Origin: Deltaproteobacteria bacterium
Lineage (GTDB): Bacteria; Myxococcota_A; UBA796; SXON01
DNA: 64,000 nucleotides
Direction: 5' to 3'
Assembly (NCBI GenBank): GCA_014191855.1
Contig: BJHF01000010.1
Location: forward strand, 1,121-65,120
In this document: positions 1-64,000 of the stretch, piece by piece
How the letters are laid out: every line of letters begins with the position of its first letter
How positions within the stretch are numbered: position 1 is the first letter of the stretch
Program-made: the position numbers and the translations under genes
Notes under the pieces: generated by a model
Told to the model about the DNA's origin: nothing
The model's input: the letters and a program-made list of their open reading frames with translations, nothing else
Databases searched by the model: none

Positions 1-914
1 CGGTCGGGATGCCAGGTTTGCACCAGCCGAAGCCAGGCTTCTCGCAGCGCATCCCCGGCCGTCCCGGGCGGCACCCCCAGTGTCGCCCACGCTTCGAGCC
101 GCGGGTCGGGGTGGGCCTGCACCCCTTCGGCGGCGGTTCCGAGCGCGTCGGCCAGCGCAGCGATGTACTCTCGCTGTGCCCCCCCCGGCCAGGACTCCGC
201 GACGCCCCGCCACAACCAGCCGATGAGTCGGGCGCGCCCTTCCCCGTCGAGGTGGGGGTCGAGCCGACTGGCCACCTTCGCGGCGTCCAGCCGCGCGACG
301 TCCGCCGCCGCCAGCTCGCGGACCCATGCGCGCAGCCACGCCAGCCCGTCTTCATCGAGCGCGAGCCCTTCGATGAAGCTCTCCCGGATGAAGCGCGCGT
401 CCTCCCGCGTGAACACGCGCCCGCCGGCCCGCGCGCACGCCACCAGCGCCATCACCGCCCGGGCCGGGCCGCTGCTCCCGAGCCGCCGTACCCGGTTGGG
501 GAGCCGCACCCGGAAGGTCGCTTCGTCGCTGCGACCGGGCTCGGCGCGCACCCGCACGAACACGTCGGTTGCGTCCTCGTCCCCCAGCTCGGCGTAAGGG
601 ACGAACACCTGAGGGGCCGCGCAGGTTTCGTCGGGATCTTCCGGCGTCACCGTCGCGCGGTGCACCGTGTCGCCCACCTTCACGCGCACCTTCACGTCCA
701 CGCCGAGCAACTTTCGCGCGGTCCACACGGGCGTGAGCACGAGGCCGGGGCCGCTGTCTCCGAAACCATGATGTTGCCAGTCCAACCTGGATAGCTCCAG
801 CGCACGGCTGCTGTCTCCGAGCACATGCCCCACGGTGGCTCCCAGGCCGGCGCCGAGTGGCCCGCCGAGCATGCCGCCGATCAGGCCACCAACGAGCTTA
901 CCCGACCAGGCCAT
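1..914 (-). CDS. J-domain co-chaperone, DjlA-like (C-terminus runs off the window start)
   Basis: Absent from the ORF track because no stop lies inside the window. My minus-strand translation from ATG at 914 gives MAWSGKLVGGLIGGMLGGPLGAGLGATVGH, a Gly-rich membrane segment as in DjlA. A TerB-like middle part follows, then ...RLEAWATLGVPPGTAGDALREAWLRLVQTWHPD at nt ~90-1, a J domain with the HPD motif. The C8 run at 179-186 keeps the frame. Confidence 0.7.
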   Translation of the reverse strand, partial: MAWSGKLVGGLIGGMLGGPLGAGLGATVGHVLGDSSRALELSRLDWQHHGFGDSGPGLVLTPVWTARKLLGVDVKVRVKVGDTVHRATVTPEDPDETCAAPQVFVPYAELGDEDATDVFVRVRAEPGRSDEATFRVRLPNRVRRLGSSGPARAVMALVACARAGGRVFTREDARFIRESFIEGLALDEDGLAWLRAWVRELAAADVARLDAAKVASRLDPHLDGEGRARLIGWLWRGVAESWPGGAQREYIAALADALGTAAEGVQAHPDPRLEAWATLGVPPGTAGDALREAWLRLVQTWHPD

Positions 915-1338
915 CCCACTCGGCGCTCCCGTTCGGGGTCTCCCAGAGGCGCAGCCGCACGACACGAACGCCGGTGTCGGCGAGCAGCTCACGCGCGCGG
1001 ATCGCCAGCTCGGCGGCGAGGTTCTCTGCGGTAGGCGGCACCTTCATCCAGTACACGGGGCGCCCATAAGCGGCGTTGCTGGCGGCGAGGAGCGCGATCG
1101 CCGGGTCGGGATCCCCCTCCATCAGGATCGCGGTGTGGTCCCAGTTGGTATCGATCCACCCGCCCACCCGCTCCTTGATGACGCCGAAGTCGATGACTCG
1201 CCCGCGGTCGTCGAGCGCGTCGGCGTGGCAGGTGATCTCGACCGCATAGCGGTGGCCGTGGAAGGCGGCACACTTCGATTCGTGACGAGGGATGCGGTGC
1301 ATCGCGTCCCACTCCAGCCGCCGGGTGCAAGTCAGCAT
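898..1338 (-). CDS. queD: 6-carboxy-5,6,7,8-tetrahydropterin synthase (QueD / PTPS family)
   Basis: 146 aa. CAAFHGHRY matches the CxxxHGH motif of the PTPS/QueD family, and size and overall pattern fit. The stop overlaps the DjlA-like start by 17 nt. Confidence 0.85.
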   Translation of the reverse strand: MLTCTRRLEWDAMHRIPRHESKCAAFHGHRYAVEITCHADALDDRGRVIDFGVIKERVGGWIDTNWDHTAILMEGDPDPAIALLAASNAAYGRPVYWMKVPPTAENLAAELAIRARELLADTGVRVVRLRLWETPNGSAEWDGLVG

Positions 1339-1347
1339 GGCGCGGGG

Positions 1348-3195
1348 CTAACCCGGAGGCGTGGCGCCCGGGGCTCCGGTGATCGGGTCGGTCACGCAGA
1401 GCGGCAGGACGAGGTTGCCATAGTACCAGGCGAGCGTGCGGTCGGCCCGGTCGGCGTCCATCGGCGGGGGCTTGCCGTCGTACGAGAGCCCGTTCACGTT
1501 GACCGGGAGCTGTTCGAACGCGGACGCGCACGCCGTCGCGTTCTCTACGCGGGCCCGGCTCGGTGCGGTGGCCACCCAGTCCACGGCGGCCTGGGGCGTC
1601 GCAAAACGGGCTTCGGTGCTCGTGAAGCAGCCGAGATCCCGCAGGGGCGCGATGGTGCCGACCGAGCTGTGGTAGTATCTGGGCTGAACCGCGCGTGCGA
1701 ACGCCTGCTTTCGGGGAGCGAGCGTCGCACACATCGGGTTGTCGAGGCGTAGCCGATTGGGGTCCTGCGTCGCGAGGGCGTCGAACGCGTCCGCGAGGGT
1801 TGCGTCGCGGAAGCCCAGCTTCGCCACCCTGCCACGCTCGACCATCACGCCGTAGGCGGCGATCTGTCCGGCCGACATCAGCATCGACTCGTAGGTGTTC
1901 CCCGAGTAGCCGGCGATCAAGGCTTGAATCCGTGCGCTCATCGCCGCGTCCACTCCCGCGTTGCGCGCGCGAACGGCGATCGCGGACCACTCGAAGCGCT
2001 CGCCCAACGCAGGCTTGTCGCTCCACGGCACCTCGGCCGAGAGCCCGTGCGCCTTCACCAACTCGGCGTACCGACCCAGCTCCCCCACCTGCTCGCCGGG
2101 TGCGAGGCAACGCGCCATCGAGGCCACGAGATCCGAGGAGCTCGGCACGTCTACGAGCACGGTGGGGAAGTTGTAGAAGTAGCGGCCTACACTCGAAAAT
2201 AGCGGGGCGGCGTCGGTCTGCACCCGGAACTCGACCTCGCGGTGCCCCTGTGGGTCGGCCTTCTCGTCCGGAGAATAACCAACGTCCACCGCCAGCTTCG
2301 TCGCCTCCTTCACCAGTCGGTCGTAGCCGGCGCGATCCTGTGCCAGCTTCCACCCGACGACATCGAGGTATCGGAGCATCTCTTCCTGGCGCTGGCAGTC
2401 GAGCCCGAGCTGCTGCAACGCCATGAGCCGGAGCGCGAAGCCGGCCTGCTGCTGCTTGTCCTTGGCGTTCGTCGGTACCGGGAACGTGGCGAGGATCTTG
2501 TCCAGGATCTCGGTCCTTCGTTTGTCCTTCGCGCGCTTCTGGTCGGCCACCTGCTTGTCGAGGCTCATCCGCAGCCCGCCGAGCGCATCCTTCGCGGCGG
2601 CGAACGCAGGATCGGTCAGCAGGGCCTGCCCGAACGCCGCCTTGGCTTCGTCCACCTTGCCTTCGGACTGCCGCTCCATGCCCACGCTGTAGGCGGCGAA
2701 CGCGTCGAAGTTCTTGGTGGGCACCGACGCAAGCAGCCGCATTCGGGCGTCCTCCGCGAGCGAAACGTCGAGCCCCGAGAGCAGCGCGGTGACCAGCTCT
2801 TTCTCGACTGCGGTAAACGTCGCCACCGTGCCGTGTGCGTCTGCCGCGCGAACCACGGCGCCGGTGGCCACGCTCACGAGCCGCGCGTCCAGCAAGAACT
2901 GCTCCCCCAGCACGCTGTACCCGCCGAGCACGACGAACTCGGCGCCGACGCCCTTTCCGAGCTTCTGTGCGGTGTTCGGGTCGATGAACCCGCCCTTTCC
3001 GAGCTCGATCTCCGCCAGCACCGCGTCGAGTTGGGTGCGCTCCACCAGCGTGAGGCCCGGCGCGGCCGCGAGGTCGGAGGTGACCATCCCGGCCAGCGCG
3101 CGCCCCAGCCCTTCGTAGGTTTCGCCGCCCGCGCCGCGTTCGAGGGGGAGCACGGCAACAGTGGCGGCCAGGGCGAGGGAGGAGAGCAGCAGCAA
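1348..3195 (-). CDS. Secreted protein, N-terminal CsgG/LpoB-like domain plus helical region
   Basis: 615 aa with a hydrophobic N-terminus (LLLSSLALAATVAV). Residues ~25-130 (LGRALAGMVTSDL..LVERTQLDAVLAEIEL..FVVLGGYSVLG) resemble the CsgG/LpoB-type fold. The rest is Ala/Leu-rich and helical. The track start is a TTG, so the start is uncertain. Confidence 0.6.
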   Translation of the reverse strand: MLLLSSLALAATVAVLPLERGAGGETYEGLGRALAGMVTSDLAAAPGLTLVERTQLDAVLAEIELGKGGFIDPNTAQKLGKGVGAEFVVLGGYSVLGEQFLLDARLVSVATGAVVRAADAHGTVATFTAVEKELVTALLSGLDVSLAEDARMRLLASVPTKNFDAFAAYSVGMERQSEGKVDEAKAAFGQALLTDPAFAAAKDALGGLRMSLDKQVADQKRAKDKRRTEILDKILATFPVPTNAKDKQQQAGFALRLMALQQLGLDCQRQEEMLRYLDVVGWKLAQDRAGYDRLVKEATKLAVDVGYSPDEKADPQGHREVEFRVQTDAAPLFSSVGRYFYNFPTVLVDVPSSSDLVASMARCLAPGEQVGELGRYAELVKAHGLSAEVPWSDKPALGERFEWSAIAVRARNAGVDAAMSARIQALIAGYSGNTYESMLMSAGQIAAYGVMVERGRVAKLGFRDATLADAFDALATQDPNRLRLDNPMCATLAPRKQAFARAVQPRYYHSSVGTIAPLRDLGCFTSTEARFATPQAAVDWVATAPSRARVENATACASAFEQLPVNVNGLSYDGKPPPMDADRADRTLAWYYGNLVLPLCVTDPITGAPGATPPG

Positions 3196-3314
3196 GGCGC
3201 GATCTCGGGGGGTGGGCAGCCTATCCGACGGGGCGTGGTTGACGCGAGCGCTCCGCTCCCCCAGACTGTCCCCCGACCCGACCCCCTTCCGCCTCCGGCG
3301 CCCCCGGCAGGAAT

Positions 3315-4607
3315 ATGCACCACCTCGTCATCGGTAACAGCATCGCCGGCATTGAAGCGGCGATCACCCTCCGTCGCCGCGATCCTGCGGCCCGGATCAC
3401 CGTCGTCTCGGCCGAGAGCGATCACCCCTTCGCCCGCACCGCGTTGATGTACGTGTTCTGTGGCCAGCTACGCCACGAAGACACCGAGTTTTACGACCGC
3501 GGCCTCTACGAGCGGATGAAGTTCGAGCGCGTGCGCGCCCGCGTCGTCTCCGTGCAGCCGGGGGAGCACGCCGTCACCCTCGACGACGGCCGAACCCTCA
3601 ACTACGACCGGCTGCTGCTCGCGGTCGGGAGCGCCGCGCGCCGCCTGCCGATGCCGGGCGCGTACGACGACCCTCCGGTGCACCACTTCGTCACGCGCAA
3701 GGACTACGAGGCGCTAGACGCGGCGGCGAAGCCCGGGAAACGCGCCGCGGTCATCGGCGGCGGCCTCATCGGCGTGGAGGTGGCGGAGGTGCTTCACCAG
3801 CGCGGTCTCAAGGTGCACTGGTTGGTGCGCGAGCCGTGGACGTGGCCGGTGGCGCTCGACCCGAAGGAAGCGGGCGTGGTGGAGGAGCATGTGCGCCATG
3901 AAGGCGTGGATGTCCGCACCGCCGCCGCCGTGAACGGCATGACACGCGGCGCCGCCCTCACGCTGGATGTGAACGGCGAAGCGCTGGAGGTCGATCTCGT
4001 CGTCGGCGCCATCGGTGTCGTCCCGAACACCGGCTTCTTGGCGAATTCCGGCATCCTCCTCGCGCGCGACGGCTCGATCGAAACCGGCGACGATCTCCAG
4101 TCCACTTCCTCGCCCGACGTGTTCGCCGCCGGCGACTGCGCTTGCGTGACGTGGGCCGACGGCGCTCGGCGCCCGGAAACCCTCTGGTATACCGGTCGCG
4201 ACCAGGGGCGCGCGGCGGCGGCGGCGATGGTCGGGGATTCCGTGAAGTACCGTCGCGGAACCTGGTACAACTCCGCCAAGTTCTTCGACCTCGAGTACAC
4301 CACGGCCGGCTTCGTCCCCATCTCCGACACGGCGGGTCGCAAACATCCCGGCGGCGGCCACTGGCAGACGTGGTTCCAGAAGCACCCGACGGAAGCCGCT
4401 ACATTGCGAATCATCCTCAAGGACGACCGCGTGGTCGGCTTCAACGCATTGGGTCGTCGCTGGAGTACCGACGTCTGGCTGCGCTGGGTCCACGAACGCC
4501 GCTCGCTCGCGTTCGTCCTCGCCAACCTCGCCGAGTCCACGTTCGACGAGGAATTCATGGCTCCGTTCCCCGTGCTCCCCACCGCCACGCTCGAGGAGGG
4601 CGCCTGA
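3315..4607 (+). CDS. FAD-dependent pyridine nucleotide-disulfide oxidoreductase
   Basis: 430 aa. The N-terminal dinucleotide fold is HLVIGNSIAGIEAA. A second Rossmann motif is AAVIGGGLIGVEVAE. AAGDCA lies near the C-terminal third. Confidence 0.85.
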   Translation: MHHLVIGNSIAGIEAAITLRRRDPAARITVVSAESDHPFARTALMYVFCGQLRHEDTEFYDRGLYERMKFERVRARVVSVQPGEHAVTLDDGRTLNYDRLLLAVGSAARRLPMPGAYDDPPVHHFVTRKDYEALDAAAKPGKRAAVIGGGLIGVEVAEVLHQRGLKVHWLVREPWTWPVALDPKEAGVVEEHVRHEGVDVRTAAAVNGMTRGAALTLDVNGEALEVDLVVGAIGVVPNTGFLANSGILLARDGSIETGDDLQSTSSPDVFAAGDCACVTWADGARRPETLWYTGRDQGRAAAAAMVGDSVKYRRGTWYNSAKFFDLEYTTAGFVPISDTAGRKHPGGGHWQTWFQKHPTEAATLRIILKDDRVVGFNALGRRWSTDVWLRWVHERRSLAFVLANLAESTFDEEFMAPFPVLPTATLEEGA

Positions 4608-5953
4608 TGCAAGCCGGACTGCTCGATACCTACCAGCGGCCCACCCGTACCCGCGGCGCGATCGCCTGGGTGCTCTCGGCCGTGATCACCACGTTCTACC
4701 TGCTGCTCTACCTGCCCGGCAGCTCGTTCACGCCCAATTTTCCGGACGTACTCACCCCGATTTCCACGTGGATGCACCTCCCCTCGAAGTGGTTCCTCTA
4801 CGGCCTGTTGTACTCGATCCTGATGGTCGGCGGTGGCGTTGCGATGCTGCGGCGCCACGGGAACAGCAACTACCACCGCATCCGCACGGTCACCGTCGTG
4901 AGCGTACAGATCGTTCTGGGCTTCTCGCTGCCCCTGGTGCTCAAGCTGCTCGACAAGCCCGAGCTGTATCTCACCTATGTATGGCCGCTCTCCTATGACA
5001 AGCTGTTCCCGGACACGCTCGCTGGATTACCGGCAGCGGCGGCGATCTATTTCGTAGTGATGTCGCTCATCGGCTTCCCGCTGCTCGCCTGGCGCTACGG
5101 CAAGCGCTTCTATTGTTCGTGGGTGTGCGGGTGCGGCGGCCTCGCGGAGACTTTCGGTGATCCCTGGCGGCACCTCTCCGACAAGTCCAACAAAGCGTGG
5201 CGGATCGAGCAGTACAGCATCTACACCGTGCTGGGCCTCGTGCTGCTCACGACGGGACTGATGATCGGGGACGGCGTGAGCCGCGCTGGGCTAGTGGGAG
5301 AGGCCAAGTATGCCCCGGCGATCGCGGTGTCTACGCAGCTCGCCTCCTTGTCGGAGGCGGTGGGTCAGGGAGCGCGAACCGACCTCCCCGCCGTCGCGAG
5401 CGAGGTGTCGGCGCAGGTGGCCGAGCTGAATCCGCCGTCGTGGGTCACGGACAAGGTCAAAGAGGTGGACGCAGCGGCGGCGAAGGGGGAAGCCCCCGCC
5501 GTTTCCGAAGCCATCAAGAACCTGGCCTACTCCGTGATGCCCGAGGGGAAGCTCGGCCCGCTCGCCCACAAAGCCAAGGCGTTCTACAGCTTCTTCATCG
5601 GCGCGATGTTCTCCGGCGTACTCGGCGTCGGCCTGTACCCGCTCATGGGCACCCGGGTGTGGTGCCGATTCGGCTGCCCGATGGCGGCGCTCCTCGGCCT
5701 CATGCAGAAGCTCGGCCGCTTCCGCATCGCGGTGAAGAAGGACATGTGCATCAGCTGTGGCAACTGCTCCGCCTACTGTGAGATGGGCATCGACGTTCGC
5801 GCCTACGCCATGGGAAACATGGATGTTCGCCGGGCCAGTTGTGTCGGCTGCGGGATGTGCGCCCACGTGTGTCCGCGTGGGGTTTTGCGGCTCACCTCCG
5901 CTGCGGATGCAGGGCCCGGCGCCAAGGTCGGAGAGTGGATGGTGGATTTGTAG
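4607..5953 (+). CDS. Membrane-bound 4Fe-4S polyferredoxin-like protein
   Basis: Track ORF 4142..5953 trimmed to the ATG at 4607, which overlaps the upstream stop (ATGA). Several hydrophobic helices. Cys clusters are CSWVCGCGG, CRFGCP, CISCGNCSAYC and CVGCGMCAHVCP. Confidence 0.8.
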   Translation: MQAGLLDTYQRPTRTRGAIAWVLSAVITTFYLLLYLPGSSFTPNFPDVLTPISTWMHLPSKWFLYGLLYSILMVGGGVAMLRRHGNSNYHRIRTVTVVSVQIVLGFSLPLVLKLLDKPELYLTYVWPLSYDKLFPDTLAGLPAAAAIYFVVMSLIGFPLLAWRYGKRFYCSWVCGCGGLAETFGDPWRHLSDKSNKAWRIEQYSIYTVLGLVLLTTGLMIGDGVSRAGLVGEAKYAPAIAVSTQLASLSEAVGQGARTDLPAVASEVSAQVAELNPPSWVTDKVKEVDAAAAKGEAPAVSEAIKNLAYSVMPEGKLGPLAHKAKAFYSFFIGAMFSGVLGVGLYPLMGTRVWCRFGCPMAALLGLMQKLGRFRIAVKKDMCISCGNCSAYCEMGIDVRAYAMGNMDVRRASCVGCGMCAHVCPRGVLRLTSAADAGPGAKVGEWMVDL

Positions 5954-5971
5954 GCTCCCAACGAGTCGCGT

Positions 5972-6511
5972 TCACGCGAGGGCCGCCCGGAGCTCCGCCG
6001 CGTGGACCTCGAAGCGCCGAACACGTGCGGCATCAACGATTCTGCCCGTTCGATAAGGAGCCTGGGACAGCAACGCGTCGAGGCGCGCCACCGTCAGGGG
6101 GGCCGACGCCAGGATAGCCTTGGCGTGCTCGCGATCCTGCGGCTCCCACCGCTCCAGCTTCGACACCAGCACGTCATGAGGGTGAGGCACGACCAGCGTG
6201 ACGGCCGGCGTGTCCTCATTGGTCAGCCGCCATGCTCGATTCTGCCAGTCTTCGGGGGCCGCGAACGTCTCTGGCCCCCACACCTCGACGTAGGCGTCGT
6301 GTTTGTCCTGATACCAGGACACCTCGCCCATGAGCGCGGTGATGAGGTCGCCGCGTTCGGCCGGGAGACACCACACATCGACGTCCCGGGTGCGAGGTCC
6401 GACGGGCAGGCGCATCGCGAGGGCGGCGCTACCGAACACGAAGAGCTCGCCGGCGCCCAGGAGCCGAGCGGCGTCGCTCAGGATTCGGGGGACGTCTGCA
6501 GCATCAACCAC
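5972..6511 (-). CDS. Pol-beta-superfamily nucleotidyltransferase, DUF6036-like
   Basis: Track ORF 5972..6988 trimmed to the GTG at 6511, because the upstream part is Arg-rich with poor GC3. FVFGSAALAMRLPVGPRTRDVDVW fits the hG[GS]x9-13DxD NTase motif. The C-terminal HDVLVSKLERWEPQDREHAKAI parallels the second copy at 51039. Confidence 0.65.
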   Translation of the reverse strand: MVDAADVPRILSDAARLLGAGELFVFGSAALAMRLPVGPRTRDVDVWCLPAERGDLITALMGEVSWYQDKHDAYVEVWGPETFAAPEDWQNRAWRLTNEDTPAVTLVVPHPHDVLVSKLERWEPQDREHAKAILASAPLTVARLDALLSQAPYRTGRIVDAARVRRFEVHAAELRAALA

Positions 6512-6870
6512 GGCGCACCGGCGATGAAAGGATGGGAGGTGATCATCTGGCGGGGATTGAGGCCGTCGGGGAAGGCGAGCGGGAGCGCGGACCACGGCGC
6601 GTCTCCGTCGAGCCAACTGGCGAGCGGGTGCGCGCCGCTGAGGACGGCGCGCCACGCGCAGGTCGTGGGGTCGTTGGGGGTGCGAGAGTCCAGTCTCTCC
6701 GCGGCGATCAGCCGGTTCGCACGAACCTTCCAGCGGGCGCGAACGCGGTACGCTTGGGCTTCGAGAACCTCGGCGGGAGTGGGCACCCGGTGATCGTACC
6801 TCAAAGGGAGTCGCCCTGCGCCGCCGGCGCGCCCGAAGCTCGAAGCCCGAAGCCCCCAAAACTCTGGCAT
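6478..6870 (-). CDS. Hypothetical protein, upstream partner of the nucleotidyltransferase
   Basis: 130-aa ORF. An alternative GTG start at 6786 would give 102 aa. In a 60-nt sample (6601-6660) I counted 18/20 G/C at third positions for this frame, against 13/20 for the competing long ORF frame. It overlaps the NTase start by 34 nt and contains WRAVLSGAH (an Rx6H string). Confidence 0.5.
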   Translation of the reverse strand: MPEFWGLRASSFGRAGGAGRLPLRYDHRVPTPAEVLEAQAYRVRARWKVRANRLIAAERLDSRTPNDPTTCAWRAVLSGAHPLASWLDGDAPWSALPLAFPDGLNPRQMITSHPFIAGAPWLMLQTSPES

Positions 6871-6902
6871 ACTCCCGCTCGACCCCCCGCCCTGAGACTC
6901 CC

Positions 6903-9900
6903 ATGCGCCTGCTCCCGCTCCTGCTGTTCCCGCTCCTCGGCTGCCCGCAAACGGGCGACACCGACGTGAAGGACACCGCCACGATCAACTCGGGGACGGA
7001 CCCTCACGACGATGACCGCGACGGAGTCACCGACGAAGCAGGAGATTGCGACGACAACGATGACGACGTGTTCCCCGGCGCGCTGGAGCTCTGCAACGGC
7101 GTGGACGACAATTGCGACGGCACCGTGGACGAGGGCGTCACGCTCAAGTGGTACGCCGACGAAGACGACGACGGCTTCGGTTCGACCACCAACTTCACCG
7201 AGGCGTGCACCGCGCCCGACGGCTACGTCGACCGCGGCACCGACTGCGACGACACGAACGGCACGATCTATGCCAGTGCCCCGGAGCTCTGCGACAGCCT
7301 CGACAACGACTGCGACGGGGAGATCGACGAGTCGCTGGGCGAGAGCTGGTACACAGACGCCGACGGCGACGGGTACGGAGATCCGGCGACGGAAGTGACG
7401 ATGTGCGACGGTTCGAGCGGGCTGAGCGCCGTCGGCACGGACTGCAACGACGCGGATGCGGCCATGAGCCCCGGGGCAGACGAGGTGTGCGATGGCATCG
7501 ACAACAACTGTGAGGGGACCATCGACGAGGCCTCCGCGGTCGACGCGGCGACCTGGTACCTCGACTACGACGGCGACGGCTACGGCGGCACCCGCCTGTC
7601 GGAGACCGGATGTTCGCCGAGCGAAGGGTACGTCGACAATGCGGATGACTGCGACGACGTCGATGAGTCGGTCTTCCCCGGCGCGACCGAGACGTGCAAC
7701 CTGGTAGACGACGACTGCAACGGCCTCGTGGATGATGGCACGACGGGGGCGACGACCTGGTATGCGGACGCGGACGGCGACGGCTACGGGGATGTGAGCG
7801 TTGGCGCCGCGAGCTGTGACGCGCCGGCCGGGTATGTGGCAGACGCCACGGATTGCGACGACACGGACGCGGCGGCGAACCCGGGCGAGACGGAATTGTG
7901 CAACGGGGTAGACGACAACTGCGATGGCGCGACTGATGAAACCGGCGCCCTGGGATCGCTGACCTGGTATGCCGATGCCGACGGCGACAGCTACGGCGAC
8001 GCCGGCACCAGCACCGACGCCTGCACCCAGCCCGCGGGCTACCTGAGTGACGACACCGATTGCGACGATACGAACGCCAGCGTCAATCCGGCGGGCTCCG
8101 AGGTGTGCGACGGCGTGGACAATGACTGCGATGGATCGACAGACGGCGCCGACTCGGCAGACGCGACCGTGTGGTACTACGACTACGACAGCGATGGGTA
8201 CGGGGGCTCAACCCTGCTCGAAACCGCGTGTTCACCCTCCGCCGGCTTCGTGGCCGACTCCACGGATTGCGATGATGGAGAGGCCAACACCTTCCCCGGC
8301 GCGCCGGAGTCGTGCAACGGAGAAGACGACGACTGCGACGGCGTGGTCGATGAAGCCGACGCGACCGACGTGAAGACCTGGTATGCGGACGCGGATAGTG
8401 ACGCGTATGGGGACGCGAGTGTCACCTATGATTCCTGCGACGCGCCGGTTGGCTACGTCTCCAATGCAACGGACTGCGATGACACCGACGCGGACGTGAG
8501 CCCCGGCGACCGTGAGGTGTGCGACGGCGCCGACAACGACTGCGACGGCGTGACCGACGAAGCCGACGCCATCGACGTCACGGACTGGTTCGTAGACGCC
8601 GACAGCGATGGGTACGGCGATGCATCCGTGTCCACCGCCGCATGCGACGCGCCGGCGGGCTACGTCGCGGACGACGAGGACTGCGACGACGCAGATGCCT
8701 CGATCAACCCGGGTGAAGACGAATACTGCAATGGCACCGATGACGATTGCGATGGCGCCACGGACGAAGCCGGCGCCGTGGACGTGTCGGCGTGGTACAG
8801 CGATGCCGACAGCGATGGGTATGGGGACTCCGGCAGCTCTTCGATTGGGTGCAGCGCGCCGGCCGGCTACGTTTCCGACGCGACGGACTGCAACGATGCC
8901 GATGCGAGCATCAACCCCGGCGTGAGTGAGGAGTGCAACGGGATCGACGACGATTGCGACGGCCTCGTCGACGACGGCAGCTCCGTCGGCGCCGACACCT
9001 GGTACGCCGACGACGATGGCGACGGCTACGGCGATCCCTCCGACTCCCAAACATCCTGTACGCAGCCCAGCGGCTACATTGCCGACGACGACGACTGCGA
9101 CGACACCGATGCCGACATTTCGCCCTCCGGCGAAGAGCTGTGTGATTCGGTCGACAACGACTGCGACGGCTCGGTCGACGAGTCCGACGCGACGGACGCC
9201 ACCACTTGGTACGCCGACGCCGACGGCGACGGCTCGGGCGACGCTTCGGTGAGCACCGTCGCTTGCGATGCTCCCGTCGGCTATGTCGACAACGACGACG
9301 ATTGCGACGATACGGACCCGTCGTCGGCGGCGTGCTCCTGCACCCTCTCCGCGATCGGCGGTCCGACCAACCTGCTCATGCAGGGGCCAACGTACGGATC
9401 CTGGGTGGCGGACCCGCTCGAAACGCTCGGCGCCGGCCTGATCTGGGAAATGCCCAGCTACAGCGCCGTCACCTCCCTCACGCGCTTCGCCAGCGAAGCG
9501 AACATGATCAGCCGCACCAGCCCCACCACCACCACGCTCACCTACGGCTGGGATGGCACCGGTGGCGTCGTGTACGATGGGTACCTGTACTACAACCGCG
9601 CGGCGACCACCACGCTGGTGAAGGTCGACCTCTCCACGAACACGGTCGTCGCTACGCTGGCGCTCACCGGAGCCGGCGTGCACAACACCTACCACTACCA
9701 GTGGGGCGGATATTCCGATATCGACTTCGCGGCGGATGAGCAGGGCTTGTGGGTCATCTACGCGACGCCCGCCAATTCGGGTCGCCTCGTCGTCAGCAAG
9801 ATCGATCCGGCCACGTTCACGCTCTCCGCGACCTACAACACCACCTCCGCCGGCAAGACCAGCATCGGAAACGCATTCATGATCTGCGGCGTGCTGTACG

Positions 9901-10100
9901 CGACCAACAGCTACAGCTCGTCCACCGCCACCATCAACTACGCGTACGACACCGCCACCGGCACTTCCTCGTCGCCAGGGATTCGGATCCCCAACAACTA
10001 CGGCTACAACACCGAGCTCCAATACAACTCGAATAATGGGCGCATCTACGGTTGGGACAACTCCCACCGCGTCTACTACACGACCACGCTCGTGTACTGA
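6903..10100 (+). CDS. Lipoprotein: ~11-12 MopE-like Cys/Asp-rich repeats plus C-terminal olfactomedin (OLF) domain
   Basis: 1065 aa with lipobox LLFPLLGC. Tandem units follow D.DGDGYG..C..P.GYV...DCDD.D....PGA.E.CDG.DNDCDG..DE. For the C-terminal ~255 aa see the OLF feature. Confidence 0.9.
   Translation: [1065 protein letters not shown]
7014..9320 (+). repeat. Coding tandem array of MopE-like putative metal-binding repeats (~48-50 aa units)
   Basis: I counted 11 complete [DN]C[DEN]Gx[IVLT]D[DE] modules plus a partial one. The repeats are imperfect, in frame and without spacers. Confidence 0.85.
9330..10097 (+). other. Olfactomedin-like (OLF) domain-coding segment
   Basis: [68 protein letters not shown] and [14 protein letters not shown] match, block for block, the myocilin/olfactomedin OLF signature recalled from memory ([46 protein letters not shown], DYNP...LFAWDN). 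Confidence 0.8.
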
Positions 10101-10123
10101 GGCCAGAAGGGGTAGAGGAGGGG

Positions 10124-11044
10124 ATGCGGGCGGTGTCGTTCCTGCCGTTTCTGGGGCTCGCCGCCTGCGCCCCGGAGGCGGCCCCGGATGCTTGGGCGGC
10201 TTCGTCCTGTGATTCCTCGGCGCCCTACCTCGGTCGTGCGCGCTCCTCCAGCCGGCGGGATCTGCGCCTCGTGCTGCGCGATGGCGCGGAGCTTGCCCTC
10301 TCGACGCGCGCTCCGGACGGGATCGCCTGCGTCGGCGCGGTCGTGGAGGTTCCCCCCGGCTTCGACACCGGCACACCCTACCTCGACCGCGATCAAGCCC
10401 AGCTCCTCGCTCGGGCCGGACTGCTCGTCGTCACCTTCGATCCGCGCGGTCGCGGCGAAAGCGGCGGCGTCGACGACGAGAACGGTCCCACCGGGCAAGA
10501 CGACTTCGCGGAGGTGTTGCGCTGGACGAGCGCCCAGTCCGGCGTTGACGCGGACTCCATCGTCATCTGGTCCCGCTCCTTCGGAGGCGCGCTCGCCGGC
10601 GGGGCGATCGGCACCTTTGAGGATCTCCAGCCGCGTGCCTGGATTGACTACGAGAGCCCGGCCATGTTGGCGATCGATCTTCCGTACGCGGATGCCTTCA
10701 CCTCGGAGCGGATGTTCGCGTTGGCGGAGGCCTCGGGGGATGCGGAGGCCTGGCTCCTCGAACGCTCTCCCGCCGCGCACATCTCGTCGATGACCGCGCC
10801 CTACCATCGCCTCCAAGGGGCCTCAGACCATGCGCTCGATACGCTCGACGCCGCCGCCGAAATGCTCAATGCGGCCGCGAGCAGCGAGCACCGCCTCCTC
10901 AACGGAAAGGTCGTCACCACGCCGCTCACCGAGGACGACATCCACGACCACGCCTACGGCGGCCGCTTCGATCCCGATGGCGACATCGCGACGCGGGCGG
11001 TCATCGAGGCGTCGGGCTTTTCGCCCGGGGCGTCGGTGCGGTAG
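10124..11044 (+). CDS. Alpha/beta hydrolase lipoprotein
   Basis: Track ORF trimmed to the ATG at 10124, which is preceded by GAGGAGGGG. Lipobox FLGLAAC. The nucleophile-elbow-like segment is IVIWSRSFGGALAGG, with Asp/His candidates downstream. Confidence 0.7.
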   Translation: MRAVSFLPFLGLAACAPEAAPDAWAASSCDSSAPYLGRARSSSRRDLRLVLRDGAELALSTRAPDGIACVGAVVEVPPGFDTGTPYLDRDQAQLLARAGLLVVTFDPRGRGESGGVDDENGPTGQDDFAEVLRWTSAQSGVDADSIVIWSRSFGGALAGGAIGTFEDLQPRAWIDYESPAMLAIDLPYADAFTSERMFALAEASGDAEAWLLERSPAAHISSMTAPYHRLQGASDHALDTLDAAAEMLNAAASSEHRLLNGKVVTTPLTEDDIHDHAYGGRFDPDGDIATRAVIEASGFSPGASVR

Positions 11045-11096
11045 CGACGATCGGGTGCTACACTCGCGCCTGGCACGGCGACTCAGCGGAGGCGCG

Positions 11097-12473
11097 ATGT
11101 TCGTATTTTTCCTGACCCTGTTGCCACCCGCCGAGGCGTTCTGCGGCACCTACGTCGGCACCGACGGCTCGCCTGTCCACAACCGCGCGAGCCAGGTCGT
11201 GGTCGCCACCGACGGCAGCCAGACGGTGCTCACGCTGGCGAACGACTACGACGGCGATGCGGCGGCCTTCGGGCTGATCATCCCCGTTCCAAGCACCGTT
11301 CGGGTGGAAGACGTCACGGTCACCACCCGGGATGCGCTCGATACGCTCGACCTCTACAGCGCCCCCCGCATGGTGGCCTACACGTGCGAGGACGTGGTGT
11401 GGGTGCCGGGAGAGACGGGCGGCTGGGAGGATCTCGGCCCCGGGGGGAGCAGCTCCGGGTGCGGCGGATCCAGCTCCTCCCCCGAGTTCTCGCAGCAGTC
11501 CGACTCGGGAACGGAGGGGTACGAAACCGGCGGCGGGCTCGGGACCGGCCGCTTCGCGCGGGGTGCGAGCAGCGAACACTTCACAGCCGGCGAGTACGAG
11601 CTGGATCTGGTGGACGCCGCCGGCCCGCGAGGGCTCCAGGTTTGGCTTGACGCGAGCGGCTTTGTGCTCCCCGAAGGCGCGGAAGCCGTGCTTGCCGAGG
11701 CGGTGACCGCCGGCGCGAGCTTCCTCGTGGCCCGGGTGGTGCCGGAGGCCGTTTCCGAGGAGCGCACGTGGCTTTCGCCCATCCAGATCCGCTATGACGG
11801 CACCGAGATGGTGCTGCCGATTCGCCTGGGCGCCACGGCGTCGGAGGGCGAGCAGGACATCCTGGTGTATGGCATCGGTCCGTCAGAAACCGGGGCGCTC
11901 GCAATCGCGAATTACCCGTCATTCACCGTGGATACCCACTGCCTCATCGGGGATGATCTGTCGGGCGGCTACGAGGCGCTGTTCACGGAGGCCTACGCGG
12001 CCGCAGCGCGAGAGGGGAGGGCCGGCTGGGCGCTGGAGTTCCTCTCGGAGCAGGGTGTCTGCGATCCGCTTCCGCCCGATGGTCCTATCGAAAGCAGCGT
12101 TCTCGCCGCGCTGGGGTTCGCGGGCGGCATCGAGAACGCCACGCTGTCGCGCCTCCACGTTCGCGGGAGCGCCGGCGAGATCGACCAGGACCTTGTACTC
12201 TACGCGAGTGGCCTGAACAGCTACTGGCAGCAGGACTACATCCAGTCGGCCGATCACATGGACGCCTACTTCCGCGAGTGTGGCGCGAACACGATCGTGG
12301 GGGAGGAGTCCTGCCCCGAGCCCGACTACGACCCGCCGAGCGCGGACGTCGAGGACAACGCCGATCTCGGGCAGGACGACGACGCCTCCTCCTCCAGCAG
12401 CCTCTGCGCGTCGGGGATGATCGTGCCGCTCCTGCTGTTCTCGGCCGCCGCGCTCCGTCGCCGGCGGGCATAG
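11097..12473 (+). CDS. DUF2330-family secreted protein with MYXO-CTERM-like tail
   Basis: Trimmed to the ATG at 11097. N-terminus AFCGTYVG...NRASQVVVATDGSQTVLTLANDYDGDAAAFGLIIPVP matches the DUF2330 pattern as I recall it. The C-terminus SSSSLCASGMIVPLLLFSAAALRRRRA is Cys + hydrophobic + Arg cluster. Confidence 0.75.
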   Translation: MFVFFLTLLPPAEAFCGTYVGTDGSPVHNRASQVVVATDGSQTVLTLANDYDGDAAAFGLIIPVPSTVRVEDVTVTTRDALDTLDLYSAPRMVAYTCEDVVWVPGETGGWEDLGPGGSSSGCGGSSSSPEFSQQSDSGTEGYETGGGLGTGRFARGASSEHFTAGEYELDLVDAAGPRGLQVWLDASGFVLPEGAEAVLAEAVTAGASFLVARVVPEAVSEERTWLSPIQIRYDGTEMVLPIRLGATASEGEQDILVYGIGPSETGALAIANYPSFTVDTHCLIGDDLSGGYEALFTEAYAAAAREGRAGWALEFLSEQGVCDPLPPDGPIESSVLAALGFAGGIENATLSRLHVRGSAGEIDQDLVLYASGLNSYWQQDYIQSADHMDAYFRECGANTIVGEESCPEPDYDPPSADVEDNADLGQDDDASSSSSLCASGMIVPLLLFSAAALRRRRA

Positions 12474-12491
12474 ACCCGGGATCCCGCCGAC

Positions 12492-14531
12492 CTACAGCCC
12501 AGCCGCCACCTGCGCGCCCTGGGCGATTGCCCGCTTCGCATCCAGCTCCGCGGCTTCCTCAGCTCCCCCGATCACGTGCACGACCAGCCCCGCCTCCCGG
12601 AGCGGCGCCGCCAGTTCCGAGCGCGACACCTGCCCGGCGCACACGACGACCGTGTCAACCGCCAGCACCCGGGGTTGTCCGCCGATCGTGACGTGCAGCC
12701 CGGCGTCGTCCACCCGGTCGTAGGTCACCTCGGTGAGCAGGGTCACGCCGCGTTTTCGCAGCGAAGCGCGGTGGATCCAGCCCGTCGTCTTGCCCAGGCG
12801 CCCGCCCCCCTTCGCCGACGAGCGCTGGAGCATCGTGATCTCCCGATGAACTGCCGGTTTCGTCGGTGTCCTGAGCCCTCCCCGCGTCGATTCGGTCACT
12901 CCCCACCCGTCGTAATCCACCCCCCACTCGGCAAGGAAGGAGGCGAGCCGCTCGGCCTCGGTTCCATGATCGGCCGGCTCGGCCAGGAATTCGGCCACGT
13001 CGTGCCCGATCCCGCCCGTTCCGATGATTGCCACCCTGTTTCCGACGGGCGCCCCCAGCAAAACCTCCGCGTAGGACTTCACCTTTGCGTGGTCGTGGCC
13101 CGGAATGGTGATCCCCCGCGGCCCGACCCCTGTCGCGAGCACAACCACGTCGAAGGCGCCCTTCAGGTCGCCCACCCCAACCTTCTTCCCCAGCGCCAGG
13201 GTCACACCGGTCGCGCTGATACGTCGCTCGAAGTATCGCACCGTTTCGTTGAACTCCTCCTTGCCGGGGATGCGGCGGGCGAGGTCGAACTGGCCGCCGA
13301 TGGCGGATCCCGCCTCGAACAGCGTCACCTGGTGGCCTCGCTCGGCGGCGACGGTCGCGGCCGACAATCCCGCGGGTCCCGCCCCGATCACCGCCACCCG
13401 CCGGGGCGTTGATACACGGTGATACATCAGCTCTGTCTCATAGCCGGCGCGTGGATTCACCAGGCAGCTTGCCCGCTTGTTCTGGAACACATGATCCAGG
13501 CAAGCCTGGTTGCAGGCGATACATGTATTGATATCAAGGGCGCGTCCGGTGGCGGCCTTGTTCACGAACTCGGGATCGGCGAGGAACGGGCGGGCGAGGC
13601 TCACCATGTCCGCGGCGCCGCTCGCCAGCACCGCCTCGGCCACCTCCGGCGTGTTGATGCGGTTGCTCGTCACGATGGGGATCGAGACCACCCCGGCGTC
13701 GCGAAGGCGCTTTGTCACCCACGTGAACGCTGCCCGGGGCACCATCGTCGCGATCGTCGGCACTCGCGCTTCGTGCCAGCCGATGCCGGTGTTGAGGATC
13801 GAGGCGCCCGCCGCTTCGATCGCCGTGGCGAGCTGCAGCACCTCCGCCCACGTGCTTCCGTCGGCCACGAGGTCGAGCATGGAGAGCCGGTAGATGATCA
13901 CGAAGTCGGGCCCCACCGCCTCGCGAATCCCGCGGACGATCTCCACTGGGAAGCGGATGCGCGCCGCATAGTCCCCGCCCCACTCATCGGTGCGCCGGTT
14001 GGTGTGGCTCACGATGAACTGGTTGATGAGGTAGCCCTCGCTCCCCATTACCTCCACGCCATCATACCCGGCGTCTCGCGCGAGTTTTGCGCACTGGATG
14101 AAGTCGTGGATCGTCGAGCGAACGCCGCGCCCGGTGAGGCCCCAGGGCGCGAAGGGGCTGATCGGCGACTTCAGCCGGGTGGGAGCCACGTTCCACGGAT
14201 GGTAGGCGTAGCGGCCGGCGTGCAGGATCTGCATACAGATCCGCCCCCCTTCGGCGTGCACCGCGTCGGTGACATGCTTGTGGCGCCGCGCCTCGCGAGC
14301 CGTGCTCAACGTGGCCGCGAAGGGCTTCACCTGGCCGGCCCGGTTGGGCGCCACGCCTCCGGTCACCATCAGTCCGACTCCGCCGCGGGCACGCTCGGCG
14401 AAGTAGGCGGAGAGCTTCGGGAAATCGCCTCCTTCTTCCTCCAGACCCACGTGCATCGATCCCATGAGCACGCGGTTCTTCAGGGTGAGGTGGGCGACAG
14501 TCAGCGGCGCGAGCAGGTGCGGGTACGGCAT
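12492..14531 (-). CDS. fadH: NADPH-dependent 2,4-dienoyl-CoA reductase
   Basis: 679 aa from the ATG at 14531. The old-yellow-enzyme-like N-terminus is LKNRVLMGSMHVGLEE..GVGLMVTGG. The Cys cluster is CIACNQACLD. Two Rossmann motifs are VAVIGAGPAGL and VAIIGTGGIGHD. Length and order match FadH. Confidence 0.9.
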   Translation of the reverse strand: MPYPHLLAPLTVAHLTLKNRVLMGSMHVGLEEEGGDFPKLSAYFAERARGGVGLMVTGGVAPNRAGQVKPFAATLSTAREARRHKHVTDAVHAEGGRICMQILHAGRYAYHPWNVAPTRLKSPISPFAPWGLTGRGVRSTIHDFIQCAKLARDAGYDGVEVMGSEGYLINQFIVSHTNRRTDEWGGDYAARIRFPVEIVRGIREAVGPDFVIIYRLSMLDLVADGSTWAEVLQLATAIEAAGASILNTGIGWHEARVPTIATMVPRAAFTWVTKRLRDAGVVSIPIVTSNRINTPEVAEAVLASGAADMVSLARPFLADPEFVNKAATGRALDINTCIACNQACLDHVFQNKRASCLVNPRAGYETELMYHRVSTPRRVAVIGAGPAGLSAATVAAERGHQVTLFEAGSAIGGQFDLARRIPGKEEFNETVRYFERRISATGVTLALGKKVGVGDLKGAFDVVVLATGVGPRGITIPGHDHAKVKSYAEVLLGAPVGNRVAIIGTGGIGHDVAEFLAEPADHGTEAERLASFLAEWGVDYDGWGVTESTRGGLRTPTKPAVHREITMLQRSSAKGGGRLGKTTGWIHRASLRKRGVTLLTEVTYDRVDDAGLHVTIGGQPRVLAVDTVVVCAGQVSRSELAAPLREAGLVVHVIGGAEEAAELDAKRAIAQGAQVAAGL

Positions 14532-14643
14532 GGCGACGCGGCGTATCATCGGGGAGCGGGGCGATGCGGCGGCCAAACCGCGAGGTCAGGCGCGGCAAGG
14601 TCGCATCGCGGTTCCCCGCCGGAGCGGGCTATCCTTCGCCGCG

Positions 14644-15927
14644 ATGGTGCTCCTCTTGCTGGTCGCCTGCATCGACTACCTCTTCGAGGAGGAGCCGCGC
14701 GTGTGGTCGGGGGATCTCGTGGCCACGCTGTCGCCCATCGAGGCTGGGGTCTGCCCCGACACCGTCGCCACCGTCACGCTTGAGAACGTCGGTCGCGGCG
14801 ATCTCCACATCACGACGCTCGGCGTTGAAGGCGCGGACTGGATGTTGGAGGCCGTTGATCTCCCGCTTGTCCTCGCGCCCGGGGCCGAGGACCCCATCCA
14901 CCTCACAGGCAGCGGCGGCGAGTCCACGCTGGTGATTCGCAGCGACGATCCCGAGCAGCCGGAGGTGCAAATCCCCGTTGGGGCTGCGGGGAACGTCACC
15001 CCCGTCACGCTCATCGTGTCGCCCTATGAGGAGCAGTCCGTGCCCGTCGGCGCGGACCTCGCCCTCAACGCGTTTGTGTCCGACGCCGACGACGCCGTCT
15101 CCGACCTCACCCTGGAGTGGGTTTCCAGCCTCACGGGCAGCCTCGGCGCCGCCACCGCCGACGAGAACGGCCGCGTCGAGGGGCTCTGGCTGGCCGCGGA
15201 CCGCGAGTCCGGCCCCCAGTTGATCACGCTCCAGGCGCGCGATGCGTGCGGCGGAATCGGCGACGGCGTGCAGTTCTTCTGCCAGGACGGCCCCTTTGTC
15301 GTCCATCCGATCACCGAGGAGGCCTGGCACTACGAGGGAGCCGCCTCCATCAGCGGCGATGTCCTCACCCTCACCGAGGCCACCCCTGACCGTGTAGGCG
15401 CGGCGTTCGACCTCATTTCCATCTTCGACGGCGACCGCATCGACGTGTCGTTCTCCTTCCAGATCGGCGAGGGCACCGGCGGCGAGGGGCTCTCGGTCAC
15501 GCTCCTCGACGCGAACGAGCGCGACGGCTTCGTCGGTGGCGGCGGCTGCGGCCTCGGCTTTGGCGGCGGCGCCGACTGCACGTCCGGCCCCGCGCTCCCC
15601 GGCTGGTCGCTCGCCATCGACACCCACACCGACCCCGGCGACTGCGTCGCCGGGCCCCATCTCGCCTTCACGCTCGACGGCGATCTGCGCGCGTTCGCGC
15701 CTTGTGCCGCGATCCCCGCGGTAGACGACGGCGAGTGGCACGACCTGAAGCTCTCGGTCGCCGACGGCGCGTTGTCCGTGAGCTTGGATGGGGTCTCGGT
15801 GCTGGCCGAGCCCGTCGCCGGCCTGGTGGACTTCGCCGGATACCTTGGCTTCACCGCCAGCACCTCGTCGGCCACGAACGCCCATCGGGTTCGCGACGTC
15901 GAGATCATTGACTACACCTGCGAGTAG
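14644..15927 (+). CDS. Lipoprotein with Ig-like domains and C-terminal L-type (legume-like) lectin/ConA-like domain
   Basis: Trimmed to the ATG at 14644. Lipobox LLLLVAC. The C-terminal ~200 aa (DRVGAAF...DVSFSFQIGEGTGGEGLSVTLLD...GWSLAIDTH...GYLGFTASTSSATNAHRVRDVEI) has the bacterial lectin/LamG-like pattern. Confidence 0.65.
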   Translation: MVLLLLVACIDYLFEEEPRVWSGDLVATLSPIEAGVCPDTVATVTLENVGRGDLHITTLGVEGADWMLEAVDLPLVLAPGAEDPIHLTGSGGESTLVIRSDDPEQPEVQIPVGAAGNVTPVTLIVSPYEEQSVPVGADLALNAFVSDADDAVSDLTLEWVSSLTGSLGAATADENGRVEGLWLAADRESGPQLITLQARDACGGIGDGVQFFCQDGPFVVHPITEEAWHYEGAASISGDVLTLTEATPDRVGAAFDLISIFDGDRIDVSFSFQIGEGTGGEGLSVTLLDANERDGFVGGGGCGLGFGGGADCTSGPALPGWSLAIDTHTDPGDCVAGPHLAFTLDGDLRAFAPCAAIPAVDDGEWHDLKLSVADGALSVSLDGVSVLAEPVAGLVDFAGYLGFTASTSSATNAHRVRDVEIIDYTCE

Positions 15928-15930
15928 CCG

Positions 15931-16890
15931 CTATGGCGCTTCGCCTCTCGTAGTATGCGGCACCTCCGGCATCGGAACAGGCGTTTGCAGCACGAACGCG
16001 ATGCGGCGCCCATCGTGACTCACGGCGATGCGTTTGATGTCGCCTCTCAATTCGGGGAACGCCGCGAGCTGCACCCACGCGCCGCCGGAGGCCCCGTCCC
16101 AACGCAAGAGGCGCGTGCCGACCGCCATGAGCAGGGAGCCGTCCGGCAGCCAACAGAAGTCCTCGCTTGGATCGACCGCGCTGTCCCGGTCGGGTAGCGG
16201 CGGCGTCGCGATGAGCTCCGTCGCGGTTTCGCCGGCCGCGATCGCGGAGACCGTCCACCGGTCCGCTACGTGCTTGTCCACGAAGCTCACCCGCTTCCCA
16301 TCAGGGGTATGGCCCAGCGAACGCCCGACATCTGGAGCCAGCGGCGTCTGAACCCCGGTTGCGACGTCCACCATCACCAGCGCGTGCGGCGGGCTCGCGG
16401 TGGGGCCGACGATCACCAAAGCCACGTGGCGCTCGTCGAGCCAAGTGTGGTAGCCGACACGCCGAATCGCGGGGAACAACGGGATCTTGTCGGCGCCATC
16501 GTAGCGCCACAGGCCCTGCGACTCGGTGTAGGCTTCGGTATCCCCCGTTGGAGCACCGACCCGGACGACGGAAAAACCGCTCGCGAGCGGCGTGGGGGAG
16601 AACTCGGCCTCTGGGGTGGCAGTGACTTGGGTCGTTACACCGGTGGCGAAGTCGAAGCGGAATACGTCTGTCGGACCGGCGCCCTCGGCGGCCACAAATA
16701 ACAGCGCCGAGTCATCAAGGAGGAATGCCGGTTGGTTGTCGTATCCCCGGCGCGGGGTCACGTTGTGTGGCTTGCCCACGCGCCTAGACTTCGGATCCAG
16801 GTCCACGACGTAGATGTCTGTCTCCGGCGGTGGCTCGTCCGCGACAGCGCGTGGCAGGAGGCTCAACAGGGCAGCGGCGAGGGTCGACAT
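15931..16890 (-). CDS. Secreted TolB-like/PD40 beta-propeller protein
   Basis: 319 aa with signal-like N-terminus MSTLAAALLSLLPRAVA. Repeated strand motifs carry YDNQPAF, FSPTP and PDGKRVSF signatures. Confidence 0.65.
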   Translation of the reverse strand: MSTLAAALLSLLPRAVADEPPPETDIYVVDLDPKSRRVGKPHNVTPRRGYDNQPAFLLDDSALLFVAAEGAGPTDVFRFDFATGVTTQVTATPEAEFSPTPLASGFSVVRVGAPTGDTEAYTESQGLWRYDGADKIPLFPAIRRVGYHTWLDERHVALVIVGPTASPPHALVMVDVATGVQTPLAPDVGRSLGHTPDGKRVSFVDKHVADRWTVSAIAAGETATELIATPPLPDRDSAVDPSEDFCWLPDGSLLMAVGTRLLRWDGASGGAWVQLAAFPELRGDIKRIAVSHDGRRIAFVLQTPVPMPEVPHTTRGEAP

Positions 16891-16905
16891 GGGGTGGGCT
16901 CGGCT

Positions 16906-17505
16906 TCAGTCGCAATTGTTGCAGGGCACCTGCAGATCGAACGTCGCCGAAACATCGCCGACCTCCCAGATGCCCGACAGGGAGCCGGCGAGGGAGAGCG
17001 TTTGGAGGTCCACGTACTCGGCCTCGCTCAACGTCAATTTCCACGCGCTCGGCGTGGGCTCGTACCAGGAGAGCGTACCGCCCGTCGCATCCGTGAACAC
17101 AAAGCCCATCCCGTCCGCCGAAGCGCTCCACTCCCCCGGGTGCGGGTTCATGAAGCTCACGGTCAGCGTCAAGGCGTCAACGCAGCCGAAGCTCCCGGCG
17201 ATGTTCCCCAGGGAGTTGCTCCAGTACCGGGGAAAGCGGGTGTCGGGGTCCGACGCGGAGCAGGCATACGCGAAGGGCACGCCATTCACCTGACCGGAAA
17301 CCTCCAGTGAGCCGGGGAGGGGAGGGGAGCCGGTGTCGGAGGTGTCGGCTGTGTCGGCCGATGTATCGCCCGATGTATCGCCGGATGTATCAGCGGCGGA
17401 GTCGGCGCCGGTGTCCCGAGCCGTATCCACAGATGTGTCGCGGGATGTGTCACCCGCTTCCGGCTGCGCGCCGGTGCACGCAAGGCCAGCGATCAGCGGG
17501 ATCAT
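16906..17505 (-). CDS. Lipoprotein with Asp-Thr-Ser repeat linker
   Basis: 199 aa. Lipobox IAGLAC, followed by DTSRDTSVDTARDTGADSAADTSGDTSGDTSADTADTSDTG and then a Cys-containing globular domain. The ATG overlaps the upstream stop (ATGA). Confidence 0.75.
   Translation of the reverse strand: MIPLIAGLACTGAQPEAGDTSRDTSVDTARDTGADSAADTSGDTSGDTSADTADTSDTGSPPLPGSLEVSGQVNGVPFAYACSASDPDTRFPRYWSNSLGNIAGSFGCVDALTLTVSFMNPHPGEWSASADGMGFVFTDATGGTLSWYEPTPSAWKLTLSEAEYVDLQTLSLAGSLSGIWEVGDVSATFDLQVPCNNCD
17325..17455 (-). repeat. Coding microsatellite-like D-T-S/G repeat (GGCGATACATCG units)
   Basis: The coding strand reads GAT ACA TCC GGC GAT ACA TCG GGC GAT ACA TCG GCC GAC ACA... The GATACATC core also occurs at 60111-60180 in another gene. 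Confidence 0.7.
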
Positions 17506-18218
17506 GGGTTCTTCTTCCCGGTACGCAGCTTATTTCTAACTTCGCGCTTCACCCGCCCGGCGAGCGCGGCGTCGTGCTCGGTAAGGAACTCCGCCACGGC
17601 TTCGGCGTCGTGCTCGATGCACGCCCGCACCGCCCACGACAGCCCCTTCTGAACCATGTCGTCGCGCTCCGACACGTGCCGGGCGCACACCGCGAGCGTG
17701 CGCGGCACGTCCCCGCGCCCGCCACGCGCCTTGATGTTCAGCGCGATGGTGCTCACGATTGCGGTGCGTCGCAACCAGCGATCGGGCGAAGCCGACCAGG
17801 CGGCGATGTCCGCGTCCGTGAGCACCCCCTCACGCCACGCTGGGCCCGCCAGGTACGTTCCATACGTATCGACGGAGCACCAGTTGTCGTTGCCGGCCGC
17901 GAGCGCCAGCACCGCTTCTCGGCTCAGGCTTCGCCGCAATCGAGGCACGCTCTCCAGCAGTTGATACGCCGCTTGCCTCGCCTCGAAGATGCCATTCGAC
18001 CACAACGCGAACACGACATCCGCGTCGGGCGCGGCACGCTGCGCGCGGACCAGCGGCTGCAGGCAGGCGCGGAGCCGCGGCGTCGTGACGCCGAGGTGGC
18101 GCATCGCCGTCGGAAAGTAGCCGAGGGCGTGCTCGGCGCGAGCTGGGTCCCCGGAAGCGGCGAGGCCGTCGAAGAACGCTTGGATCAAGCCAGGATCCCG
18201 TCGATCGGCGGCGAGCAC
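17502..18218 (-). CDS. DNA alkylation repair protein (AlkD-like HEAT-repeat family)
   Basis: 238 aa with a GTG start. LGVTTPRLRA, NDNWCSVDTYG, SPDRWLRRTAIVST and QKGLSWAVR fit the DNA_alkylation (AlkD/AlkC-like) family pattern. Confidence 0.7.
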   Translation of the reverse strand: MLAADRRDPGLIQAFFDGLAASGDPARAEHALGYFPTAMRHLGVTTPRLRACLQPLVRAQRAAPDADVVFALWSNGIFEARQAAYQLLESVPRLRRSLSREAVLALAAGNDNWCSVDTYGTYLAGPAWREGVLTDADIAAWSASPDRWLRRTAIVSTIALNIKARGGRGDVPRTLAVCARHVSERDDMVQKGLSWAVRACIEHDAEAVAEFLTEHDAALAGRVKREVRNKLRTGKKNP

Positions 18219-18261
18219 CTGGTGATGGGTGAGGGACAGCGGGGCCTCGGCGGCGGGCGGT

Positions 18262-18717
18262 TCAGGGACGGGGAGAGTCTAAGGCATCCTGCCGCGATGT
18301 GCGCCCCCACCACCAGGCCAGGCCGACGGCGGGGAGCGCGACGAGGTCCGTCGCGTCCATCTCCAGGCGCGTCTTGGCCGGCTCGGTGGCGCCGAGGAGC
18401 GCTCGAAAGGGGAATTGCAGCCAACCGAGGCCCACTTCGTAGGCGGTGTGGCAGGCTGGCACCGTTTTCACGGCGGCGAACGCGGCCGCGGTGAGCACGC
18501 AGGCGATCGACAGCGCACGGCGGTAGTCGCGACCGATGACAAGCATCCAGAAGCCGTGGAGCACCAACGGAAAGAAGGCGAGCCCCGCGAAGTCGGACAG
18601 CTTGCCAGTGATGATCCCTGGATAGACATCCTTCAACCAGTGATCATTGAGGATCAGGAGCCCGATCGCGATCAACGCGCCGGGGTGGAGCAGGCCGCGC
18701 GGGGGGGCGGCCGTCAA
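18262..18717 (-). CDS. Small integral membrane protein, uncharacterized
   Basis: 151 aa with about four hydrophobic helices and the motif LNDHWLKDVYPGIITGKLSDFAGL. The track start is a TTG overlapping the downstream-neighbour stop. Confidence 0.6.
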   Translation of the reverse strand: MTAAPPRGLLHPGALIAIGLLILNDHWLKDVYPGIITGKLSDFAGLAFFPLVLHGFWMLVIGRDYRRALSIACVLTAAAFAAVKTVPACHTAYEVGLGWLQFPFRALLGATEPAKTRLEMDATDLVALPAVGLAWWWGRTSRQDALDSPRP

Positions 18718-19331
18718 GCGCCGGTGTCCTCGGTCTCGCCGCCGGTGTCCGCTTCTGCCGCGGTGTCTTCGCCGTCACCGGTGTCGTCGCCGTCACCGGT
18801 GTCGTCGGGCTCGCCCTCGATCGACGCCGACACCACGACGATCTCCGTCTCTTCGGTGCCCTGCTCGTCGGCCTCCAGCGCCGCGGTCATCGCCAGGTTC
18901 ATATAGGCGCCACCCTCGAGCACCTCGACCTCGACCTCGTAGGTGCGGCTCACCGTCGCCCCCGCGGGGAAGGACTCGTCGGGAATTTCCAGGCGCACCG
19001 GCAGCTCGGGGCTGCTGGGCTGATTCGTGACGAGCACCGCGCCCAGCTCATCGCGAATGGTGATGGCGTAGGTCAGCCCGGCCGGCTCCACCACCCCGCC
19101 AAAATAGGTCACGTGAACGGTCCCTCCCGAGGACTCGGGTGTCGTCCACGCGAACGTGGTGGTTGCGACGAACGTATCCCCCGCCTGAAGCCGCGCCGTT
19201 TCCAGCTCAACACGGGCCTCCCCGGCCCAAACCGACTCGATCCCCGGCTCCTTGATGGTTGAGGGGCTGCTGGTGGCAATGGAGGCGGCACCCGCAGTGG
19301 CCAGGGCGAGCAAGTGGAGGAAGCGGCGCAT
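18714..19331 (-). CDS. Secreted hypothetical protein with acidic DTG-rich C-terminus
   Basis: Trimmed to the ATG at 19331. Signal peptide MRRFLHLLALATAGAASIA. The C-terminus is EGEPDDTGDGDDTGDGEDTAAEADTGGETEDTGA. Confidence 0.65.
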   Translation of the reverse strand: MRRFLHLLALATAGAASIATSSPSTIKEPGIESVWAGEARVELETARLQAGDTFVATTTFAWTTPESSGGTVHVTYFGGVVEPAGLTYAITIRDELGAVLVTNQPSSPELPVRLEIPDESFPAGATVSRTYEVEVEVLEGGAYMNLAMTAALEADEQGTEETEIVVVSASIEGEPDDTGDGDDTGDGEDTAAEADTGGETEDTGA

Positions 19332-19450
19332 GAGCGGTCCGGGGTTGCTAACCGCTGAACAAACCGGGTGCCAAACCGCGCGTTCCGGATTCACGGGCTT
19401 CGTTGGGACGGATGTCCCCAGGACGATCGGGCCGACCGAAACAGGCGCGA

Positions 19451-19496
19451 CACCAAAGTCGGGCCCCGGCACCCCCGTCGGGGAGCGCCAGGGCCC
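19451..19496 (-). terminator. Candidate intrinsic terminator after the HNH gene
   Basis: The minus strand reads GGGCCCUGGC-GCUCCCCGACGGGGGU-GCCGGGGCCC, a 10-bp outer stem with one G-U and an inner CCCC/GGGG. It is followed by GACUUUGGUGU. The U tract is weak. Confidence 0.4.
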
Positions 19497-19502
19497 TCGC
19501 GA

Positions 19503-20120
19503 TCACCCCTCCGCGGTGCCCGCCGCCGCCTCCGGCGCCAGCAGCACCACACGCGGCAGGTACGTCTCCCACCCCGTGGGGAGCCGCCTCAGGCGCGCGA
19601 GCGACATCCGGAGAATGTCCGCTTGTGTAGGCAAACGCGGCAACGCACGAAGCGTCATGTTCGCCTGCTGGGGCGTACGGTTCGCCTTGTACTGGTTGCA
19701 TCGCTTGCACGCCGTGATGGCGTTTTCCCACGAGGTGGTGTTCACCCACTTGCGCGCCCAGTAAAGATACACCTTCCCCTGCCGGGCCTGCGCCCGGGGA
19801 ACCACATGGTCGAGCGTGAGCTCACCGCGGTCGGGCCGACCGTCGGGAAAAGACGGCGCCCAGCCGCAGTACTGGCAGGTGTGCTGGTCGCGCGCAAGCA
19901 CCGCCCGCGCATTGAACCGCACCCGGCTCCGCACGTTCCGGTACTTGCGCAACGCGATCACCGCGGGCCAAGGGAGCACAAGTCGCTCCGAGCGGATGTA
20001 CCGATCGGCCACGTCCTCCACGGAGATGGCGGTGCCGTCGAGCAACATCTCGACAGCGCGCTCCCACGAGGTCACCTTCATGGGCGTGTAGTCGGCGTTC
20101 AACTGGAGGACTTGTAACAT
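19503..20120 (-). CDS. HNH endonuclease
   Basis: Track ORF 19503..20312 trimmed to the ATG at 20120, because the upstream part is read-through across tRNA genes. CQYCG...LTLDHVVPRAQ...WENAITACKRCNQYKANR is the HNH/McrA-type Cys4 + His-Asn motif. Confidence 0.85.
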   Translation of the reverse strand: MLQVLQLNADYTPMKVTSWERAVEMLLDGTAISVEDVADRYIRSERLVLPWPAVIALRKYRNVRSRVRFNARAVLARDQHTCQYCGWAPSFPDGRPDRGELTLDHVVPRAQARQGKVYLYWARKWVNTTSWENAITACKRCNQYKANRTPQQANMTLRALPRLPTQADILRMSLARLRRLPTGWETYLPRVVLLAPEAAAGTAEG

Positions 20121-20190
20121 GGTGTTCACTTGGGCATAGGGGTCCACACCGCACGACTCGAACGTGTCAATCGAGCCACGTGTGGGTGAC

Positions 20191-20264
20191 TGGCGGGGTA
20201 GGAAGGAATCGAACCTTCGTCGTCCGGTTAACGGCCGGGCGCTCTTCCATTGAGCTACAACCCC
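20191..20264 (-). tRNA. tRNA-Asn (GTT), slightly off-consensus
   Basis: 74 nt including encoded CCA. My fold: acceptor GGGGUUG/CUACCCC with one U-U mismatch, and D loop AAUGGAA. The anticodon loop is CCGUUAA, where C at position 33 is unusual. The T arm is GAAGG-UUCGAUU-CCUUC. Confidence 0.75.
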
Positions 20265-20271
20265 GAATAGG

Positions 20272-20343
20272 TCGGAGAACCTGGACTTGAACCAGGAACC
20301 TCTCGGTTCCAAACCGAGCGCTCCACCATTGAGCTATTCCCCG
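20272..20343 (-). tRNA. tRNA-Pro (TGG)
   Basis: 72 nt with no encoded CCA. Acceptor CGGGGAA/UUCUCCG with one G-U, D arm GCUC-AAUGGUG-GAGC, anticodon loop UUUGGAA, and T arm CCUGG-UUCAAGU-CCAGG. Confidence 0.9.
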
Positions 20344-20351
20344 AAAAGAAA

Positions 20352-20425
20352 GGTGATCGACCGGACTCGCACCGGCTTGAAACGGCTCCACAAGCCGTTG
20401 TTTCGTCTACTTCAACCTCGATCAC
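20352..20425 (-). tRNA. Non-canonical tRNA-like gene, His anticodon (GTG)
   Basis: 74 nt with no CCA. Perfect 7-bp acceptor GUGAUCG/CGAUCAC and C73. Anticodon arm ACGGC-UUGUGGA-GCCGU. T arm GCCGG-UGCGAGU-CCGGU, with G at position 55. Position 8 is A, the D stem is only GUU/AAC, and the D loop GAAGUAGACGA has no GG. The base at -1 is U, so no G-1 is encoded. Confidence 0.55.
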
Positions 20426-20427
20426 AG

Positions 20428-20503
20428 TGGCGGCCCCGACGGGTGCTTCCCCCGCTATCTCCGCTTAGACAGAGCGGTGACTCTGATGTATGTCTCCAGG
20501 GCC
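20428..20503 (-). tRNA. Non-canonical tRNA-like gene, Asp anticodon (GTC)
   Basis: 76 nt including G73 and encoded CCA. Acceptor GGCCCUG/CGGGGCC with one G-U. Anticodon arm CCGCU-CUGUCUA-AGCGG, with U at position 37. T arm GCGGG-GGAAGCA-CCCGU, a non-UUC loop. Position 8 is G, the D stem is GAC/GUC, and the D loop AUACAUCAGA has no GG. Confidence 0.5.
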
Positions 20504-20506
20504 AGA

Positions 20507-20582
20507 TGGTGCGCGAACCCGGGTTCGAACCGGGATTTCAGCCTTCGGACGGCGGTGTCCTCTCCAATTGGACGATCCACGC
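20507..20582 (-). tRNA. tRNA-Arg (CCG)
   Basis: 76 nt including CCA. Acceptor GCGUGGA/UUCGCGC with two G-U pairs, and D arm GUCC-AAUUGGAGA-GGAC. The anticodon loop is GUCCGAA, with one C-U mismatch in its stem. The T arm is CCCGG-UUCGAAC-CCGGG. Confidence 0.85.
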
Positions 20583-20586
20583 GAAT

Positions 20587-20665
20587 TGGTGCACACGGCA
20601 GGACTTGAACCTGCGACCTCTCGATTCGTAAACGAGTGCTCTGATTCCGACTGAGCTACGTGCGC
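20587..20665 (-). tRNA. tRNA-Arg (ACG)
   Basis: 79 nt including CCA. Acceptor GCGCACG/CGUGUGC with one G-U, an 11-nt D loop containing GG, anticodon loop UUACGAA, and T arm GCAGG-UUCAAGU-CCUGC. Confidence 0.9.
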
Positions 20666-20860
20666 CTGAAAGGGGAGGTGAAAACGCAGAGAGCCCGGCT
20701 TCCTTGCGGGGCCGGGCTCTCCTGGTTGAACCTTGAGAAGGTTTACAACATGGGAACCCGGGTGGAGGGATTGTGGAGGCTCGGCTTCGCACAAATCCGC
20801 CCAGCGACGATGGAATCGTCTCGGTGGTCGGTGCTCGGCAGGCGTCGCGTCATCTTGGTC

Positions 20861-20925
20861 AATGTGGCGCTGACCGGGTTGATTGTCAAATGAAAAGTGA
20901 AAGTATTTCTTTAGTTCTCCTACCC
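20861..20925 (-). promoter_or_regulatory. Candidate promoter with A/T-rich UP-like element for the tRNA operon
   Basis: The minus strand has TTGACA (20889-20884), a 17-nt spacer, then CACATT (20866-20861). Directly upstream is GGGTAGGAGAACTAAAGAAATACTTTCACTTTTCAT, the most A/T-rich stretch nearby. The -10 element is weak. Confidence 0.3.
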
Positions 20926-20929
20926 CCAC

Positions 20930-21604
20930 TCACTCAGGAACCCTCAAGTCCTCCCGTAGTTGGGCGTTGAACCCTGCGATCACCGCGTCTGCCTGGTCCC
21001 GCGATACCCAGCGCCGCACCGGCGTTGTCAGGTGCTTCGCTGGCGGCGGCTCCGCGAACGACACCACCAACATGCCAAAGCCCGCCGCCCCCGCGACGGC
21101 CGCGCCCGCCACGAACGCATCTTGCCGGGTGAGCGCCTCCACCCACGCGGCATTCCCCACGTCCTCGTTGAGCGGACGCACCGCGGCCACGCCGAGGGCG
21201 CTCACCGCGAACGCCCCCAGGCTCAGCGTGCGCCACCCCCACTCGGTGCGTCGCGCCCGCGCCTTCGCCGCCCGTTCGTACCCGGCCCGGTCGCCCGTCA
21301 GCGCCGCCCACGTAGTCAGATCAATCTCGTGACCATGCCCGTCAACCACCGTCCACATCACCCGCTCTGTTCGGTGCAACGCGAGCTGTTCGTAGCGGGC
21401 GGCTGCGACGCCGCTCTCGATCACCGGTCCCGTCACCTCCACCGGCCCTGCCGCTCCCATCGCACCGGGGATCGCCGCCTCCTCGGGCGCGACCAGCGTT
21501 GCCGGCCCGGCCACAGTCGTCCGGGCCGGCTCCTCCGCCAGCGCCTGGCTCAGACTCGCGACGCCGACCCAGAGCGTGAACACCGACGCCTCCGCACGGC
21601 GCAC
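20930..21604 (-). CDS. Secreted/membrane hypothetical protein
   Basis: 224 aa with a GTG start; an alternative GTG lies at 21583. Signal-like VFTLWVGVASLSQALA and a C-terminal hydrophobic segment AGAAVAGAAGFGMLVV. Confidence 0.6.
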   Translation of the reverse strand: MRRAEASVFTLWVGVASLSQALAEEPARTTVAGPATLVAPEEAAIPGAMGAAGPVEVTGPVIESGVAAARYEQLALHRTERVMWTVVDGHGHEIDLTTWAALTGDRAGYERAAKARARRTEWGWRTLSLGAFAVSALGVAAVRPLNEDVGNAAWVEALTRQDAFVAGAAVAGAAGFGMLVVSFAEPPPAKHLTTPVRRWVSRDQADAVIAGFNAQLREDLRVPE

Positions 21605-21618
21605 GATAACCTGCCGCT

Positions 21619-23118
21619 GTGCTCCGCCTCCTGCTCCTGGCCCATGGGGCCGCCGCCGAAGAGTCGGCCGCCGCCGCGGTCGCGGCTGCCGTCGCCGACC
21701 ACGACGTGGAGATCTTGCGCCCGCGCTTGGGGATGGGGGCGTTCGCCGGGGTGGACGACGCGACGACGACGCCGAAAGGCGGGCTTCGCCCCTTCTGGAT
21801 CGCGCAGTACGAGCACGAGCCGGTGGTGTTCTATTCGGAGGGGAATTGGTTCGGCACGGTGGTAGGTCGGCGCTTCTGGAGCGAGCTTGGGGTCGCGTAT
21901 GGCGCGTTGCGCTGGCTCGATGTGGGCGCGGGGATCCCGGTTGCGTACAGCTTCGGGTCGGACGATACGCGCTACACGGCCGATGGTGCCGCGTTGGGGG
22001 ATCTGCAGACCATCGCCCGGGCGCGGGTGCTGCATGTTCAAACCTTCGATCTGCTCGTTCGCGCGGAGGCGTCGTGGCCGCTCGGCACCCGGAGCGCCTG
22101 GATGAGCGATCCGCTGGTTCGTCCCTCGGTGGCGGTCGTGGCCGCGCTCACCGGGGAGCGGGTACGCGGGTCCGTGGACCTTGGCGTGCTCGGCCGCCCC
22201 GTGGAAGACAGCGGCGCCCACTGGATCCTCTCGACGCAGTTCACGGGCGGCGCCGCGTTCGCGTGGGCCGCAGTGCCGCGTCGGCTGGATCTGAACTACG
22301 CCCTGGCCACCCGGATCGACACCGAGGCGCCGGGGCTGCGCTCATCTCGGGCGATTGAGCTGCTGTTTGGCGTCACCGGCCACCCGGGAAGGGGCGTGGA
22401 CGTCGCGACCGGTGGTGGGGTCGGCCTCTCCGGCGGGGTCGGAGAGCCGACCGCGCGCGCGTTCGTTGACCTCCGCTGGCTCCTCGAGCGCGCCAAGCCG
22501 AAGGTGGAGCCCGCAATCGTGGCCGACGTCTCGCTCCCCGAGGCCGAGGTGCCGGAGCCGCCGCCTCCCGAGGCCCCTCCCACCACCCGGATGGAGGTGT
22601 GGAAGGAGGATCAGCTCGCGCGCGTGGAGGAGAACGAGATCACCATCCGCGACCCGATCCAATTCGAATTCGCGAAGGACGTGATCCTGCCCGAGTCGCT
22701 GCCCACGCTGGTGGCCGTCGCGGAGCTCCTACGTACGGATGGCCGCATCCTCCACGTCGTCATCCAGGGCCACGCGAGCGACGAAGGGAGCTTCATCTAC
22801 AACTATGACCTCTCGGGTCGGCGCGCCCGTGCCGTTTGGGAGGCGCTCGTTCGGGCCGGCGTCCATCCCGATCGGATCAGCTACCAGGGGATGGGAGAGG
22901 TGGTGCCCACCCGGGTTGGCCACGAGGAGACCGAGCTCGCGGCGAACCGGCGCGTCCTGTTCCGCATCGTCCGCCTGCTTGAGCCCGGCGAAACCGCCCC
23001 TTCGCTCCCGGGCGCGATCCTGATCCCGTGGAGCGGCGAGGCCGGGCAAACGGTTACGCCGCCTCCGCCGCCCGCTCCGCCGCCGCCCCCCACCATCGAA
23101 GACGACGAGGACGAATGA
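21619..23118 (+). CDS. OmpA-family outer-membrane protein (beta-barrel-like N-domain + OmpA C-terminal domain)
   Basis: 499 aa with a GTG start and a Pro-rich linker (PEPPPPEAPP). The C-terminus IQFEFAKDVILPES...LHVVIQGHASDEGSFIYNYDLSGRRARAVWEALV..GV...I.YQGMGE..P......ELAANRRVLFRIV is the OmpA_C peptidoglycan-binding pattern. Confidence 0.85.
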   Translation: MLRLLLLAHGAAAEESAAAAVAAAVADHDVEILRPRLGMGAFAGVDDATTTPKGGLRPFWIAQYEHEPVVFYSEGNWFGTVVGRRFWSELGVAYGALRWLDVGAGIPVAYSFGSDDTRYTADGAALGDLQTIARARVLHVQTFDLLVRAEASWPLGTRSAWMSDPLVRPSVAVVAALTGERVRGSVDLGVLGRPVEDSGAHWILSTQFTGGAAFAWAAVPRRLDLNYALATRIDTEAPGLRSSRAIELLFGVTGHPGRGVDVATGGGVGLSGGVGEPTARAFVDLRWLLERAKPKVEPAIVADVSLPEAEVPEPPPPEAPPTTRMEVWKEDQLARVEENEITIRDPIQFEFAKDVILPESLPTLVAVAELLRTDGRILHVVIQGHASDEGSFIYNYDLSGRRARAVWEALVRAGVHPDRISYQGMGEVVPTRVGHEETELAANRRVLFRIVRLLEPGETAPSLPGAILIPWSGEAGQTVTPPPPPAPPPPPTIEDDEDE

Positions 23119-24206
23119 TGCTGCTGCTCCTCGCTGAATTGGCCAACGCCGCCTGCGGGAACGAGACCCTCACCCAGGATCTCAACTGCAACAACATCGA
23201 CGTTTCGCTGGAGCTGCCGGTCGACATCACCGATCCGTTCTGCGCCGCCAACGTAGATTCGACCGGCGCCCCGTACCCGAACGCCGACTGGTACTTTGAT
23301 TACACCTCCTATGGCTGCGAGTGGTACGTCGGAACGCTCGACCTGGACGGCGATGGCCTGGGGTCTGGCAGTTTCCAAGGCATCGGGGAGGATGGGATGA
23401 TCGATCTCACGATCATCCTCGAATGTGACAACTGCCCCGAGGACGCGAACCTCGATCAGGTGGACGAGGACTGCGATGACGTCGGCAACGTGTGTGACAA
23501 CTGCATCGTGGTGGAGAACCCGGACCAGGGCGACCTCGACTCCGACGGGTTCGGCGACGTGTGCGACAACTGTCCGCCGATCCCCAACCCGCTGCAATCC
23601 GACCTCGACGGGGACACGATCGGCGATGAGTGTGACAACTGCCCGCTCGTGCCCAACGGTGACCAGGACGACACCGACAACGACGCCTGGGGGGATGTGT
23701 GCGACAACTGTATCAGCATGCCAAACCTTGATCAATCCGATCTCGACGTGGATGGCTATGGCGACGTGTGTGATGCCTGCCCGCTCACCTTTGATCTCAG
23801 CAACTTCGACGTCGACACCGACTCGGTGGGCGATGTTTGCGACAACTGCCCCTCCGACGTGAACACCGATCAAACCGACAGCGACCTCGATCTGCTCGGC
23901 GACGTATGCGACAACTGCCCCGACATCCCCAACGCACCGCAGCTCAACAGCGATGGGGACCGCCGCGGGGATGTGTGCGACGATTGCCCCTTCCTCGCGG
24001 ACAAGGACGGGGTGGACTGGGACCACGATGGCTTCGCCGAGTGCGACGATGACCGTTTGCTTGGGGGCGCAGCCCGCTGCGGCGTTGAAGCGTCGGTCGG
24101 GCTCTGGCCCGGACTCTTGGCGCTCGCGCTTACGGGCACCCGTCGACGGCCACCAGGTAGGTCGCCTCCACGCGCTGGCCGCCTTCGGGGATGGCGTTGG
24201 CGTTGA
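23115..24206 (+). CDS. Thrombospondin type 3 repeat (calcium-binding) protein with MYXO-CTERM-like tail
   Basis: The ATG at 23115 overlaps the OmpA stop (ATGA). There are about 9 copies of DxDxDGxGDxCDNCPxxxNPxQ. Near the C-terminus, RCGVEASVGLWPGLLALALTGTRRR is Cys + hydrophobic + Arg. Confidence 0.85.
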   Translation: MMLLLLAELANAACGNETLTQDLNCNNIDVSLELPVDITDPFCAANVDSTGAPYPNADWYFDYTSYGCEWYVGTLDLDGDGLGSGSFQGIGEDGMIDLTIILECDNCPEDANLDQVDEDCDDVGNVCDNCIVVENPDQGDLDSDGFGDVCDNCPPIPNPLQSDLDGDTIGDECDNCPLVPNGDQDDTDNDAWGDVCDNCISMPNLDQSDLDVDGYGDVCDACPLTFDLSNFDVDTDSVGDVCDNCPSDVNTDQTDSDLDLLGDVCDNCPDIPNAPQLNSDGDRRGDVCDDCPFLADKDGVDWDHDGFAECDDDRLLGGAARCGVEASVGLWPGLLALALTGTRRRPPGRSPPRAGRLRGWRWR

Positions 24207-25647
24207 ACAGCACCGAGTTGTCTGCTGCGTTGTAGGTCCACTCCGTCCAAACGTCCCCGTCCAGGGTGACCTCCAGGGTGGTGAGCGAGGGCACCCAGGA
24301 CAACGGGAGGCGGTCCACCGGCGGTTCGGTCGCGATGGCCACGATCTCGGCGAAGTATTCCGTCCAGTCGCTCTCGCAGATGCTGAACACATCGCCACCG
24401 GTGAGGGTGGCGGCCTCGATATAGCCGCTCCCAAGGTTGGCGGTGCTGCAGCCGTTGGGCGCCGGCCCCACGATGGCGACGATGGTGGCTGTCGGCGCCG
24501 AGTCGAGGATCTGCGCCGTTACCGTGCTCCAGCCCTGTCGAGACTGCTCCGGTTCGTCGGATACCAGCAGCACCATCGTCTTGCTGTCATCCCGAACAAA
24601 CCCGGCGTTACAGCCGCCGAAGGTCTCTTCGAGCGCGTTGTTCGCCACGGTGAGCCCGGCTTCTGTCCAATTGCCGCCCCCCCGGGTGACGCCCGTGCTG
24701 AACTGCGTCGCGGCGTCCGCCACGTACGGCGAAAGGATGTCCGTGTTCCGGCAGCCGTCGTCGTCGTTGGCCACGATGAGCTGCCAGTCCGTGAGGGTGG
24801 CCTCAAGATTGTAGATGAACGTGCTGAAGTTCGAGGCGAGCCGGGCCTGGTCGTCGTCCATCGAGCCGGACTGATCGACGTACACCAGCACGTCGGTCTT
24901 GTCCCACGGGCCCGTGCCCTGCACGAGGTGATCCTCCGCTTCATCGGGAGGCTCTTCCACGTAGGCGCTCACGCCGGCGATCGTAACGCCGGCGGGATCG
25001 TTGGACGAGACGTACAACATCGCCTCGTGGTCTGCGAAGTCGGTAGATGTGAACTGGATGCCCAGCGCCGTGGACTCGTCCGGCTCCAACGAGAACGGGA
25101 ACGCGGGCGGCTCGGGCGTGGTGAACCCGCTTCCGACGAGGATCGCGCTCTCGATGGTCAACGTCGTGGTGCCGACGTTCACCAGCTCCACCTGACCATC
25201 CCGCTCGCAGCCCGGGGGAACGCTCCCCATGTCGTACGGCTTCGGCGAAACTCGCAGCGCCGGGTACAGCCCCTCGCCTCGGAGGTTCGTAGTTACGACG
25301 GGGCTCGCGACGGCGTTGCTGGTCACGATGAGGTCGGCGGTGAGCTTCTGGCTGGTCGGGGTGAACGCGATGTCCACGGTTGCGGATTCGTTCGGCCCCA
25401 ACGAGTCGGGGAGCTCGGTGAGCAGGGTGAAGGCGGCTGATCCGTCGATCGTGAACGACTCGATCGTGAGGCTCGCGTCGCCGATGTTGGTCGCGGTGAT
25501 GGTCCGGATCGCCGTCTCCGTCTCCGCGATCGCGCCGAAGTCGGCGATCATCGGGTCGAGCTGCAGGATGGGCACGAAGCCGTCGGCGCCGCCATCGCGC
25601 GCGAGATTGCTGTCGGAGCACGACGCGAGCAGCAGGATGGGCACCAT
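24130..25647 (-). CDS. Lipoprotein with Ig-like (ASH/choice-of-anchor-D-like) domains and a VWA domain
   Basis: Trimmed to the ATG at 25647. Lipobox LLLASC. Two all-beta segments carry NIGDASLTIESF and NVGTTTLTIESA. VLVYVDQSGSMDDD is a DxSxS MIDAS motif, followed by a Rossmann-like VWA pattern. Confidence 0.8.
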   Translation of the reverse strand: MVPILLLASCSDSNLARDGGADGFVPILQLDPMIADFGAIAETETAIRTITATNIGDASLTIESFTIDGSAAFTLLTELPDSLGPNESATVDIAFTPTSQKLTADLIVTSNAVASPVVTTNLRGEGLYPALRVSPKPYDMGSVPPGCERDGQVELVNVGTTTLTIESAILVGSGFTTPEPPAFPFSLEPDESTALGIQFTSTDFADHEAMLYVSSNDPAGVTIAGVSAYVEEPPDEAEDHLVQGTGPWDKTDVLVYVDQSGSMDDDQARLASNFSTFIYNLEATLTDWQLIVANDDDGCRNTDILSPYVADAATQFSTGVTRGGGNWTEAGLTVANNALEETFGGCNAGFVRDDSKTMVLLVSDEPEQSRQGWSTVTAQILDSAPTATIVAIVGPAPNGCSTANLGSGYIEAATLTGGDVFSICESDWTEYFAEIVAIATEPPVDRLPLSWVPSLTTLEVTLDGDVWTEWTYNAADNSVLFNANAIPEGGQRVEATYLVAVDGCP

Positions 25648-25672
25648 CGGGACATGATAGCATCGGAGCACG

Positions 25673-27877
25673 ATGTTCGGCACCCTCCTGGCCCTCGTGA
25701 GCGGCTGCACCTTGTTGTCCGAAGGCGACTGGGCGCAGCGCCTCGATCCCGATCACGACGGCGTGAAGTTCCCGTATGACTGCGACGATCGGGATGCGAC
25801 GGTGGGCGAGGAGGTGTTGGTGTACCTGGACGAAGACCGGGATGGCCACGGCACCGAAGCGTCGGGAACGGAGGTTGCGGCCAACAAGTGCCCGGGCACG
25901 CGAGGCTGGGCGGTGGAGCGGGGCGATTGTGACGACGCGAACGCCGTGATGAACACCGACGAGGTGGAGGTGTGCGATGGCTTCGACAACAATTGCGACG
26001 GTGAAGTCGACGATGGCTTGTTGTTCGTCGCCTATTACCTCGACGCGGATGGTGATGGTTTCGGGGTAAACAGCACGATCGAGATGGTGTGTAGCCCACT
26101 CGAGGGCTACGTCACGAGCAAGGGCGATTGCGACGACACCGATGCGCGCCGCGGCCCCGGCTTTGTCGAGGTTTGCGATGGGGTGGACAACGACTGCGAC
26201 GGTCGGATCGACGAGGGCCTGCTCGTCACCACGGCTCGCGACTTCGACGGGGACGGCTACGGCGACCCCGGGCTCACGGAGGAGCTGTGCACCGTCCCCG
26301 CCGGGTATGGAGAGCCGAGCGATTGTGACGACGGGGACCCTGCGGTGTACCCGGGCGCGCCCGAGGACTGTGAGAATGGGATCGACGAGGGCTGTCGAGG
26401 CTTCGATGAAACCGACACCATGTACCCGGACAACGACTCCGATGGATACGGGGTGACCGAGCTCGGCCAGCCCGCGTGTCCGGAACGTCCAGACTGGTCG
26501 CTCAGGGACGGCGACTGTGACGACAACAACTCGGCGATCAGCCCGGGTAAAGGAGAAGTGTGCCCCGATGGGATCGATAATGACTGCGATGGCACGATCG
26601 ACGGCGTAGACCAGTGGCAGGATCGGGACAAGGACGGCGCGGGGGACCCCGCGAGCTTCAAGAACGCCTGCTCGCTCTCCAGCGGGTGGACGACCAACGA
26701 TTTCGACTGCAACGACAGCAGCAGCGCGGCGCCCCGCTACGTCGCAACCACCGGTGTGGCTGGGGCTACCGGGACGGCGGCCGATCCGTACCCCACGATC
26801 GCGGCTGGACTGACGGGCGGGTCTGCGTGCCTGGTGCTGGCTCCCGGAACCTATGCCGAATCGCTGCAGCCGACCCACGACGTCGAGCTGTGGGGCGCCG
26901 GCGAGCTGGATGAGACCGTCCTGGCCGGCGACGGCGGAGTTTGCGCTGGCGGAGACTGGACCGCGTGCCGCGCTACCCTCGCGGTGAGCGGCGTCGACGT
27001 CACGCTGATGGACCTGACCGTGCAGGGTGGCACCGGAAGGGGGTCGGTAACGACAGAACCTGGGTTTGAAGACCAGTTTGTGTGTGGCGGCGGCGTGTAC
27101 ATCGACTCCGGCAGTGTCACGATGGAGCGCGTTGTGGTGCAGGCCGCCGTGCTCCCGGAGACCGAGACTGGGACGACGTCGGCGGGGGACGCCTATTCGC
27201 TCACGAGCGGCGGCGGCGGGCTGTGCGCGCTTGGTGGGGACGTGCAATTGACCGATACCGTCTTTGATGGGAACAGCGCGGAGCTTGGAGGCGGCGTGTA
27301 TTTCGACGGCGGCGGGTCGCTCGTCGCGCGCCGTGTGGCCTTCACCGAAAACGCCGCAACCCAGGGCGGCGCCGCGTGGCTGGGCGAGGGCTCGATGCGG
27401 TTCAACCAGGTTCGCGCATGGTGCAACGGGGCCACGGCCGGCGGCGGCGCCTACTTTGTAGGCAGCGCGTTCGCCAACGTTTCCTTCGACTACGCCGATT
27501 TTGCCTGGAACACGGCGGGGGGCGATGCCACCGAGCTCTGGGCCGAGGCCGGCTCGGTGGTGGACCTCGGCAGCGTCATCGTGGTGGGCTCCACACCGGA
27601 CATCCCCGCGCTCGACGGCGAAGGCAGTGTTCGCGCCCGTTATTCCGTGGGGTCCGAGGTGGCGGGCACCACCTTCGAGCAGGTGTGGTACGACTCGACC
27701 GTGATCACGACGGCCGACGAGTTGTTCACGCCCTCTTGCGACGGCGACCGTACGAACGACAGCTTCGTCCTCCCTGCGGGCTCCATCGCCATCGACGCGG
27801 GAGATGTGGCCGACCTCGACGCGGATGGATCCCGCGCCGACGCCGGGAGCAACGGCGGCCCAACCGGTGCCTGGTGA
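25673..27877 (+). CDS. Lipoprotein: ~4 MopE-like repeats plus Pmp-like right-handed beta-helix
   Basis: 734 aa with lipobox LALVSGC. Repeat modules are NCDGEVDDG, DCDGRIDEG and DCDGTIDGV. The C-terminal half has GGGVY/GGGAY...F.xN repeats typical of polymorphic-outer-membrane-protein/PbH1 beta-helices. Confidence 0.85.
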   Translation: MFGTLLALVSGCTLLSEGDWAQRLDPDHDGVKFPYDCDDRDATVGEEVLVYLDEDRDGHGTEASGTEVAANKCPGTRGWAVERGDCDDANAVMNTDEVEVCDGFDNNCDGEVDDGLLFVAYYLDADGDGFGVNSTIEMVCSPLEGYVTSKGDCDDTDARRGPGFVEVCDGVDNDCDGRIDEGLLVTTARDFDGDGYGDPGLTEELCTVPAGYGEPSDCDDGDPAVYPGAPEDCENGIDEGCRGFDETDTMYPDNDSDGYGVTELGQPACPERPDWSLRDGDCDDNNSAISPGKGEVCPDGIDNDCDGTIDGVDQWQDRDKDGAGDPASFKNACSLSSGWTTNDFDCNDSSSAAPRYVATTGVAGATGTAADPYPTIAAGLTGGSACLVLAPGTYAESLQPTHDVELWGAGELDETVLAGDGGVCAGGDWTACRATLAVSGVDVTLMDLTVQGGTGRGSVTTEPGFEDQFVCGGGVYIDSGSVTMERVVVQAAVLPETETGTTSAGDAYSLTSGGGGLCALGGDVQLTDTVFDGNSAELGGGVYFDGGGSLVARRVAFTENAATQGGAAWLGEGSMRFNQVRAWCNGATAGGGAYFVGSAFANVSFDYADFAWNTAGGDATELWAEAGSVVDLGSVIVVGSTPDIPALDGEGSVRARYSVGSEVAGTTFEQVWYDSTVITTADELFTPSCDGDRTNDSFVLPAGSIAIDAGDVADLDADGSRADAGSNGGPTGAW

Positions 27878-28644
27878 TCCTTCCCCTCATCGCCGGCATC
27901 GCCGCGGCCGCGTGTGACATTGTACCTGCCCCCGAGGAATTCGCGAGCCTGGTCCTACGTGCTGCGAGAGATGCGGAGGCGGCGCGCGAGGCTCGAGCGC
28001 AGCTCCCTTGTATCGGACTTGCGTTGTCGACTGCGGATGCGGCTCTGTACCATCGGGCGATGGCGGCTGATGCCTGGGCGCGGGGCGCCGACGTTGAGGC
28101 GATGGCCGAGATGCGCTCCGCTCGGGCCGCCGCCCCCGACTGGCGCCCGCCCCCCAAGCTTATTCCGCTTTGGGAGGCGGCGAAGCCTGATGCGTTGGCG
28201 CCGTCGCTCCCCTGGGACGGACTGGTGGATGGGGAGTCCGGTAAGGTGTACCTGGATCGGGCCGCGATCCTCCAGCGCTTCATCCGCGGCGAATGGGAAA
28301 CGCGCTATATGCTCCCCCTCGGCGGCGCGGGCCAGGAGCTGCCGCCTGCGCCCGACCGGAAGCTTGCGTTGTTGGCCCCGGCCGGCGTTCGCGGGCGGCC
28401 GGGCCCGGCGGTGGGGGGCCTCGTCGCGGGAATCGGGCTCACGGTAACCGGCGCGGTGGCGTTCGGGCTGAGCGTGGCCTGGAACGCCGAGTTCAAGGAT
28501 CTGGACAACCCCCGCGTGCGGGACACCGAGGACCTGGCGGAGCTGGGGAACCGTACGAATGCGGCGGCGATCTCGGCTTGGGTGTTCACGGGCGCGGGGG
28601 CGATTTGCGTCGGGGCTTCATTGGTGCATGTGGAGTTTCAGTAG
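27874..28644 (+). CDS. Hypothetical lipoprotein/membrane protein coupled to the beta-helix lipoprotein
   Basis: Track ORF trimmed to the GTG at 27874, which overlaps the upstream stop (GTGA). N-terminus ILPLIAGIAAAAC, and two C-terminal hydrophobic segments. Confidence 0.55.
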   Translation: MILPLIAGIAAAACDIVPAPEEFASLVLRAARDAEAAREARAQLPCIGLALSTADAALYHRAMAADAWARGADVEAMAEMRSARAAAPDWRPPPKLIPLWEAAKPDALAPSLPWDGLVDGESGKVYLDRAAILQRFIRGEWETRYMLPLGGAGQELPPAPDRKLALLAPAGVRGRPGPAVGGLVAGIGLTVTGAVAFGLSVAWNAEFKDLDNPRVRDTEDLAELGNRTNAAAISAWVFTGAGAICVGASLVHVEFQ

Positions 28645-28656
28645 CGCGCCGCGCCC

Positions 28657-29553
28657 CTACAACAACGATCGTGGCACCGTGAATGTGAACGTGCTCGGGT
28701 CCGAACGTGGTGCCGGCGAGGCGCCTCCACCCTCCCCCAGCGCATCGCCGAGCATGGCGCGCAGCGCCGCGATCGTGGGCGGCCGTCGCTCGCGATCCGG
28801 CTCCAGGCACGCACGGATGGCGGCCGCGCAGGCCGGTGGCAGGTTGGGGATACGCTGTTCGGGAGGTGCATATTGGCCGCGGGCGGCCCGGGTGTAGATG
28901 GTGCGCACCCCCCCATGGAAGGGCGGTGTGCCGCACAGCATCCGATAAAGCACACAGCCCAGGGAAAAGATGTCGGCGCGAACATCGGCGTGCTTGGCGT
29001 CGCTCATCTGCTCCGGCGCCATGTAGCCGGGCGTGCCCATGCCGCTGGACGAGCGGGTGAGTTGGTGCGCTTCGGCATGCTCGCCGAGCACCTTCACGAT
29101 TCCGAAGTCGGCGACCTTGGCGAGCCAACGACCGTCCACCTGGGCAACCAGCACGTTCGCCGGCTTCACGTCGCGGTGCACCATGTTGAGTGCGTGGGCC
29201 GCCTGAACCCCCGCGCACACGTCCGTGAAAATCCGATCGGCGGTATTCCAGGGCAACGAGCCGCGCCGGAGGAGCTGGTTCAGGCCGGAGCCGTCGACGA
29301 ACTCCATGACGAGGCCGGGCAAACCAGCCACATCCACGAAGTCCGTTACCGCCACGACGTTCGGGTGGCGAAGCTGGGCCTGCGCCCGGGCCTCGCGCGC
29401 GAATCGCTCCACCGCGCCAGGCGATTCCACGACCTTCAGCGCGTGTGTGCTCCCGAGGTGGGTATGTTCGACCCGGTACACCCGGGCCATCGCGCCCGAG
29501 CCCACGAGGGCGCTCACGACGTACCGCTCGATCACCGCGCCGGGTTCAAGCAT
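28657..29553 (-). CDS. Ser/Thr protein kinase, kinase domain only
   Basis: 298 aa from the ATG at 29553. Motifs GSGAMARVY, HALKVV, HRDVKPANVL, DFG and GTPGYMAPE are all present. No TM or sensor domain. Confidence 0.9.
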   Translation of the reverse strand: MLEPGAVIERYVVSALVGSGAMARVYRVEHTHLGSTHALKVVESPGAVERFAREARAQAQLRHPNVVAVTDFVDVAGLPGLVMEFVDGSGLNQLLRRGSLPWNTADRIFTDVCAGVQAAHALNMVHRDVKPANVLVAQVDGRWLAKVADFGIVKVLGEHAEAHQLTRSSSGMGTPGYMAPEQMSDAKHADVRADIFSLGCVLYRMLCGTPPFHGGVRTIYTRAARGQYAPPEQRIPNLPPACAAAIRACLEPDRERRPPTIAALRAMLGDALGEGGGASPAPRSDPSTFTFTVPRSLL

Positions 29554-30397
29554 GGTCGCCGAGCGGGGCCGCGGCCCGTGTCGTTGGCCTACCCGGCGAT
29601 TGCCACATGGGCTCGTGATCAAGCGCCTGCATGGCGGCCGCTGCGGACTGCAGGCGGGCCGCGGGATCGATAACCAGCAGGTGATCCACCACGGCCGCGA
29701 GCGCGGGATTCACGTGGGGGGCCGCCTCGATCAGCCGGGGAGCCGGCGGCGTGCGGCGCTCCAGGACACGGGGCCAGAAGCTGTCATCCGGAAAAGGGGG
29801 CCGCCCGGACACGGCTTCAAACACCATGACGCCGAGGGCGTAGAGGTCGGCCCGCGCGTCGGGCGGCGCGCCGAGCACTTGCTCCGGCGAAAGATACCGG
29901 GGGGTACCGGCCAGATCGGCGCCGACTTCGCAGGCCGCCAGATCCTGCGTTGCGTCGCGGGAAAGGCCGAAGTCGAGCAGCGTGACTCGGCCATCTTCGC
30001 TGACGAGGACGTTGCTCGGTTTGATGTCTCCATGCACGATCCCCGCGGCGTGAACCCGCGCGAGCACGGCCAACAACGCCAGGGTGCAGTGGGTGAGATC
30101 CTGACCGGTTGGGCTGCGATGGCGCCCGGGAAACGGGGTGCCATCTACCAGCTCCAGCACCAGAAAGGGCTCGGCAGCGTGTGTGCCCACCTCGAGCAGC
30201 CGCACCACCCCTTCCATCTGCAAGCGGTGCAGCGCATAAACTTCTCGGCGTACATGGGCGATATGGTGCGCTGAGGTGGTAGACAGCAGCTTGAGCGCGA
30301 CGAGGCGACCCGTGACCTTGTCCATGGCCCGCCACACGCGCCCACCAGCGCCACACGCGAGCAGGTCCAGAAGGACCCATCGGTCGTCAATCGTCAT
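29546..30397 (-). CDS. Ser/Thr protein kinase, kinase domain only (HGD variant)
   Basis: 283 aa from the ATG at 30397; the long upstream part of the track ORF is antisense shadow. Motifs GAGGRVW, VALKLL, HGDIKPSNVL, DFG and GTPRYLSPE. The stop overlaps the start of the next kinase by 8 nt. Confidence 0.85.
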   Translation of the reverse strand: MTIDDRWVLLDLLACGAGGRVWRAMDKVTGRLVALKLLSTTSAHHIAHVRREVYALHRLQMEGVVRLLEVGTHAAEPFLVLELVDGTPFPGRHRSPTGQDLTHCTLALLAVLARVHAAGIVHGDIKPSNVLVSEDGRVTLLDFGLSRDATQDLAACEVGADLAGTPRYLSPEQVLGAPPDARADLYALGVMVFEAVSGRPPFPDDSFWPRVLERRTPPAPRLIEAAPHVNPALAAVVDHLLVIDPAARLQSAAAAMQALDHEPMWQSPGRPTTRAAAPLGDHA

Positions 30398-30502
30398 TCG
30401 ATCCCACGCTGGAACTGAGTGTAAACACCGGGGAGCGAAGGAGGAAGGTGGTGCTGGCTCCGGAGGCCGCCCGGGGGTATCCTGGCGCGCCACCGGACTC
30501 CG

Positions 30503-33500
30503 ATGAAACCGCCTGTCCCTCCCTCGATCCTCCTCGTTTCCCTGCTGGTTCTCGCCGGCTGCCCCGGCGGCGGGGGCGCCGACACCAAGGTGCCCGATCA
30601 TGACTCCGGGGTGACGAGCGACGCGGATGCCGACGGGTACACGGCCGATGCCGGTGATTGCGACGACCACGAAGACAGCGTGTTTCCGGGCGCGGTGGAG
30701 CTGTGCAACGGCGTAGACGACAATTGCGATGGCGCGATCGACGAGGGTGTAACCTCGAGATTCTACGCGGATGTTGACGGCGACGGCTTTGGCTCCACCA
30801 CCGACTTCACGGAGGCTTGCTCTGGCCCGGTGGGCTTCGTTGAGCGCGGGACCGATTGCGACGACGGCAATGCGGCTGTGTACCCGGGCGCGGAGGACGT
30901 GTGCGACGACGTGGACAACGACTGCGACGGGGACGTTGACGAGGATGGCCTCACGACGTTCTACGTCGACGCGGACCGCGACGGCTACGGAGACCCTGCC
31001 GCGCCGAAAGAGGCGTGTGCGGGCTCTCCGGGCGTCGTGGCGGACGGCCGCGATTGCGACGACGACGACGCGACCAGCTACCCGAGCGCACGTGAACTGT
31101 GCGACGGCGCGGACAACGACTGCGACGGCGAGATCGACGAAGAAACCGGCCTCGATCAAGACTGGTTTCAGGATCGCGACGAGGATGGTTTCGGGGACCC
31201 GGCGCGGAGTGTGAGCGCTTGCGCGCCGCCGGACGGTTACGTTGAGCAGGGAACGGATTGCGACGATCTGGCCGCGGAGACGTGGCCGGGCGCCGAGGAG
31301 GTGTGCGACAGAGCGGACAACGACTGTGATGGCGAGCTCGACGACGGCGCGGTGGACGCCCTCGCCTGGTACGCCGACGCCGACGCCGATACATTTGGCG
31401 ATGTGTCGGTTGTGTCATGGGCGTGCACAGCGCCGATCGGCAGTGTCGCAGACGCCGGCGACTGCGACGACGCGAACCCCTCAGTCTCCCCGGCGGCGGC
31501 CGAGCTGTGCGACGGTATCGACAACAATTGTGATGGTTCAACGGATGACTCAAGCGCGGCCGACGCGGCGGTCTGGTACGCGGATGGGGATGGGGACGGG
31601 TTTGGGGATGCCACCAGCTCCGCCACGTCCTGCGCCCAACCGGCCGGCTGGCTCGCCGACTCAACCGACTGCGACGACACCTCGGCCGCCGTAAGTCCGG
31701 CTTCGGCCGAGCTGTGCAACGGTGCCGACGACGACTGTGACGGGGACACCGACGAGGACTCGGCCACCGACGCGCCCACCTGGTACCAGGACCGCGATGG
31801 CGACGGCTACGGGGACGCAGCCCGTACCGACATCGCGTGCAGCGCGCCGGCGGACTACGTCGCGGCGGGGACCGATTGCGACGATCTGGCCGCGGAGAGC
31901 TGGCCCGGCGCCGATGAGCTCTGCGATGGGGACGACAACGACTGTGACGGCACGGTGGATGAAGACGCCATCGACGCGCTGGAGTGGTACGCGGATACGG
32001 ACGGGGACGGGTTCGGCGATGCGGCGAGTGTGTCGCTCTCCTGTTCCGCGGTGGCGGGGAGCGTGGCAGACGCTTCGGATTGCGACGACACGGACGCAGG
32101 GGTCAGCCCCGATGCGCTGGAATTATGTAATGGTGTGGACGATAACTGTGATGGGGCCACCGACGAAGCCACCGCGCTGGACGCTGGAACCTGGTACGCC
32201 GACGCAGATGCCGATGGGTATGGCGAAGCAGCAACCTCCGTCGTGGATTGCAGCGCTCCGGCGGGCTGGCTCGCGGATGCCTCCGACTGCGACGACACCG
32301 CGGCCGACGTGAACCCGGGCGCGCTGGAGCTGTGCAACCTGATCGACGACGATTGCGACGGCGTGCTCGACGAGGACGACGCCATCGACGCGGCGACGTG
32401 GTACGCGGATCGGGACAGCGACGGGTACGGCGACGCGGCGCTCGGGGTGCCGGCCTGCTCCCAACCCCTGGCGTACGTGGCGGATGATACGGACTGCGAC
32501 GACCTCGACTCCGGCAGCTACCCCGGCGGCCTGGAAGTGTGCGATGGCGCCGACAACGACTGCAACGGGACCGCCGACGACGCCGCGTTGGACGCCTCGA
32601 CCTGGTATGCGGATGCGGATGGCGACGGCTACGGGGATGCTGCCGTGACCACGGATGCTTGCGATGCGCCCGCCGACATGGTGGGTGATGCCACGGATTG
32701 CGACGATGCAGACTCAAGTAGCCACCCGGGCGGGACCGAGGTGTGCGATGGCGCGGACAATGACTGCGACACGACGATCGACGAAGCTGGCGCGGTTGGG
32801 GAGCTCGACTGGTATGTGGACGGTGACGCCGATGGCTACGGCGATGAGGCCGACGCGCCGACCGTCGCCTGCGACGCGCCCGCGGGCACCGTCGCTGACA
32901 ACACCGACTGCGACGACGCCACGAGCGACGTGAACCCCGGCGAAACGGAGTACTGCGACGGCACCGACAACGATTGCGACGGCTCTGAGGATGGCACGGT
33001 CACCTTCACTGATACATCTGGCACGGTGTCGGATGTATCCGCGGCGTGGGGCGCGGGTACTCGAGCGTCGCCGGCCGGGATCACGACCAGCACGAGCGGC
33101 ACCTATGACCTGTGCGATGGCACCTACTACGTCGAGTTCACCACGTCGGCCGTGGATGTCACGCTCGAGGGGTTCAACGGATCAGCGTACACCGAGCTCA
33201 ACGCGAACGGGTCGGGGCGCGTGGTGTGGGCGACGGGCGGCGTTTCGCTCGTGGGCCTCACCCTCGCCGACGGGTATGCCGTCGGCACCGGGGGCACGCT
33301 GTTTGTGTCGGGCGGCGACGCCGTTCTCGACGATGTGATCGTCAGCGACGGCGCCGCGTCGAAGGGTGCCAACATTGGCTGCTCCTCGTGCACCCTGGAC
33401 CTTACCGACGTGACGGTGGAGAACGGGGCCGGTACGAGCGGTGGCGGCGTCTTCGTTACCGCGGGCACCGTGACCGGCAACACCGTCGTGGTATCGGGCA

Positions 33501-34012
33501 ACAGCGCGGCTTCGGGGGCGGGGATGTACTTCAGCAGCTCAAGCACCGGCACGTTCACGGGGCTCGACCTCTCCAGCAACACCGCAACCGGCAACGGCGC
33601 GGGCCTCTACCAGAGCGGCGGAACGGTGACGCTCACCCGGTCCTCCATCACGAGCAACTCCGGCGCGGACTACGGCGGGGGCGTGTACCTTTCGGCCGGA
33701 ACGTTCCGGATGACGACCTCCAACATCGACTCGAACGACGCGGCTGTTTTGGGTGGTGGCGCCTACCTTACAGGCGCTGCGAACCTGTATTGCACGGGCA
33801 GCAGCACCACCAACGCGGGGATCTGGGGCAACACTGCCCTCGTGGCCGGCGGCGCCTACCTCGCCACGACGACCGCCTACCTCAGCTCCACCACCTGCGA
33901 TTGGACGGCCTCGTCCGACAACTCGCTCTACGACATCGTCACCTCGTTGCTGAACATCTACAACAAGGGGAACAACGCGTCGTTCACGTGCACCGGCGGC
34001 TCCTGCACCTGA
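30503..34012 (+). CDS. Lipoprotein: ~12 MopE-like repeats plus Pmp-like beta-helix
   Basis: 1169 aa with lipobox LLVLAGC. There are 12 [DN]CD[GT]xxD[DE] modules. The C-terminal ~340 aa has GGGVF/GAGMY/GGGVY/GGGAY repeats with SxN turns. Confidence 0.9.
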   Translation: MKPPVPPSILLVSLLVLAGCPGGGGADTKVPDHDSGVTSDADADGYTADAGDCDDHEDSVFPGAVELCNGVDDNCDGAIDEGVTSRFYADVDGDGFGSTTDFTEACSGPVGFVERGTDCDDGNAAVYPGAEDVCDDVDNDCDGDVDEDGLTTFYVDADRDGYGDPAAPKEACAGSPGVVADGRDCDDDDATSYPSARELCDGADNDCDGEIDEETGLDQDWFQDRDEDGFGDPARSVSACAPPDGYVEQGTDCDDLAAETWPGAEEVCDRADNDCDGELDDGAVDALAWYADADADTFGDVSVVSWACTAPIGSVADAGDCDDANPSVSPAAAELCDGIDNNCDGSTDDSSAADAAVWYADGDGDGFGDATSSATSCAQPAGWLADSTDCDDTSAAVSPASAELCNGADDDCDGDTDEDSATDAPTWYQDRDGDGYGDAARTDIACSAPADYVAAGTDCDDLAAESWPGADELCDGDDNDCDGTVDEDAIDALEWYADTDGDGFGDAASVSLSCSAVAGSVADASDCDDTDAGVSPDALELCNGVDDNCDGATDEATALDAGTWYADADADGYGEAATSVVDCSAPAGWLADASDCDDTAADVNPGALELCNLIDDDCDGVLDEDDAIDAATWYADRDSDGYGDAALGVPACSQPLAYVADDTDCDDLDSGSYPGGLEVCDGADNDCNGTADDAALDASTWYADADGDGYGDAAVTTDACDAPADMVGDATDCDDADSSSHPGGTEVCDGADNDCDTTIDEAGAVGELDWYVDGDADGYGDEADAPTVACDAPAGTVADNTDCDDATSDVNPGETEYCDGTDNDCDGSEDGTVTFTDTSGTVSDVSAAWGAGTRASPAGITTSTSGTYDLCDGTYYVEFTTSAVDVTLEGFNGSAYTELNANGSGRVVWATGGVSLVGLTLADGYAVGTGGTLFVSGGDAVLDDVIVSDGAASKGANIGCSSCTLDLTDVTVENGAGTSGGGVFVTAGTVTGNTVVVSGNSAASGAGMYFSSSSTGTFTGLDLSSNTATGNGAGLYQSGGTVTLTRSSITSNSGADYGGGVYLSAGTFRMTTSNIDSNDAAVLGGGAYLTGAANLYCTGSSTTNAGIWGNTALVAGGAYLATTTAYLSSTTCDWTASSDNSLYDIVTSLLNIYNKGNNASFTCTGGSCT
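30620..33000 (+). repeat. Coding tandem array of MopE-like repeats (12 units)
   Basis: The repeat grammar is the same as at 7014-9320. The units are imperfect and in frame. Confidence 0.85.
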
Positions 34013-34590
34013 TGGGTCGCCGCGGGCTACCGGTTCTGCACACCGCGCGCCTCGTGCTGAGGCCTTGGCGCGAGCGCGATCGTGCGCCCTTCGCCGCCAT
34101 CAACGCGGATCCCGAGGTGATGGAGTTTTTCCCGTCCACCCTCACGCGCCCCGAGTCGGACTCGATGGTCGATGTGTTCCGCGCCAATGCCAAGCGGCGC
34201 GGCTTCGGCATGTTCGCCGTCGAAGAGCGTGAAACGGGCACCTTCCTCGGCATGGCGGGGCTGACGTTGCCGGACGAGGAGGCGCCGTTCATGCCCGCCG
34301 TCGAGATCGGCTGGCGCTTCGCCCGCTCGGCGTGGGGTCGGGGTTTTGCGACAGAGGCGGCGAGGGAAGTTTTGACTTGGGCGCTCCACGGGCTGCTTCT
34401 TCCCCGCGTCGTGTCGTTCACGGTCTACGAAAATAAACGTTCGTGGCGGGTGATGGAGCGCATCGGGCTGGCGCACATCGACGATACAGGCCGGCCCGTC
34501 GCCGCGGCGAGCCGGGGCCAGCATGCGCACCTCTTGTATGCCGTAGACCGGGCGGCGCTTCCCGCGGCTATGCCATCGCCGCGTCGGTGA
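34012..34590 (+). CDS. GNAT family N-acetyltransferase (RimJ/RimL-like)
   Basis: The ATG at 34012 overlaps the upstream stop (TGATG). LHTARLVLRPWRERDRAPFAAINADPEVMEFF and GWRFARSAWGRGFATEAAREVLTWA fit the Acetyltransf_3 pattern. Confidence 0.8.
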   Translation: MGRRGLPVLHTARLVLRPWRERDRAPFAAINADPEVMEFFPSTLTRPESDSMVDVFRANAKRRGFGMFAVEERETGTFLGMAGLTLPDEEAPFMPAVEIGWRFARSAWGRGFATEAAREVLTWALHGLLLPRVVSFTVYENKRSWRVMERIGLAHIDDTGRPVAAASRGQHAHLLYAVDRAALPAAMPSPRR

Positions 34591-35881
34591 TGTCCAGGGC
34601 TCGATCCAGGATCTCGAAACCATCGTTGAGCTGGGCTTCGGTGATGGAGAGCGGGGGGTTGCACATGATCCCGTCCCAACGGACGAAGGTGACGAGGCCG
34701 TTCTCCACGAGGAAACGGTTGAGTTGGGCCATGGCCGGGTGCGCATCCGGGTAGTGGGCAATCGGGTTGCCCGCCTTGTCCTGGATCTCCAGGATCCCGA
34801 ACAAGCCAAAACAACGGCCACGCCGTACCGAGGGGTGCTTCAGCCGCAGCCGCTCCATGTGGGCGCGCACGATGGGCTCCATCTTCGCCGCGTTCTCCAC
34901 CATGCCTTCGTCGATCAGCACGTCGATACACGCCAGCGCACAGGCGAGCAGCGTGGGGTGCGCGTTGTAGGTGAGCCCGCCCCAGAACACGTTCTTGCGA
35001 AAGTGTTCGGCGATGGGGTCGGACACCGCCATGGCGCCCAGCGGGAGGTAGGAGCTGGTGAGCCCCTTCGCCATGGTGAGAATATCCGGGAGGATGCCGC
35101 CATGTTCGAAGGCGAACAGCTTGCCGGTGCGCCCCCACCCGCACATCACCTCGTCGCAGATGAGCAGGATGCCGTATTTGTTGAGCAACGCGCGCAGCCC
35201 AGCCAACCAGCCGCGCGGCGGCATCAGGATGCCGTTGGTGCCGGTTACCGTTTCGATGATCATCGCCGCGATGGTGGTCGGGCCCTCAGAGCGGATCGTC
35301 TCCTCCAGATAGCGGAGGTGGTTCGCGGTGATCGTGTCTTCATCGTCGCCGAAGGAGTAGTCGTAGGGCCACGGATCGAGCACGCGCACGAACCCGGGGG
35401 CTCCGGGCTCGTTGTACCAGCGCCGGTTGTCACCCGTGGCCTGCAACGTAAGGTTGGTGCCCCCGTGGTAGCTGCGGTAGCGGGAGAGGATCTTGTTTCG
35501 ACCGGTGTAGAGGCGGGCCGCCCGGATCGCGTTCTCGTTGGCTTCTGCGCCGCCGAGCGTGAAGAAGAAGGTGTTCAGGTTGCCGGGGACGAGCTCAGCC
35601 AGCCGCTTCCCGAGCTTCGCCCTCACCTCTGTGGCGGCGCCAGGGTACGCGAAGGCGAGCGTGGCCATCTGCTCCGCCACCGCCGCGAGCACCTTCGGGT
35701 GCGAGTGGCCGATGTTCACCGACATCAGGCCGCTGTTCCAGTCGAGATACCGCTTCCCATCGACATCCCAGAGGTACACGCCCTCGGCCCGCGCGACGGG
35801 CAGCGGATCCACCTTGCCGGTGGCGGACCAGGAGTAGAGCGTGTGTTCGAGGCAGGCGGAGACGATCTCGTCGCGGTTCAT
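34568..35881 (-). CDS. Class-III (omega) aminotransferase, PLP-dependent
   Basis: 437 aa. Motifs are NIGHSHP, TLGGAEANENA, DEVMCGWGRTGKLFAFEH and the PLP-lysine context LTMAKGLTSSYLPLG. Confidence 0.9.
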   Translation of the reverse strand: MNRDEIVSACLEHTLYSWSATGKVDPLPVARAEGVYLWDVDGKRYLDWNSGLMSVNIGHSHPKVLAAVAEQMATLAFAYPGAATEVRAKLGKRLAELVPGNLNTFFFTLGGAEANENAIRAARLYTGRNKILSRYRSYHGGTNLTLQATGDNRRWYNEPGAPGFVRVLDPWPYDYSFGDDEDTITANHLRYLEETIRSEGPTTIAAMIIETVTGTNGILMPPRGWLAGLRALLNKYGILLICDEVMCGWGRTGKLFAFEHGGILPDILTMAKGLTSSYLPLGAMAVSDPIAEHFRKNVFWGGLTYNAHPTLLACALACIDVLIDEGMVENAAKMEPIVRAHMERLRLKHPSVRRGRCFGLFGILEIQDKAGNPIAHYPDAHPAMAQLNRFLVENGLVTFVRWDGIMCNPPLSITEAQLNDGFEILDRALDITDAAMA

Positions 35882-35890
35882 CCGCCCCGG

Positions 35891-36118
35891 TTATCCGATC
35901 GCCTTGGCCACGGCGCGCACGATCTCGGCCTCGTCCGGGAAGCCAGACCACGTCTTTTTGGCGACGATGCTGCCGTTCACGGCGATGGTGAAGATGCCGC
36001 CGCTGCCCTTCACGAGCGTGGCCTCGACGCCGAGCTCCTCCCGCAGCACATCCACCGCCCGGGTGGCGCGCGGGAGGTAGCCTCAGGCCGTGCAGTAGGT
36101 GATGACGATGTCGCTCAT
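35891..36118 (-). CDS. SelW/Rdx-family selenoprotein (in-frame TGA = Sec at codon 12)
   Basis: My translation from the ATG at 36118 is MSDIVITYCTA-U-GYLPRATRAVDVLREELGVEATLVKGSGGIFTIAVNGSIVAKKTWSGFPDEAEIVRAVAKAIG, ending at TAA (35893-35891). YCTAUGY matches the SelW CxxU redox motif (mammalian SelW has YCGAUGY). GGAG lies 7 nt upstream of the ATG. The ORF track only shows the first 11 codons as the tail of a spurious ORF. Confidence 0.75.
36037..36085 (-). promoter_or_regulatory. UGA codon plus SECIS-like hairpin
   Basis: The UGA is at 36085-36083. Five nt later comes CCUCCCGC-GCG-CCACC-CGGGC-GGUGG-AUGUGCU-GCGGGAGG, an 8-bp lower stem and 5-bp upper stem. The apical loop lies ~24-28 nt after the UGA, within the spacing known for bacterial SECIS elements. 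Confidence 0.55.
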
Positions 36119-36144
36119 GACGGGCTCCGGGGTTGAACGGTTGC

Positions 36145-37065
36145 TCAGACGCAGTCCTCGACCAGCTTGCGGTAGCTCTCCAGGCGCTCGGGCCAGCTCA
36201 CCGCCTCCTCGGCGACACAACCTTCGTCGCCGAGGTGGAGGCAATCGCGGAACTTGCACGGGAGGCCCACCAGCTCGGGGAACAGGTGGCGTAGCTCCTC
36301 GCGGGGCACGTGGCCGACGCCAAACTCCCGGATGCCGGGAACGTCGATGATGCGGCCGCCGCCCGGAAGGTCGTAGAGCTTGGCCGCCGTCGTGGTGTGG
36401 CGCCCTCGGCCCCAGGCGTCCAGTTCGCCGGTGAGCACGACGGCGCCCGGAACCAGAGCGCGGATGAGCGTGGACTTCCCGACCCCGCTGTGGCCGAGCA
36501 GCACGCTGGTCTTTCCGGCGAGCGCGGCGCGGAGCTCGTCGATCCCGCGCCCGTCGGTCGCCGAGACGAGCACGGACGGGTAGCCGAGCGCCTCGTAGCG
36601 GGCCACCCACTCCAGCACCTCCTCGGGCATGCCGGTGTCGCACTTGTTCACCACGAGCATCGCCGAGAGTCCGCCGGCGGCGGCGGCGACGACCATGCGG
36701 TCCACCAGGCCGGGCCGGAACGGCGGGTCGATGGCCGCGGACACGATCACCAGCATGTCCGCGTTGCTGACGACAAGCCGTGAACCTGCAGTTTCACCGG
36801 TGCGCTCCAGGCGGCTGGTTCGGGCCGCCGTTTCGACGACCACGCCTTCCGCCACCCGCACGCGGTCGGCGACCACCACGTGTGCGCCGCGTGTGGGGAG
36901 GATCCCCTCGACGCCATCGTCGGCGCGCACCCGTACGCGGCGGCCCACCATCTCCACCACCTCGTACCACCGCGTCGCCGCTACGTTTACCGCCGGTTTT
37001 GGGGCAGAGCTCCGCCGACGCCGATCGGGCGGCGCGGCTTCGGCGTCGTCTTCAAAGACTGGCAT
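36145..37065 (-). CDS. rsgA: Ribosome small-subunit-dependent GTPase A
   Basis: 306 aa from the ATG at 37065. It has an OB-fold N-terminus. The circularly permuted GTPase motifs are VVNKCD, then LLGHSGVGKSTL, then DVPG. The C-terminal zinc knuckle is CKFRDCLHLGDEGC. Confidence 0.9.
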   Translation of the reverse strand: MPVFEDDAEAAPPDRRRRSSAPKPAVNVAATRWYEVVEMVGRRVRVRADDGVEGILPTRGAHVVVADRVRVAEGVVVETAARTSRLERTGETAGSRLVVSNADMLVIVSAAIDPPFRPGLVDRMVVAAAAGGLSAMLVVNKCDTGMPEEVLEWVARYEALGYPSVLVSATDGRGIDELRAALAGKTSVLLGHSGVGKSTLIRALVPGAVVLTGELDAWGRGRHTTTAAKLYDLPGGGRIIDVPGIREFGVGHVPREELRHLFPELVGLPCKFRDCLHLGDEGCVAEEAVSWPERLESYRKLVEDCV

Positions 37066-38215
37066 CGATCGTGACCGCGCTCTGGATACGCACCGTCTCG
37101 TCGTTCGACCACGGCACGAACGCGCCCCCGCGAACATGGACGGCGGCCAGCGGGCTGAAGTACCACTTGAGGTCGGCATCCAGCTCGCCGCCGAGCGGCT
37201 CACCGGCCCCGTCCCACAGGTGGTGGACGGCGGCGTCGAGGCGCAAGGGAGGGGCAATGGTCGCCTTTGCGGTAAGCGCGGCGTCGAGCGCTCCGGCGCC
37301 GCTGCGCAAGCCGGTGTCGTCGAAGAGCCCAAGCCAGCCGAAGCGCTGGTGGGTGTCGGCGAGGGGGCGCAAGAAGGTCGGCGTTTCTCCGCCGCCGAGC
37401 CAGTCGAAGCGACCCGACAGCACCACGCGGGCGTCGTCGCCGAGCGCCCAGCCGAGCTGGCCGGACGCCATCGGGGCGGGCGCCCCGACCGTTGGCTGCA
37501 GGTACCCGTCCGCGGAAGCGCGGACGCGGCCCACTGCGGCGGATGCGGTGAGCCCGGTGGTCAAGAGCGGGCTCCGTTCCAAAGCGTAGACATCGGATTC
37601 CCAGGTGTTCACGAGGAGAAACACGGCGCCCACCTTCCATGCGGCGGAGGGGTTCTCGCGGCCGGCCCCAAGGCGTAGCGCATGGAACGCGCTGCTCCAG
37701 TCGGACCCAAACCGGTCGTGCTGAACGGCCATGCCCGTGATCGCGTCCAGCTCCCACGGGAGCGCGCGAACGCGCACTCGGCCCGCGAGGGGAAAATTAC
37801 CTTCGAGGCGTAGATCGTCGTCCCCCAGCACCGCGCCATCGTCCCATTCGAGCGGCTGAATCCCGCCGGAGAACTCCAGACCGAGGGCCGACGAGAGGGG
37901 AACGGACCAGCCGGCCCAGGCTTCGCCGAAGCGGGGGCCGTCGGTCAGCGTGATCCCGATCGGGTGCCAGACGACCGAGTCCGCGAGGCTCAGGCGGAGC
38001 CGCAGGGATTTACGCTGAGCTTCCAGGCCGAGGCGACCGGCGAGGGTGAAGAGGTCACTGCCCCCCCCGTCCGGCAGCGTAAGCTCCGACTCCACCCCGG
38101 TTCGCAGCTCCAGGACGGGTTTCCACTCCAAAACAGGCGCGCCCAGCCCGGGCCGCGCACCAGTGGCGTCGTCGCCGGCAAGCGCCAGTTGCACCGCTAG
38201 AAGCCCGGCGAACAT
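37052..38215 (-). CDS. Outer-membrane beta-barrel protein (alginate-export/porin-like)
   Basis: 387 aa with signal-like MFAGLLAVQLALA. Alternating amphipathic strands run throughout. The family assignment is tentative. Confidence 0.6.
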   Translation of the reverse strand: MFAGLLAVQLALAGDDATGARPGLGAPVLEWKPVLELRTGVESELTLPDGGGSDLFTLAGRLGLEAQRKSLRLRLSLADSVVWHPIGITLTDGPRFGEAWAGWSVPLSSALGLEFSGGIQPLEWDDGAVLGDDDLRLEGNFPLAGRVRVRALPWELDAITGMAVQHDRFGSDWSSAFHALRLGAGRENPSAAWKVGAVFLLVNTWESDVYALERSPLLTTGLTASAAVGRVRASADGYLQPTVGAPAPMASGQLGWALGDDARVVLSGRFDWLGGGETPTFLRPLADTHQRFGWLGLFDDTGLRSGAGALDAALTAKATIAPPLRLDAAVHHLWDGAGEPLGGELDADLKWYFSPLAAVHVRGGAFVPWSNDETVRIQSAVTIDASL

Positions 38216-40626
38216 GCAGGCTCCGTGGTGAGCGGGAAGGGGGCAGCCCAGCGCACGAAGCCGTCTTCAGGCAGGAGGTTGGGGTCGTCCTGGCCGGCGG
38301 GCGTGACGAGATCCCACGGCGTGGCTGCTGCGGGAAGCGTCGCAAACGTCGTTGCGTCGAGGCGGGTGTAGAGCGCGCTCGGGCGGGCGTTGTCGCGCAT
38401 CAGTCCGGACCTGTGAATGCCGTGACTGAGGCCGCCTTCCACGAACGTGCCGTTGGGCGTGACGAACAGCCGCGCGAGGTAGCGATACACGTAGTTGTTT
38501 CGTGCCAGCGCCTCGGCCTCGGTGAGGTGCGGACGTGCGAGACCCGGGTCGAAGCCCACTGGGTCCAACGCGAACGCGAAGCCGCGCAGGGAGCCGGCCG
38601 CGCCACCCGCACCGGCGCTCGTCGCGCTTCCCAGCACCTGCCAGTCGGGCGGTGGGGCATCCTCCTGGCGCGGGAGGGCGGTGAACGCAGCGGCCTCAGC
38701 GCGCCCACAATGTAGGTTTGCACGGGCGGTTCGGTCGGTCGTCGCCTTCAGTGCCGCGTCTGCGCGGTCCGCCTCGGGCGCGACCTTCGGCGCGGGCAGC
38801 GCACGATCCCACATCGCGGTCGATGTCTCGGTGGCGGCAGCGCCCTCGATGACGGCGAGATCGAGGACCACGGAAACGCCGCCTTCGGGGCTGGTGGTGC
38901 GCCCGTGGCGCAGGGTTGGCCCACGGTTGTCGAAGTCGTTGCAGATTCCGCCGATGATCGTGCTTTGAACCTGGATTGTCGTGCTATCGAGGAGGCTGGC
39001 GCCGAGGTCGAGGCCGGCGAGGCAGATGCCCTCTTCGGCGCGCGCGGCCGTGTCGATCTGGAAGCCTTGGAGCACGACTCCCGCGCCCGGCGTCGTGACC
39101 CCGATGGGCACGCGGACGGTGTACGCGGGCCGCGCCTGCTCCATCAGCTCCGCCACCGAGGGGTTCTCCCGCTCGCGGTCGCGTGGTACCACCGTGATCC
39201 GAACGCGGTAGCGCGTGAAATTCAAGCCGGGAACCCCGCTGTAGTCGGTGAGCGCCACGGCTTGCCGATTACGGCCGATCGCGCTTCGCGGAAGGAACGT
39301 ACGCGCCCACATCCCCAACGAGCCCCCAATCTCCACCTGCCAACGGCCCCCCAGCGCCCGAGTCCACGCGCCCGGCTCGCCCTCGCTGTTCTTGGCGAGC
39401 GACACGGCGAGCTGCGCCAGGCGATGGTCCCGGGCAAACCAGCGTAGATCGAAGCCGTTCAGACCGAGCGGGAGGGCATCCGGCATGCGCTCCACGGAGA
39501 TCAACCGCGCCCATGCACCGCTGTGGGGGGCCGCGGTGGGCGTAGTGAGCACCGTGGCGTTGGGGTGCCAGGCGGAGCCCGCTTCGGCGTCGTTGTCGAA
39601 GAGCACGAGCGCCTCCACGGCGTCGGACTCCGGGTTGGACGAAGGCAAGACCGCCAGTGCAGACGGCCGATCGTGGAAGATGTCGGCCAGATCGAGCGGC
39701 GTGAGCCGGTCCCCGTCTACCCTCCAGAGGCGTCCGCCGAAGGCGGGCTCGGTGTCGTAGCCGTAGCTGTCCCATGCTGAAACGGCGTAGATATGGCCGC
39801 TCTGGGTGCTCAGCCCGGTCAGCCCTTCAGCCGGGCCGAGCGGGGCACCGCTGCTGCCGTCGGCGAGCACCGAGAGGGTGGCGGCCAGCCCCATCTTCGC
39901 GTCCACCAGCGGGTAGCGCAACACCCGCAGCGCGGGGCCGGAGCACCGGCTGAGGCCCACGTACACGTCGCCCCCTTCTCGGTCGTAGGCCAACCCTTCC
40001 ACGAGCAGGTCGTCGTTGCAGTTGGCGCGGCCCCAGTCCGATAACGAGTCGCGAAGGCGGGTGATCTCGGGGAGATCCTGCTCGACCCAGGTCTGTCCGC
40101 GGCGCTCCAGCACAAAGAGCCGTTCGGTTTGACGCCGACTGCGCGCCATCAGATCGCGACGAAACCCGGTTCGGCGGCCGACCGAGGAATACTTCGTCAC
40201 CCCGATCACCCGATTGGGCCCGAATGCCGAGAGGTCCTCGACATCGAACGGGGCGCGTACGCCCTTCTCTCGCTCCAACCAGTCGATCGGCTGGGCCTGG
40301 AGGCGCACCTCGGCCCGAAAATGCCGCACATCGCAACGGGCAGAGGCGTTGTCGTCTTCGGCACAACTGTCGCGCCCATCCCGCAGCGGAAGGAGGTCCA
40401 GCAGGCCGCCCGGCCGCAGCGCCGTGTCGGGGTCCGGGGCGTACAACACGTCCGCCACGCCCTCCGCCACCGCGACCACGTGCCCGTCGTCCAATAGCGC
40501 CACCCCGCTAAGCTCCAGCGGCGCCGTTTTCCCGGGAGGCTCAAGCGAGAGCAGGGGGTAGCTCCGGTACTGGGCGCAGCCCGACGCCGCGAGCAACAGC
40601 GCGATCAACCCGGGACGCGTCGCCAC
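38197..40626 (-). CDS. Large hypothetical lipoprotein
   Basis: 809 aa with lipobox LLLAASGC. The N-terminal half has beta-propeller/phytase-like character, but I recognise no firm family. It overlaps both neighbours (19 and 22 nt). Confidence 0.7.
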   Translation of the reverse strand: MATRPGLIALLLAASGCAQYRSYPLLSLEPPGKTAPLELSGVALLDDGHVVAVAEGVADVLYAPDPDTALRPGGLLDLLPLRDGRDSCAEDDNASARCDVRHFRAEVRLQAQPIDWLEREKGVRAPFDVEDLSAFGPNRVIGVTKYSSVGRRTGFRRDLMARSRRQTERLFVLERRGQTWVEQDLPEITRLRDSLSDWGRANCNDDLLVEGLAYDREGGDVYVGLSRCSGPALRVLRYPLVDAKMGLAATLSVLADGSSGAPLGPAEGLTGLSTQSGHIYAVSAWDSYGYDTEPAFGGRLWRVDGDRLTPLDLADIFHDRPSALAVLPSSNPESDAVEALVLFDNDAEAGSAWHPNATVLTTPTAAPHSGAWARLISVERMPDALPLGLNGFDLRWFARDHRLAQLAVSLAKNSEGEPGAWTRALGGRWQVEIGGSLGMWARTFLPRSAIGRNRQAVALTDYSGVPGLNFTRYRVRITVVPRDRERENPSVAELMEQARPAYTVRVPIGVTTPGAGVVLQGFQIDTAARAEEGICLAGLDLGASLLDSTTIQVQSTIIGGICNDFDNRGPTLRHGRTTSPEGGVSVVLDLAVIEGAAATETSTAMWDRALPAPKVAPEADRADAALKATTDRTARANLHCGRAEAAAFTALPRQEDAPPPDWQVLGSATSAGAGGAAGSLRGFAFALDPVGFDPGLARPHLTEAEALARNNYVYRYLARLFVTPNGTFVEGGLSHGIHRSGLMRDNARPSALYTRLDATTFATLPAAATPWDLVTPAGQDDPNLLPEDGFVRWAAPFPLTTEPACSPGF

Positions 40627-41342
40627 AGCCGGCCTCCGCAGATGTGGGTTTGATCAATGCGAACCTCGACGTCGAACACGGATACATCCCCGCGCACACC
40701 GATACGTGTCAGATGTATCACCACGGCGTCCCCCGCCTTCGCGCTCCCGCGAAACCGGATCACCTCGGCAACCGGGACGATCTCCAGCGGATCGAACCCA
40801 AGCGCGGCGACGTGCCGGCTCAGCGCTTCGTCCGCCCAGTCCACGTAGCGCGGGTGGTTGGTGTGCCCGAGCGGATCCATCTCCGTGTACCAGGGGGTGA
40901 GGTGAAAAGGGGGGAGCACCTCCGGCGGAATCTCGTCAAACGCAGGCAGTTCGACGGGATCCGCGGGCGTTACCACGAACGCCTCGGTCACCGAAGGTCC
41001 GGCGCGCTTCGGAACCCCATCCCGCCCCACGTGGGCCCATTGCACGGTGGTTCGCATCACGTCAGCCACCCAGGTTTCCCGACGCAGCAGGATCCCCCGG
41101 CGAGACTCGGCGATACATGTATCGGTCGGGAGCACCTCGCCATACCGCGCTTCACGGAGGTGCAGGCCGCACATCTCGCGAACGACGAACGCGGTGCCCT
41201 CCTCCCGGTAGCGGCTCGCCGGCCAGCCCACCCCCTCCGACGCGAGCACCGCGGCCTCCTGCACGAGGCGCCAGAGATCCCCGGCGCGCGACGTGTCTCG
41301 CGGGGAGCAGGCGTGGCGGGGGATGCGGAGCGTCCAGGACAC
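40605..41342 (-). CDS. Acyl-ACP/acyl-CoA thioesterase-like tandem hotdog protein
   Basis: 245 aa in two halves, each with a hotdog-like pattern (DLWRLVQEAA...FVVREM; MDPLGHTNHPRYVDWADEA). This resembles the FatA/B-type thioesterase architecture. Confidence 0.55.
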   Translation of the reverse strand: MSWTLRIPRHACSPRDTSRAGDLWRLVQEAAVLASEGVGWPASRYREEGTAFVVREMCGLHLREARYGEVLPTDTCIAESRRGILLRRETWVADVMRTTVQWAHVGRDGVPKRAGPSVTEAFVVTPADPVELPAFDEIPPEVLPPFHLTPWYTEMDPLGHTNHPRYVDWADEALSRHVAALGFDPLEIVPVAEVIRFRGSAKAGDAVVIHLTRIGVRGDVSVFDVEVRIDQTHICGGRLWRRVPG

Positions 41343-42379
41343 TACCCCTCCTCGTAGATGTGGAGCAGCGCGAGCAGGAGCGCCATCAGCACTGGGCCGA
41401 CGAGGAGCCCGATCACACCGAAGGTGGTGAGTCCGCCAAAAACGCCGAGAAACACCAGGAGTGTTGGCATGTCGCTGCGGCCGCGCACGATCAGCGGCTT
41501 CACCAGGTTGTCTACGGTGCCGGTGAGCCCGATCGACCAGATCGTGATGAACAACGCCGCGCCAGCCCGATCCTGCAACAGCAGGAGCAGCGCGACGGGG
41601 ACCCAGGCCACCGCGGAGCCCACGAGCGGGATGAACGCGAGCACGCCCGTGAGCACCGCGAAGAGGATCGGGCGATCCACGCCGGCCAGCCAGTAGCCGA
41701 CGCCCGCCACCGCGCCCTGGACCATCGCTGCGACGACGCCTGCGAGGACGACGTTGCGCGCGAACTCGGCGAAGACCTCAAACAGGCGGGTCGTGTGTGC
41801 CTCCGCCAGTGGAATCATGCGCTTGGCCCAGGCGCGCAGCTCTGCGCCGCGATGGAACAGCGTTGTGAGCGCGAGGTAGAAGATGCACAGATCCAGCAGC
41901 GCGCGGGCGGTGACGCCGAGGAAGCCAGGGACGTACTGCCCAACGTCCTTGGCGACGCCGAGGAGCCCATCCCGCGCGGTGGTGCGCAGCGCTTCGGTGA
42001 GCGCCGGAGCGCCGCCCGCCTGGTCTACGAGCCACTGCACGAGGGGGACGCCGGTGATCGCCGCGCCCCAGCTCGCCAGATCACCTCGATCTAGTTCGGC
42101 CGCGAGCTGCGTGGCGAGCGCGGCAAGCTCGCGGCTCACCAGCCAGAACAGCCCGCCCACCGGGACCACGACGCCGACCGTGAGCAGGATGACGGTGAGC
42201 GCGGTGGAGATCGAGCGCGGGCCCCGTACTCGCTGAACGAGCCAGAGGTGGAGCGGCCAGGCGAGGATGGCCGCGACCGTGGCGACGAGCAATGCGTCGA
42301 GGAATGGCCGTACGAGCCAGATCACCGCGGCGAGCGTCGCGAGTAGCAGGATCCGGAGCGCGAGCGGGGGGGACGGCAT
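41342..42379 (-). CDS. AI-2E family transporter (PerM/UPF0118)
   Basis: 345 aa with about 8 TM helices. The C-terminal pattern GTVDNLVKPLIVRGRSDMPTLLVFLGVFGGL is typical of the family. Confidence 0.85.
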   Translation of the reverse strand: MPSPPLALRILLLATLAAVIWLVRPFLDALLVATVAAILAWPLHLWLVQRVRGPRSISTALTVILLTVGVVVPVGGLFWLVSRELAALATQLAAELDRGDLASWGAAITGVPLVQWLVDQAGGAPALTEALRTTARDGLLGVAKDVGQYVPGFLGVTARALLDLCIFYLALTTLFHRGAELRAWAKRMIPLAEAHTTRLFEVFAEFARNVVLAGVVAAMVQGAVAGVGYWLAGVDRPILFAVLTGVLAFIPLVGSAVAWVPVALLLLLQDRAGAALFITIWSIGLTGTVDNLVKPLIVRGRSDMPTLLVFLGVFGGLTTFGVIGLLVGPVLMALLLALLHIYEEG

Positions 42380-42525
42380 GGAAGGCGGCGCGGTGGCTAT
42401 AAGCCACGCCGGACAGCGCGACCGCTGGCCTGATGGCGCCGCGATGCCGGGCGAGGCCCGTTCGCGTGAGACCTGGCCTGCGGCATCGCCCCCATCCCCC
42501 TCGGTCTTTGTGCCGATGTCCGACC

Positions 42526-45372
42526 GTGTGCGTCAGCGGTAACGTACGTCGCGGGGTGCTCTTCGTGCCTTCCCTGATCCTCCTGGTCCTCTCCCTCCTC
42601 CCTGGCTGCACCCCGGAGCTGGATGCGCGGGCCAGGTTCGAGGCGGAGGTCGTGCCGGTTCTCCAGGCTCGATGCCTCAATTCGGCGTGCCATGGCGTCG
42701 AGGCCGGGGCCGAGCCGGAGCTGACCATCGACTGGACCCGAATGGTCGTCCAGCTCGACGCTCAGGGCGAGATCACCGACCTCGACGCCGCCTACGAAAC
42801 CGTTCGCCGCTACGTCGTAACCAACGAAGATCCGAAGTTCTCCTCGTTGCTGACCCGCCCGCTGCCCGCGGAGTTCGGCGGCACCCAGCACTACGGCGGG
42901 GCGTGCTTCACCTCTCCCGAGGATCCGGACTGGGTTGCCATGCGTGATTGGGTCGCGACCGAATCGGAGGGTGGGGAGGAACAGCCGGAGCTGAACGACC
43001 GGGAGCAGCTCTTCGCGGACACCGTACAGCCGCACCTCGTGGCCCGCGGATGCATGACCGGAAACTGCCACGGGCTCTCGGCCGCGCTGCCCTACCGCTT
43101 CGATGGCGGAGTTCAAGGGGAGTTTTCCCGCGCCTCCACCCGGGCCAACTACAGCTCGGCGCTTTCGATGGTGTCTTTGGATGGCGACGCCACGCAGTCG
43201 CGACTCATCCGGAAGGGACTCAACCTCTTCGCGGGAGGGATCATCCACAAGGGCGGGAACCAGGCGTTCTTCACCGGTCTGGGTGACGAAGCCGTGGACG
43301 CGGTAGAGGCCTGGGCGTGCGAGGAGCGCCGGGCGCGGCTCGGGGTGCCCTGCGAGGCCGCTTCGGACGGATTTGTATACGTACGCGGCCCGGTTGAGGC
43401 GGAGGACCCCTTCGACCTTGATGCGTTCGTGCCGGGCAGCGACATCTGGTGGTCCCGCGCCGACGGCAGCCGGGAGAACCTGACGGAGAGTCTACACCTT
43501 GGGGCGGCAGATGTCCGGGAGCCCGCGGTGGATCCGACGGGCACCCGGTTGGCCTTCGTGATGCGGGAGGAGGGGGACGCCGGGCATCACGCCTGGGTGA
43601 TGGACCTGAACACCCGGGTCGCGACGCAGGTGACCACGGGGGATGTCGGCGCCGACCGCGATCCCACCTGGTCGCCCGATGGAAAGTTGTGGTTCACCTC
43701 GTCCCGAGCCGGGATCCTCGCGGACGATGGCGTGCGGCTCGACGCCGAGCTGTACGAGTTGAACCTCTCAAGCGGCGAGGTGACCCGCCGCACGTGGACG
43801 CCCCACATCGAGCGCAAGCCGGTGTTCTTCGTCATTGGCACGGAAAACGGGGGGGAGGTGGGCTTCACTGCCCTGCGCGAGGCGATTCGGAGCAAACAAC
43901 GCGCCCACATCTTCCGGTTTCCGCCCGATCTGGAGACGGAGTACCACCCCCATTTTGGGATCTCCGCGCCGGAAAACATGTTCTACGACATGCGGGAGCT
44001 CCCGGACGGCCGATTCAGCGTGATCCTGTCCGAGGTGAACAACGTTTGGGAGGGAGGGCGCTTGGCGATCGTGGAGCGCAACTTCGGACCCGAGATTCCG
44101 GCGGGAGGAGAAGATTCCGCCTCGATCCCGTTCTATGCCGACCCGATCGCGCGGCTGGACGACGAGGCAGCGGCCTCGGGCGTCTCTGGCAGCCTGTATC
44201 GCGATCCTTCCGCCGAGCCGGACGGTCGCGTGTTGGTCGCGCGGGCGATCGGCCCGATTGACCTTGGAGATCCGGAAGCGACACCCGTGTTCCGCATTGA
44301 ACGCCTGACGTTGGCCGAGTCGGTGAGCGGGGAGGGCCCCTCCATCTCCGGGCGGGAGGTGGTGCTCGAAGAAGCAGGGATGTCCGTGTATGATCCGGAG
44401 CCGGTGTATGTGCGCCGCGGCGCTCCGCTGGTGGCGGAGCCGTCCTGGGATCCGGCGGAGACGACGGGGGTGGTGCGGGTGATCGGGTTGGGCACCATCG
44501 CTTCGTTGTTGCTGGACTTGCCGCCAACCGGAGCCAAGCCCGTTGCGTATGGGGTGGTGGGCGTGCGGCTCGTGGAAGCGCTGCCACTTACCCCCGCTGA
44601 GCGCGTCGCGGTGCCTGAGGCCGACCTGCGGGATGGAGCCTCGAACGCCACCAGCACCGGCATCGGCCCTTTCCCGCCCGCGCGGGTGCTCGCCGAGCTG
44701 CCGATCGCGGCGGACGGTTCGTTGTATGGGGAGCTTCCGGCGGGGGTATCGTTCCGGCTGCAGCCGCTCGACAGCAGCGGGCGGGCGATCGACATTGACT
44801 ACAATCGTTGGTACTACGTGGCCCCCGGGCAGGTGCTGACCCAGGGTGTTTCAGCGACGGACGACCATTACTACACGTTCGCGTGCGCCGTGTGCCACGG
44901 ATCGATGAGCGGGGTTCCCGAAGACGTGTTCGTCGAGCCGGACATCATGACCACCGCCTCGATCTCGCTGGCGCAGTATGTCAACAAGGATCCACGCCGC
45001 CCGATCGCGCCGCCCCAGGCGGGCGACGCGACTCGCGTGGAGGCCGATTGGCGGAGGGACATCCTGCCGATCCTCACGGGCGGCTGCGCTTGGGGCGGGT
45101 GTCACTCCGCGCAAGACAGGGCCGCGGGCCTGAGCCTGACCGCGGAGGCGACGACGTGGTTTGACGATGCGTACGAGAGCCTCTTGGGCGGGTATGTGGT
45201 GCCGGGCAGCAGCTACCAGAGCCACCTTACGGAGGTGCTCACCGGCGAGGAATTGACGGCGAGCGCTGCGCTTGCCGCGCCTGGGACACCGCACGGCGGG
45301 CTCACCACCGAGGAGATCCTGGCGATCACGCGCTGGATCGATCTCGGCGCCACCTGGCGGGGAACCCCATGA
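42526..45372 (+). CDS. Lipoprotein with PSCyt-like Cys-His motifs and PD40/TolB-like propeller repeats
   Basis: Start uncertain: a GTG at 42526 gives MCVSGNVRRGVLFVPSLILLVLSLLPGC, and another GTG lies at 42556. Motifs are VVPVLQARCLNSACHG, VQPHLVARGCMTGNCHG, FACAVCHGS and ILPILTGGCAWGGCHS. The middle carries DPTWSPDGKLWFTS-type PD40 repeats. Confidence 0.75.
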   Translation: MCVSGNVRRGVLFVPSLILLVLSLLPGCTPELDARARFEAEVVPVLQARCLNSACHGVEAGAEPELTIDWTRMVVQLDAQGEITDLDAAYETVRRYVVTNEDPKFSSLLTRPLPAEFGGTQHYGGACFTSPEDPDWVAMRDWVATESEGGEEQPELNDREQLFADTVQPHLVARGCMTGNCHGLSAALPYRFDGGVQGEFSRASTRANYSSALSMVSLDGDATQSRLIRKGLNLFAGGIIHKGGNQAFFTGLGDEAVDAVEAWACEERRARLGVPCEAASDGFVYVRGPVEAEDPFDLDAFVPGSDIWWSRADGSRENLTESLHLGAADVREPAVDPTGTRLAFVMREEGDAGHHAWVMDLNTRVATQVTTGDVGADRDPTWSPDGKLWFTSSRAGILADDGVRLDAELYELNLSSGEVTRRTWTPHIERKPVFFVIGTENGGEVGFTALREAIRSKQRAHIFRFPPDLETEYHPHFGISAPENMFYDMRELPDGRFSVILSEVNNVWEGGRLAIVERNFGPEIPAGGEDSASIPFYADPIARLDDEAAASGVSGSLYRDPSAEPDGRVLVARAIGPIDLGDPEATPVFRIERLTLAESVSGEGPSISGREVVLEEAGMSVYDPEPVYVRRGAPLVAEPSWDPAETTGVVRVIGLGTIASLLLDLPPTGAKPVAYGVVGVRLVEALPLTPAERVAVPEADLRDGASNATSTGIGPFPPARVLAELPIAADGSLYGELPAGVSFRLQPLDSSGRAIDIDYNRWYYVAPGQVLTQGVSATDDHYYTFACAVCHGSMSGVPEDVFVEPDIMTTASISLAQYVNKDPRRPIAPPQAGDATRVEADWRRDILPILTGGCAWGGCHSAQDRAAGLSLTAEATTWFDDAYESLLGGYVVPGSSYQSHLTEVLTGEELTASAALAAPGTPHGGLTTEEILAITRWIDLGATWRGTP

Positions 45373-45764
45373 TCTTTGTCCTGTTGGGCTGCATCGTAGA
45401 GGGCGAGGACGGCGCGCCGGGCGGCGGCGACAGCGGGGAGTTCTTCGCAAGCGTGGAGCCCATCCTCACGGAAGGTTGCGCGAACCCCTCCTGCCACGGG
45501 AACGGGGACCGGGCCTATCAGGTGTACGCCGTGCACCGATACCGCCTGGACGAGGCCGATCTGTGGGCCGACGGCGAGCTGAACGAGGCAGAGCACGCGG
45601 CGAATCTGGCGCAGGCGCGGGCGTTCGCAGCGCCGCCGTGGGAGCTCTGTCGCAAACCCCTGGACCCCGCAGCGGGCGGGATGTCGCATGAGGGCGGCGT
45701 GAGCTGGTTTGCGGTGGACGATGCGGACTATGAGGCGGTGCGCGCCTGGTCGGAGGCTCCATGA
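45369..45764 (+). CDS. Small lipoprotein with the same CX4CH (PSCyt-like) motif
   Basis: 131 aa with lipobox FVLLGC, and VEPILTEGCANPSCHG. The ATG overlaps the upstream stop (ATGA). Confidence 0.7.
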   Translation: MIFVLLGCIVEGEDGAPGGGDSGEFFASVEPILTEGCANPSCHGNGDRAYQVYAVHRYRLDEADLWADGELNEAEHAANLAQARAFAAPPWELCRKPLDPAAGGMSHEGGVSWFAVDDADYEAVRAWSEAP

Positions 45765-45961
45765 ATCGTTGGTGTTTCCTGGCTGTGTGGTTGGGCGGCT
45801 GCGCTCACCTGGCCCCCTACGAGCGGGCCCCGCTGATGACCCGAATCATGCAGGACCCCTATGACGAACGCGAGGCCGGGGCGGTGGCGCATGTGATCGA
45901 GGTGCGGGAGGCGATGGGCGGCGCCACGACCGGCTCGGGGGCCTCGTGTGGTTGCCGATAG
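45761..45961 (+). CDS. DUF4266 family small lipoprotein
   Basis: 66 aa with lipobox VWLGGC. APYERAPLMTRIMQDPYDE and the C-terminal GSGASCGCR match the DUF4266 pattern as I recall it (..PWERG.L....M..D..., ending GGGCGCN). Confidence 0.7.
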   Translation: MNRWCFLAVWLGGCAHLAPYERAPLMTRIMQDPYDEREAGAVAHVIEVREAMGGATTGSGASCGCR

Positions 45962-47061
45962 CGCTCGTTATTTGCGGGGGATCGTCGCGCGCGGTGGAGC
46001 CCGCCGCCGTGTCAGCCCCGCCACCCGTGCACGTGGAGGAGGCCTCCGCGCGCGTGGATGCCTTCACGGACGGGTGGATTTCAGTGGTGGGGCCCGGCGG
46101 CGCCGTTGAGGTGGGGCTCCCGAAGGGATGGTCGGTGAACGCCGCGTGGTCGGCTGACATCATCACGGGGGCGACGCCGCGCGTCGCGACGGACGCCGTG
46201 TCGTCGGCGACCCGGTTCTCGGAGCTGCGCAATGGCGTGTCGGTGGGCGCGAACCTGGCGTCGTCGGCCGAGTGGTCGGCCCACGGATCGTATTCGGGGA
46301 GCACCGAGTCTGATTTTGTGTCCCATACGGCGGGTGCCGGGGCGAAAGTGGATGCCTTCGGTCGAATGTCAACCTTCAGCCTGGACTACAAGGCGCGCTT
46401 CGAGACGACGGGACGCGTGGACGACGACGCGTATGCGGAGACGGCCGCTGCCCACATTTTGGACCTGGGATGGACCTGGATCCTCGATCGCAACACCAAG
46501 GGGACGGTTCTGGCAACCGGGGAGTGGGATGCGTGCTCAGAGGCGTTGGGGTGCGTTGCGAGCCCATACCGTAAAGTGGAAACGATGCAGGGACTCGCGC
46601 TTTCGGAGCGCCACCCGGATGAGCGGGGGCGGGTGGCGGCCGCGGTGAGGGTGTCTCGCGCGTTGGGGTCGGCCACCGCCGTTCATGGCGGGTATCGACT
46701 CTACTCCGACACCTGGGCGGTGCTGGGGCACACGGTTGATCTCTCGCTGATACGGTCGCTGTTTCACGAGGCCCTGGTATTGCGGGGGAACGCTCGCCTG
46801 GCGCGGCAGGGGGCGGCTTCGTTTTGGGCGGCGGGCTACGGCGGGGACTCGGAGTGGCGCACGGGGGACCGAGATCTGGGCGCGCTCACGGCCTGGCAGG
46901 CGGGGGTGGCGGTGGAAGGGGCGCGCTTTGGCGTTGGGCCGTTCTCCCGGTTGAGCCTGAGCGCTCACCTGGATCATCTGTGGTTGCGCCACGATGACTT
47001 CCTCCAGGACACAAGCCACGACGCCTGGTTTTTTGGCGGGGGACTCCATGCGGCCTTTTGA
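45946..47061 (+). CDS. DUF3570-like outer-membrane beta-barrel protein
   Basis: 371 aa with a GTG start overlapping DUF4266 by 16 nt. It has beta-rich alternating strands, a DAVSSATRFSELR motif, and the usual DUF4266-DUF3570 adjacency. Confidence 0.6.
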   Translation: MWLPIALVICGGSSRAVEPAAVSAPPPVHVEEASARVDAFTDGWISVVGPGGAVEVGLPKGWSVNAAWSADIITGATPRVATDAVSSATRFSELRNGVSVGANLASSAEWSAHGSYSGSTESDFVSHTAGAGAKVDAFGRMSTFSLDYKARFETTGRVDDDAYAETAAAHILDLGWTWILDRNTKGTVLATGEWDACSEALGCVASPYRKVETMQGLALSERHPDERGRVAAAVRVSRALGSATAVHGGYRLYSDTWAVLGHTVDLSLIRSLFHEALVLRGNARLARQGAASFWAAGYGGDSEWRTGDRDLGALTAWQAGVAVEGARFGVGPFSRLSLSAHLDHLWLRHDDFLQDTSHDAWFFGGGLHAAF

Positions 47062-47578
47062 CGTCATTGCGGCGCTCTCTCTCGCTGGCGCTGTGGCGTG
47101 TACCTCCGACGGGCCCGACAGCGATTCCACCGGCGGGTCGGGTGAGGGCAAGGCCGAGATCGTGTGCGAGCTGGGAACGTGGACCGCCTCGGCGGGCTTC
47201 ACCCCCCTGGCGGCGGACCCGACCTTCGAGCTTCAGATGGGGTTCCAGGGTTTCTTGTTGATCGCGGTGAACCTGCGCACCGGCGAGCCGGACTTCGCAA
47301 AGGGGAACGCCGCGATGTCGGTGAAGGTGGACGGGGCCGATACCATCAGCGGCGAGCAGCCGGCCGTTGTATTCCACGACGGCGTGAGCGACACCATCCT
47401 GATTTTCTTCACGGCGAACTACCTAAGCTACTACGTCGGTCGTGGCGCCGAGGTGGCGGTGCGCATCGAGGATGCAACGCGGTACTGCGTCGTGCCGGCG
47501 GCAGGGACACTCGTGGATGAGGACCCCTGTATCCACACCGGCGCCGAGCCCATCTGTCCGGAGGACACGGGACCATGA
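47048..47578 (+). CDS. Hypothetical lipoprotein
   Basis: Trimmed to the ATG at 47048. Lipobox LAGAVAC. 176 aa with several Cys. It overlaps both neighbours. Confidence 0.6.
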   Translation: MRPFDVIAALSLAGAVACTSDGPDSDSTGGSGEGKAEIVCELGTWTASAGFTPLAADPTFELQMGFQGFLLIAVNLRTGEPDFAKGNAAMSVKVDGADTISGEQPAVVFHDGVSDTILIFFTANYLSYYVGRGAEVAVRIEDATRYCVVPAAGTLVDEDPCIHTGAEPICPEDTGP

Positions 47579-49971
47579 CTTCCTTCCTGCTTGTTTTGGG
47601 TCTGTTCGGCGGGTGTGCCGAGAGCTCCGACTGGGTTGCAACGTCGTTGACGCCGTACGAGAACCCGTTTCCATCAGACGATCCTCAGTACGCAGCCCAG
47701 CCCCACCGCTCGAAACCACAGGAGGTCGCGACCGTAGGCAACGTCGCCTGGGTGTCGCTGCCGGGCAGCTCCGACGACCCCGACAATCGCGTGGCGGTGG
47801 TCGACCTGGCGTCGGGAAGCGTTGTCACCCGGATCGACGTCGGCTCCAACCCGATGGGCCTCGCCGTGCGCCCCGACGGGAGTGCGGTGGTCGTGCTCAA
47901 CCGCTTCTCCAATTGGATCTCTGTCCTCGACCCGGTGAACAACCGCGAAATGAGCCGGATCCCGACCGACTTCTACGCGACCGAGGCGGTGTTTTCTCCG
48001 GATGGACGGACGCTCTACGTCACCAACCGCTGGCTTGACCGCGTGGGCGTGTGGCGCCTCGACGACGAGATGGCGGCGACGTGGCTCGGCTCGATCCGGG
48101 CCGGGGTGAACCCGCGGGACCTCGCGATCAACGCGGATGGAAGCCTCGTGGCGGTGGCGAACGTGACCGGGCTGGACGTATCGATCCTCGACACCGCGAC
48201 GAACACGGAGGTGCGCCGCGTGGACCTCTCCGCACCGCCCAACGGGCTCGCGTTCGTGGGGGACTGGCTGGTGGTGGCCACGCTCTCGGCGTCCAGCAAC
48301 CATCTTCCGTTCGCCGGTCCCGACACCAACGGCGATGGCCTGCCGGGGGACGGAACGCCGAACAGCAACTTCCAGGACGTGCAGAACGAGGTCGCGGTGA
48401 TCGAACCGGTGCGCGGCGAGGTGGTGTGGCGGTACACCTCGGACACCATCTGCTGCAAGGACTTTCGGGATATCGATCCCGCCGATACCACGCTATATGG
48501 GGAGCTTTTGCCGCCGAGTGACACGTGGATTGTTGGCGGCGCGCTGCCCGAGCAGGTGGTCGCGGACGGGGAGGGGGTGTGGGTCACCTACTCCGGCTCC
48601 AACCAGTTCCAACGGTTCGGTGTGAACGCGGTGACGGGAGCGCTGTCGGCGCAGGAGGTTTTTGACACTGCCGGCCACAATCCCCACGGCATCGCGGTGG
48701 CTGGCGACGGGCGGCTGTTGATCGCACACCGGCTCGGGGAGACGCTCGGGGTGTACGGCCGCGACGGCGCGCTGCACGACGAGGTGGAGGTTGGCGACGT
48801 GTCGGGTGGGGCGTTCCCCGCCACAGACGCAGAGATCGGGGAGCTCTACAACTTCGTGACGGCCCGGTTCAGCGTAGACGGCGATCAGGTGTGCGCGAGC
48901 TGCCACCGCGAGCAGGACAACATCAGCAAGGTGTTTGGCATGCCGCTCTCGGTGTACGGGGGGCAAAACAGCCGGATGACCATGGCCTCGCGTGGCATGG
49001 CGGATACGCGCCCGTGGTTCTTCGAGGGCGCGATGGACCAGACCAACTTCCGGCCGGTCATCAACGAATTCGCCCGGGTGGAGAACTTCTGCTGCGAGGA
49101 CTACACGCTGTTTCCGGACGGCGCGCCGGCCGATTGCGCCACCAACCCTCCGCCCGAGTGTGACACGGAGCCGAACGCGTATACGCCGGAGGGAATTACC
49201 GCCATGCGCGGCTCACCCCTGGCTCATCCGCGTCCGACGACCTCGCTCACCCGGGAGGCCTTCTACCTGGCGCGTGCAGCCGAGGTGATTGGCCGCACCG
49301 AGACCTTCGGGGATGCCGTGTACGCGGAGGACCTGGTGACCGGCGAGCGCGCTCCGTTGTCGCTCAGCCTGGACGGGATCACCAAGTCGCTGGGGGTGTT
49401 CCTGCTCCAGAACACGGCGTTGTTGCCGAACCCGAACGATCCCGAGAGCGCTGCGGCCCGCCGCGGGAAGGCGATCTTCGAGAGCGCCACCTCCAACTGT
49501 GCGAGTTGCCACCCCGCTCCCACCTTCGCGGCATCCACTGACAACAACCCCGCAGGGGTGCCGCTCCGCATGGACCCGGTGGTGACCCCCGACTACAGCG
49601 ACGCGGGGATCAACCTCGATCTGGTTTCCGATGGCTTTCAGAGCATCTTCCCGCTCGTGGAGCAGGACTCGTGCGCCGAGGTGTGCGGTGAGTCCGTGTG
49701 CGCGGAGGACGCTGCGGTGTGTGACGACGTGCGCAACATCCGACTCAACCCCACGCCGCTCCGTGGGCTCTGGGATCGCGCCCCTCGGATGCTCCACGAC
49801 GGGCGGGCAAAGAGCCTGCGGGAGGCGATCTGCACGCCCGGGCACCCGGCGCTGCTCCCCGGGGAGGTGGGGTACAACGAGCGCAACGGGGTGCCGGATA
49901 CCAACGGGGGGACGAGCCACCTTTCGGTGGGGGAGGTGGAGGATTTGATGGTGTATCTGATGACGTTGTAG
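47575..49971 (+). CDS. Lipoprotein: YVTN-type beta-propeller fused to di-haem cytochrome c peroxidase-like domain
   Basis: 798 aa with lipobox LGLFGGC. Repeats are GSNPMGLAVRPDGSAVVV, FSPDGRTLYVTN and GVNPRDLAINADGSLVAV. Two CXXCH sites are present (VCASCHREQ and NCASCHPAPTF), the second in the CCP/MauG-like context. Confidence 0.7.
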   Translation: MTSFLLVLGLFGGCAESSDWVATSLTPYENPFPSDDPQYAAQPHRSKPQEVATVGNVAWVSLPGSSDDPDNRVAVVDLASGSVVTRIDVGSNPMGLAVRPDGSAVVVLNRFSNWISVLDPVNNREMSRIPTDFYATEAVFSPDGRTLYVTNRWLDRVGVWRLDDEMAATWLGSIRAGVNPRDLAINADGSLVAVANVTGLDVSILDTATNTEVRRVDLSAPPNGLAFVGDWLVVATLSASSNHLPFAGPDTNGDGLPGDGTPNSNFQDVQNEVAVIEPVRGEVVWRYTSDTICCKDFRDIDPADTTLYGELLPPSDTWIVGGALPEQVVADGEGVWVTYSGSNQFQRFGVNAVTGALSAQEVFDTAGHNPHGIAVAGDGRLLIAHRLGETLGVYGRDGALHDEVEVGDVSGGAFPATDAEIGELYNFVTARFSVDGDQVCASCHREQDNISKVFGMPLSVYGGQNSRMTMASRGMADTRPWFFEGAMDQTNFRPVINEFARVENFCCEDYTLFPDGAPADCATNPPPECDTEPNAYTPEGITAMRGSPLAHPRPTTSLTREAFYLARAAEVIGRTETFGDAVYAEDLVTGERAPLSLSLDGITKSLGVFLLQNTALLPNPNDPESAAARRGKAIFESATSNCASCHPAPTFAASTDNNPAGVPLRMDPVVTPDYSDAGINLDLVSDGFQSIFPLVEQDSCAEVCGESVCAEDAAVCDDVRNIRLNPTPLRGLWDRAPRMLHDGRAKSLREAICTPGHPALLPGEVGYNERNGVPDTNGGTSHLSVGEVEDLMVYLMTL

Positions 49972-50224
49972 GGCGGGGGTTCAGCCACTTGTTCTACACA
50001 CCTAGCAGTACGCCTCCGACTCGGGCTAAGTGCCGGCTTGATCGCGCATGATCGTCGAGACCGGCGTGAACGATTCCCGCGGAGGTTGCCTGACCTTGTG
50101 GCTCCCGTAACGAATCGCCGTGGGCGGCCTGTGTCGCCTTTGCCGCGGACGGGGGCCCGACGGCGCCAGGCGCCACCACCGTGCCGCGGTAACGAAGGGA
50201 GCTGCAGCTTCGGTGCCCGCTCGC

Positions 50225-50270
50225 TTGACGACATCGATAACTCGATGTATGCATCGATATACCGATATGC
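50225..50270 (+). promoter_or_regulatory. Candidate promoter plus twin inverted-repeat operator of the XRE gene
   Basis: TTGACG lies at 50225-50230. O1 is ATCGA-taac-TCGAT (50233-50246, perfect 5-4-5 inverted repeat). O2 is ATCGA-tata-CCGAT (50253-50266). The centres are 20 bp apart, and O2 abuts the ATG at 50267. This is an A/T-rich island in GC-rich DNA. Confidence 0.45.
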
Positions 50271-51052
50271 GCCGTCGTCCACACCCCTCCGACCTCGACA
50301 AGTCCCGCCGCCGGGTTGTCGCGAAGGTGCGCGAGCTGCGGACCGACCGCCGGTGGACGCAGGCGGAGCTCGCCGTGAAGCTCGGGCTCTCCCAGGCGAG
50401 GCTGAGCGAGATCGAGCGCGGTGGGGGCTCGTTCACCGCCGAACAGTTCATCGAGGTGCTTCGCCTGTTCAACGTGAACGTCGATGCGTTCACCGCACCG
50501 CAGCCGGTCGAGGACGAGCTGCAGAACGCGCTCGCCCGCCTTGGCGCGCTCCACCTGCGCGAGGTTTCCAGTGCTCTTCCAAGCGCTCGGGTCGCGGGTG
50601 TGCGGGCCGCCGTGCGAGAGACGCTCCTGGGCCCAACGGACGCGCGCCTGCTTTTGGCGCTTGCGCCCGTGTTGCTGGCGAACCTCGACACGCTGAACCT
50701 CGATGTGCTGCATGATGAACTCGTCGCCATCGGATTCCCGGCGCGCGTGCCCTGGCTCGTCGAGAACGTCCACGCCGCGCTCTTTCTCTGCCGCGTGTCC
50801 CAAGGACGCCCAGCGGCAACCCGATGGCATCGATCGGTGGCCGTCCTGGGCGACTTCGTGTCCCGGCACCCCCCGCCGGCCAGCGAAGCTCCGCGCCGCC
50901 TCGACCACATCGACGTCGGAATTCGCAGTAAACGCGCGCTCGCGCAGGTCCAGGCTGCCGCGTCCGACATCTCTCGAAAATGGGGCATCGTCAGCGACCT
51001 CCAGCCGGCTGACTTCGCCGATGCCCTGCGAGCCGCCGATGTCGCAGGTTGA
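50267..51052 (+). CDS. XRE-family helix-turn-helix protein with long uncharacterized C-terminal domain
   Basis: Trimmed to the ATG at 50267 (alternative ATG at 50249). LRTDRRWTQAELAVKLGLSQARLSEIERG is the HTH_3/XRE signature. About 190 further residues have no family I recognise. Confidence 0.8.
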   Translation: MRRRPHPSDLDKSRRRVVAKVRELRTDRRWTQAELAVKLGLSQARLSEIERGGGSFTAEQFIEVLRLFNVNVDAFTAPQPVEDELQNALARLGALHLREVSSALPSARVAGVRAAVRETLLGPTDARLLLALAPVLLANLDTLNLDVLHDELVAIGFPARVPWLVENVHAALFLCRVSQGRPAATRWHRSVAVLGDFVSRHPPPASEAPRRLDHIDVGIRSKRALAQVQAAASDISRKWGIVSDLQPADFADALRAADVAG

Positions 51053-51641
51053 GGAGTTCTTCCGGGACCTGGATCGGTCCTGGCCGCTCGCAGCTGGAAC
51101 CCCTGTCACCCTTCGCCTCCTGGGCTCGACCGCGCTCATCCTGCAGACGAGCTTCCAGCGGGGCACCAAGGACAGCGACATTCTGGAGACCGACCAGATC
51201 ACCGCCGACATCGAGTCTGCGCTCCTCGCCCTCGCAGGCAAGGAGACCGCCATTCATCGACGTCATAGGATGTACCTTGAGTTTATCGGTGCGGCGTTTC
51301 CTTTCCTTCCGGTCTACCCACTTTGGCACGCCGTGGTGCCGTCCGGGCTGGACCATCAGAACTTCCGCCTCGAAGTGCTGGATGTCGTGGACGTGGTGAT
51401 CGCGAAGTTGGCCCGGTTCCACAAGACGGATCGCGACGACATCTCGGCGATGGCGGAGCGCGACCTCATCGAACCACAACGGTTTGCTGAGCGCTTTCAG
51501 TCTGCTGTCCAGCGGTGGTGGCATGACTCCAGGGCCGACGATCTCCCGAGGATCATCAGGAACTTTCACCAGGTGCAATCCGACGAGTTGTTCGTGTGGC
51601 CATCCCGAGTAGAGTTGCCCCGGTGGGTCGAGGACGAATGA
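51039..51641 (+). CDS. Pol-beta-superfamily nucleotidyltransferase, DUF6036-like (second copy)
   Basis: The start is an ATG at 51039 or 51021, overlapping the XRE gene. LRLLGSTALILQTSFQRGTKDSDIL fits hG[GS]x9-13DxD. LDVVDVVIAKLARFHKTDRDDISAM parallels HDVLVSKLERWEPQDREHAKAI of the 5972..6511 protein. Confidence 0.65.
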   Translation: MSQVEEFFRDLDRSWPLAAGTPVTLRLLGSTALILQTSFQRGTKDSDILETDQITADIESALLALAGKETAIHRRHRMYLEFIGAAFPFLPVYPLWHAVVPSGLDHQNFRLEVLDVVDVVIAKLARFHKTDRDDISAMAERDLIEPQRFAERFQSAVQRWWHDSRADDLPRIIRNFHQVQSDELFVWPSRVELPRWVEDE

Positions 51642-51874
51642 GCATCGATCGCGTCATGCCCGCCGCGGAGTGCTCCGGAGATCACTTGCTGTCACGACCT
51701 TCCCGCCCCGCGTCCATCCTCCCACTGATACCCGGCGTTCTACGCCGCTCCGGGATCGTTTCCATTACGTAGAAGGAAACTCTCCCAGGAGAGCCACACC
51801 CCTTCCATGGCGCCCGGCCGTCGGCAGCATGGTCGCGTCGTTCTGGCTGCCAACCGAGGTCGCGCTTCACAAAC

Positions 51875-52027
51875 ATGAACCCGCAATTCGGTTTCATGGC
51901 GAAACCGCTCTCGATGTTCATGGCCACAAACATTGAGTTCGGTTGCGTGGGCAAACTGAAGTCGAGGTTCATCATGGTGACCCTCGAGTTCGGTTGGGGC
52001 GGGATCCGCCGTCGCGCCGCACGCAGC
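51875..52027. repeat. 51-nt tandem repeat (about 2.5 units) in lower-GC orphan region
   Basis: The core CAATTCGGTTT sits at 51884, and GAGTTCGGTTG at 51935 and 51986, exactly 51 nt apart. Units 1 and 2 share 31/51 positions by my count. Unit 3 matches only over its first ~28 nt. Confidence 0.65.
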
Positions 52028-52133
52028 GGTTCAGCCGCGTTGCGATGAGCCGCGGCCGCATCTGACAAAGTTACCTGGCCGCGCTCATCGCCCTCCATAG
52101 TTGCCGCGACCCGCGGGGTGGCCGGCGTTCCTG

Positions 52134-52737
52134 TCAGAACTGGTAGTTGAACTCGACCGCCTGCGGCAACCAATACAACGGAATGGTTTCAGTGGGGATC
52201 GGCAGCCCCACGCGGAGGTACCAGTGAGGCCAGGAGCACTGCCACGAGAGGGTGATCACGGAGTCGAGGTTGTCGGTGAGCGGCTTGTCGAAGTGAACTG
52301 TCGCTCCGACCTCGGTCGTTTCATCCTCGGTTTCGTAGCCGCCGCTCACGGTGCCGCTGAGCAGGATGAAGGTGGTCGTTTGAAGCACGAGGGCGTCGCG
52401 GCGATTGAACCGGAAGTCGGCGTTGAGGCGCAGTTGGGTGAGCGACAGGTTCGCGCCGGCATAGAGCGCGCCGCTTTGGGCGAGGGACTCGCCCAGCTCC
52501 TCGCTGAGGTGTCACCTTTCCGTGGGCGTTCGGGACCCCGAAGAAAAACAACGCGGTCGTTGTGCCCACGTCCACGTTCTGCCAGACCCCGAAGTCCTGG
52601 TCGAACAGGCCGATTCGGCCGTGCCCGAGCCCGAGTGGGTAGGCGCTGTAGTCGGTGGCGAGCTTGGCTTCGATGGGCGAGTCGGCCCAGGGACCGGCGA
52701 GGGCGGCGGGTACGAGCAGGGCGAGGAGAGTGAGCAC
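52134..52737 (-). pseudogene. Small outer-membrane beta-barrel gene interrupted by a 1-nt frameshift
   Basis: The frame from the start at 52737 (MLTLLALLVPAALAGPWADSPIEAK...FFFGVPNAHGKV) stops looking protein-like at ~52513. The +1 frame opens at 52511 and reads HLSEELGESLAQSGALYAGANLSLTQLRLNADFRF...LPQAVEFNYQF, with a terminal Phe typical of OMPs and high GC3. The junction is AAGGTG-A-CACCTC. Confidence 0.65.
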
Positions 52738-52746
52738 CGAGCGCGC

Positions 52747-55700
52747 TCAGTAAACCGTCAACTTGTAGAACTTGCTCGTGTCGTAGTCCGCCATGTACAG
52801 CGTGCCTTCGGTGCCGACGGTACAGGAGCCGTTGTTTCCGTGGTCCACCGGGAAGGCGGTGATCGTCGCCCAGGAATTGGCCGCCATGTCGTATTGGTAG
52901 ATCGACGTGCCGCTTGAGCCGCCGGCGGCGTAGAGGTGGCCGGACCAATCGCCACATACGATGTCGTTCAGGAAGCCTTCGGGGTGGCTGGTCATGGTGG
53001 AGAAGGTCTTGGCGCTGGCGTCAAATCGGTACAGATTGCCCGCGGAGAACGCGCCGAAGTACACCGCTTCCTCGGTCGGATCGTAAACCAGGCGGGTCTC
53101 GGACAACGAGCCGTGGCCGTCGGAGTATTGGGTGACCGTACCCGCGCTGACATCGTACTCTACAATGGAGCCGTTGTTACTGTGCCCGTAGATGTGCCCG
53201 TCGCAATCGGCGACCGTCTGGTTGTAGTCGTCGCCGCCGGCGTAGGTGCCGTGGGTGGACCAGGAGTCGGCCGAAACGTCGTACTGGTAGACGTTTCCGC
53301 ACCGGATCATCCACAGGTCCCCATCGTACGGGGCCATGCTGTTCCATACGCTGTTGCACGGCGTGCTGGAGGACACCGAGGCCCATGTGTCGTAGGTTGG
53401 ATCGTAGTAGCTGAGGTTCGTGCCGTAGGCGTTGTAGACATAATCGAAGTCGTCGGGCTTGAACGTCATCAACGAGAACAGGTAGTTCGGGGCCACCGCG
53501 AGGTGGGTCCAGCTCGTTCCGGTTGTGCCCGAGAAGCCGGGCGAGTCGCAGGTACCGGTGCCGATGGTGACGCTATCGGAGGCGGAGGGGCCGTCGTCCG
53601 TGCCGTCGTTCGCGGTGACCGTGCAGGTCCAAATCTCGCCGCGGGTGGTCGCGGATCCCGGCACGGTATCGCCCGTTTCGTAGGTGGTCGTGGCTGCGGT
53701 GTAGGCGATGCCGTCTACGTCCCACTCAATGGTGTAGCTGAGGGTGTCGCCGTCGGTGTCCGTCGCGTCGGCGGTGATCTCACAGATCAGGTCGTCGTTG
53801 CTGTCCGGCGGGTCGGGCGTGATCGCGATGGTCGCGGCGGTTGGCGCGGTGTTTTCGATGGTCACGGACGCTGACATGGGCGTGCCGTAGTCGGCGCCGT
53901 CGTAGGGCGTGGCGGTGACCGTGACCGTGTCTCCCCGATCAAACCAGGCCGTGCCCGCCAACTTGGACGAGGATGCCGCCACCAGCGCGCCGTTGATCTC
54001 CCACTCGTAGGACAAGCGCACGGTGTCTCCGTCGGCGTCAGTCGTGGTGGCGGTGGTGACGAGGGTATCGTCGGTTCCGGGCGCTGCGGGCGTCAGCGTC
54101 AAACCCGTGATCTCCGGCGGCGAGTTGCCGATGGTGATGGAGTCGGAGAGCGCGGTTCCGGTGTCGGTGCCGTCGTCGGGGGTCACCGTACACACGACGG
54201 TGTCTCCCGAAACGAAGCCGCTGCTGAGCGTGGACGCGGTGGAGACCGCCAGGCCGTTGATCGTCCACACGAGCGTCGATGCGTCGGCGTCGCCATCCGC
54301 GTCGCTCCATCCCGTCCAGGCACAGGTCAAGGTGTCCCCGTAGTAGGCGGGGTTCGGCGTGATGGCAACGCTGGTCAACGCGGGCGCCGTGTTCTCGATG
54401 GTGACGTTGGCGTTGGACGAAGGCCCATCGCTCATCCCATCATTGGGCGTTACGACGACCTCCCAGGTTTCGCCTCGCGTGGTCGCGGAAGCGGGGAGGG
54501 TGCTGGCCGTGCTCGCGGCGGACAATGTGCCGTTCACGTACCAGGCGTAGCTGTAGGTGACGGGATCCCCGTTTGGATCGGTGCTGGCGGTGTCAATCGA
54601 GACGGTGAGCACGTCGTCTGTCCAGGCGGGATCCGGCGTGAGCGAGATCCCTGGCGCCGTCGGCACGCCGTTTACTGTGAGATCAAACATCTCGCGGGTG
54701 TAGAGCCCCGTGGTGTCCGTAACCGTGACCAAGATGGTGTGTTCGCCAACGCTCAACGTGTCGAGGCCGAACAGGATGTTGCCAGACGGGTCGGCCCCAT
54801 CGAGGGAGATCGTGCCATCGAGCGTGCTTACCCACGCCACGGTGAGATCGTCGGGGTTGTCCTCGGCATCGTACACGTCGGCGTCGAAGACAACCGTTGC
54901 GCCTTCCTCCACCACATCCCCGTCCATTGGCGTGTTGACGACGATCGTGGGCGGCGTGCTGACCGTGTACTGGATCAGTTGGGAGCACGTTTCGCCCAAT
55001 TCATCGGCCACGTTCATCGAGATGGTGTGCGTGCCAGACGTGAGCGCGGACGTGCTGAACACCACGTTGCCGCTGGAGTCGGGGCTGCTCGCGCTCAGCA
55101 CCCCATCCCGGTCGCTGGCCCACTCGACCGCGAGCTGGTCGGCAGTAATGTCCGCATCGGAGACGCGCCCTTTGAAGGTGACGGAGGCCCCGGCCTGGCC
55201 CATCGTGCCGTCCGCCGGCTCCACGATGGCGCACTCTGGCGGGGTATTCGGCGGCCCGACCTCAATCACCACTGAGTCGGTGGCCGACTTGCCCCCTGAG
55301 TCGGTGACCGTGAGAGTCACGTAATGTTCGCCTTCGCTGAGGTTTCCCGCCGTCGTGGCGTGTCCGGAAGAATCCACCGCCGTGACGACGTCCAACGGCC
55401 CGGCCAGGCTGGAGCTCCAGGCGAGCGTGAGCGCCTCGGGCGCATCTTCCGCATCCCCAACCTGGGCTTCGAACACGATCAGTCGGTCGGAGTAGTACAC
55501 GCCCTCGGCGACGGGCGCGAGCAAGTCGGCGGTCGGGGCATCTGTCGCGACGACAATGAGGTTGACGTGGTCGTCGCCGTGCTGATTGTCGCTGTCCACC
55601 ACCACGAGCGACACGCTGGTGTCCTCCGGCGTAAGCGCCACTTCGCAGGTGGAGATCCCGTCGTCTGCTGGCGGCGCTGGAGGACACAGCTCGCGGGCGT

Positions 55701-55902
55701 TGGACGACCACGTGGCGATCAGATCGCTCGGTGGGTCGTCGTTGTCAATCTCGGAGCCCTGAAAGCGCTGCACCGCCCCCTCAAGTACGGTAGCGCCGTC
55801 GCCGTGCGAGAAGATCTCCACCTCCGGCGCATACTTCTGCACCGAGAGCGTGCTGTCATTGCAGGCGGCGAGCGCGAGGAGGGGGAGGGGCGTGAGGCGC
55901 AT
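52747..55902 (-). CDS. Lipoprotein: array of Ig-like (PKD/Big-like) domains plus C-terminal Kelch-like beta-propeller
   Basis: 1051 aa from the ATG at 55902, with lipobox LLALAAC. About 8 repeated ~90-aa beta domains carry W.S...G and V.V.D..G motifs. The C-terminal ~330 aa has YxYD...W repeats (YYDPTYDTWAS, YQYDVSADSWST, VEYDVSAGTVTQ, YRFDASAKTFST, YQYDMAANSWAT). Confidence 0.85.
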   Translation of the reverse strand: MRLTPLPLLALAACNDSTLSVQKYAPEVEIFSHGDGATVLEGAVQRFQGSEIDNDDPPSDLIATWSSNARELCPPAPPADDGISTCEVALTPEDTSVSLVVVDSDNQHGDDHVNLIVVATDAPTADLLAPVAEGVYYSDRLIVFEAQVGDAEDAPEALTLAWSSSLAGPLDVVTAVDSSGHATTAGNLSEGEHYVTLTVTDSGGKSATDSVVIEVGPPNTPPECAIVEPADGTMGQAGASVTFKGRVSDADITADQLAVEWASDRDGVLSASSPDSSGNVVFSTSALTSGTHTISMNVADELGETCSQLIQYTVSTPPTIVVNTPMDGDVVEEGATVVFDADVYDAEDNPDDLTVAWVSTLDGTISLDGADPSGNILFGLDTLSVGEHTILVTVTDTTGLYTREMFDLTVNGVPTAPGISLTPDPAWTDDVLTVSIDTASTDPNGDPVTYSYAWYVNGTLSAASTASTLPASATTRGETWEVVVTPNDGMSDGPSSNANVTIENTAPALTSVAITPNPAYYGDTLTCAWTGWSDADGDADASTLVWTINGLAVSTASTLSSGFVSGDTVVCTVTPDDGTDTGTALSDSITIGNSPPEITGLTLTPAAPGTDDTLVTTATTTDADGDTVRLSYEWEINGALVAASSSKLAGTAWFDRGDTVTVTATPYDGADYGTPMSASVTIENTAPTAATIAITPDPPDSNDDLICEITADATDTDGDTLSYTIEWDVDGIAYTAATTTYETGDTVPGSATTRGEIWTCTVTANDGTDDGPSASDSVTIGTGTCDSPGFSGTTGTSWTHLAVAPNYLFSLMTFKPDDFDYVYNAYGTNLSYYDPTYDTWASVSSSTPCNSVWNSMAPYDGDLWMIRCGNVYQYDVSADSWSTHGTYAGGDDYNQTVADCDGHIYGHSNNGSIVEYDVSAGTVTQYSDGHGSLSETRLVYDPTEEAVYFGAFSAGNLYRFDASAKTFSTMTSHPEGFLNDIVCGDWSGHLYAAGGSSGTSIYQYDMAANSWATITAFPVDHGNNGSCTVGTEGTLYMADYDTSKFYKLTVY

Positions 55903-55934
55903 GCCGAAGCATACCACATCGCCGGGGGGTGCCC

Positions 55935-56942
55935 TCAGTAACGCCCGTCCACACCGGGGAACGGCGTGCCATCCACGAACGTGCCTGGGCTGAAGTCGCC
56001 AATCGAGCCGGTGGCGTAGGTGTGGTGGGTGTACGCGGTGCCCCAGACGTCGGGCGCGAGAACCATGCTCGCGTCCTCAATCGCGTCGACATCCGTGCCT
56101 TCGCCGTACGCAAAAGTGGTGAGCACGCCGCCGGTGGGGTCACGCAATTCGATGTGTTCGCCTTCGTTGTTGAACGAGAGGCCGTATTCGAGGCCCGAGT
56201 CGCCGTTTACCGCGGAGACGAACTGAACGTTGGCGGCGCTGAGCGCGCTCACATCCCCGCCGCCGAACACCACGATCGCTTCGCCCGCGCGCAGCACGGT
56301 GCCGTCGGCGAAGGTGTGGCGGGGGAGGCCCGTGTAGAAGTCATCTTCGATGAGCGTGCAGCCGGCGAGGCTGACGGTGACATCGGAGAGGTTGGCGATC
56401 TCGATGAACTCGTCCTGTACGGAGTCGATGGTGCCGTCGCCGTTGGGGTCGCCGTCCACCGTGCCATCCGCGAGCACTTCGTTGATAACGAGATCAGCGT
56501 TGGTGGCGGGGACGATGCCCACGGTGAGCGCGCCTGACATGTCGACGCCCGCGTAGGAGCCGCCGATGGTGGTGACGCCCTCGCCGAGCGGCTGGATCAC
56601 CCCTGCGACGTAGATCTTTGCGACCGACTCGTCGGTGCTCGAGAACGTGCTGTCGGCGGTCACGTCGGCGGTGGAGCCATCGTCGTAGTGGGCGGTGATC
56701 ACGATGGCGAGCGTGTCGCGCGTCGTGATCGCCTGCTCCACAAAGTTCCAGCTCACGCCGTCGAGCACGGGCTCAACCGCGGTGTCGCCGGTCTCAGTGT
56801 CACCGGTCTCGGTGTCGCCGGAGTCGGCGCTGTCACCGCTGTCGGTGCCGATATCACCGGTGTCCGAGGTGTCCTTGGACGTGTCCGGGCAGCCAAGCAG
56901 GCCGAATACGCCAAGCAGGCTGCAGGTAGAGATCAAGCGCAT
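55935..56942 (-). CDS. Lipoprotein: DTS/DTG linker, Big_2-like domain and one lamin-tail domain (LTD)
   Basis: 335 aa from the ATG at 56942, with lipobox FGLLGC. The linker is DTSKDTSDTGDIGTDSGDSADSGDTETGDTETGDT. LVINEVLADG...DEFIEIANLSDVTVSLAGCTL is the LTD signature. Confidence 0.8.
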   Translation of the reverse strand: MRLISTCSLLGVFGLLGCPDTSKDTSDTGDIGTDSGDSADSGDTETGDTETGDTAVEPVLDGVSWNFVEQAITTRDTLAIVITAHYDDGSTADVTADSTFSSTDESVAKIYVAGVIQPLGEGVTTIGGSYAGVDMSGALTVGIVPATNADLVINEVLADGTVDGDPNGDGTIDSVQDEFIEIANLSDVTVSLAGCTLIEDDFYTGLPRHTFADGTVLRAGEAIVVFGGGDVSALSAANVQFVSAVNGDSGLEYGLSFNNEGEHIELRDPTGGVLTTFAYGEGTDVDAIEDASMVLAPDVWGTAYTHHTYATGSIGDFSPGTFVDGTPFPGVDGRY

Positions 56943-56956
56943 GGAATCTCCATAGA

Positions 56957-59941
56957 TCAGGGGCAGGTGCCCTGGCCGGGCGAGGAGCCGGTGGAGCAGG
57001 TGGACTTCACCCAGTTGGCCGCGGTGTCGCCCGCAGCGATGCTGGTCTTGACGATGGACTTGCCGTTGCCGGCGTCTGTTGGGTAGCTGTAGCTGTCGAT
57101 CAACGAGGCGCCATCGCTCTCGTAGAGGAACACGGGATCGTTGGTGGAGAGCCCCGAGCCGATGTTCGAGTCGTCGACCGTGAGGATCAGCGCGCCCGTC
57201 GGGATCGCGGAGTAGTCGCCGGCGTAGTTGACATCGAGGATCACCGCGTATTCGCCCGGGGCGAGGATGGTATCGTAGATGTCGGTGAAGCCGAACACGG
57301 TGTCGAGCGCATCCCCATCCCAAACGACCATGTACAACAGATCGATCGAGGCGGTGTCGTTGTTGTAGATCTCGATGAATTCGCCCGTGGACTCGTCGAG
57401 GGGGTTGGACATGATCTCGGTGATCACGAGGTCGTACACCGACTCCGTGGCGCCGGAGGAGCCGGTGGACACACAGTTGTCGGCGCCAGGAGATGAGCCG
57501 CTGCCACAGGTGCTGGCGAGCCAGTTGTCGGCCGTGTCGAGCCCGCCGGCGATGGCCACGCGCTCGATGCTCAGGCCGTTCCCCGGGTTGATCGGGTAGA
57601 TCATCGCATCGACCATGCTCTCGCCATCGGTTTCGTAGAACACGACCTCGTCCTTCACGCTCAGGCCGTTGCCGATCGTGGAGTTGCCGAGCGTCATGAT
57701 TACTGCGTCGGCCGGGATCGAATATTCGCCGGCATATTCGCTGTCCACGATGACCGCGTATTCGCCGGGCGCAAGCTCGGTCGTGCCGCCACCAAACGAA
57801 GCGATGGTGTCGTCCTCTGCGCCGTCGGTGAGCACCATCCCGGCGAGATCGATGGTGTCAACGCCCGCATTGTACAGCTCGATGAACTCCCCCGTGTCTT
57901 CGTTGAGCGGGTTGTTCATCACCTCGTTGATGAGGATCGCTTCGCAAATCCCGCCGGCGCTGCCATTGAGGCGACCGGGGGAACGGCCGCGCGTACAGGA
58001 AGCCGAGGCACGCGCCCAGTTGGCCGCGGTGTCGCCCGCGGCGTAGTCCACCTTTTCGATGGCGTACCCGTCACCCGGATCGCTCGCAAAGGTGTAGCTG
58101 TCGATAAGGGTCGTGCCGTCGGTCTGGTAAAGGTACACCTTGTCGCTCACCGAAAGGCCGTTTCCAAGGGTGGAATCGCCGGTCGTGAGCAGCACGATGT
58201 CGGTGGGCAGATAATAGTCGTAGGCATAGCCGCGGTCCAGGATCACGGCGTGCTCGCCGGGGCCGATCAGCGTGCTGCCGCCCTGGAAACCCTCCAGCGT
58301 GTCCTTGGACTTGCTGTCCTTGAAGATGAGGCCGGCAGCGTCGATCTCAAGGGTGCCGCTGTTGTAGAGCTCCACGTACTCGCCCTGGGCTTCCACCGCC
58401 GCGTTGGCCAGGACTTCGGTGATCACGAGCGCGCTCGGGTCCCCCGTCGGGGCGAAGCAGTGGGCGGCGCCGGGGGATGAGCCGGAAGCGCAGTCGCTGG
58501 CCCGCCAGTTGCCCGTCACGTCGCCGTCGGTCAGGTCCACCATCTCCATCGAGATGCCGTTGCCCGGGTCCTTCGGGAAGGAGAACGAGCTGATCAGCGT
58601 GCTACCGTCCGTCTCGTAGAGGGAGATCGGGTCACCCGTGGTGAGGCCGTTGCCAACCTCGGTGTCGCTCGTCGTCACGACGGTCACGCTCGCATCGATG
58701 GTGTAGCCGGTCGCATATTCGGGGTCGATCACGACGGCGTAGGCGCCCGGGGCGAGGGTGGTGGACCCGGCGCCAAAGGCCTTGATCGTGTCCATTTCGT
58801 CGCCGTCGGTGAGCATGAGACCGGCGAGATCCACGGAGCTGGTTCCGGCGTTGTACACCTCCACGAACTCCTGCGTGGACTCGGTGATCGCGTTCGCCAT
58901 CACCTCGGTGACGATAAGATCGTAGGTGGAGAGGGCATACTCGTCCATCCCCACATCGTACCCGGCGCCTTGGGGGCGGCTCTCGCCCTCAGAGTCCACC
59001 GCGATCGTGTACGAGCCGCTCGCGGTGTCGAGGCAGGGAGAGACGGCGGTGAGCTTGTAGTTGCCCTCGGCCGCGCCTTCAAAGAGCGGGTCCGCGCTGA
59101 TATCGCTGCCGTCGGCGGCTGCATCATTGATGTAGTCGGTGGTGTTGCCCCACACGAGGTTATTCTTCTGAACGACCGTGGTGGCCGAGTAGAGGTCCAA
59201 GCCGTAGTAGTTGCTGGTGAGGATGTTGTTGGCCACGGTCCAGGTATAGGACGAGCTGGCGTTCGCGATGCCTACCGCGCCGACGAGGTAGCTCGCCGTG
59301 CCGGAGAAGCTGTTCGCCAGGAAGTCATTGTGAATCAGGTTGGCGCCTTCGCCCCCCGAGATCGCGACACCGCCCGCGCCGTTGCTGGCGACGAGGCTGT
59401 TGTACATCGTGAGCGGGCCGGACTCGTAGCTGTACACGCCGTACCAGTTGTACCCGAGGGTGACGTCGGAGAGCACCACGCCGTCTGCGCCATTGCTGTA
59501 GATCGCGTAGTTGTAGTAGTAGGCGCCTACGTCTTCGAGGGTGGCGTACCCGCTCGTGACGGTGACGCCATTGTCGGTGTAGCGGGCGCGGGTGGCGGAC
59601 CACGTGGCGTCCACGAGGGTGAAGCCGGAGAGCGTGGTGCCGACGGCCGCACCGGCGAAGGTGACCGTGCCGACGAGGTAGGACTGGCCCTGGCCCGCAC
59701 CGTCTACGTTCACGCCGGAGCGCATCGTGATGTCTTCGCTGTAGGTACCCGCGGCGACGGCGACCGTATCTCCCGACGAAGCTGCGTCGATCGCATCCTG
59801 GATCGTGGTGAACCAGGCCTTGCCCTCGGCGAACGCGGGGTCGTCCAGCTCGCTGCCAGGGGCGATCACGAGGAGGGTTTGGCCTTCACCGGGGAGGCAT
59901 GCGCTCAGGAGGAGAACGAAGGAGATCGACATGGCCCGCAC
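56957..59941 (-). CDS. Lipoprotein: right-handed beta-helix (pectin-lyase fold) plus four tandem lamin-tail domains
   Basis: 994 aa with lipobox LLLSAC. The N-terminal ~335 aa has a DUF1565/NosD-like beta-helix pattern. It is followed by 4 units, each starting [LI][IV][IV][TN]E[VI][ML][AS]N...EF[VI]E[VLI]YN and ending in a Cys-x-SPG segment. Confidence 0.85.
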   Translation of the reverse strand: MRAMSISFVLLLSACLPGEGQTLLVIAPGSELDDPAFAEGKAWFTTIQDAIDAASSGDTVAVAAGTYSEDITMRSGVNVDGAGQGQSYLVGTVTFAGAAVGTTLSGFTLVDATWSATRARYTDNGVTVTSGYATLEDVGAYYYNYAIYSNGADGVVLSDVTLGYNWYGVYSYESGPLTMYNSLVASNGAGGVAISGGEGANLIHNDFLANSFSGTASYLVGAVGIANASSSYTWTVANNILTSNYYGLDLYSATTVVQKNNLVWGNTTDYINDAAADGSDISADPLFEGAAEGNYKLTAVSPCLDTASGSYTIAVDSEGESRPQGAGYDVGMDEYALSTYDLIVTEVMANAITESTQEFVEVYNAGTSSVDLAGLMLTDGDEMDTIKAFGAGSTTLAPGAYAVVIDPEYATGYTIDASVTVVTTSDTEVGNGLTTGDPISLYETDGSTLISSFSFPKDPGNGISMEMVDLTDGDVTGNWRASDCASGSSPGAAHCFAPTGDPSALVITEVLANAAVEAQGEYVELYNSGTLEIDAAGLIFKDSKSKDTLEGFQGGSTLIGPGEHAVILDRGYAYDYYLPTDIVLLTTGDSTLGNGLSVSDKVYLYQTDGTTLIDSYTFASDPGDGYAIEKVDYAAGDTAANWARASASCTRGRSPGRLNGSAGGICEAILINEVMNNPLNEDTGEFIELYNAGVDTIDLAGMVLTDGAEDDTIASFGGGTTELAPGEYAVIVDSEYAGEYSIPADAVIMTLGNSTIGNGLSVKDEVVFYETDGESMVDAMIYPINPGNGLSIERVAIAGGLDTADNWLASTCGSGSSPGADNCVSTGSSGATESVYDLVITEIMSNPLDESTGEFIEIYNNDTASIDLLYMVVWDGDALDTVFGFTDIYDTILAPGEYAVILDVNYAGDYSAIPTGALILTVDDSNIGSGLSTNDPVFLYESDGASLIDSYSYPTDAGNGKSIVKTSIAAGDTAANWVKSTCSTGSSPGQGTCP
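56960..58927 (-). repeat. Four ~160-aa lamin-tail-domain repeats (coding)
   Basis: The units begin at DLIVTEVMANA, ALVITEVLANA, AILINEVMNNP and DLVITEIMSNP. Confidence 0.8.
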
Positions 59942-60056
59942 GATGAAACCCCGGTTTTTTGAGGAAGCGGCGTTTCACACGGTTGTCTAGAACGTGCAAG
60001 GGGATTTGACAATTGGAGTGCCGCCCGTGGATAGCTTCGGGGGCAAGAGGTGGTTC

Positions 60057-60821
60057 ATGCGGTTGCTCTTCCTGTTGGCGCTGGGGTGTGACAGCGGGGG
60101 CGTGGAGACGGGTGACACATCTGATACATCCGACACCGGTGATACATCTGACACATCTGATACATCTGATACGGGAGACTCCGGGGTGCTGCGGACGTGT
60201 GACGACATCGTGGCGGAGTTTGATGCCGAGGCCGGCGAGATCCGGGCGTGCGTGGAAGCGGCCGATTGCGGACGAGTGCTCGACGGCACGAGCTGCGGCT
60301 GCACGCGGGACTGGGTCGCCCGCAAGGACGCTGACACCGGCGAATTCTATGCGCTGATGTCGGAGGCCGCGGACTCGGAGTGCGAGCTGGGGCTCGAGTC
60401 TACCTGCGACTGCCCCGAAACGGCCGGCTACGATTGCGTCGATGAGGTGTGTACGTGGAAGTACGTAGATGGCTACTTCGCGTATCCGATGTGCGAGGGG
60501 GCCGATGGATGGGGCTTCGACGTGGAATCTGTGACGCTGGAGGGGGACGAGATCGTGGTGGAGGTGTGGTTCAGCGGCGGCTGCGCGACGCACTGGTTCA
60601 CGACCTGCTGGCCGGACCAGGCGTTCATGGAGTCGTTCCCGGTGCAGGCCAGCCTGGACCTGCTGCACACCAGCGATGAGCCTGATGCGTGCGATGGGTA
60701 CCTCTACGAGGAGGTGCGGGTCGATCTTGTGCCGCTGAAGGCCGCGTACGAGTCGGCATACGGGGCCGGCGGGACGATCGTCGTGCACATCGAGGGGGAG
60801 TCGGTGGAGTACAGTTTTTGA
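60057..60821 (+). CDS. Cys-rich lipoprotein with DTS repeat linker
   Basis: Trimmed to the ATG at 60057. Lipobox LLALGC. The linker is GDTSDTSDTGDTSDTSDTSDTGD. The Cys-rich body follows. Confidence 0.75.
   Translation: MRLLFLLALGCDSGGVETGDTSDTSDTGDTSDTSDTSDTGDSGVLRTCDDIVAEFDAEAGEIRACVEAADCGRVLDGTSCGCTRDWVARKDADTGEFYALMSEAADSECELGLESTCDCPETAGYDCVDEVCTWKYVDGYFAYPMCEGADGWGFDVESVTLEGDEIVVEVWFSGGCATHWFTTCWPDQAFMESFPVQASLDLLHTSDEPDACDGYLYEEVRVDLVPLKAAYESAYGAGGTIVVHIEGESVEYSF
60111..60180 (+). repeat. Coding 9-nt D-T-S repeat (GAYACATCT units)
   Basis: The sequence reads GGT GAC ACA TCT GAT ACA TCC GAC ACC GGT GAT ACA TCT GAC ACA TCT GAT ACA TCT GAT ACG. The A/T-ending codons are unusual for this GC-rich window. 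Confidence 0.75.
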
Positions 60822-60926
60822 AGGAGTAGATGGGGGCGAGGCGCGCAGCCCGTGTGCGTGGTCAGGCGCGGTCGCGGCGCCTCGCGGGTGCGCGCCTGCG
60901 GCGCCGCGCGGGACAGCCGACGCCGC

Positions 60927-61229
60927 TCAGCAGTGCGGTTCCTCCCTCAGGGCGTCACAAGCTGCGCGCTGTTCGTCCGTAGCTTCGGCCACGCGCGGAT
61001 CCTCCAGGTAGTGGTCGCCGCAAATTCTATTGATGACCCAGCACTCGCCGTCGGATGTGGCAAAACGTATTTCGGCGTCTTGGCAGATGTAAGGCGATGT
61101 GTACTCATCCCAGTACCAATTGTCACCGCTGAAGGTGGTCTCGGTCCAACATTCGAGGCTCCTGTCGTATCGATCGGCCACCACCTCACCGGTGCCGACG
61201 AAGCACGCGACCAGGGAGAGCAGCATCAT
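60927..61229 (-). CDS. Small Cys-rich lipoprotein
   Basis: 100 aa from the ATG at 61229. Lipobox LSLVAC plus six further Cys. Codon third positions are visibly less GC-biased (AAT, ACA, ATA, TTT, AGA, ATT). Confidence 0.6.
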   Translation of the reverse strand: MMLLSLVACFVGTGEVVADRYDRSLECWTETTFSGDNWYWDEYTSPYICQDAEIRFATSDGECWVINRICGDHYLEDPRVAEATDEQRAACDALREEPHC

Positions 61230-61727
61230 TCCGGAGTCGCCTGGACGCGGATCGCTTCGAGGGCGGAGACGTTGGCGAGCATCGCGAAAGTTGTATTCTC
61301 GTTGGCGGAGACTGCGCAACTTTCGTCATCCGATCGCGGCGCCTCGCCGTTGCGGGTGGGGACCTCGGTTCCCAGACGGCAGCGGGGTCTGCAACCTCTA
61401 GCGATTACTGCGTGTCGCGACGAAGGTCACTGTTCGTTGATTCTCACAACCACTGGGGCGGCCGGTCCCCCCTTGCGTTGCGAGAACGTTCCGGAGGGGA
61501 ATTTCTCGGATCGGGCGGGGCGAGGGCCTCGCACTGCCCGATGTGAGAGTTTATGAGCTGAAATGCTCTCATATCTCGGAGGGGGGGTCTCACATCCTCG
61601 AGGGCGGCTCGGCCCCCACGATGCAATGAGAATCGCGCTGCGATGATGCGCCTGAGTGGCGGCCGAGCTCAAGCGAGTCGTGCACCACGTAGGTCTCAGA
61701 GGGCAGACGCGGAGGGGTGTGGCGACG

Positions 61728-62918
61728 TCACACCTCGATCAACATCCGCTCCGGGTCCTCCACGCACTCCTTGATGCGCACCAGGAATCCCACGGCCTCG
61801 CGCCCGTCCAGCAGGCGGTGATCGTAGCTCACGGCGAGGTACATCATCGGCCGAATGACAATTTGATCGTCCACCACGACCGCGCGCTTTTGGATGGCGT
61901 GCATGCCGAGGATCGCGACCTGCGGGGGGTTGAGGATCGGCGTGCTCATCATCGAGCCGAAGGTGCCGCCGTTGCTGATGGTGAAGCTGCCCCCAGTGAG
62001 GTCGTCCACGCCGATCTGGTTGGCCTTGGCCCGCTCGCCGAACGCGGCGATCGCTTTTTCGGTGCCGGCGAAGGAGAGCCGGTCGGCGTCGCGAATCACG
62101 GGGACGACGAGTCCGCGTGGGCCGCTCACCGCCACCCCGATGTGGAAGTAGTGCTTGTAGACGATGTCGGTGCCGCGAACCTCCGCGTTGGCGGAGGGAA
62201 ACGCCTTGAGCGCCTCGATGGTGGCCTTCACGAAGAAGCTCATGAACCCCATCTTCACGCCGTATTTCTTCACGAAGCGGTCCTGATAGCGCTCGCGCAG
62301 CGCCATGACGGCTGACATGTCGACTTCGTTGAAGGTTGTCAGGATCGCGGCCGTGCTCTGCGCCTCCACGAGCCGCTGCGCGATACGACGGCGCAGGGTG
62401 GTCATGGGGATGACTTCTTCGTCGGCTGCCGGAGCCGAGGGTGAGGGCGGCGCCGGGGGCGATTTGGGCGCCACAGGCGCGGGCGTCGTTTTCGCTGCGA
62501 CCGCCTTCTCCACGTCGCCCCGGGTGATGCGCCCGCTCGCGCCGCTGGGCTGCACGTCGGTTTGGTTCAAGCCGGCTTCCGCCATCGCAGCGCGCACGGC
62601 GGGGCCGGAGCGGGGCTCGGGGGACGGCGCTGGTGGCGCGATGGGCGCGGGTGCCGTTGAGGCGTGGACGGCGTCGGACGACGGCTCCTCGATCCGCGCC
62701 AGCACCGCCCCGATCGGCAGCTCCTGCCCCTCCTCCGCGAGGATCGCCTCGATCCGCCCCGCGGCGGGCGACGGAATCTCCAACGTCGCCTTGTCGGAGT
62801 CCAGCGTGACGATCGGCTCGTCCACCGCCACCAGGTCCCCGACCTTCTTGTGCCACCTCGCTACGATCGCCGACTTCACCGACTCACCGAGCGAGGGGAC
62901 CACCAGCTCCACCGACAT
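61728..62918 (-). CDS. sucB: Dihydrolipoyllysine-residue succinyltransferase (E2 of 2-oxoglutarate dehydrogenase)
   Basis: 396 aa. The lipoyl domain is [15 protein letters not shown], followed by an Ala/Pro linker. The catalytic C-terminus is [33 protein letters not shown]. Confidence 0.9.
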
Positions 62919-63010
62919 CTGGACTCCGAGCCCGGCTCCCTAACCCGCCTTGGCCTTCGCCCACGCAGACGGGGATACCGGCGCAGCGCTTGGGGCCGTG
63001 GTTTCCGCGC

Positions 63011-63583
63011 TCACCCCCCGGCCCGCACCAGCGCCATCGACCCCATCTCCCGCAGCAAAAGCCGCCAGCGGTCCGGTCGCCGCCCCCAGGCGGGGGACAG
63101 GACCGGCCAGGGGAGGGGCTCCGCGAAGCCCAGCTTTCGAGCGAGGATCAGGGCGCGCGCGAGATGAAACGGCTCGGTGACCACGTACACCCGCACCGCT
63201 TCAGGGATGAGCCCGCGCGCGAACAGGAAGTTTCCATGGGTGTTCCGGCTCTTCTCCTCGATGAGGATGCGGTCGCTGGGGACCCCGGCGCGAAGCAGGA
63301 TCTCACGGGCAACCACGGCCTCGCCCGGAGGCCCCTGGTGGTGCGCGCCCGTGGCGACGACGAGCGGCGCGCGGCCTTCGTGGAACAACGCCGCTCCCGC
63401 CGTGGCGCGCGCGAGCAGGGAGCCTGAAGGTTGGCCGTTGGGCAATACGGCCGCACCAAGGACGATGATGGCATCGGCCGGTCCGGTCTCGGCCTCCAGC
63501 CGCGTTCCCGACATCACCGCGCTCACCGCCGCAGGCAACTCGGTGAGCGCCCGCAGGGGCAGGGCCGGGTCCCATCGACGCAT
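63011..63583 (-). CDS. YdcF/ElyC family (DUF218) protein
   Basis: 190 aa. AIIVLGAAVLPNGQPS, PLVVATGA, GEAVVAREIL and EEKSRNTHGN fit the DUF218 pattern. The ATG overlaps the upstream stop. Confidence 0.75.
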   Translation of the reverse strand: MRRWDPALPLRALTELPAAVSAVMSGTRLEAETGPADAIIVLGAAVLPNGQPSGSLLARATAGAALFHEGRAPLVVATGAHHQGPPGEAVVAREILLRAGVPSDRILIEEKSRNTHGNFLFARGLIPEAVRVYVVTEPFHLARALILARKLGFAEPLPWPVLSPAWGRRPDRWRLLLREMGSMALVRAGG

Positions 63584-63981
63584 CAGGCCTTCGGACGCCG
63601 AAGATACCAGAGCGCGCCGAGGATCCCGCCCACCACTAGCGCGCCGGGAACTAACTTCTGGGCGAGCTCCGGCGAGATGGCCGACCCGGCAGCTTCATCC
63701 TCCGCAGCGTCGATGTGGGCCACGCCGATCTGGGCGGTAGCGCGCGGCTTGTCGAGGCTCGCGATCTTCTCTTTGTCCCCCGGCTTGAGGCGGCCGTCGG
63801 TGTAGGTGGCCACGGGGGCGTACCAGTCGAACTGGGCGAAGGCCTTGTCGTGCTCGGGGACGGGGCTTTTGCGCCCCCGCCGTGCCCGGATGCCGTCAGC
63901 GAGGAAGCGCCGGTCGGCCGCGCTGAGCGTGTCGATGTGGGCGGGATCGAATGCTGTGTCCGCGCGCTGCAGCATCCACAC
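63583..63981 (-). CDS. Hypothetical protein with C-terminal TM helix (start may lie beyond the window)
   Basis: The track start is a GTG at 63981, but the frame stays open to nt 64000 (..LSRALA upstream). The C-terminus LVPGALVVGGILGALWYLRRPKA looks like a tail anchor. Confidence 0.5.
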   Translation of the reverse strand: MWMLQRADTAFDPAHIDTLSAADRRFLADGIRARRGRKSPVPEHDKAFAQFDWYAPVATYTDGRLKPGDKEKIASLDKPRATAQIGVAHIDAAEDEAAGSAISPELAQKLVPGALVVGGILGALWYLRRPKA

Positions 63982-64000
63982 CGCCAGAGCGCGGCTGAGA

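Follow-up and report, generated by a model that had tools for sequence, protein, structure and literature searches.

An olfactomedin domain at the end of a predicted MopE-repeat surface lipoprotein in an uncultured member of the Myxococcota

A gene of an uncultured member of the Myxococcota encodes a long repeat protein that ends in an olfactomedin (OLF) domain. By sequence and predicted structure, the domain is a true olfactomedin beta-propeller. The gene is a native and functional bacterial gene: its neighbours are Myxococcota-like, its codon usage is native and it has a syntenic orthologue under constraint. It belongs to a small group of bacterial OLF genes that occur in several surface-protein architectures. 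We think it probable, if well short of certain, that the product is a functional extracytoplasmic lipoprotein acting as an OLF-headed adhesin or receptor, and that the domain passed between animals and bacteria in one old transfer, most parsimoniously from an animal to a bacterium. The features of the gene are listed in Table 1. The window (the whole stretch of 64,000 nucleotides that was analysed) contains a single OLF copy.

Table 1. Features of the OLF gene and of other MopE genes in the window
Feature	Position	Strand	Basis or remark
Complete gene: predicted lipoprotein signal, MopE-repeat stalk, C-terminal OLF	6903..10100	+	1065 codons and stop; ORF listing, Pfam PF11617 (x11) and PF02191
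Signal peptide and lipobox-like L-L-G-C, with Cys14 (6942..6944) predicted to be lipidated	6903..6944	+	Read from sequence
Eleven MopE motifs (C-D-D...C.G.D..C.G) within ~69-aa repeats	7047..9170	+	Pfam PF11617
Last half-repeat, opening with a 12-residue stretch (...C788...DC801DD); truncated, runs straight into the OLF N-terminal Cys pair	9171..9329	+	Repeat listing
OLF five-bladed beta-propeller domain	9330..10097	+	Pfam, phmmer against PDB, AF2, Foldseek
Cys811 and Cys813; one corresponds to the first Cys of the conserved OLF disulfide	9333..9341	+	Cys811 aligns to noelin Cys
Asp941, equivalent of myocilin Ca/Na ligand D380; conserved	9723..9725	+	Alignment
Asn990, equivalent of myocilin Ca ligand N428; conserved	9870..9872	+	Alignment
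Cys995, equivalent of myocilin C433; second half of the OLF disulfide	9885..9887	+	Alignment column
Gln1040, at the position of myocilin Ca ligand D478; replaced	10020..10022	+	ELQYNS against noelin MLDYNP
Further MopE protein	30503..34012		One of these two proteins bears a beta-helix head
Further MopE protein	25673..27877

The OLF domain and its ion site

The initial annotation had placed an OLF domain at the C terminus, and this was borne out by a significant, full-length match to Pfam PF02191, with limits that agree with those first given to within 5 codons. The match covers residues 815-1062 (nt 9345..10088) and profile positions 1-245 of 246. Its E-value is 7.7e-73 with the whole protein as query and 2.4e-74 when 9330..10097 is taken by itself, and its 245.5 bits, against a gathering cutoff of 23.9, are far above chance. 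Searches of PDB sequences with phmmer matched noelin (2e-59), myocilin (3e-52) and latrophilin-3 (2e-49). The AF2 model of the domain (pLDDT 93.2, pTM 0.90) is likewise predicted to be an OLF propeller. Foldseek aligned this predicted structure with 6qm3, 6qhj and 4xat (TM 0.92-0.97, rmsd 1.5 A), and on mouse olfactomedin-1 it gave a TM of 0.93 with an rmsd of 1.5 A. A different propeller family was rejected, as every one of the best 50 PDB matches to the model is an OLF domain (TM 0.83-0.93).

Both cysteines of the conserved OLF pair are present at the aligned positions (Cys811 or Cys813, and Cys995), and a disulfide between them is predicted. We take the myocilin counterpart of Cys811/Cys813 to be C245. 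In the column of Cys995, a cysteine occurs in 33/51 of the bacterial OLFs, 12/12 of the coral ones and 89/94 of those from other animals.

The internal Ca/Na site, whose conservation had been put forward as a check, is retained in part. The Asp and the Asn of the D-N-D triad are kept, but the third ligand is Gln and not Asp (D941-N990-Q1040), and the domain may therefore lack an internal ion site. The ligands of myocilin have been listed, and mutation of D478 blocks Ca binding in that protein (PMC10762032). The complete D-N-D triad is found in 16 of 51 bacterial and 47 of 94 non-coral animal OLFs; thus, the triad is variable within the family.

The gene, its stalk and its proposed function

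The open reading frame was confirmed as first described, and its translation contains all three quoted sequence blocks (given as stretches of 55 and 13 protein letters). An identical gene call of 1065 aa is found in an ENA metagenome assembly. We judged the lipoprotein signal by an N-terminal basic residue, a hydrophobic stretch and a lipobox of the form [LVI][ASTVI][GAS]C (Lgt/LspA substrate). The first 14 residues, as read from the sequence, have Arg2, a hydrophobic core and the L-L-G-C that the initial annotation had called a lipobox; it is lipobox-like, with an atypical Leu at position -2. Equivalent N-terminal lipoboxes occur in the related loci L006, L007, L010, L012, L014, L019, L020, L022 and L025, where they are canonical (LAAC, LVAC, LSAC, LIGC). 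There are 48 cysteines downstream of Cys14, and this even number, together with a signal peptide that has a lipobox, argues for export. The gene product is probably a surface lipoprotein, with a long acidic Cys-rich stalk ending in OLF.

The stalk was assigned to the MopE type by its repeated 30-aa motif, which scores above the gathering threshold of PF11617 (E 5.9e-99; 324 bits, cutoff 27; 11 stretches). The repeats have a period of 66-69 aa and number about 11.5. The earlier count of 11-12 was therefore right: Pfam counts 11, and a twelfth motif ends early at Cys801. The mature stalk (aa 15-809) contains 24% Asp and four cysteines per repeat and has a net charge of -221. An AF2 model of two repeats (pLDDT 95.6) is mostly irregular with short hairpins. 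It resembles the Ca-binding type-3 repeats of thrombospondin/COMP, which have Asp-rich DxDxDG loops, disulfides and little regular secondary structure. We rejected membership of the stalk in this family, since there was no match to it by Pfam TSP_3, Foldseek or PDB sequence. Against PDB sequences the stalk gave no match except one insignificant EF-hand-like hit, and a Foldseek search of its model against solved structures gave none, so that the picture of a Ca-loaded rod draws on sequence motifs.

The gene is at home in its genome. The adjoining genes are bacterial, and the best named relatives of an aminotransferase in the window are Myxococcota MAGs, Enhygromyxa, Plesiocystis and Pseudenhygromyxa. 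Comparison of codon usage, also suggested at the outset, found the OLF part to be fully native (GC3 0.895 against 0.78-0.87 in neighbouring genes; CAI-like index 0.763 against 0.66-0.76), indicating that any transfer was old. The orthologue L001, from an independent MAG, is 76% identical and has the same fusion, the same 16-residue junction between stalk and OLF, and a syntenic DUF2330 gene. Relative to this orthologue, dN/dS is ~0.18 in the OLF part and 0.10 in the stalk.

These observations bear on a possible artefact, in which an animal OLF exon was mis-assembled onto, or contaminated, a bacterial contig. Such an origin might be suspected because OLF is otherwise an animal family and the nearest named matches are from corals, a tunicate and vertebrates. 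However, the gene is a single unbroken ORF whose GC3 and codon usage stay native through the junction, and identity to animal OLFs reaches ~40% at most. The fusion and its junction recur with synteny in an independent MAG, and MopE+OLF proteins are present in many independent assemblies. We consider contamination or chimerism effectively refuted and give it almost no credence.

When the gene's neighbours in the window were searched by tblastn against all 30 bacterial OLF loci, only the DUF2330 gene was recovered, in L001. There is therefore no conserved neighbourhood across the 30 loci, and context gives no functional clue. A search for promoters and terminators near the gene found nothing, and NCBIfam has no family matching the protein.

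We propose that cleavage of the signal peptide at Cys14 leaves the protein anchored in the envelope by a lipid. The stalk of ~800 residues, with its DxDxDG loops, would fold outside the cytoplasm as a disulfide-bonded, probably Ca-loaded extended rod, with the OLF propeller at the distal tip as the ligand-binding head of an adhesin or receptor. We infer adhesin function from the architecture and the animal homologues only. Conservation of the lipobox in relatives, the even number of cysteines after Cys14 and the position of OLF, which in these long repeat proteins is always at the free terminus, are consistent with this function, as are the two other MopE proteins of the window and the partner domains in Flavobacteriales, which are classical adhesion modules. 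Animal OLF domains also act at the end of a coiled coil or other spacer, for example in cell clotting by amassin and in the pairing of latrophilin with FLRT and of noelin with the AMPA-receptor ATD.

The head could bind a glycan (polysaccharide, glycosaminoglycan-like or exopolysaccharide) and not a protein, which would make the product a lectin-type adhesin of the same architecture. Binding of heparin and chondroitin sulfate is known for some animal OLF proteins (OLFML2/photomedins), and Flavobacteriales OLFs occur next to, or in one protein with, C-type lectin, Laminin-G/ConA-like and HYR modules. In contrast, the solved OLF complexes among the PDB matches are protein-protein complexes by their titles (FLRT, teneurin complex, GluA ATD), and no carbohydrate-active enzyme or PUL context was seen around the inspected loci. 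We regard a glycan ligand as unlikely, if still worth keeping in mind.

The Pfam name "Cu-binding_MopE" suggests another function, mainly the binding or sequestering of metal (Cu/Ca), with OLF as an accessory. Eleven PF11617 motifs and the extreme acidity of the stalk would suit such a protein. However, the Cys count of the Cys/Asp-rich motif is even, as expected for disulfides, and no copper-handling genes were found near the gene. In addition, the same stalk carries unrelated heads (the beta-helix in the window, LTD in relatives), which fits a scaffold and not a specific metal function. We find metal binding as the main function very improbable.

Bacterial relatives and the direction of transfer

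OLF had been called rare in bacteria, and this is the case: OLF was found in 24 of the 185,579 bacterial species genomes, at 30 loci in total, on contigs of up to 350 kb, with carriers labelled Myxococcota/Deltaproteobacteria, Pseudomonadota or Flavobacteriales. Bacterial sequences make up ~25 of roughly 1200 OLF clusters. The fusion of MopE repeats to OLF, first described as an unfamiliar architecture, is real but is not a one-off, as it recurs in at least 18 genome loci and several metagenome clusters. At least five bacterial architectures exist: MopE, Ig-like repeats, a Stig1-like domain or a pilin-like N terminus, each with OLF, and a signal peptide with OLF and a HYR/LamG/C-type lectin/T9SS tail. 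Of the OLFs compared, 37/51 from bacteria and 0/106 from animals carry a D-P-x-E-T motif. The literature treats OLF as animal-only; for example, the domain has been described in "multicellular organisms" (PMC4488277). In the full-text literature searched, which takes in a minority of the subscription journals, we found no description of bacterial OLF, and the bacterial group is to that extent undescribed.

With noelin, myocilin, latrophilin, OLFML2 and coral OLFs, the bacterial OLFs share 36-40% identity, and among themselves they are 24-83% identical. The identity between bacteria and animals equals the depth between animal subfamilies, and any inter-domain transfer must thus be old. A neighbor-joining tree of 157 OLF domains (200 bootstraps), together with four-point quartet sampling, resolved neither the backbone nor the direction of transfer. 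The tree places an anthozoan clade among the bacterial sequences on a weakly supported backbone, with bootstrap values of 40% for bacteria and corals against other animals and 17% for bacterial monophyly. The quartets are mixed, and corals lean towards animal OLFML2. We favor a single old transfer of an OLF module between animals and bacteria, for which animal to bacterium would be the most parsimonious direction. The module would then have spread among bacteria and been joined by shuffling to the local stalks and anchors.

Conversely, the propeller could be bacterial in origin and have been acquired by animals, or corals could have acquired theirs, with the bacterial proteins as the ancestral state. 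The depth of the bacterial OLFs, which matches that of animal subfamilies, and the place of the anthozoan clade in the tree are in keeping with this direction, as is a patchy cnidarian distribution: OLF is reported in all scleractinian corals and is absent from sea anemones (PMC6214176). It is countered by the weak backbone, by the quartets and by the small share of bacterial clusters in the family. In addition, rare carriers scattered across at least three phyla are the usual pattern of a domain acquired by bacteria. We therefore doubt a bacterial origin. We are equally doubtful that bacterial OLFs are an old independent lineage, either the donor of animal (or at least coral) OLF or an early recipient that kept ancestral binding. 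If they are, the cultured carrier Gillisia marina CBA3202, with its intron-free OLF, would be a tractable model for the ligand of the propeller, including that of glaucoma-associated myocilin.

Significance and comparison with known systems

OLF domains are of medical relevance (myocilin in glaucoma, latrophilins, OLFM4), and their basic biochemical function is poorly understood. A native bacterial clade provides an evolutionary reference outside animals and an old inter-domain transfer whose direction is testable. It also offers naturally bacterially folded domains for studies of stability, ion site and ligand. With HYR, C-type lectin, LamG and the lamin-tail domain, OLF joins the animal-type adhesion modules on surface proteins of Myxococcota and marine Flavobacteriales. 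Genome annotation should not write off bacterial OLF genes as contamination from eukaryotes.

The protein shares with animal noelin/OLFM1, myocilin and latrophilin (ADGRL) a full-length PF02191 domain, a predicted propeller fold with TM of at least 0.9 and 36-40% identity, as well as both disulfide cysteines, the D and N of the three Ca-triad residues and the position of the domain at the tip of a long spacer, here predicted to be extracellular. It differs in its bacterial host, in the predicted lipoprotein anchor and MopE repeats that replace coiled-coil, lectin or collagen regions, in the D-N-Q triad, and in the bacterial D-P-x-E-T, which is in no sampled animal OLF. Whereas the olfactomedin family of the literature is one of metazoan genomes, this gene has a bacterial gene context and native codon usage. 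Amassin, an extracellular sea urchin OLF protein, clots coelomocytes in cell-cell adhesion (PMC2173732). It is a functional analogy only, with no orthology implied; amassin belongs to an animal and has a coiled coil.

Among bacteria, secreted proteins and lipoproteins of Myxococcota with MopE repeats (PF11617) have a predicted lipobox and tandem 69-aa Cys/Asp repeats in common with this protein, whose head is OLF in place of a beta-helix or other domain. The OLF proteins of Flavobacteriales (for example Gillisia marina CBA3202 L028; clusters P0106, P0108 and P0111) have bona fide OLF domains (E 1e-62 to 1e-69). Some carry the bacterial DPLET signature, and most are without the disulfide cysteines. 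In these proteins OLF is N-terminal, immediately behind the signal peptide; HYR, C-type lectin, LamG or Ig domains and a type IX secretion tail come after it.

The OLF domain and its stalk

The domain at the C-terminus of the putative lipoprotein is, according to its modelled structure, an olfactomedin (OLF) propeller. The initial annotation had recognized OLF from three protein blocks, all of which are found in the C-terminal portion of ORF 6903..10100, and its OLF coordinates (9330..10097), MopE repeat count and lipobox agree with the ORF read-out and Pfam. The OLF profile matches at full length and significantly (E 7.7e-73; E 2.4e-74 for 9330..10097 taken alone). Only PF11617 and PF02191 pass the Pfam threshold in the 1065-aa protein, and no NCBIfam model matches it. 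PDB matches of the C-terminal 286 aa were noelin/olfactomedin-1 (E 2e-59), myocilin (3e-52), latrophilin-3 (2e-49) and gliomedin (8e-28), all four spanning the whole domain. An AlphaFold2 model of residues ~800-1065, made from a 49-sequence alignment, has a mean pLDDT of 93.2 and a pTM of 0.90. The best 50 Foldseek matches of this model in the PDB are exclusively OLF domains, which supports the assignment and rules out another propeller family; the closest are mouse Olfm1 (6qm3, 6qhj and 4xat; TM 0.92-0.97, rmsd 1.5-1.6 A), with myocilin, latrophilin and gliomedin next. There is no second OLF copy in the 64-kb window.

In myocilin, Ca is bound by D380, N428 and D478 and by the backbones of A429 and I477, and mutation of D478 abolishes binding (PMC10762032). 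The aligned residues here are D941, N990 and Q1040. Thus, the internal Ca/Na site, whose conservation the initial annotation had proposed to check, is kept at its first two positions but not at the third (ELQYNS, compared with MLDYNP in noelin). Bacterial OLFs hardly vary at the first two positions; the third is D in 16 of 51 and S, Q, T or others in the rest. Animal OLFs also vary, with D-N-D in 47 of 94. Because the D478-equivalent ligand varies, and is Q1040 here, this OLF may lack the Ca ion. The conserved OLF disulfide positions are filled by Cys811/813 and Cys995 in the alignment, and the even number of cysteines after Cys14 (48), the predicted lipidation site, is consistent with complete disulfide pairing outside the cytoplasm.

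The stalk (residues 15-809) is 24% Asp, with a net charge of -221, and is built from repeats of 66-69 aa. Every repeat carries four Cys and a W-Y-x-D-x-D-G-D-G-Y-G loop. An AlphaFold2 model of two repeats (pLDDT 95.6) is largely irregular with short hairpins, and neither sequence nor Foldseek searches found related solved structures. From its motifs, we infer that the stalk may be a Ca-binding, disulfide-stapled spacer. Two more MopE-repeat genes lie in the window, and the repeats of the larger share 45-60% identity with the OLF protein's repeats. MopE stalks with other heads suggest a modular gene family of stalk plus exchangeable head in this genome.

Features of the window
Feature	Position	Strand	Description
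OLF lipoprotein gene	6903..10100	+	ORF, 1065 aa
PF11617 (Cu-binding_MopE)	in ORF 6903..10100	+	Pfam, 11 stretches, E 5.9e-99
PF02191 (OLF)	aa 815-1062	+	Pfam, profile positions 1-245/246, E 7.7e-73
Antisense ORF	8232..10376	-	714 aa, overlaps OLF gene; Arg/Gly/Val-rich
tRNA genes	20194..20665	-	cluster of four, 470 bases
MopE-repeat protein	25673..27877	+	4 MopE motifs
MopE-repeat protein	30503..34012	+	12 MopE motifs, right-handed beta-helix C-terminal region
Aminotransferase	34568..35881		
ORF, 979 aa	42433..45372	+	matches to PD40 and 'hydrazine synthase alpha middle domain'
ORF, 798 aa	47575..49971	+	beta-propeller (lactonase/YncE/cytochrome-d1-like), di-haem CCP/MauG, cytochrome c motifs
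Large-ORF cluster	56957..59941, 55935..57323, 52747..55917	-	one ORF with beta-helix/NosD-like region and four Lamin Tail Domains (LTD, eukaryote-associated module), a second with one LTD, a third with PKD domain

The antisense ORF was not counted as a gene, since spurious ORFs in high-GC DNA typically have such a composition. The 979-aa and 798-aa products resemble redox or propeller proteins of an unusual kind.

Evidence for a native bacterial gene

The proposed comparison of codon usage within the gene shows the OLF part to be native. GC is 64-71% throughout the window. The OLF part has a GC3 of 0.895 and the stalk one of 0.843, compared with 0.78-0.87 for seven other genes; a CAI-like index (reference, other genes of the window) is 0.763, 0.745 and 0.66-0.76 for OLF, stalk and elsewhere. 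The gene is flanked by ordinary bacterial genes (4Fe-4S protein, DUF6036 nucleotidyltransferase, S9/S15-type hydrolase, DUF2330, FadH-like oxidoreductase). The aminotransferase has its best named relatives (67-69% identity) in Myxococcota MAGs, Enhygromyxa, Plesiocystis and Pseudenhygromyxa, and thus the host is an uncultured Myxococcota. Gene calling on a 13-kb ENA metagenome scaffold gives an identical protein.

The closest relative, L001 (OLF 76% identical), shares the sequence of the stalk-OLF junction, and a DUF2330 gene (73% identity) lies beside it in synteny. Its 3.9-kb contig (CAMBIK010000268.1, 65% GC) is labelled MAG: Klebsiella pneumoniae and has almost certainly been mis-binned. 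Between the two genes, dN/dS is ~0.18 for OLF and ~0.10 for the stalk, at a dS (~1.0-1.5) near saturation, pointing to purifying selection on both parts. Contamination or a chimera is excluded by native codon usage, bacterial neighbours, independent assembly, the syntenic orthologue and purifying selection.

Distribution and origin of bacterial OLFs

OLF is rare in bacteria, as had been supposed. When one genome was scanned for each of 185,579 species, 30 loci turned up in 24 assemblies (0.013% of species), a lower bound since the scan was built on two peptide patterns. Searched with the profile, 1.84 billion cluster representatives yielded 1202 OLF clusters at E <= 1e-3, of which only ~25 look bacterial by domain content. 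Carriers are labelled Myxococcota or 'Deltaproteobacteria' MAGs, 'Enterobacterales', Cognaticolwellia, Pseudomonadota/Alphaproteobacteria MAGs and Flavobacteriales, one of which, Gillisia marina CBA3202, is cultured. Contigs of 100-350 kb carry several of the loci, and some MAGs have two to four paralogues. Four lipoprotein-MopE-OLF paralogues of MAG JBFYZZ01 (PPR_0452; L003, L004, L007, L008) group together with 98% support, which points to a recent expansion within one lineage.

Five architectures were found. The first, lipoprotein plus MopE repeats plus C-terminal OLF, is that of the window gene and of metagenome clusters P0094, P0096 and P0098-P0101. The initial annotation did not know this fusion; the fusion is real, but with a MopE stalk in 18 of 30 loci (tblastn) it is, judging from sequence, the commonest bacterial OLF architecture rather than an unusual one. 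The others are a lipoprotein with many ~90-aa Ig-like repeats and OLF; a Stig1-like Cys-rich region with OLF; a pilin-like N-terminus with OLF; and, in Flavobacteriales, a signal peptide and N-terminal OLF with HYR/Laminin-G/C-type lectin/Ig modules and a type IX secretion tail. The pilin-like protein (P0113, metagenome, 398 aa) begins MHKRGLMLVELVLGVALLGIL..., resembling a type IV pilin/pseudopilin leader, which suggests that OLF could be shown on a pilus-like fibre. In G. marina (L028), the OLF gene (7911..9335) is followed 24 bases on by a 915-aa HYR-repeat ORF (9359..12106), and the two could be parts of a single split gene; L030 (7878..9590), a related protein from a MAG, has OLF fused with C-type lectin and HYR.

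In a domain alignment (241 columns, 157 sequences), bacterial OLFs have a mean identity of 36-40% to noelin, myocilin, latrophilin, OLFML2, tunicate and coral OLFs, and ~30% to OLFM4 and collagen-OLF proteins. Between animal subfamilies, identity is 35-41%. By these identities, the bacterial group appears as deep as old splits among animal subfamilies, and because codon usage is also native, any inter-domain transfer was ancient. Close to the start of the domain, 37 of 51 bacterial and none of 106 animal OLFs have the motif D-P-x-E-T-[L/N]-G. Its presence in both Myxococcota-type and Flavobacteriales-type proteins and absence from the sampled animals favours one bacterial lineage that spread between phyla.

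The suggested phylogeny of bacterial and metazoan OLFs (neighbour-joining, 200 bootstraps) recovered an anthozoan clade (100%) but no supported backbone separation: bacterial monophyly has 17%, and bacteria plus the anthozoan clade versus all other animals 40%. In four-point quartets, bacteria and corals often pair to the exclusion of noelin, myocilin or latrophilin, but corals pair with OLFML2 whenever it is included. Cnidarian distribution is patchy, since OLF is reported from every scleractinian coral (10-20 copies) and not from sea anemones (Ying et al., PMC6214176). Animal-to-bacterium transfer is more parsimonious, given ~25 bacterial clusters among ~1200 and the tiny fraction of carrier species; a passage from bacterium to animal seems to us unlikely.

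Possible function and significance

The protein starts with an N-terminus of secretion/lipoprotein type, continues as a repeat stalk and ends in an OLF propeller, and purifying selection acts on all three. We postulate that it is lipid-anchored, and that the stalk would hold the OLF head off the membrane, where the head could bind a partner. The protein might therefore be an adhesin or receptor, because, in bacteria, OLF always lies at the free end of a long surface-protein scaffold and is fused to adhesion modules, and because OLF in animals is a binding head, as in amassin-mediated cell clotting (PMC2173732) and, from PDB titles, the FLRT-latrophilin, teneurin-latrophilin and noelin-GluA complexes. 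The ligand could be either protein or glycan.

OLF has been regarded as a family of multicellular organisms (PMC4488277), and full-text searches of the accessible literature found no description of bacterial OLF. The sequences are already public as hypothetical proteins with precomputed Pfam OLF matches; the domain itself is known, its taxonomic and architectural setting is undescribed, and the finding is not categorically new. Bacterial OLF would surprise OLF/myocilin specialists and could serve as a model. It also fits what is already familiar from Myxococcota and marine Bacteroidota, where adhesion domains of eukaryote-like type occur.

What the first reader, a model, noticed from the sequence alone, without database searches (positions are those of the whole stretch)
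20352..20503. Two cloverleaf-sized but non-canonical tRNA-like genes packed inside a tRNA operon
Two elements of 74 and 76 nt almost exactly fill the gap between tRNA-Pro and tRNA-Arg(CCG). Only 8, 2 and 3 nt separate them from their neighbours and from each other, the same tight spacing as the canonical genes. Both fold with 7-bp acceptor stems, 5-bp anticodon stems and 5-bp T stems. Their anticodon loops are UUGUGGA (GUG, His) and CUGUCUA (GUC, Asp). The second ends in an encoded G73-CCA. Both nevertheless lack the near-universal elbow and tertiary nucleotides. Position 8 is A or G rather than U. The D stems are only 3 bp and the D loops have no GG. The T loops are UGCGAGU and GGAAGCA instead of UUCRANY. 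The Asp-like element also has a pyrimidine at position 37. Intact stems together with loss of the D/T-loop interaction in both partners looks selected rather than decayed. It could mark an unusual tRNA class, or tRNA-like RNAs with a non-translational role.
Basis: partly seen in the sequence, partly recalled or inferred. Interest (0 to 1): 0.7.

Follow-up and report, generated by a model that had tools for sequence, protein, structure and literature searches.

The report
Phage-type tRNAs with an alternative elbow
The two odd elements are real, conserved tRNA genes (Asp- and His-type) whose corner is built from different but matching nucleotides, a design also found across many uncultivated phage genomes and often missed by standard tRNA finders.

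Summary
Both elements (minus strand: el2 20503-20428, GUC; el1 20425-20352, GUG) sit in a six-unit tRNA array directly upstream of an HNH endonuclease gene. This array is an eroded copy of the 20-25-gene horizontally spread "L-array"/phage tRNA clusters.

Both elements are under selection. Between the window and a related contig they differ at 1 of 150 positions, against 23 of 145 in the spacers. Homologues with the same odd T loops occur in other metagenomic and viral contigs, and their stems covary fully.

The D/T-loop contact is not lost; it is rebuilt. Position 55 is G and position 18 is A, instead of U55/G18. The 19:56 Watson-Crick pair persists and covaries: G-C in el1, U-A in el2, A-U in relatives. 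Across 562 cloverleaves in the fetched loci, G55 and the absence of a D-loop GG go together (p about 1e-87). Some phage contigs use G55 in every tRNA.

The elements are most likely working Asp and His tRNAs of a poorly annotated structural variant. I found no description of this elbow in the searchable literature.

The parts
20428..20503 (-). el2: tRNA-Asp(GUC)-type gene with a variant elbow. D loop UACAUCAG (A18, U19), T loop GGAAGCA (G54, G55, A56), G73 and an encoded CCA. It also has G8, U37 and A38.
   Evidence: Sequence. Own covariance model R1 and its homologues. Pair counts. One difference from L001.
20352..20425 (-). el1: tRNA-His(GUG)-type gene with a variant elbow. D loop AAGUAGACG (A18, G19), T loop UGCGAGU (U54, G55, C56), A8, G13.A22, C73 and U at -1. 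There is no encoded G-1 and no encoded CCA.
   Evidence: RF00005 40.0 bits in sensitive mode. Homologues L012, L092 and L309. Identical in L001.
20587..20665 (-). canonical tRNA-Arg(ACG), first gene of the array
20507..20582 (-). canonical tRNA-Arg(CCG)
20270..20343 (-). canonical tRNA-Pro(UGG)
20191..20264 (-). canonical tRNA-Asn(GUU)
20143..20185 (-). Remnant of tRNA-Ile(GAU). Both acceptor strands and the T arm are kept. About 30 nt, including the anticodon arm, are deleted relative to the intact gene in L001.
   Evidence: alignment with L001
19503..20120 (-). HNH endonuclease gene (205 aa) immediately downstream of the array. Its homologues follow large tRNA arrays in many contigs.
   Evidence: Pfam HNH
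20681..20720 (-). GC-rich hairpin plus U tract, 15 nt upstream of the first tRNA. It is conserved in L001 and looks like a terminator or attenuator.
   Evidence: sequence; alignment

Best explanation
el2 and el1 are genuine tRNA genes under structural constraint: a tRNA-Asp(GUC) and a tRNA-His(GUG).

They belong to a lineage of tRNAs carried by phages and by horizontally spread long tRNA arrays ('L-arrays'). This lineage builds the tRNA elbow differently:
- A18 with G55 replaces G18 with U/Psi55.
- The Watson-Crick 19:56 pair is kept but is free to change identity (G19-C56 in el1, U19-A56 in el2).
- In the el2 subtype the whole T loop reads GGNAGCA and the D loop reads ACANCAG.

In this Myxococcota-like chromosome they survive inside an eroded array: Arg-Arg-Asp-His-Pro-Asn, an Ile remnant, then the array's HNH endonuclease gene.

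Shown here: the cloverleaf, conservation, compensatory and tertiary covariation, colinearity with 25-gene arrays, and presence of the same types in phage tRNA sets.

Inferred: they are co-transcribed with their neighbours, cut out by RNase P and 3' processing, given CCA where it is not encoded, charged by AspRS and HisRS, and used as supplementary decoders. G55 necessarily rules out Psi55, and in el2 G54 rules out m5U54. The variant elbow may therefore change how modification enzymes or elbow/T-loop-directed nucleases see these tRNAs.
For: 1. Purifying selection. Window versus L001: el1 plus el2 differ at 1 of 150 positions, the four canonical tRNAs at 13 of 303 (p = 0.04), and spacers/flanks at 23 of 145 (p = 4.5e-7).

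2. el2 class, 29 aligned sequences. 99.2% of cells are paired, 19 of 21 pairs have changes on both sides, and the covariation score is 0.80 against 0.20 in shuffles (0 of 500 reach it). Slid controls give 38-52% paired.

3. Tertiary 19:56 pair in that alignment: G-C 26, U-A 2 (window, L001), A-U 1 (L200), no mismatch.

4. el1 class. L012 (T loop UGUGAGU), L092 (UGCAACU) and viral L309 (UGCGAGU, same D loop) have different, compensated acceptor, D, anticodon and T stems. L012 pairs A19 with U56.

5. General rule over 562 unique cloverleaves. With U55, a D-loop GG is present in 339 of 365. With G55, GG is present in 19 of 183 and AG in 177 of 183 (Fisher p = 9e-88).

6. Use in phages. Viral contigs carrying el2-type units are tRNA-rich, and that unit is usually the only GUC tRNA in the fetched segment. 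L188 (23 of 23), L203 (12 of 12) and L172 (22 of 23) use G55 throughout, covering most anticodons.

7. Same slot, canonical elbow. L433 has a 25-gene array (24 tRNAs plus a tmRNA) with the order Arg(CCG)-Asp-'CU'-His-...-Pro(UGG)-...-Asn-Ile(GAU)-...-HNH. The order and the 2-nt spacer match the window, but there Asp and His have TTC loops and a D-loop GG.

8. Identity elements. el2 has G73, GUC, G2-C71 and G10, with CCA encoded. el1 has C73 and GUG.

9. Precedent. L-arrays with a linked HNH gene are known, and in Anabaena 23 of 26 array tRNAs are expressed, aminoacylated in vivo and found on polysomes (PMC8421152).
Against: - There are no expression, processing or charging data.
- el2 has a pyrimidine at position 37 in the window (G in L001, A in most relatives) and A38 instead of C38.
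- el1 has U at -1, so it has no encoded G-1, the main HisRS determinant. It also lacks an encoded CCA that its homologues have.
- The array is visibly eroding. The neighbouring tRNA-Ile lost about 30 nt, and Lys, Lys, Glu and everything after Ile are gone.
- Only two close genomes (window and L001) bear on selection in this particular host.
- The viral el2-type hits were found through their T-arm sequence, so T-stem invariance there is by design.
- The position 18/19 assignments rest on alignment and motif counting, not on a solved structure.
Confidence: 0.7

Rival explanations
1. Nuclease- or modification-evading ('orthogonal') tRNAs. The A18/G55 elbow was selected in phages so that their tRNAs are told apart from host tRNAs. 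This would let them resist T-loop or elbow-directed tRNases, or a phage's own attack on host tRNAs. It would also let them escape TruB, TrmA and TrmH. The two window genes would be chromosomal leftovers of such a set and may protect the host's Asp and His decoding. This refines the best explanation rather than excluding it.
For: - Some phage contigs use G55 in every tRNA: L188 23 of 23, L203 12 of 12, L172 22 of 23.
- G55 cannot become Psi55, and G54 in the el2 type cannot become m5U54.
- In the even more eroded array L106, the el2-type unit is the only intact tRNA left beside the HNH gene.
- From my own knowledge, not tested here: tRNases that cut in the T loop exist (Burkholderia CdiA-CT E479 cuts between positions 54 and 55), and phage tRNAs that escape anticodon nucleases are documented.
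Against: - No nuclease, immunity or modification gene was linked to these tRNAs here.
- The window neighbourhood is ordinary chromosomal DNA.
- Mixed sets with both U55 and G55 tRNAs are common.
- Neutral fixation of an isosteric alternative is not excluded.
Confidence: 0.25
2. Non-ribosomal or regulatory tRNA-like RNAs. They would be charged but kept out of translation, as amino-acid donors for cell-wall or secondary-metabolite enzymes, or as decoys. The model is the non-proteogenic tRNA-Gly of staphylococci.
For: - The non-proteogenic tRNA-Gly genes of staphylococci carry TGC or TGT in the T loop instead of TTC and lack pseudouridine (PMC7826273). el1 has TGC and its homologue L012 has TGT.
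- Both elements lack G18G19.
- el1 lacks G-1.
Against: - No Fem-type, MprF-type, cyclodipeptide-synthase or other aminoacyl-tRNA-dependent transferase appeared among the 46 window ORFs scanned.
- The same elbow types cover nearly all anticodons in phage sets.
- The el2 T stem GCGGG/CCCGU matches the T stem of E. coli tRNA-Asp as I recall it (my own knowledge). That argues for normal EF-Tu use.
Confidence: 0.1
3. Decaying pseudogenes in a dying array, whose stems are intact only because too little time has passed.
For: - Adjacent tRNA-Ile remnant.
- U37 in el2 and no encoded CCA or G-1 in el1.
- ARAGORN and default Rfam do not call them.
- Three of the 26 genes in the Anabaena array are pseudogenes.
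Against: - The elements changed about 24-fold less than the spacers between the window and L001.
- The U19-A56 double change specific to this lineage keeps the tertiary pair.
- The same non-canonical loops recur in distant contigs with fully compensated stems.
Confidence: 0.1

Closest known systems
L-arrays: long, horizontally transferred tRNA gene arrays with a linked HNH endonuclease gene (Santamaria-Gomez et al. 2021, PMC8421152; Anabaena trn operon)
   Same: - Tightly packed same-strand tRNA genes.
- An adjacent HNH endonuclease gene.
- RNA ligase and tmRNA genes in related loci (L002, L003, L433).
- Patchy distribution.
- A mix of functional genes and pseudogenes.
   Different: - The window keeps only six units plus a remnant.
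- The HNH gene lies downstream on the same strand.
- The paper does not mention G18 or the T loop (term search).
- The host here is a Myxococcota-like MAG.
Phage-encoded tRNA clusters
   Same: - The nearest sequence relatives of el1 (L309, 78% identity) and el2 (L200 79%, L201 78%) are in IMG/VR viral contigs rich in tRNAs.
- CCA is often encoded.
   Different: - The window copy is chromosomal, with no phage structural genes in 64 kb.
- I found no publication describing the A18/G55 and GGCAGCA elbows.
Non-proteogenic tRNA-Gly of Staphylococcus (peptidoglycan bridge synthesis)
   Same: TGC/TGT instead of TTC in the T loop, no Psi55 and no G18G19 (PMC7826273).
   Different: - Those are Gly-specific and tied to Fem transferases.
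- Here the variant spans many isoacceptors, keeps a covarying 19:56 pair and pairs G55 with A18.
tRNA-Pyl and animal mitochondrial tRNAs lacking G18, G19 and T-Psi-C (review PMC7609411)
   Same: Functional tRNAs without the canonical elbow nucleotides.
   Different: Those have shortened D loops, altered stem lengths or no D/T contact. el1 and el2 keep standard dimensions and a D/T pair.
allo-tRNAs and 8/4 tRNA-His/Ser of bacteria and phages (Mukai et al. 2017, PMC5389517)
   Same: Irregular tRNAs found in phage and metagenomic tRNA clusters, including tRNA-His lacking G-1.
   Different: - Those have 8/4 or 9/3 acceptor/T stems and A73/U73.
- el1 is 7/5 with C73. The register is fixed by the encoded CCA in L012, L092 and L309.

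Membership tests
tRNA (elongator, Rfam RF00005) | Cloverleaf with a 7-bp acceptor stem, a 5-bp anticodon stem with a 7-nt loop and U33, and a 5-bp T stem with a 7-nt loop | tested here: met
   Direct reading. The el1 minimum-energy fold keeps the acceptor, D and T arms but extends the anticodon helix to 8 bp with a 3-nt loop; the el2 centroid is close to the cloverleaf. 99.2% of cells are paired across 29 relatives.
tRNA (elongator, Rfam RF00005) | el1 scores at or above the RF00005 gathering score (29 bits) | tested here: met
   40.0 bits, but only with permissive filters. It is missed in default mode and by ARAGORN.
tRNA (elongator, Rfam RF00005) | el2 scores at or above the RF00005 gathering score | tested here: not met
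   No hit at E below 10 in a 701-nt search. Relatives L106, L200 and L182 are also missed, while relatives with U8 reach about 42 bits.
tRNA (elongator, Rfam RF00005) | Near-universal U8, G18-G19 and U54-U55-C56 | tested here: not met
   el1 has A8, A18-G19 and U54-G55-C56. el2 has G8, A18-U19 and G54-G55-A56.
tRNA (elongator, Rfam RF00005) | D-loop/T-loop tertiary pair 19:56 | tested here: met
   Covariation G-C 26, U-A 2, A-U 1 with no mismatch. The general pattern is shown.
tRNA (elongator, Rfam RF00005) | Expression, end maturation and aminoacylation | not testable with these tools
   No RNA data are available.
tRNA-Asp identity (bacterial AspRS) | G73, anticodon GUC, G2-C71, G10 and C38 (from my own knowledge of the E. 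coli identity set) | tested here: inconclusive
   G73, GUC, G2-C71 and G10 are present. Position 38 is A and position 37 is U.
tRNA-His identity (bacterial HisRS) | G-1 paired with C73, and anticodon GUG | tested here: not met
   C73 and GUG are present, but -1 is U. The same holds in L012, L092, L107, L110, L309, L433 and L435. G-1 would have to be added after transcription.
L-array (PMC8421152) | Dense same-strand tRNA genes likely transcribed as one operon | tested here: met
   Spacers of 2-8 nt.
L-array (PMC8421152) | Anomalously long array (tens of genes) | tested here: not met
   Six units plus one remnant in the window. It is colinear with the 25-gene L433 array and the 22-gene L435 array.
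L-array (PMC8421152) | Linked HNH endonuclease gene | tested here: met
   I did not test whether this HNH is homologous to Anabaena all8564.
Non-proteogenic tRNA (Staphylococcus tRNA-Gly type) | TGC/TGT T loop and no G18G19 | tested here: met
   Met for el1 only (TGC). el2 has GGA.
Non-proteogenic tRNA (Staphylococcus tRNA-Gly type) | A partner aminoacyl-tRNA-dependent transferase | tested here: not met
   None among the 46 window ORFs scanned with Pfam. The rest of the genome was not seen.
8/4 or 9/3 tRNAs (allo-tRNA group) | 8- or 9-bp acceptor stem with a 4- or 3-bp T stem | tested here: not met
   The 7/5 register is fixed by the encoded C73-CCA in L012, L092 and L309.
tRNA pseudogene | Broken stems and a near-neutral substitution rate | tested here: not met

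The most novel reading that the evidence does not exclude
A18/G55, and its GGCAGCA/ACAGCAG subtype, is a distinct elbow architecture under selection. Phages and mobile tRNA arrays would use it to make their tRNAs biochemically distinguishable from host tRNAs. Such tRNAs would be immune to elbow or T-loop-directed tRNases or to host modification-dependent surveillance. Whole phage tRNA sets have switched to it, and bacterial chromosomes retain individual members, such as these Asp and His genes, as protective spares.
Probability: 0.25. Interest if true: 0.85.

Novelty: new variant of a known kind. Interest (0 to 1): 0.66.

Why it matters
- G18-Psi55 and G19-C56 are treated as near-universal in cytoplasmic tRNAs. 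Here a coherent alternative (A18 with G55, and a free-to-vary 19:56 pair) recurs across many isoacceptors. In some phage contigs it is used in every tRNA.
- It shows that the elbow can be rebuilt without changing tRNA dimensions.
- Standard annotation undercounts phage and array tRNAs. ARAGORN found only 4 of 62 GGC-type units. One such unit is unannotated in the GenBank record of Microcystis phage Mwe-JY26.
- It gives a concrete, testable handle on why mobile elements carry their own tRNAs.
- For genetic-code engineering, it offers natural tRNA scaffolds that cannot receive Psi55 or, in the el2 type, m5U54.

Tried and rejected
- Anchor search in genome contigs for Arg(CCG) T arm, 165-195 nt, then Pro D arm: no hits. 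The window's genome is not among the species representatives.
- Exact-protein lookup of the window HNH: not on record.
- blastn of the locus against GenBank phages: only generic tRNA matches. The window is not a known phage.
- Viral scan with a His-specific loop pattern: 90 hits, none a real homologue by covariance model.
- Viral scan with D-loop plus T-loop motifs: mostly random. Only 6 of 78 newly fetched loci were genuine.
- An 8/4 reading of el1 (first G as G-1): rejected, because it puts the encoded CCA of L012, L092 and L309 out of register.
- Sigma-70 promoter scan around the array: nothing found. The one terminator-like hit is merely the el1 anticodon arm read on the opposite strand.
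- Most HNH-homologue loci from genomes (L009-L011, L013-L020) have no tRNAs upstream, so the HNH-array link is frequent but not obligatory.
- Literature searches for this elbow variant: nothing found.

Full report
**What is there**

All tRNA genes of the locus lie on the minus strand.
- ARAGORN and Rfam (default mode) call four genes: Arg(ACG) 20665-20587, Arg(CCG) 20582-20507, Pro(UGG) 20343-20270 and Asn(GUU) 20264-20191.
- el2 is at 20503-20428: anticodon loop CUGUCUA, G73-CCA, T loop GGAAGCA.
- el1 is at 20425-20352: anticodon loop UUGUGGA, C73, T loop UGCGAGU.
- The spacers are 3, 2 and 8 nt.
- With permissive filters RF00005 scores el1 at 40.0 bits, above the gathering score of 29. It gives el2 nothing at E below 10.
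- ViennaRNA folds el1 with the acceptor, D and T arms of the cloverleaf but an extended anticodon helix; the el2 centroid is close to the cloverleaf.
- A strict cloverleaf scan I wrote finds only Pro, el1 and el2 in the whole window, and only 3 hits in 718 kb of unrelated viral DNA. Chance is not an issue.

**Context**

- The window has 64-71% G+C and ordinary chromosomal genes typical of Myxococcota: MopE-repeat proteins, a Ser/Thr kinase, OmpA, and a 2-oxoacid dehydrogenase E2. There are no phage structural genes.
- Directly downstream of the array, on the same strand, is a 205-aa HNH endonuclease gene (19503-20120).
- Its homologues are abundant in uncultured Myxococcota and "Deltaproteobacteria" MAGs.
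- Many of these homologues sit just after large, tightly packed tRNA arrays:

| Locus | Array upstream of the HNH gene |
|---|---|
| L002 | 18 tRNAs, with an RNA ligase gene after the HNH gene |
| L003 | tmRNA plus 10 tRNAs |
| L107 | 26 tRNAs |
| L099 | 19 tRNAs |
| L433 | 24 tRNAs plus a tmRNA |
| L435 | 22 tRNAs |

- This matches the published "L-arrays". These are long, horizontally spread tRNA arrays with a linked HNH gene and RNA-repair genes nearby. In Anabaena, 23 of 26 array tRNAs are induced under translational stress, charged, and found on polysomes (PMC8421152).
- The L433 order is Arg(CCG)-Asp-"CU"-His-Lys-Lys-Pro(UGG)-Glu-Asn-Ile(GAU)-...-HNH. This is the same order as the window, with the same 2-nt Asp/His spacer.
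- The window array is therefore a deletion derivative of such an array.
- Erosion is ongoing. The tRNA-Ile(GAU) that is intact in the close relative L001 has lost about 30 nt in the window.

**Are the two elements decaying?**

No.
- L001 is a Logan assembly contig whose HNH protein is 90% identical and whose downstream genes are syntenic.
- In L001, el1 is identical over 74 of 74 positions. el2 differs at one position (U37 in the window, G37 in L001).

| Region (window versus L001) | Differences | Fisher p versus the elements |
|---|---|---|
| el1 plus el2 | 1 of 150 | - |
| four canonical tRNAs | 13 of 303 | 0.04 |
| spacers and flanks | 23 of 145 | 4.5e-7 |

**Homologues of el1**

- A covariance model built from el1 and two relatives finds the same kind of His-type unit after the Arg genes in L012 (T loop UGUGAGU) and L092 (UGCAACU).
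- It also finds one in a viral contig, L309. That unit has T arm GCCGG-UGCGAGU-CCGGU, D loop AAGUAGACG and C73-CCA, and is 78% identical to el1.
- The acceptor, D, anticodon and T stems all differ between these copies and are compensated.
- All share A8, a G13.A22 mismatch, C73 and U at -1.
- Array relatives L107, L110, L433 and L435 have the same body but a canonical UUCGAGU T loop; L107, L110 and L433 also carry a D-loop GG, whereas the L435 D loop (AAGCGUCG) has none.

**Homologues of el2**

- The T arm GCGGG-GGNAGCA-CCCGU recurs in L106. That locus is an even more eroded array, where this unit is the only intact tRNA left beside the HNH gene.
- It also recurs in 42 IMG/VR stretches, about 25 of which are full-length matches to the el2 model.
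- These units share a D loop AACAGCAG that the search did not require. Most carry GUC, some UUC or GUG. They usually have G73 and an encoded CCA.
- T-stem variants GUGGG/CCCAU also exist.
- The viral contigs are tRNA-rich phage genomes. In most of them the el2-type unit is the only GUC tRNA in the fetched segment.
- On a model-based alignment of 29 sequences, 99.2% of cells are paired and 19 of 21 pairs show changes on both sides. The covariation score is 0.80 against 0.20 in shuffles (0 of 500 reach it). Slid controls give 38-52% pairing.
- Caveat: T-stem constancy among the viral hits is imposed by the search pattern.

**The elbow is rebuilt, not lost**

*The 19:56 pair is kept and covaries.*

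| Sequence | D loop (position 19 in brackets) | T loop (position 56 in brackets) | Pair |
|---|---|---|---|
| el2-class consensus | ACA[G]CAG | GG[C]AGCA | G-C |
| window and L001 (el2) | ACA[U]CAG | GG[A]AGCA | U-A |
| L200 | ACA[A]CAG | GG[U]AGCA | A-U |

- The counts are G-C 26, U-A 2 and A-U 1, with no mismatch.
- In the el1 class the pair is G19-C56, except in L012, which has A19-U56.

*G18/U55 is replaced as a unit by A18/G55.*
- In the el1 alignment, U55 goes with G18 (10 of 11).
- G55 goes with A18 (5 of 7) or C18 (2 of 7), and never with G18.

*The rule holds across all fetched loci.* I scanned all 438 loci (3.5 Mb) for strict cloverleaves and found 562 unique ones.

| Position 55 | D loop has GG | D loop has AG |
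|---|---|---|
| U | 339 of 365 | - |
| G | 19 of 183 | 177 of 183 |

- Fisher p = 9e-88.
- The 19:56 pair covaries in canonical tRNAs too: TTA with a D-loop GU, and TTT with GA.
- G55 tRNAs cover essentially all anticodons.
- Some phage contigs use G55 in every tRNA found: L188 23 of 23, L203 12 of 12, and L172, L187 and L193 each 22 of 23.
- el1 (A18-G19 with U54-G55-C56) and el2 (A18-U19 with G54-G55-A56) both obey the rule.

**Detectability**

| T-loop type | Found by ARAGORN |
|---|---|
| TTC (canonical) | 323 of 329 |
| TGC | 63 of 77 |
| GGC | 4 of 62 |

- RF00005 reaches about 42 bits for GGCAGCA units that keep U8.
- It fails on those with A8 or G8: L106, L200, L182 and el2.
- In GenBank, Microcystis phage Mwe-JY26 carries an unannotated UUC unit with this T arm, next to 15 annotated tRNAs.

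**How it most likely works**

Shown:
- Both elements are conserved tRNA-shaped genes with an intact, covarying tertiary pair.
- They occupy the Asp and His slots of a mobile tRNA array.
- Their closest relatives are phage tRNAs.

Inferred:
- They are co-transcribed with the neighbouring tRNAs, then processed, charged and used as supplementary Asp and His decoders.
- Expression may be conditional, as for the Anabaena array.
- el2 keeps G73, GUC, G2-C71, G10 and CCA.
- As I recall the E. coli sequence, the el2 T stem GCGGG/CCCGU matches that of E. coli tRNA-Asp. This is my own knowledge, not a tool result.
- el1 keeps C73 and GUG but has no encoded G-1. This is a trait of the whole array sub-lineage, including members with canonical elbows. 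Histidylation would need post-transcriptional G-1 addition or a tolerant HisRS. Thg1-like enzymes are known in Myxococcus (my own knowledge), but none was looked for here.

Weak points for full function in this particular copy:
- U37 and A38 in el2.
- No encoded CCA in el1.
- The visible erosion of the array.

**Rivals**

- Pseudogenes: disfavoured by conservation and compensation.
- A non-ribosomal role:
  - For: staphylococcal non-proteogenic tRNA-Gly genes have the same TGC/TGT T-loop signature (PMC7826273).
  - Against: no partner transferase is seen in the window, and the variant spans whole phage tRNA sets.
- An evasion or orthogonality role for the elbow:
  - For: the all-G55 phage sets, and the fact that G55 and G54 rule out Psi55 and m5U54.
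  - Untested here; it is my "most novel reading".

**Known or new?**

- tRNA arrays with an HNH gene, phage tRNA clusters and non-canonical tRNAs (Sec, Pyl, mitochondrial, allo-tRNAs, staphylococcal tRNA-Gly) are all known.
- I found no paper describing the A18/G55 elbow or the GGCAGCA/ACAGCAG type in phage or array tRNAs.
- That search covers open-access text only.
- I therefore rate this a new variant of a known kind.

Noticed in passing
window 20143-20185 (-): Remnant of tRNA-Ile(GAU), between tRNA-Asn and the HNH start codon. The acceptor strands and T arm are kept, and about 30 nt including the anticodon arm are deleted relative to the intact gene in L001 (764-838).
   Followed up: partly
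window 20681-20720 (-); also L001 and L106 about 700-745: A GC-rich hairpin followed by a U tract lies 15 nt upstream of the first tRNA. It is conserved in L001, and a similar hairpin precedes the L106 remnant array. It could be the terminator of an upstream unit or an attenuator controlling the array. No sigma-70-like promoter was found nearby.
   Followed up: partly
window 19503-20120 (-); loci L002, L003, L025, L092, L099, L107, L110, L433, L435, and L030/L036/L137/L140 (Chloroflexota-type MAGs): Homologues of this 205-aa HNH protein lie immediately after tRNA arrays in several phyla. Many other homologues (for example in Rhodobacterales) have no tRNAs nearby. Related loci add a tmRNA gene inside the array (L003, L433), an RNA ligase (L002) and a second HNH_3 gene (L433).
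   Followed up: partly
window 20426 (-1 of el1); L012, L092, L107, L110, L309, L433, L435: tRNA-His genes of this array lineage have U at -1 with G1-C72 and C73, so they have no encoded G-1. This holds even where the elbow is canonical. Other array tRNA-His genes (L099, L118, L030, L137, L140, L036) do encode G-1.
   Followed up: partly
L188, L203, L172/L187/L193, L410 (IMG/VR contigs): Entire phage tRNA sets use G55 with an AG D loop: 23 of 23, 12 of 12, 22 of 23 and 10 of 12 cloverleaves. Further T-loop types AGC... and CGC... follow the same rule.
   Followed up: partly
L313 (Microcystis phage Mwe-JY26, PP438418.1, about 100990-101063): An unannotated tRNA-Glu(UUC)-like unit with T arm GCGGG-GGCAGCA-CCCGU sits just after 15 annotated tRNAs. 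RF00005 scores it at 42.1 bits.
   Followed up: partly
L003 3451-3528, L004 2739-2816, L012 3106-3249, L021 4370-4442, L092 2513-2600: Other irregular units occur in related arrays. Some have 8-nt or 6-nt anticodon loops (ARAGORN 'tRNA-???'). L092 has a GGU-anticodon unit with an aberrant D arm preceded by a hairpin.
   Followed up: no
window 6903-10100 (+): A 1065-aa protein has 11 MopE-type metal-binding repeats and a C-terminal olfactomedin-like (OLF) domain (E = 8e-73). I would not have expected this domain in a bacterial protein (my own impression, not checked).
   Followed up: no
L306 3011-3084: A class-I-sized tRNA (no long variable arm) carries a CAA (Leu) anticodon and a UGCAAGU T loop.
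   Followed up: no

What the first reader, a model, noticed from the sequence alone, without database searches (positions are those of the whole stretch)
35891..36118. Hidden SelW/Rdx-type selenoprotein gene with in-frame UGA and SECIS-like hairpin
The ORF track ends at a TGA after MSDIVITYCTA. Reading through that TGA gives a clean 75-codon gene between rsgA and the aminotransferase. YCTA-U-GYL matches the SelW CxxU redox motif. The downstream sequence (GGIFTIAVNGSIVAKK..GFPD..IVRAVAKAI) follows the Rdx-fold pattern. GGAG lies 7 nt upstream of the ATG. A two-tier hairpin begins 5 nt after the UGA, with its apical loop ~24-28 nt downstream, which is the spacing expected for a bacterial SECIS. 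This implies the organism has Sec-decoding machinery. Standard gene callers would miss or truncate the gene.
Basis: partly seen in the sequence, partly recalled or inferred. Interest (0 to 1): 0.6.

Follow-up and report, generated by a model that had tools for sequence, protein, structure and literature searches.

The report
SelW-like selenoprotein gene, correctly spotted
A small 75-codon redox-protein gene is hidden from gene callers because one of its codons is a UGA that very probably encodes selenocysteine. The call is correct, but the gene belongs to a bacterial selenoprotein family described since 2005, so it is ordinary.

Summary
On the minus strand, 36118 to 35891 reads MSDIVITYCTA-UGA-GYLPRATRAV...AKAIG-TAA. 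GGAG lies 6 nt before the ATG. A 16-bp hairpin starts 5 nt after the UGA.

- With U replaced by C, the protein passes Pfam Rdx (49.5 bits, cut-off 22.6) and NCBIfam TIGR02174 CXXU_selWTH (40.8, cut-off 34.2).
- All 10 distinct orthologous loci recovered (59-89% identity) keep TGA at this codon. Coding is conserved on both sides, and synonymous changes occur upstream of the TGA.
- More distant full-length homologs carry Cys at this position (CxxC).
- The hairpin is conserved: 97% of cells are paired and four pairs show compensatory changes. Two apical-loop G residues are invariant.
- A 53-54%-identical Cys homolog models as the β-α-β-β-β-α Rdx fold (TM 0.85-0.90 to solved bacterial SelW-related proteins).
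- TGA is the commonest ordinary stop in this window, so the recoding is site-specific.

Not shown: selA, selB, selD and tRNA-Sec are absent from the 64 kb window and from all fetched flanks, and the rest of the genome could not be read.

Bacterial SelW-like selenoproteins have been known since 2005, and JGI already names close orthologs 'predicted Rdx family selenoprotein'. This is a new member of a known kind, of low interest beyond annotation repair.

The parts
35891..36118 (-). SelW-like / Rdx-family selenoprotein CDS (75 sense codons including UGA-Sec at codon 12, plus the TAA stop)
   Evidence: Translation. Pfam Rdx 49.5 bits and TIGR02174 40.8 bits with U replaced by C. Orthologs.
36125..36128 (-). 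Shine-Dalgarno-like GGAG, 6-nt spacer before the ATG
   Evidence: Read directly. GGAG or GGAGG sits at the same place in the orthologs.
36092..36094 (-). Cys9 codon (TGC) of the CxxU motif
   Evidence: Orthologs use TGC or TGT synonymously. The position is invariant in Cys homologs.
36083..36085 (-). In-frame UGA, predicted selenocysteine codon 12
   Evidence: TGA in 11 of 11 orthologous sequences. It aligns with an invariant Cys in full-length homologs.
36037..36077 (-). SECIS-like hairpin inside the coding region: 8-bp lower stem, bulged U, 3-bp middle stem, 3-nt bulge, 5-bp upper stem
   Evidence: MFE fold. RNAalifold finds the same structure. 97.2% of cells are paired, 4 pairs show compensatory change, and 0 of 500 shuffles reach the covariation score.
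36057..36061 (-). Apical loop CGGGC; loop positions 2 and 4 are G in every ortholog
   Evidence: Alignment A2, invariant columns G29 and G31.
36145..36951 (-). rsgA (ribosome small-subunit GTPase), immediately upstream and co-directional. Its 5' end is approximate and is set by the 268-aa calls in relatives.
   Evidence: PF03193 162 bits. TIGR00157 178.9 bits, cut-off 100. 268-aa calls in L001, L003 and L008.
34568..35881 (-). Class-III aminotransferase (PRK06062 subfamily), starting 9 nt after the selW-like stop; probably co-transcribed
   Evidence: PF00202 273 bits. NF004718 482.6 bits, cut-off 472. No promoter-like or terminator-like site lies between the three genes.

Best explanation
This is a genuine gene for a 75-residue SelW-like (Rdx-family) thiol/selenol oxidoreductase with a Cys9-x-x-Sec12 active site.

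Proposed mechanism:
- It is probably transcribed together with rsgA upstream and a class-III aminotransferase downstream.
- Translation starts at ATG 36118.
- At UGA 36085-36083 the ribosome does not terminate. The mRNA hairpin at 36077-36037, with its G-containing apical loop 22-26 nt past the UGA, recruits SelB·GTP·Sec-tRNA(Sec), which inserts selenocysteine.
- The product folds as a minimal thioredoxin-like β1-α1-β2-β3-β4-α2 domain. The CxxU motif sits in the β1-α1 loop, where it can cycle between a selenol/thiol and a selenenylsulfide.

Shown here: the reading frame; the family membership; the Sec/Cys pairing; conservation of the UGA and of the coding on both sides; the conserved, covarying hairpin; and the fold, on a close Cys homolog.

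Inferred: actual Sec insertion, SelB binding, co-transcription, and the redox substrate. The substrate is unknown for the whole family.
For: - Read-through translation is a clean 75-codon ORF.
- With U replaced by C it scores above the curated cut-offs of Pfam Rdx (49.5, cut-off 22.6) and NCBIfam TIGR02174 CXXU_selWTH (40.8, cut-off 34.2).
- It matches solved Rdx proteins 3DEX, 2FA8, 2OKA, 2OJL and 2OBK over residues 4-71, with CTAC aligned to their CTQC.
- All 10 distinct orthologous loci (59-89% identity; metagenome contigs and 4 MAGs) have TGA at the same codon. Each also has an ATG 11 codons upstream and a GGAG before it.
- The invariant residues T7, Y8 and C9 upstream of the TGA show synonymous codon variation. 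This marks protein-level selection on sequence that would be untranslated if the gene began after the TGA.
- Full-length homologs from a 1.84-billion-protein library carry Cys at the U position. C9 and C12 are invariant in 20 aligned sequences.
- Hairpin: 97.2% of cells are paired, against 41-63% when partners are slid. Four pairs show compensatory changes. One of them is a doubly synonymous CCG/CGG to CCU/AGG change. 0 of 500 shuffles reach the covariation score, and RNAalifold independently returns the same structure.
- Loop G residues are invariant.
- TGA is the normal stop of 13 of 23 confident genes in the window, including rsgA, so this is not a TGA=Trp genetic code.
- Fold: the AlphaFold model of the 53-54%-identical Cys homolog P0009 has pLDDT 95.5 and topology E-H-E-E-E-H. 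It matches bacterial SelW-related structures at TM 0.85-0.90 and mouse SelW at 0.66.
- Literature: bacterial SelW-like CxxU selenoproteins with a SECIS immediately downstream of the UGA are established (PMC1088965, PMC1794560).
Against: - No selA, selB, selD or tRNA-Sec lies in the 64 kb window or in any fetched flank.
- No Rfam family, SECIS or otherwise, matches the hairpin even at E up to 10.
- The single-sequence fold z-score is only -2.48 in a 67% GC background.
- The fold was modelled on a Cys homolog, not on the window protein itself.
Confidence: 0.9

Rival explanations
1. The TGA is a true stop. The real gene is the 52-54 aa ORF that gene callers report, starting at an internal GTG (36055 or 36049). 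It would encode an Rdx fragment without the redox motif, and the 11-codon ORF upstream would be noise or a leader peptide.
For: This is how every database entry for the close orthologs is called: P0001-P0006 are 52-56 aa. The ORF listing reports a 54-aa GTG ORF at 35891-36055.
Against: - The 11 codons upstream are conserved in frame in 11 of 11 sequences, with synonymous variation at T7, Y8 and C9.
- The ATG and GGAG are conserved.
- The called starts lie inside the hairpin and differ between callers: MLREE, VDVLREE, MEKLREE.
- The truncated product would lack strand β1 and the whole CxxC/U motif, which is invariant in full-length homologs.
Confidence: 0.04
2. This is a pseudogene or a sequencing error: a Cys codon (TGC or TGT) mutated or misread to TGA in this genome.
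For: TGC to TGA is a single-base change, and Cys is the residue at this site in more distant homologs.
Against: The same TGA is present in 10 independent assemblies from different samples and species-level lineages. There are no frameshifts, and the downstream sequence is under purifying selection.
Confidence: 0.01
3. The UGA is recoded, but not to selenocysteine. It could be read by near-cognate read-through as Trp, or as Cys through a SelB-dependent route, in an organism that has lost or modified selenium metabolism.
For: Sec machinery was not found in the sequence available. Some database homologs show W at this position, although that is most simply a gene-calling artefact.
Against: - The position aligns with the catalytic second Cys of a CxxC motif.
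- A conserved, covarying hairpin with the spacing and G-containing loop of bacterial SECIS elements follows the UGA.
- The family is a documented Sec/Cys family (PMC1088965).
- TGA serves as the ordinary stop elsewhere in the window.
Confidence: 0.05

Closest known systems
Bacterial SelW-like selenoproteins (Zhang, Gladyshev and co-workers; Sargasso Sea and GOS selenoproteomes; PMC1088965, PMC1794560, PMC2398784)
   Same: - Small single-domain protein (~75-100 aa) with an N-terminal CxxU motif.
- A SECIS stem-loop lies immediately downstream of the UGA inside the coding region, with G in a small apical loop.
- Cys-containing (CxxC) homologs exist.
- Found among deltaproteobacteria-type lineages, among others.
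   Different: Nothing essential differs. This clade is at the short end of the family (75 aa), has the local motif ITYC(T/V/Q)(A/S)U(G/N)YL, and comes from uncultured high-GC MAGs. It matches the Campylobacterota equivalog NF041051 only below cut-off (62.3 bits, cut-off 88).
Cys-containing bacterial Rdx proteins with solved structures (3DEX SAV_2001, 2FA8 Atu0228, 2OJL, 2OKA, 2OBK, 2P0G)
   Same: Homologous over residues 4-71 (E 2e-7 to 5e-5). Same β-α-β-β-β-α fold (TM 0.85-0.90 for the modelled close homolog). The redox motif is at the same place.
   Different: Those proteins have CTQC (Cys, not Sec), a Trp after the motif (C-x-W), and are about 100 aa long with extra termini.
Mammalian selenoprotein W (2NPB), and the Rdx relative MIEN1 (2LJK)
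   Same: Same Rdx family and CxxU motif position. The fold match is TM 0.66 for SelW and 0.77 for MIEN1.
   Different: The eukaryotic SECIS lies in the 3' UTR and has a different structure (PMC1088965). Sequence similarity to the window protein is marginal (E 0.2 for 2NPB).
E. coli fdhF-type bacterial SECIS element (SelB-binding hairpin)
   Same: A hairpin starting a few nucleotides after the UGA, inside the ORF. Its apical loop is about 20-25 nt downstream, contains G, and there is a bulge on the stem. Position and logic are the same. The fdhF details are from established knowledge, not tested here.
   Different: The primary sequence is unrelated. Here the bulges are on the 3' side (U, then AUG) and the loop is CGGGC. 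SelB binding is inferred only.

Membership tests
Rdx family (Pfam PF10262) / SelT-SelW-SelH family (NCBIfam TIGR02174) | Profile-HMM score above the curated cut-off | tested here: met
   With U replaced by C: PF10262 scores 49.5 bits (cut-off 22.6), residues 4-71 on profile positions 2-73 of 74. TIGR02174 scores 40.8 bits (cut-off 34.2).
Rdx family (Pfam PF10262) / SelT-SelW-SelH family (NCBIfam TIGR02174) | CxxC or CxxU redox motif directly after the first β-strand | tested here: met
   The motif is C9-T-A-U12. It aligns with the invariant C9 and C12 of 19 full-length Cys homologs and with CTQC of 3DEX and 2FA8. In the model, β1 is residues 4-9 and α1 starts at residue 15.
Rdx family (Pfam PF10262) / SelT-SelW-SelH family (NCBIfam TIGR02174) | Thioredoxin-like β1-α1-β2-β3-β4-α2 fold | tested here: met
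pLDDT is 95.5 and the topology is E-H-E-E-E-H. Foldseek TM is 0.85-0.90 to 3DEX, 2OJL, 2FA8 and 2OBK, and 0.66 to mouse SelW. Transfer to the window protein is by inference.
Bacterial selenoprotein gene (Sec-UGA with bacterial SECIS) | In-frame UGA that aligns with Cys in homologs (a Sec/Cys pair) | tested here: met
   Cys in 19 of 19 aligned full-length homologs.
Bacterial selenoprotein gene (Sec-UGA with bacterial SECIS) | UGA conserved in orthologs, with coding conservation on both sides | tested here: met
   TGA in 11 of 11 sequences. Synonymous variation occurs at invariant residues both upstream (T7, Y8, C9) and downstream.
Bacterial selenoprotein gene (Sec-UGA with bacterial SECIS) | Stem-loop immediately 3' of the UGA with a small G-containing apical loop, supported by covariation | tested here: met
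   A 16-bp hairpin at 36077-36037 with loop CGGGC. Four pairs show compensatory changes and 97.2% of cells are paired. Two loop G residues are invariant.
Bacterial selenoprotein gene (Sec-UGA with bacterial SECIS) | Genome encodes selA, selB, selD and tRNA-Sec (selC) | not testable with these tools
   None is in the 64 kb window or in about 130 kb of fetched related loci (ARAGORN; tblastn with E. coli SelA/B/D). The remainder of the genome could not be read.
Bacterial selenoprotein gene (Sec-UGA with bacterial SECIS) | Selenium actually incorporated at the UGA | not testable with these tools
   Needs 75Se labelling or mass spectrometry.
NF041051 SelTWH_Campy (equivalog) | Score at or above the 88-bit equivalog cut-off | tested here: not met
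   62.3 bits. The window protein is related to this specific orthologous group but is not a member of it.
Rfam RNA families (including any curated SECIS models) | Covariance-model match to the hairpin | tested here: not met
   No match at gathering score in the window other than four tRNAs. At E up to 10, the 35800-36250 stretch gives only five chance hits to unrelated families.

The most novel reading that the evidence does not exclude
This short CxxU Rdx clade may be functionally tied to its conserved neighbours: the block hyp809 - hyp387 - rsgA, where hyp809 and hyp387 are two proteins without any Pfam or NCBIfam family. The linkage is kept, co-directional or divergent, in 7 of the 8 distinct loci with enough flank (window included); L015 lacks the block. 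The reading would be a dedicated selenium-dependent redox partner of that module, for example acting on the Cys-rich zinc site of RsgA or on an envelope system encoded by the two unknown proteins, rather than a free-standing general antioxidant.
Probability: 0.07. Interest if true: 0.45.

Novelty: new member of a known kind. Interest (0 to 1): 0.2.

Why it matters
The main value is for annotation. Public gene calls for this gene and all its close orthologs are 52-56 aa stubs that lack the active site. The correct product is a 75-aa selenoprotein.

The gene also marks this uncultured, high-GC, Myxococcota-like lineage as a very probable selenocysteine user. That predicts selA/B/C/D and further selenoprotein genes elsewhere in its genome. 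It adds nothing new about how Sec decoding works or about what Rdx proteins do.

Tried and rejected
- **Rfam search.** Gathering threshold on the whole window and E up to 10 on 35800-36250. No SECIS or other meaningful hit; only four tRNAs elsewhere and five chance matches.
- **Sec machinery.** ARAGORN on the window and on L012-L015 found no tRNA-Sec. tblastn with E. coli SelA, SelB and SelD against the window and all loci found nothing. Pfam scans of 20 further large window ORFs gave no sel gene.
- **Source genome.** Looking up the window's aminotransferase gave only a 5.5 kb Logan contig. The single genome-contig scan returned relatives at 59-71% identity, not the source genome.
- **Other selenoprotein genes in the window.** Two GC3-periodicity and redox-motif scans for in-frame TGA recovered no other credible candidate.
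- **Structure of the window protein itself.** A 53-54%-identical Cys homolog was modelled instead.
- **Explanations rejected.** A TGA=Trp genetic code is excluded, because 13 of 23 confident genes end in TGA. Pseudogene or sequencing error is excluded by the 11-of-11 conservation. The + strand ORFs over the region (for example 34724-36136, 470 aa) are high-GC antisense artefacts of the aminotransferase and selW genes.

Full report
**1. What is in the sequence**

The feature lies on the minus strand.

- An ATG at 36118-36116 is preceded by GGAG (36128-36125, 6-nt spacer).
- It opens a frame that reads MSDIVITYCTA, then TGA (36085-36083).
- The frame continues without interruption as GYLPRATRAVDVLREELGVEATLVKGSGGIFTIAVNGSIVAKKTWSGFPDEAEIVRAVAKAIG to TAA (35893-35891).
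- The gene sits 26 nt after the stop of rsgA (PF03193; TIGR00157 178.9 bits).
- It ends 9 nt before the start of a class-III aminotransferase (PF00202; NF004718 above cut-off).
- All three genes are co-directional. No promoter-like or terminator-like site lies between them.

**2. The hairpin**

- Five nucleotides after the UGA a hairpin begins (36077-36037).
- It comprises an 8-bp lower stem CCUCCCGC/GCGGGAGG, a bulged U, a 3-bp middle stem, a 3-nt bulge, a 5-bp upper stem CCACC/GGUGG and the loop CGGGC (36061-36057).
- The single-sequence fold gives -41.5 kcal/mol and z = -2.48 in a 67% GC background. That is suggestive but not decisive on its own.

**3. Family**

- With U written as C, the protein passes the curated thresholds of Pfam Rdx (49.5 bits, cut-off 22.6) and NCBIfam TIGR02174 'CXXU_selWTH' (40.8 bits, cut-off 34.2).
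- It scores below the Campylobacterota equivalog NF041051 (62.3 bits, cut-off 88).
- By sequence alone it matches the solved bacterial Rdx proteins 3DEX, 2FA8, 2OKA, 2OJL and 2OBK over residues 4-71. Its CTA(U) aligns with their CTQC.

**4. Orthologs**

- The word-indexed search of 5.8 billion proteins returned only six hits. All are 52-56 aa stubs that begin just after the TGA. Two are named by JGI 'predicted Rdx family selenoprotein'.
- I fetched their contigs and four further MAG loci from the GTDB species set.
- Every one of the 10 distinct orthologous loci (59-89% identity) has an in-frame TGA at the same codon.
- In each, the TGA is preceded by ...(I/V)TYC(T/V/Q)(A/S) and by an ATG with GGAG 11 codons upstream, and is followed by (G/N)YL(P/S)(R/Q)A.
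- The invariant residues upstream of the TGA (T7, Y8, C9) use alternative synonymous codons (ACC/ACG, TAC/TAT, TGC/TGT). The TGA itself never varies.
- This is the signature of a translated N-terminus and a selected UGA. It excludes a pseudogene, a sequencing error, and the 'gene starts after the TGA' reading.

**5. Sec/Cys pair**

- I searched 1.84 billion cluster representatives by phmmer with the 63 residues after the UGA. This found 94 relatives.
- The full-length relatives read ITYCKPCGY, ITYCEPCKY, IFYCVTCNY and similar.
- In a 20-sequence alignment, C9 and the position of U12 (Cys) are invariant.
- About 41 of the 94 hits are truncated at the same N-terminal point as the stubs above. 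That is consistent with many more uncalled Sec forms.

**6. SECIS evidence**

I aligned 63 nt around the UGA from the 11 sequences.

- The hairpin keeps 97.2% of cells paired, against 41-63% when partners are slid by 1-3 columns.
- Four pairs show compensatory double changes:
  - G-C to U-A, through the doubly synonymous CCG/CGG to CCU/AGG change, in L007 and L008.
  - C-G to U-A in L013.
  - C-G to U-A in L009 and C-G to G-C in L015, both in the upper stem.
- 0 of 500 shuffles reach the observed covariation score.
- RNAalifold independently returns the identical structure.
- Loop positions 2 and 4 are G in all sequences. [quoted passage not shown]
- Three of nine invariant-residue codons inside the hairpin are fixed at the nucleotide level, against none of 13 in the rest of the gene.
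- No Rfam family matches.

**7. Genetic code**

Thirteen of 23 confident genes in the window end in TGA, including rsgA just upstream. UGA is therefore the ordinary stop here, and its reading at codon 12 must be site-specific.

**8. Fold**

- The tool would not accept the U-to-C sequence. I therefore modelled P0009, a CxxC homolog 53-54% identical to the window protein, with a 28-row alignment.
- The model has pLDDT 95.5 and topology β1(4-9)-α1(15-29)-β2-β3-β4-α2, with the CxxC in the β1-α1 loop.
- Foldseek places it with bacterial SelW-related structures (TM 0.85-0.90), then MIEN1 and mouse SelW, then thioredoxins.

**9. What could not be shown**

- The window holds four tRNAs, none of them tRNA-Sec.
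- tblastn with E. coli SelA, SelB and SelD finds nothing in the window or in any fetched locus.
- Pfam scans of 20 further large ORFs show no sel gene.
- The Sec-decoding trait is therefore inferred from the evolutionary signature, not observed.
- No second selenoprotein candidate appears in the window.

**10. Mechanism and comparison**

- The best explanation is the standard bacterial one. SelB·GTP·Sec-tRNA(Sec) is tethered by the hairpin and decodes UGA-12 as Sec. The product is a minimal thioredoxin-fold protein with a CxxU selenenylsulfide/selenol-thiol redox centre. The substrate is unknown for the whole family.
- This family is well documented. SelW-like was the most abundant selenoprotein family in the Sargasso Sea data (48 genes, CxxU motif; PMC1088965). 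It is listed in several deltaproteobacterial, clostridial and actinobacterial selenoproteomes (PMC1794560).
- The gene content of the window (MopE-motif giants, Ser/Thr kinase) and the labels of the related MAGs point to a Myxococcota or 'Deltaproteobacteria'-type organism. That is a group in which Sec use is known, for example Anaeromyxobacter (PMC1794560).

**11. Verdict**

This is a new member of a known kind. Its value is annotation repair and a prediction about the host's selenium metabolism; interest is low (0.2).

A minor open thread is the persistent linkage of this gene to the hyp809-hyp387-rsgA block.

Noticed in passing
window 36145-40626 (-); L001, L004, L008, L012, L013, L014: The selW-like gene stays next to a conserved block of an 809-aa protein (38197-40626), a 387-aa protein (37052-38215) and rsgA. 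It is co-directional downstream of rsgA in the window, L001, L008, L013 and L014, and divergent next to the 809-aa gene in L004 and L012. Neither large protein has a Pfam or NCBIfam family. The aminotransferase neighbour is kept only in the closest relatives.
   Followed up: partly
database proteins P0029, P0048, P0060, P0086, P0010, P0068: Some full-length homologs carry W at the Sec/Cys position. This is probably TGA called under genetic code 4 or 25, which would make them hidden Sec forms. P0010 has S and P0068 has E at that position.
   Followed up: no
one search hit table: About 41 of 94 representative homologs are 43-67 aa and start at the same point just after the UGA position. Sec forms of this subfamily therefore appear to be widely mis-called as N-terminally truncated proteins in public data.
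   Followed up: no
window 36203-36239 (inside the 3' end of rsgA): A roughly 10-14 bp GC-rich inverted repeat (CCTCGGCGAC ... GTCGCCGAGG) sits within the rsgA coding region. It surfaced as a chance Rfam mir-3138 hit. It may be chance in 67% GC DNA.
   Followed up: no
window 25661-27877 (+) and 30503-34012 (+): Two very large, Asp/Cys-rich repeat proteins. The first matches Pfam PF11617 (Cu-binding_MopE, 'putative metal-binding motif'). The second shows the same repeat by eye in its translation and was not scanned. A Ser/Thr protein kinase lies between them at 28657-29709 (-). This gene content is typical of Myxococcota.
   Followed up: no
window 20191-20665 (-): A cluster of four tRNA genes (Asn-GTT, Pro-TGG, Arg-CCG, Arg-ACG). 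No tRNA-Sec is present.
   Followed up: yes
window 12492-14585 (-) and 3243-4607 (+): Two flavoprotein oxidoreductases lie in the same window: an Oxidored_FMN + Pyr_redox_2 fusion, and a Pyr_redox_2 protein. Neither shows an in-frame TGA.
   Followed up: partly
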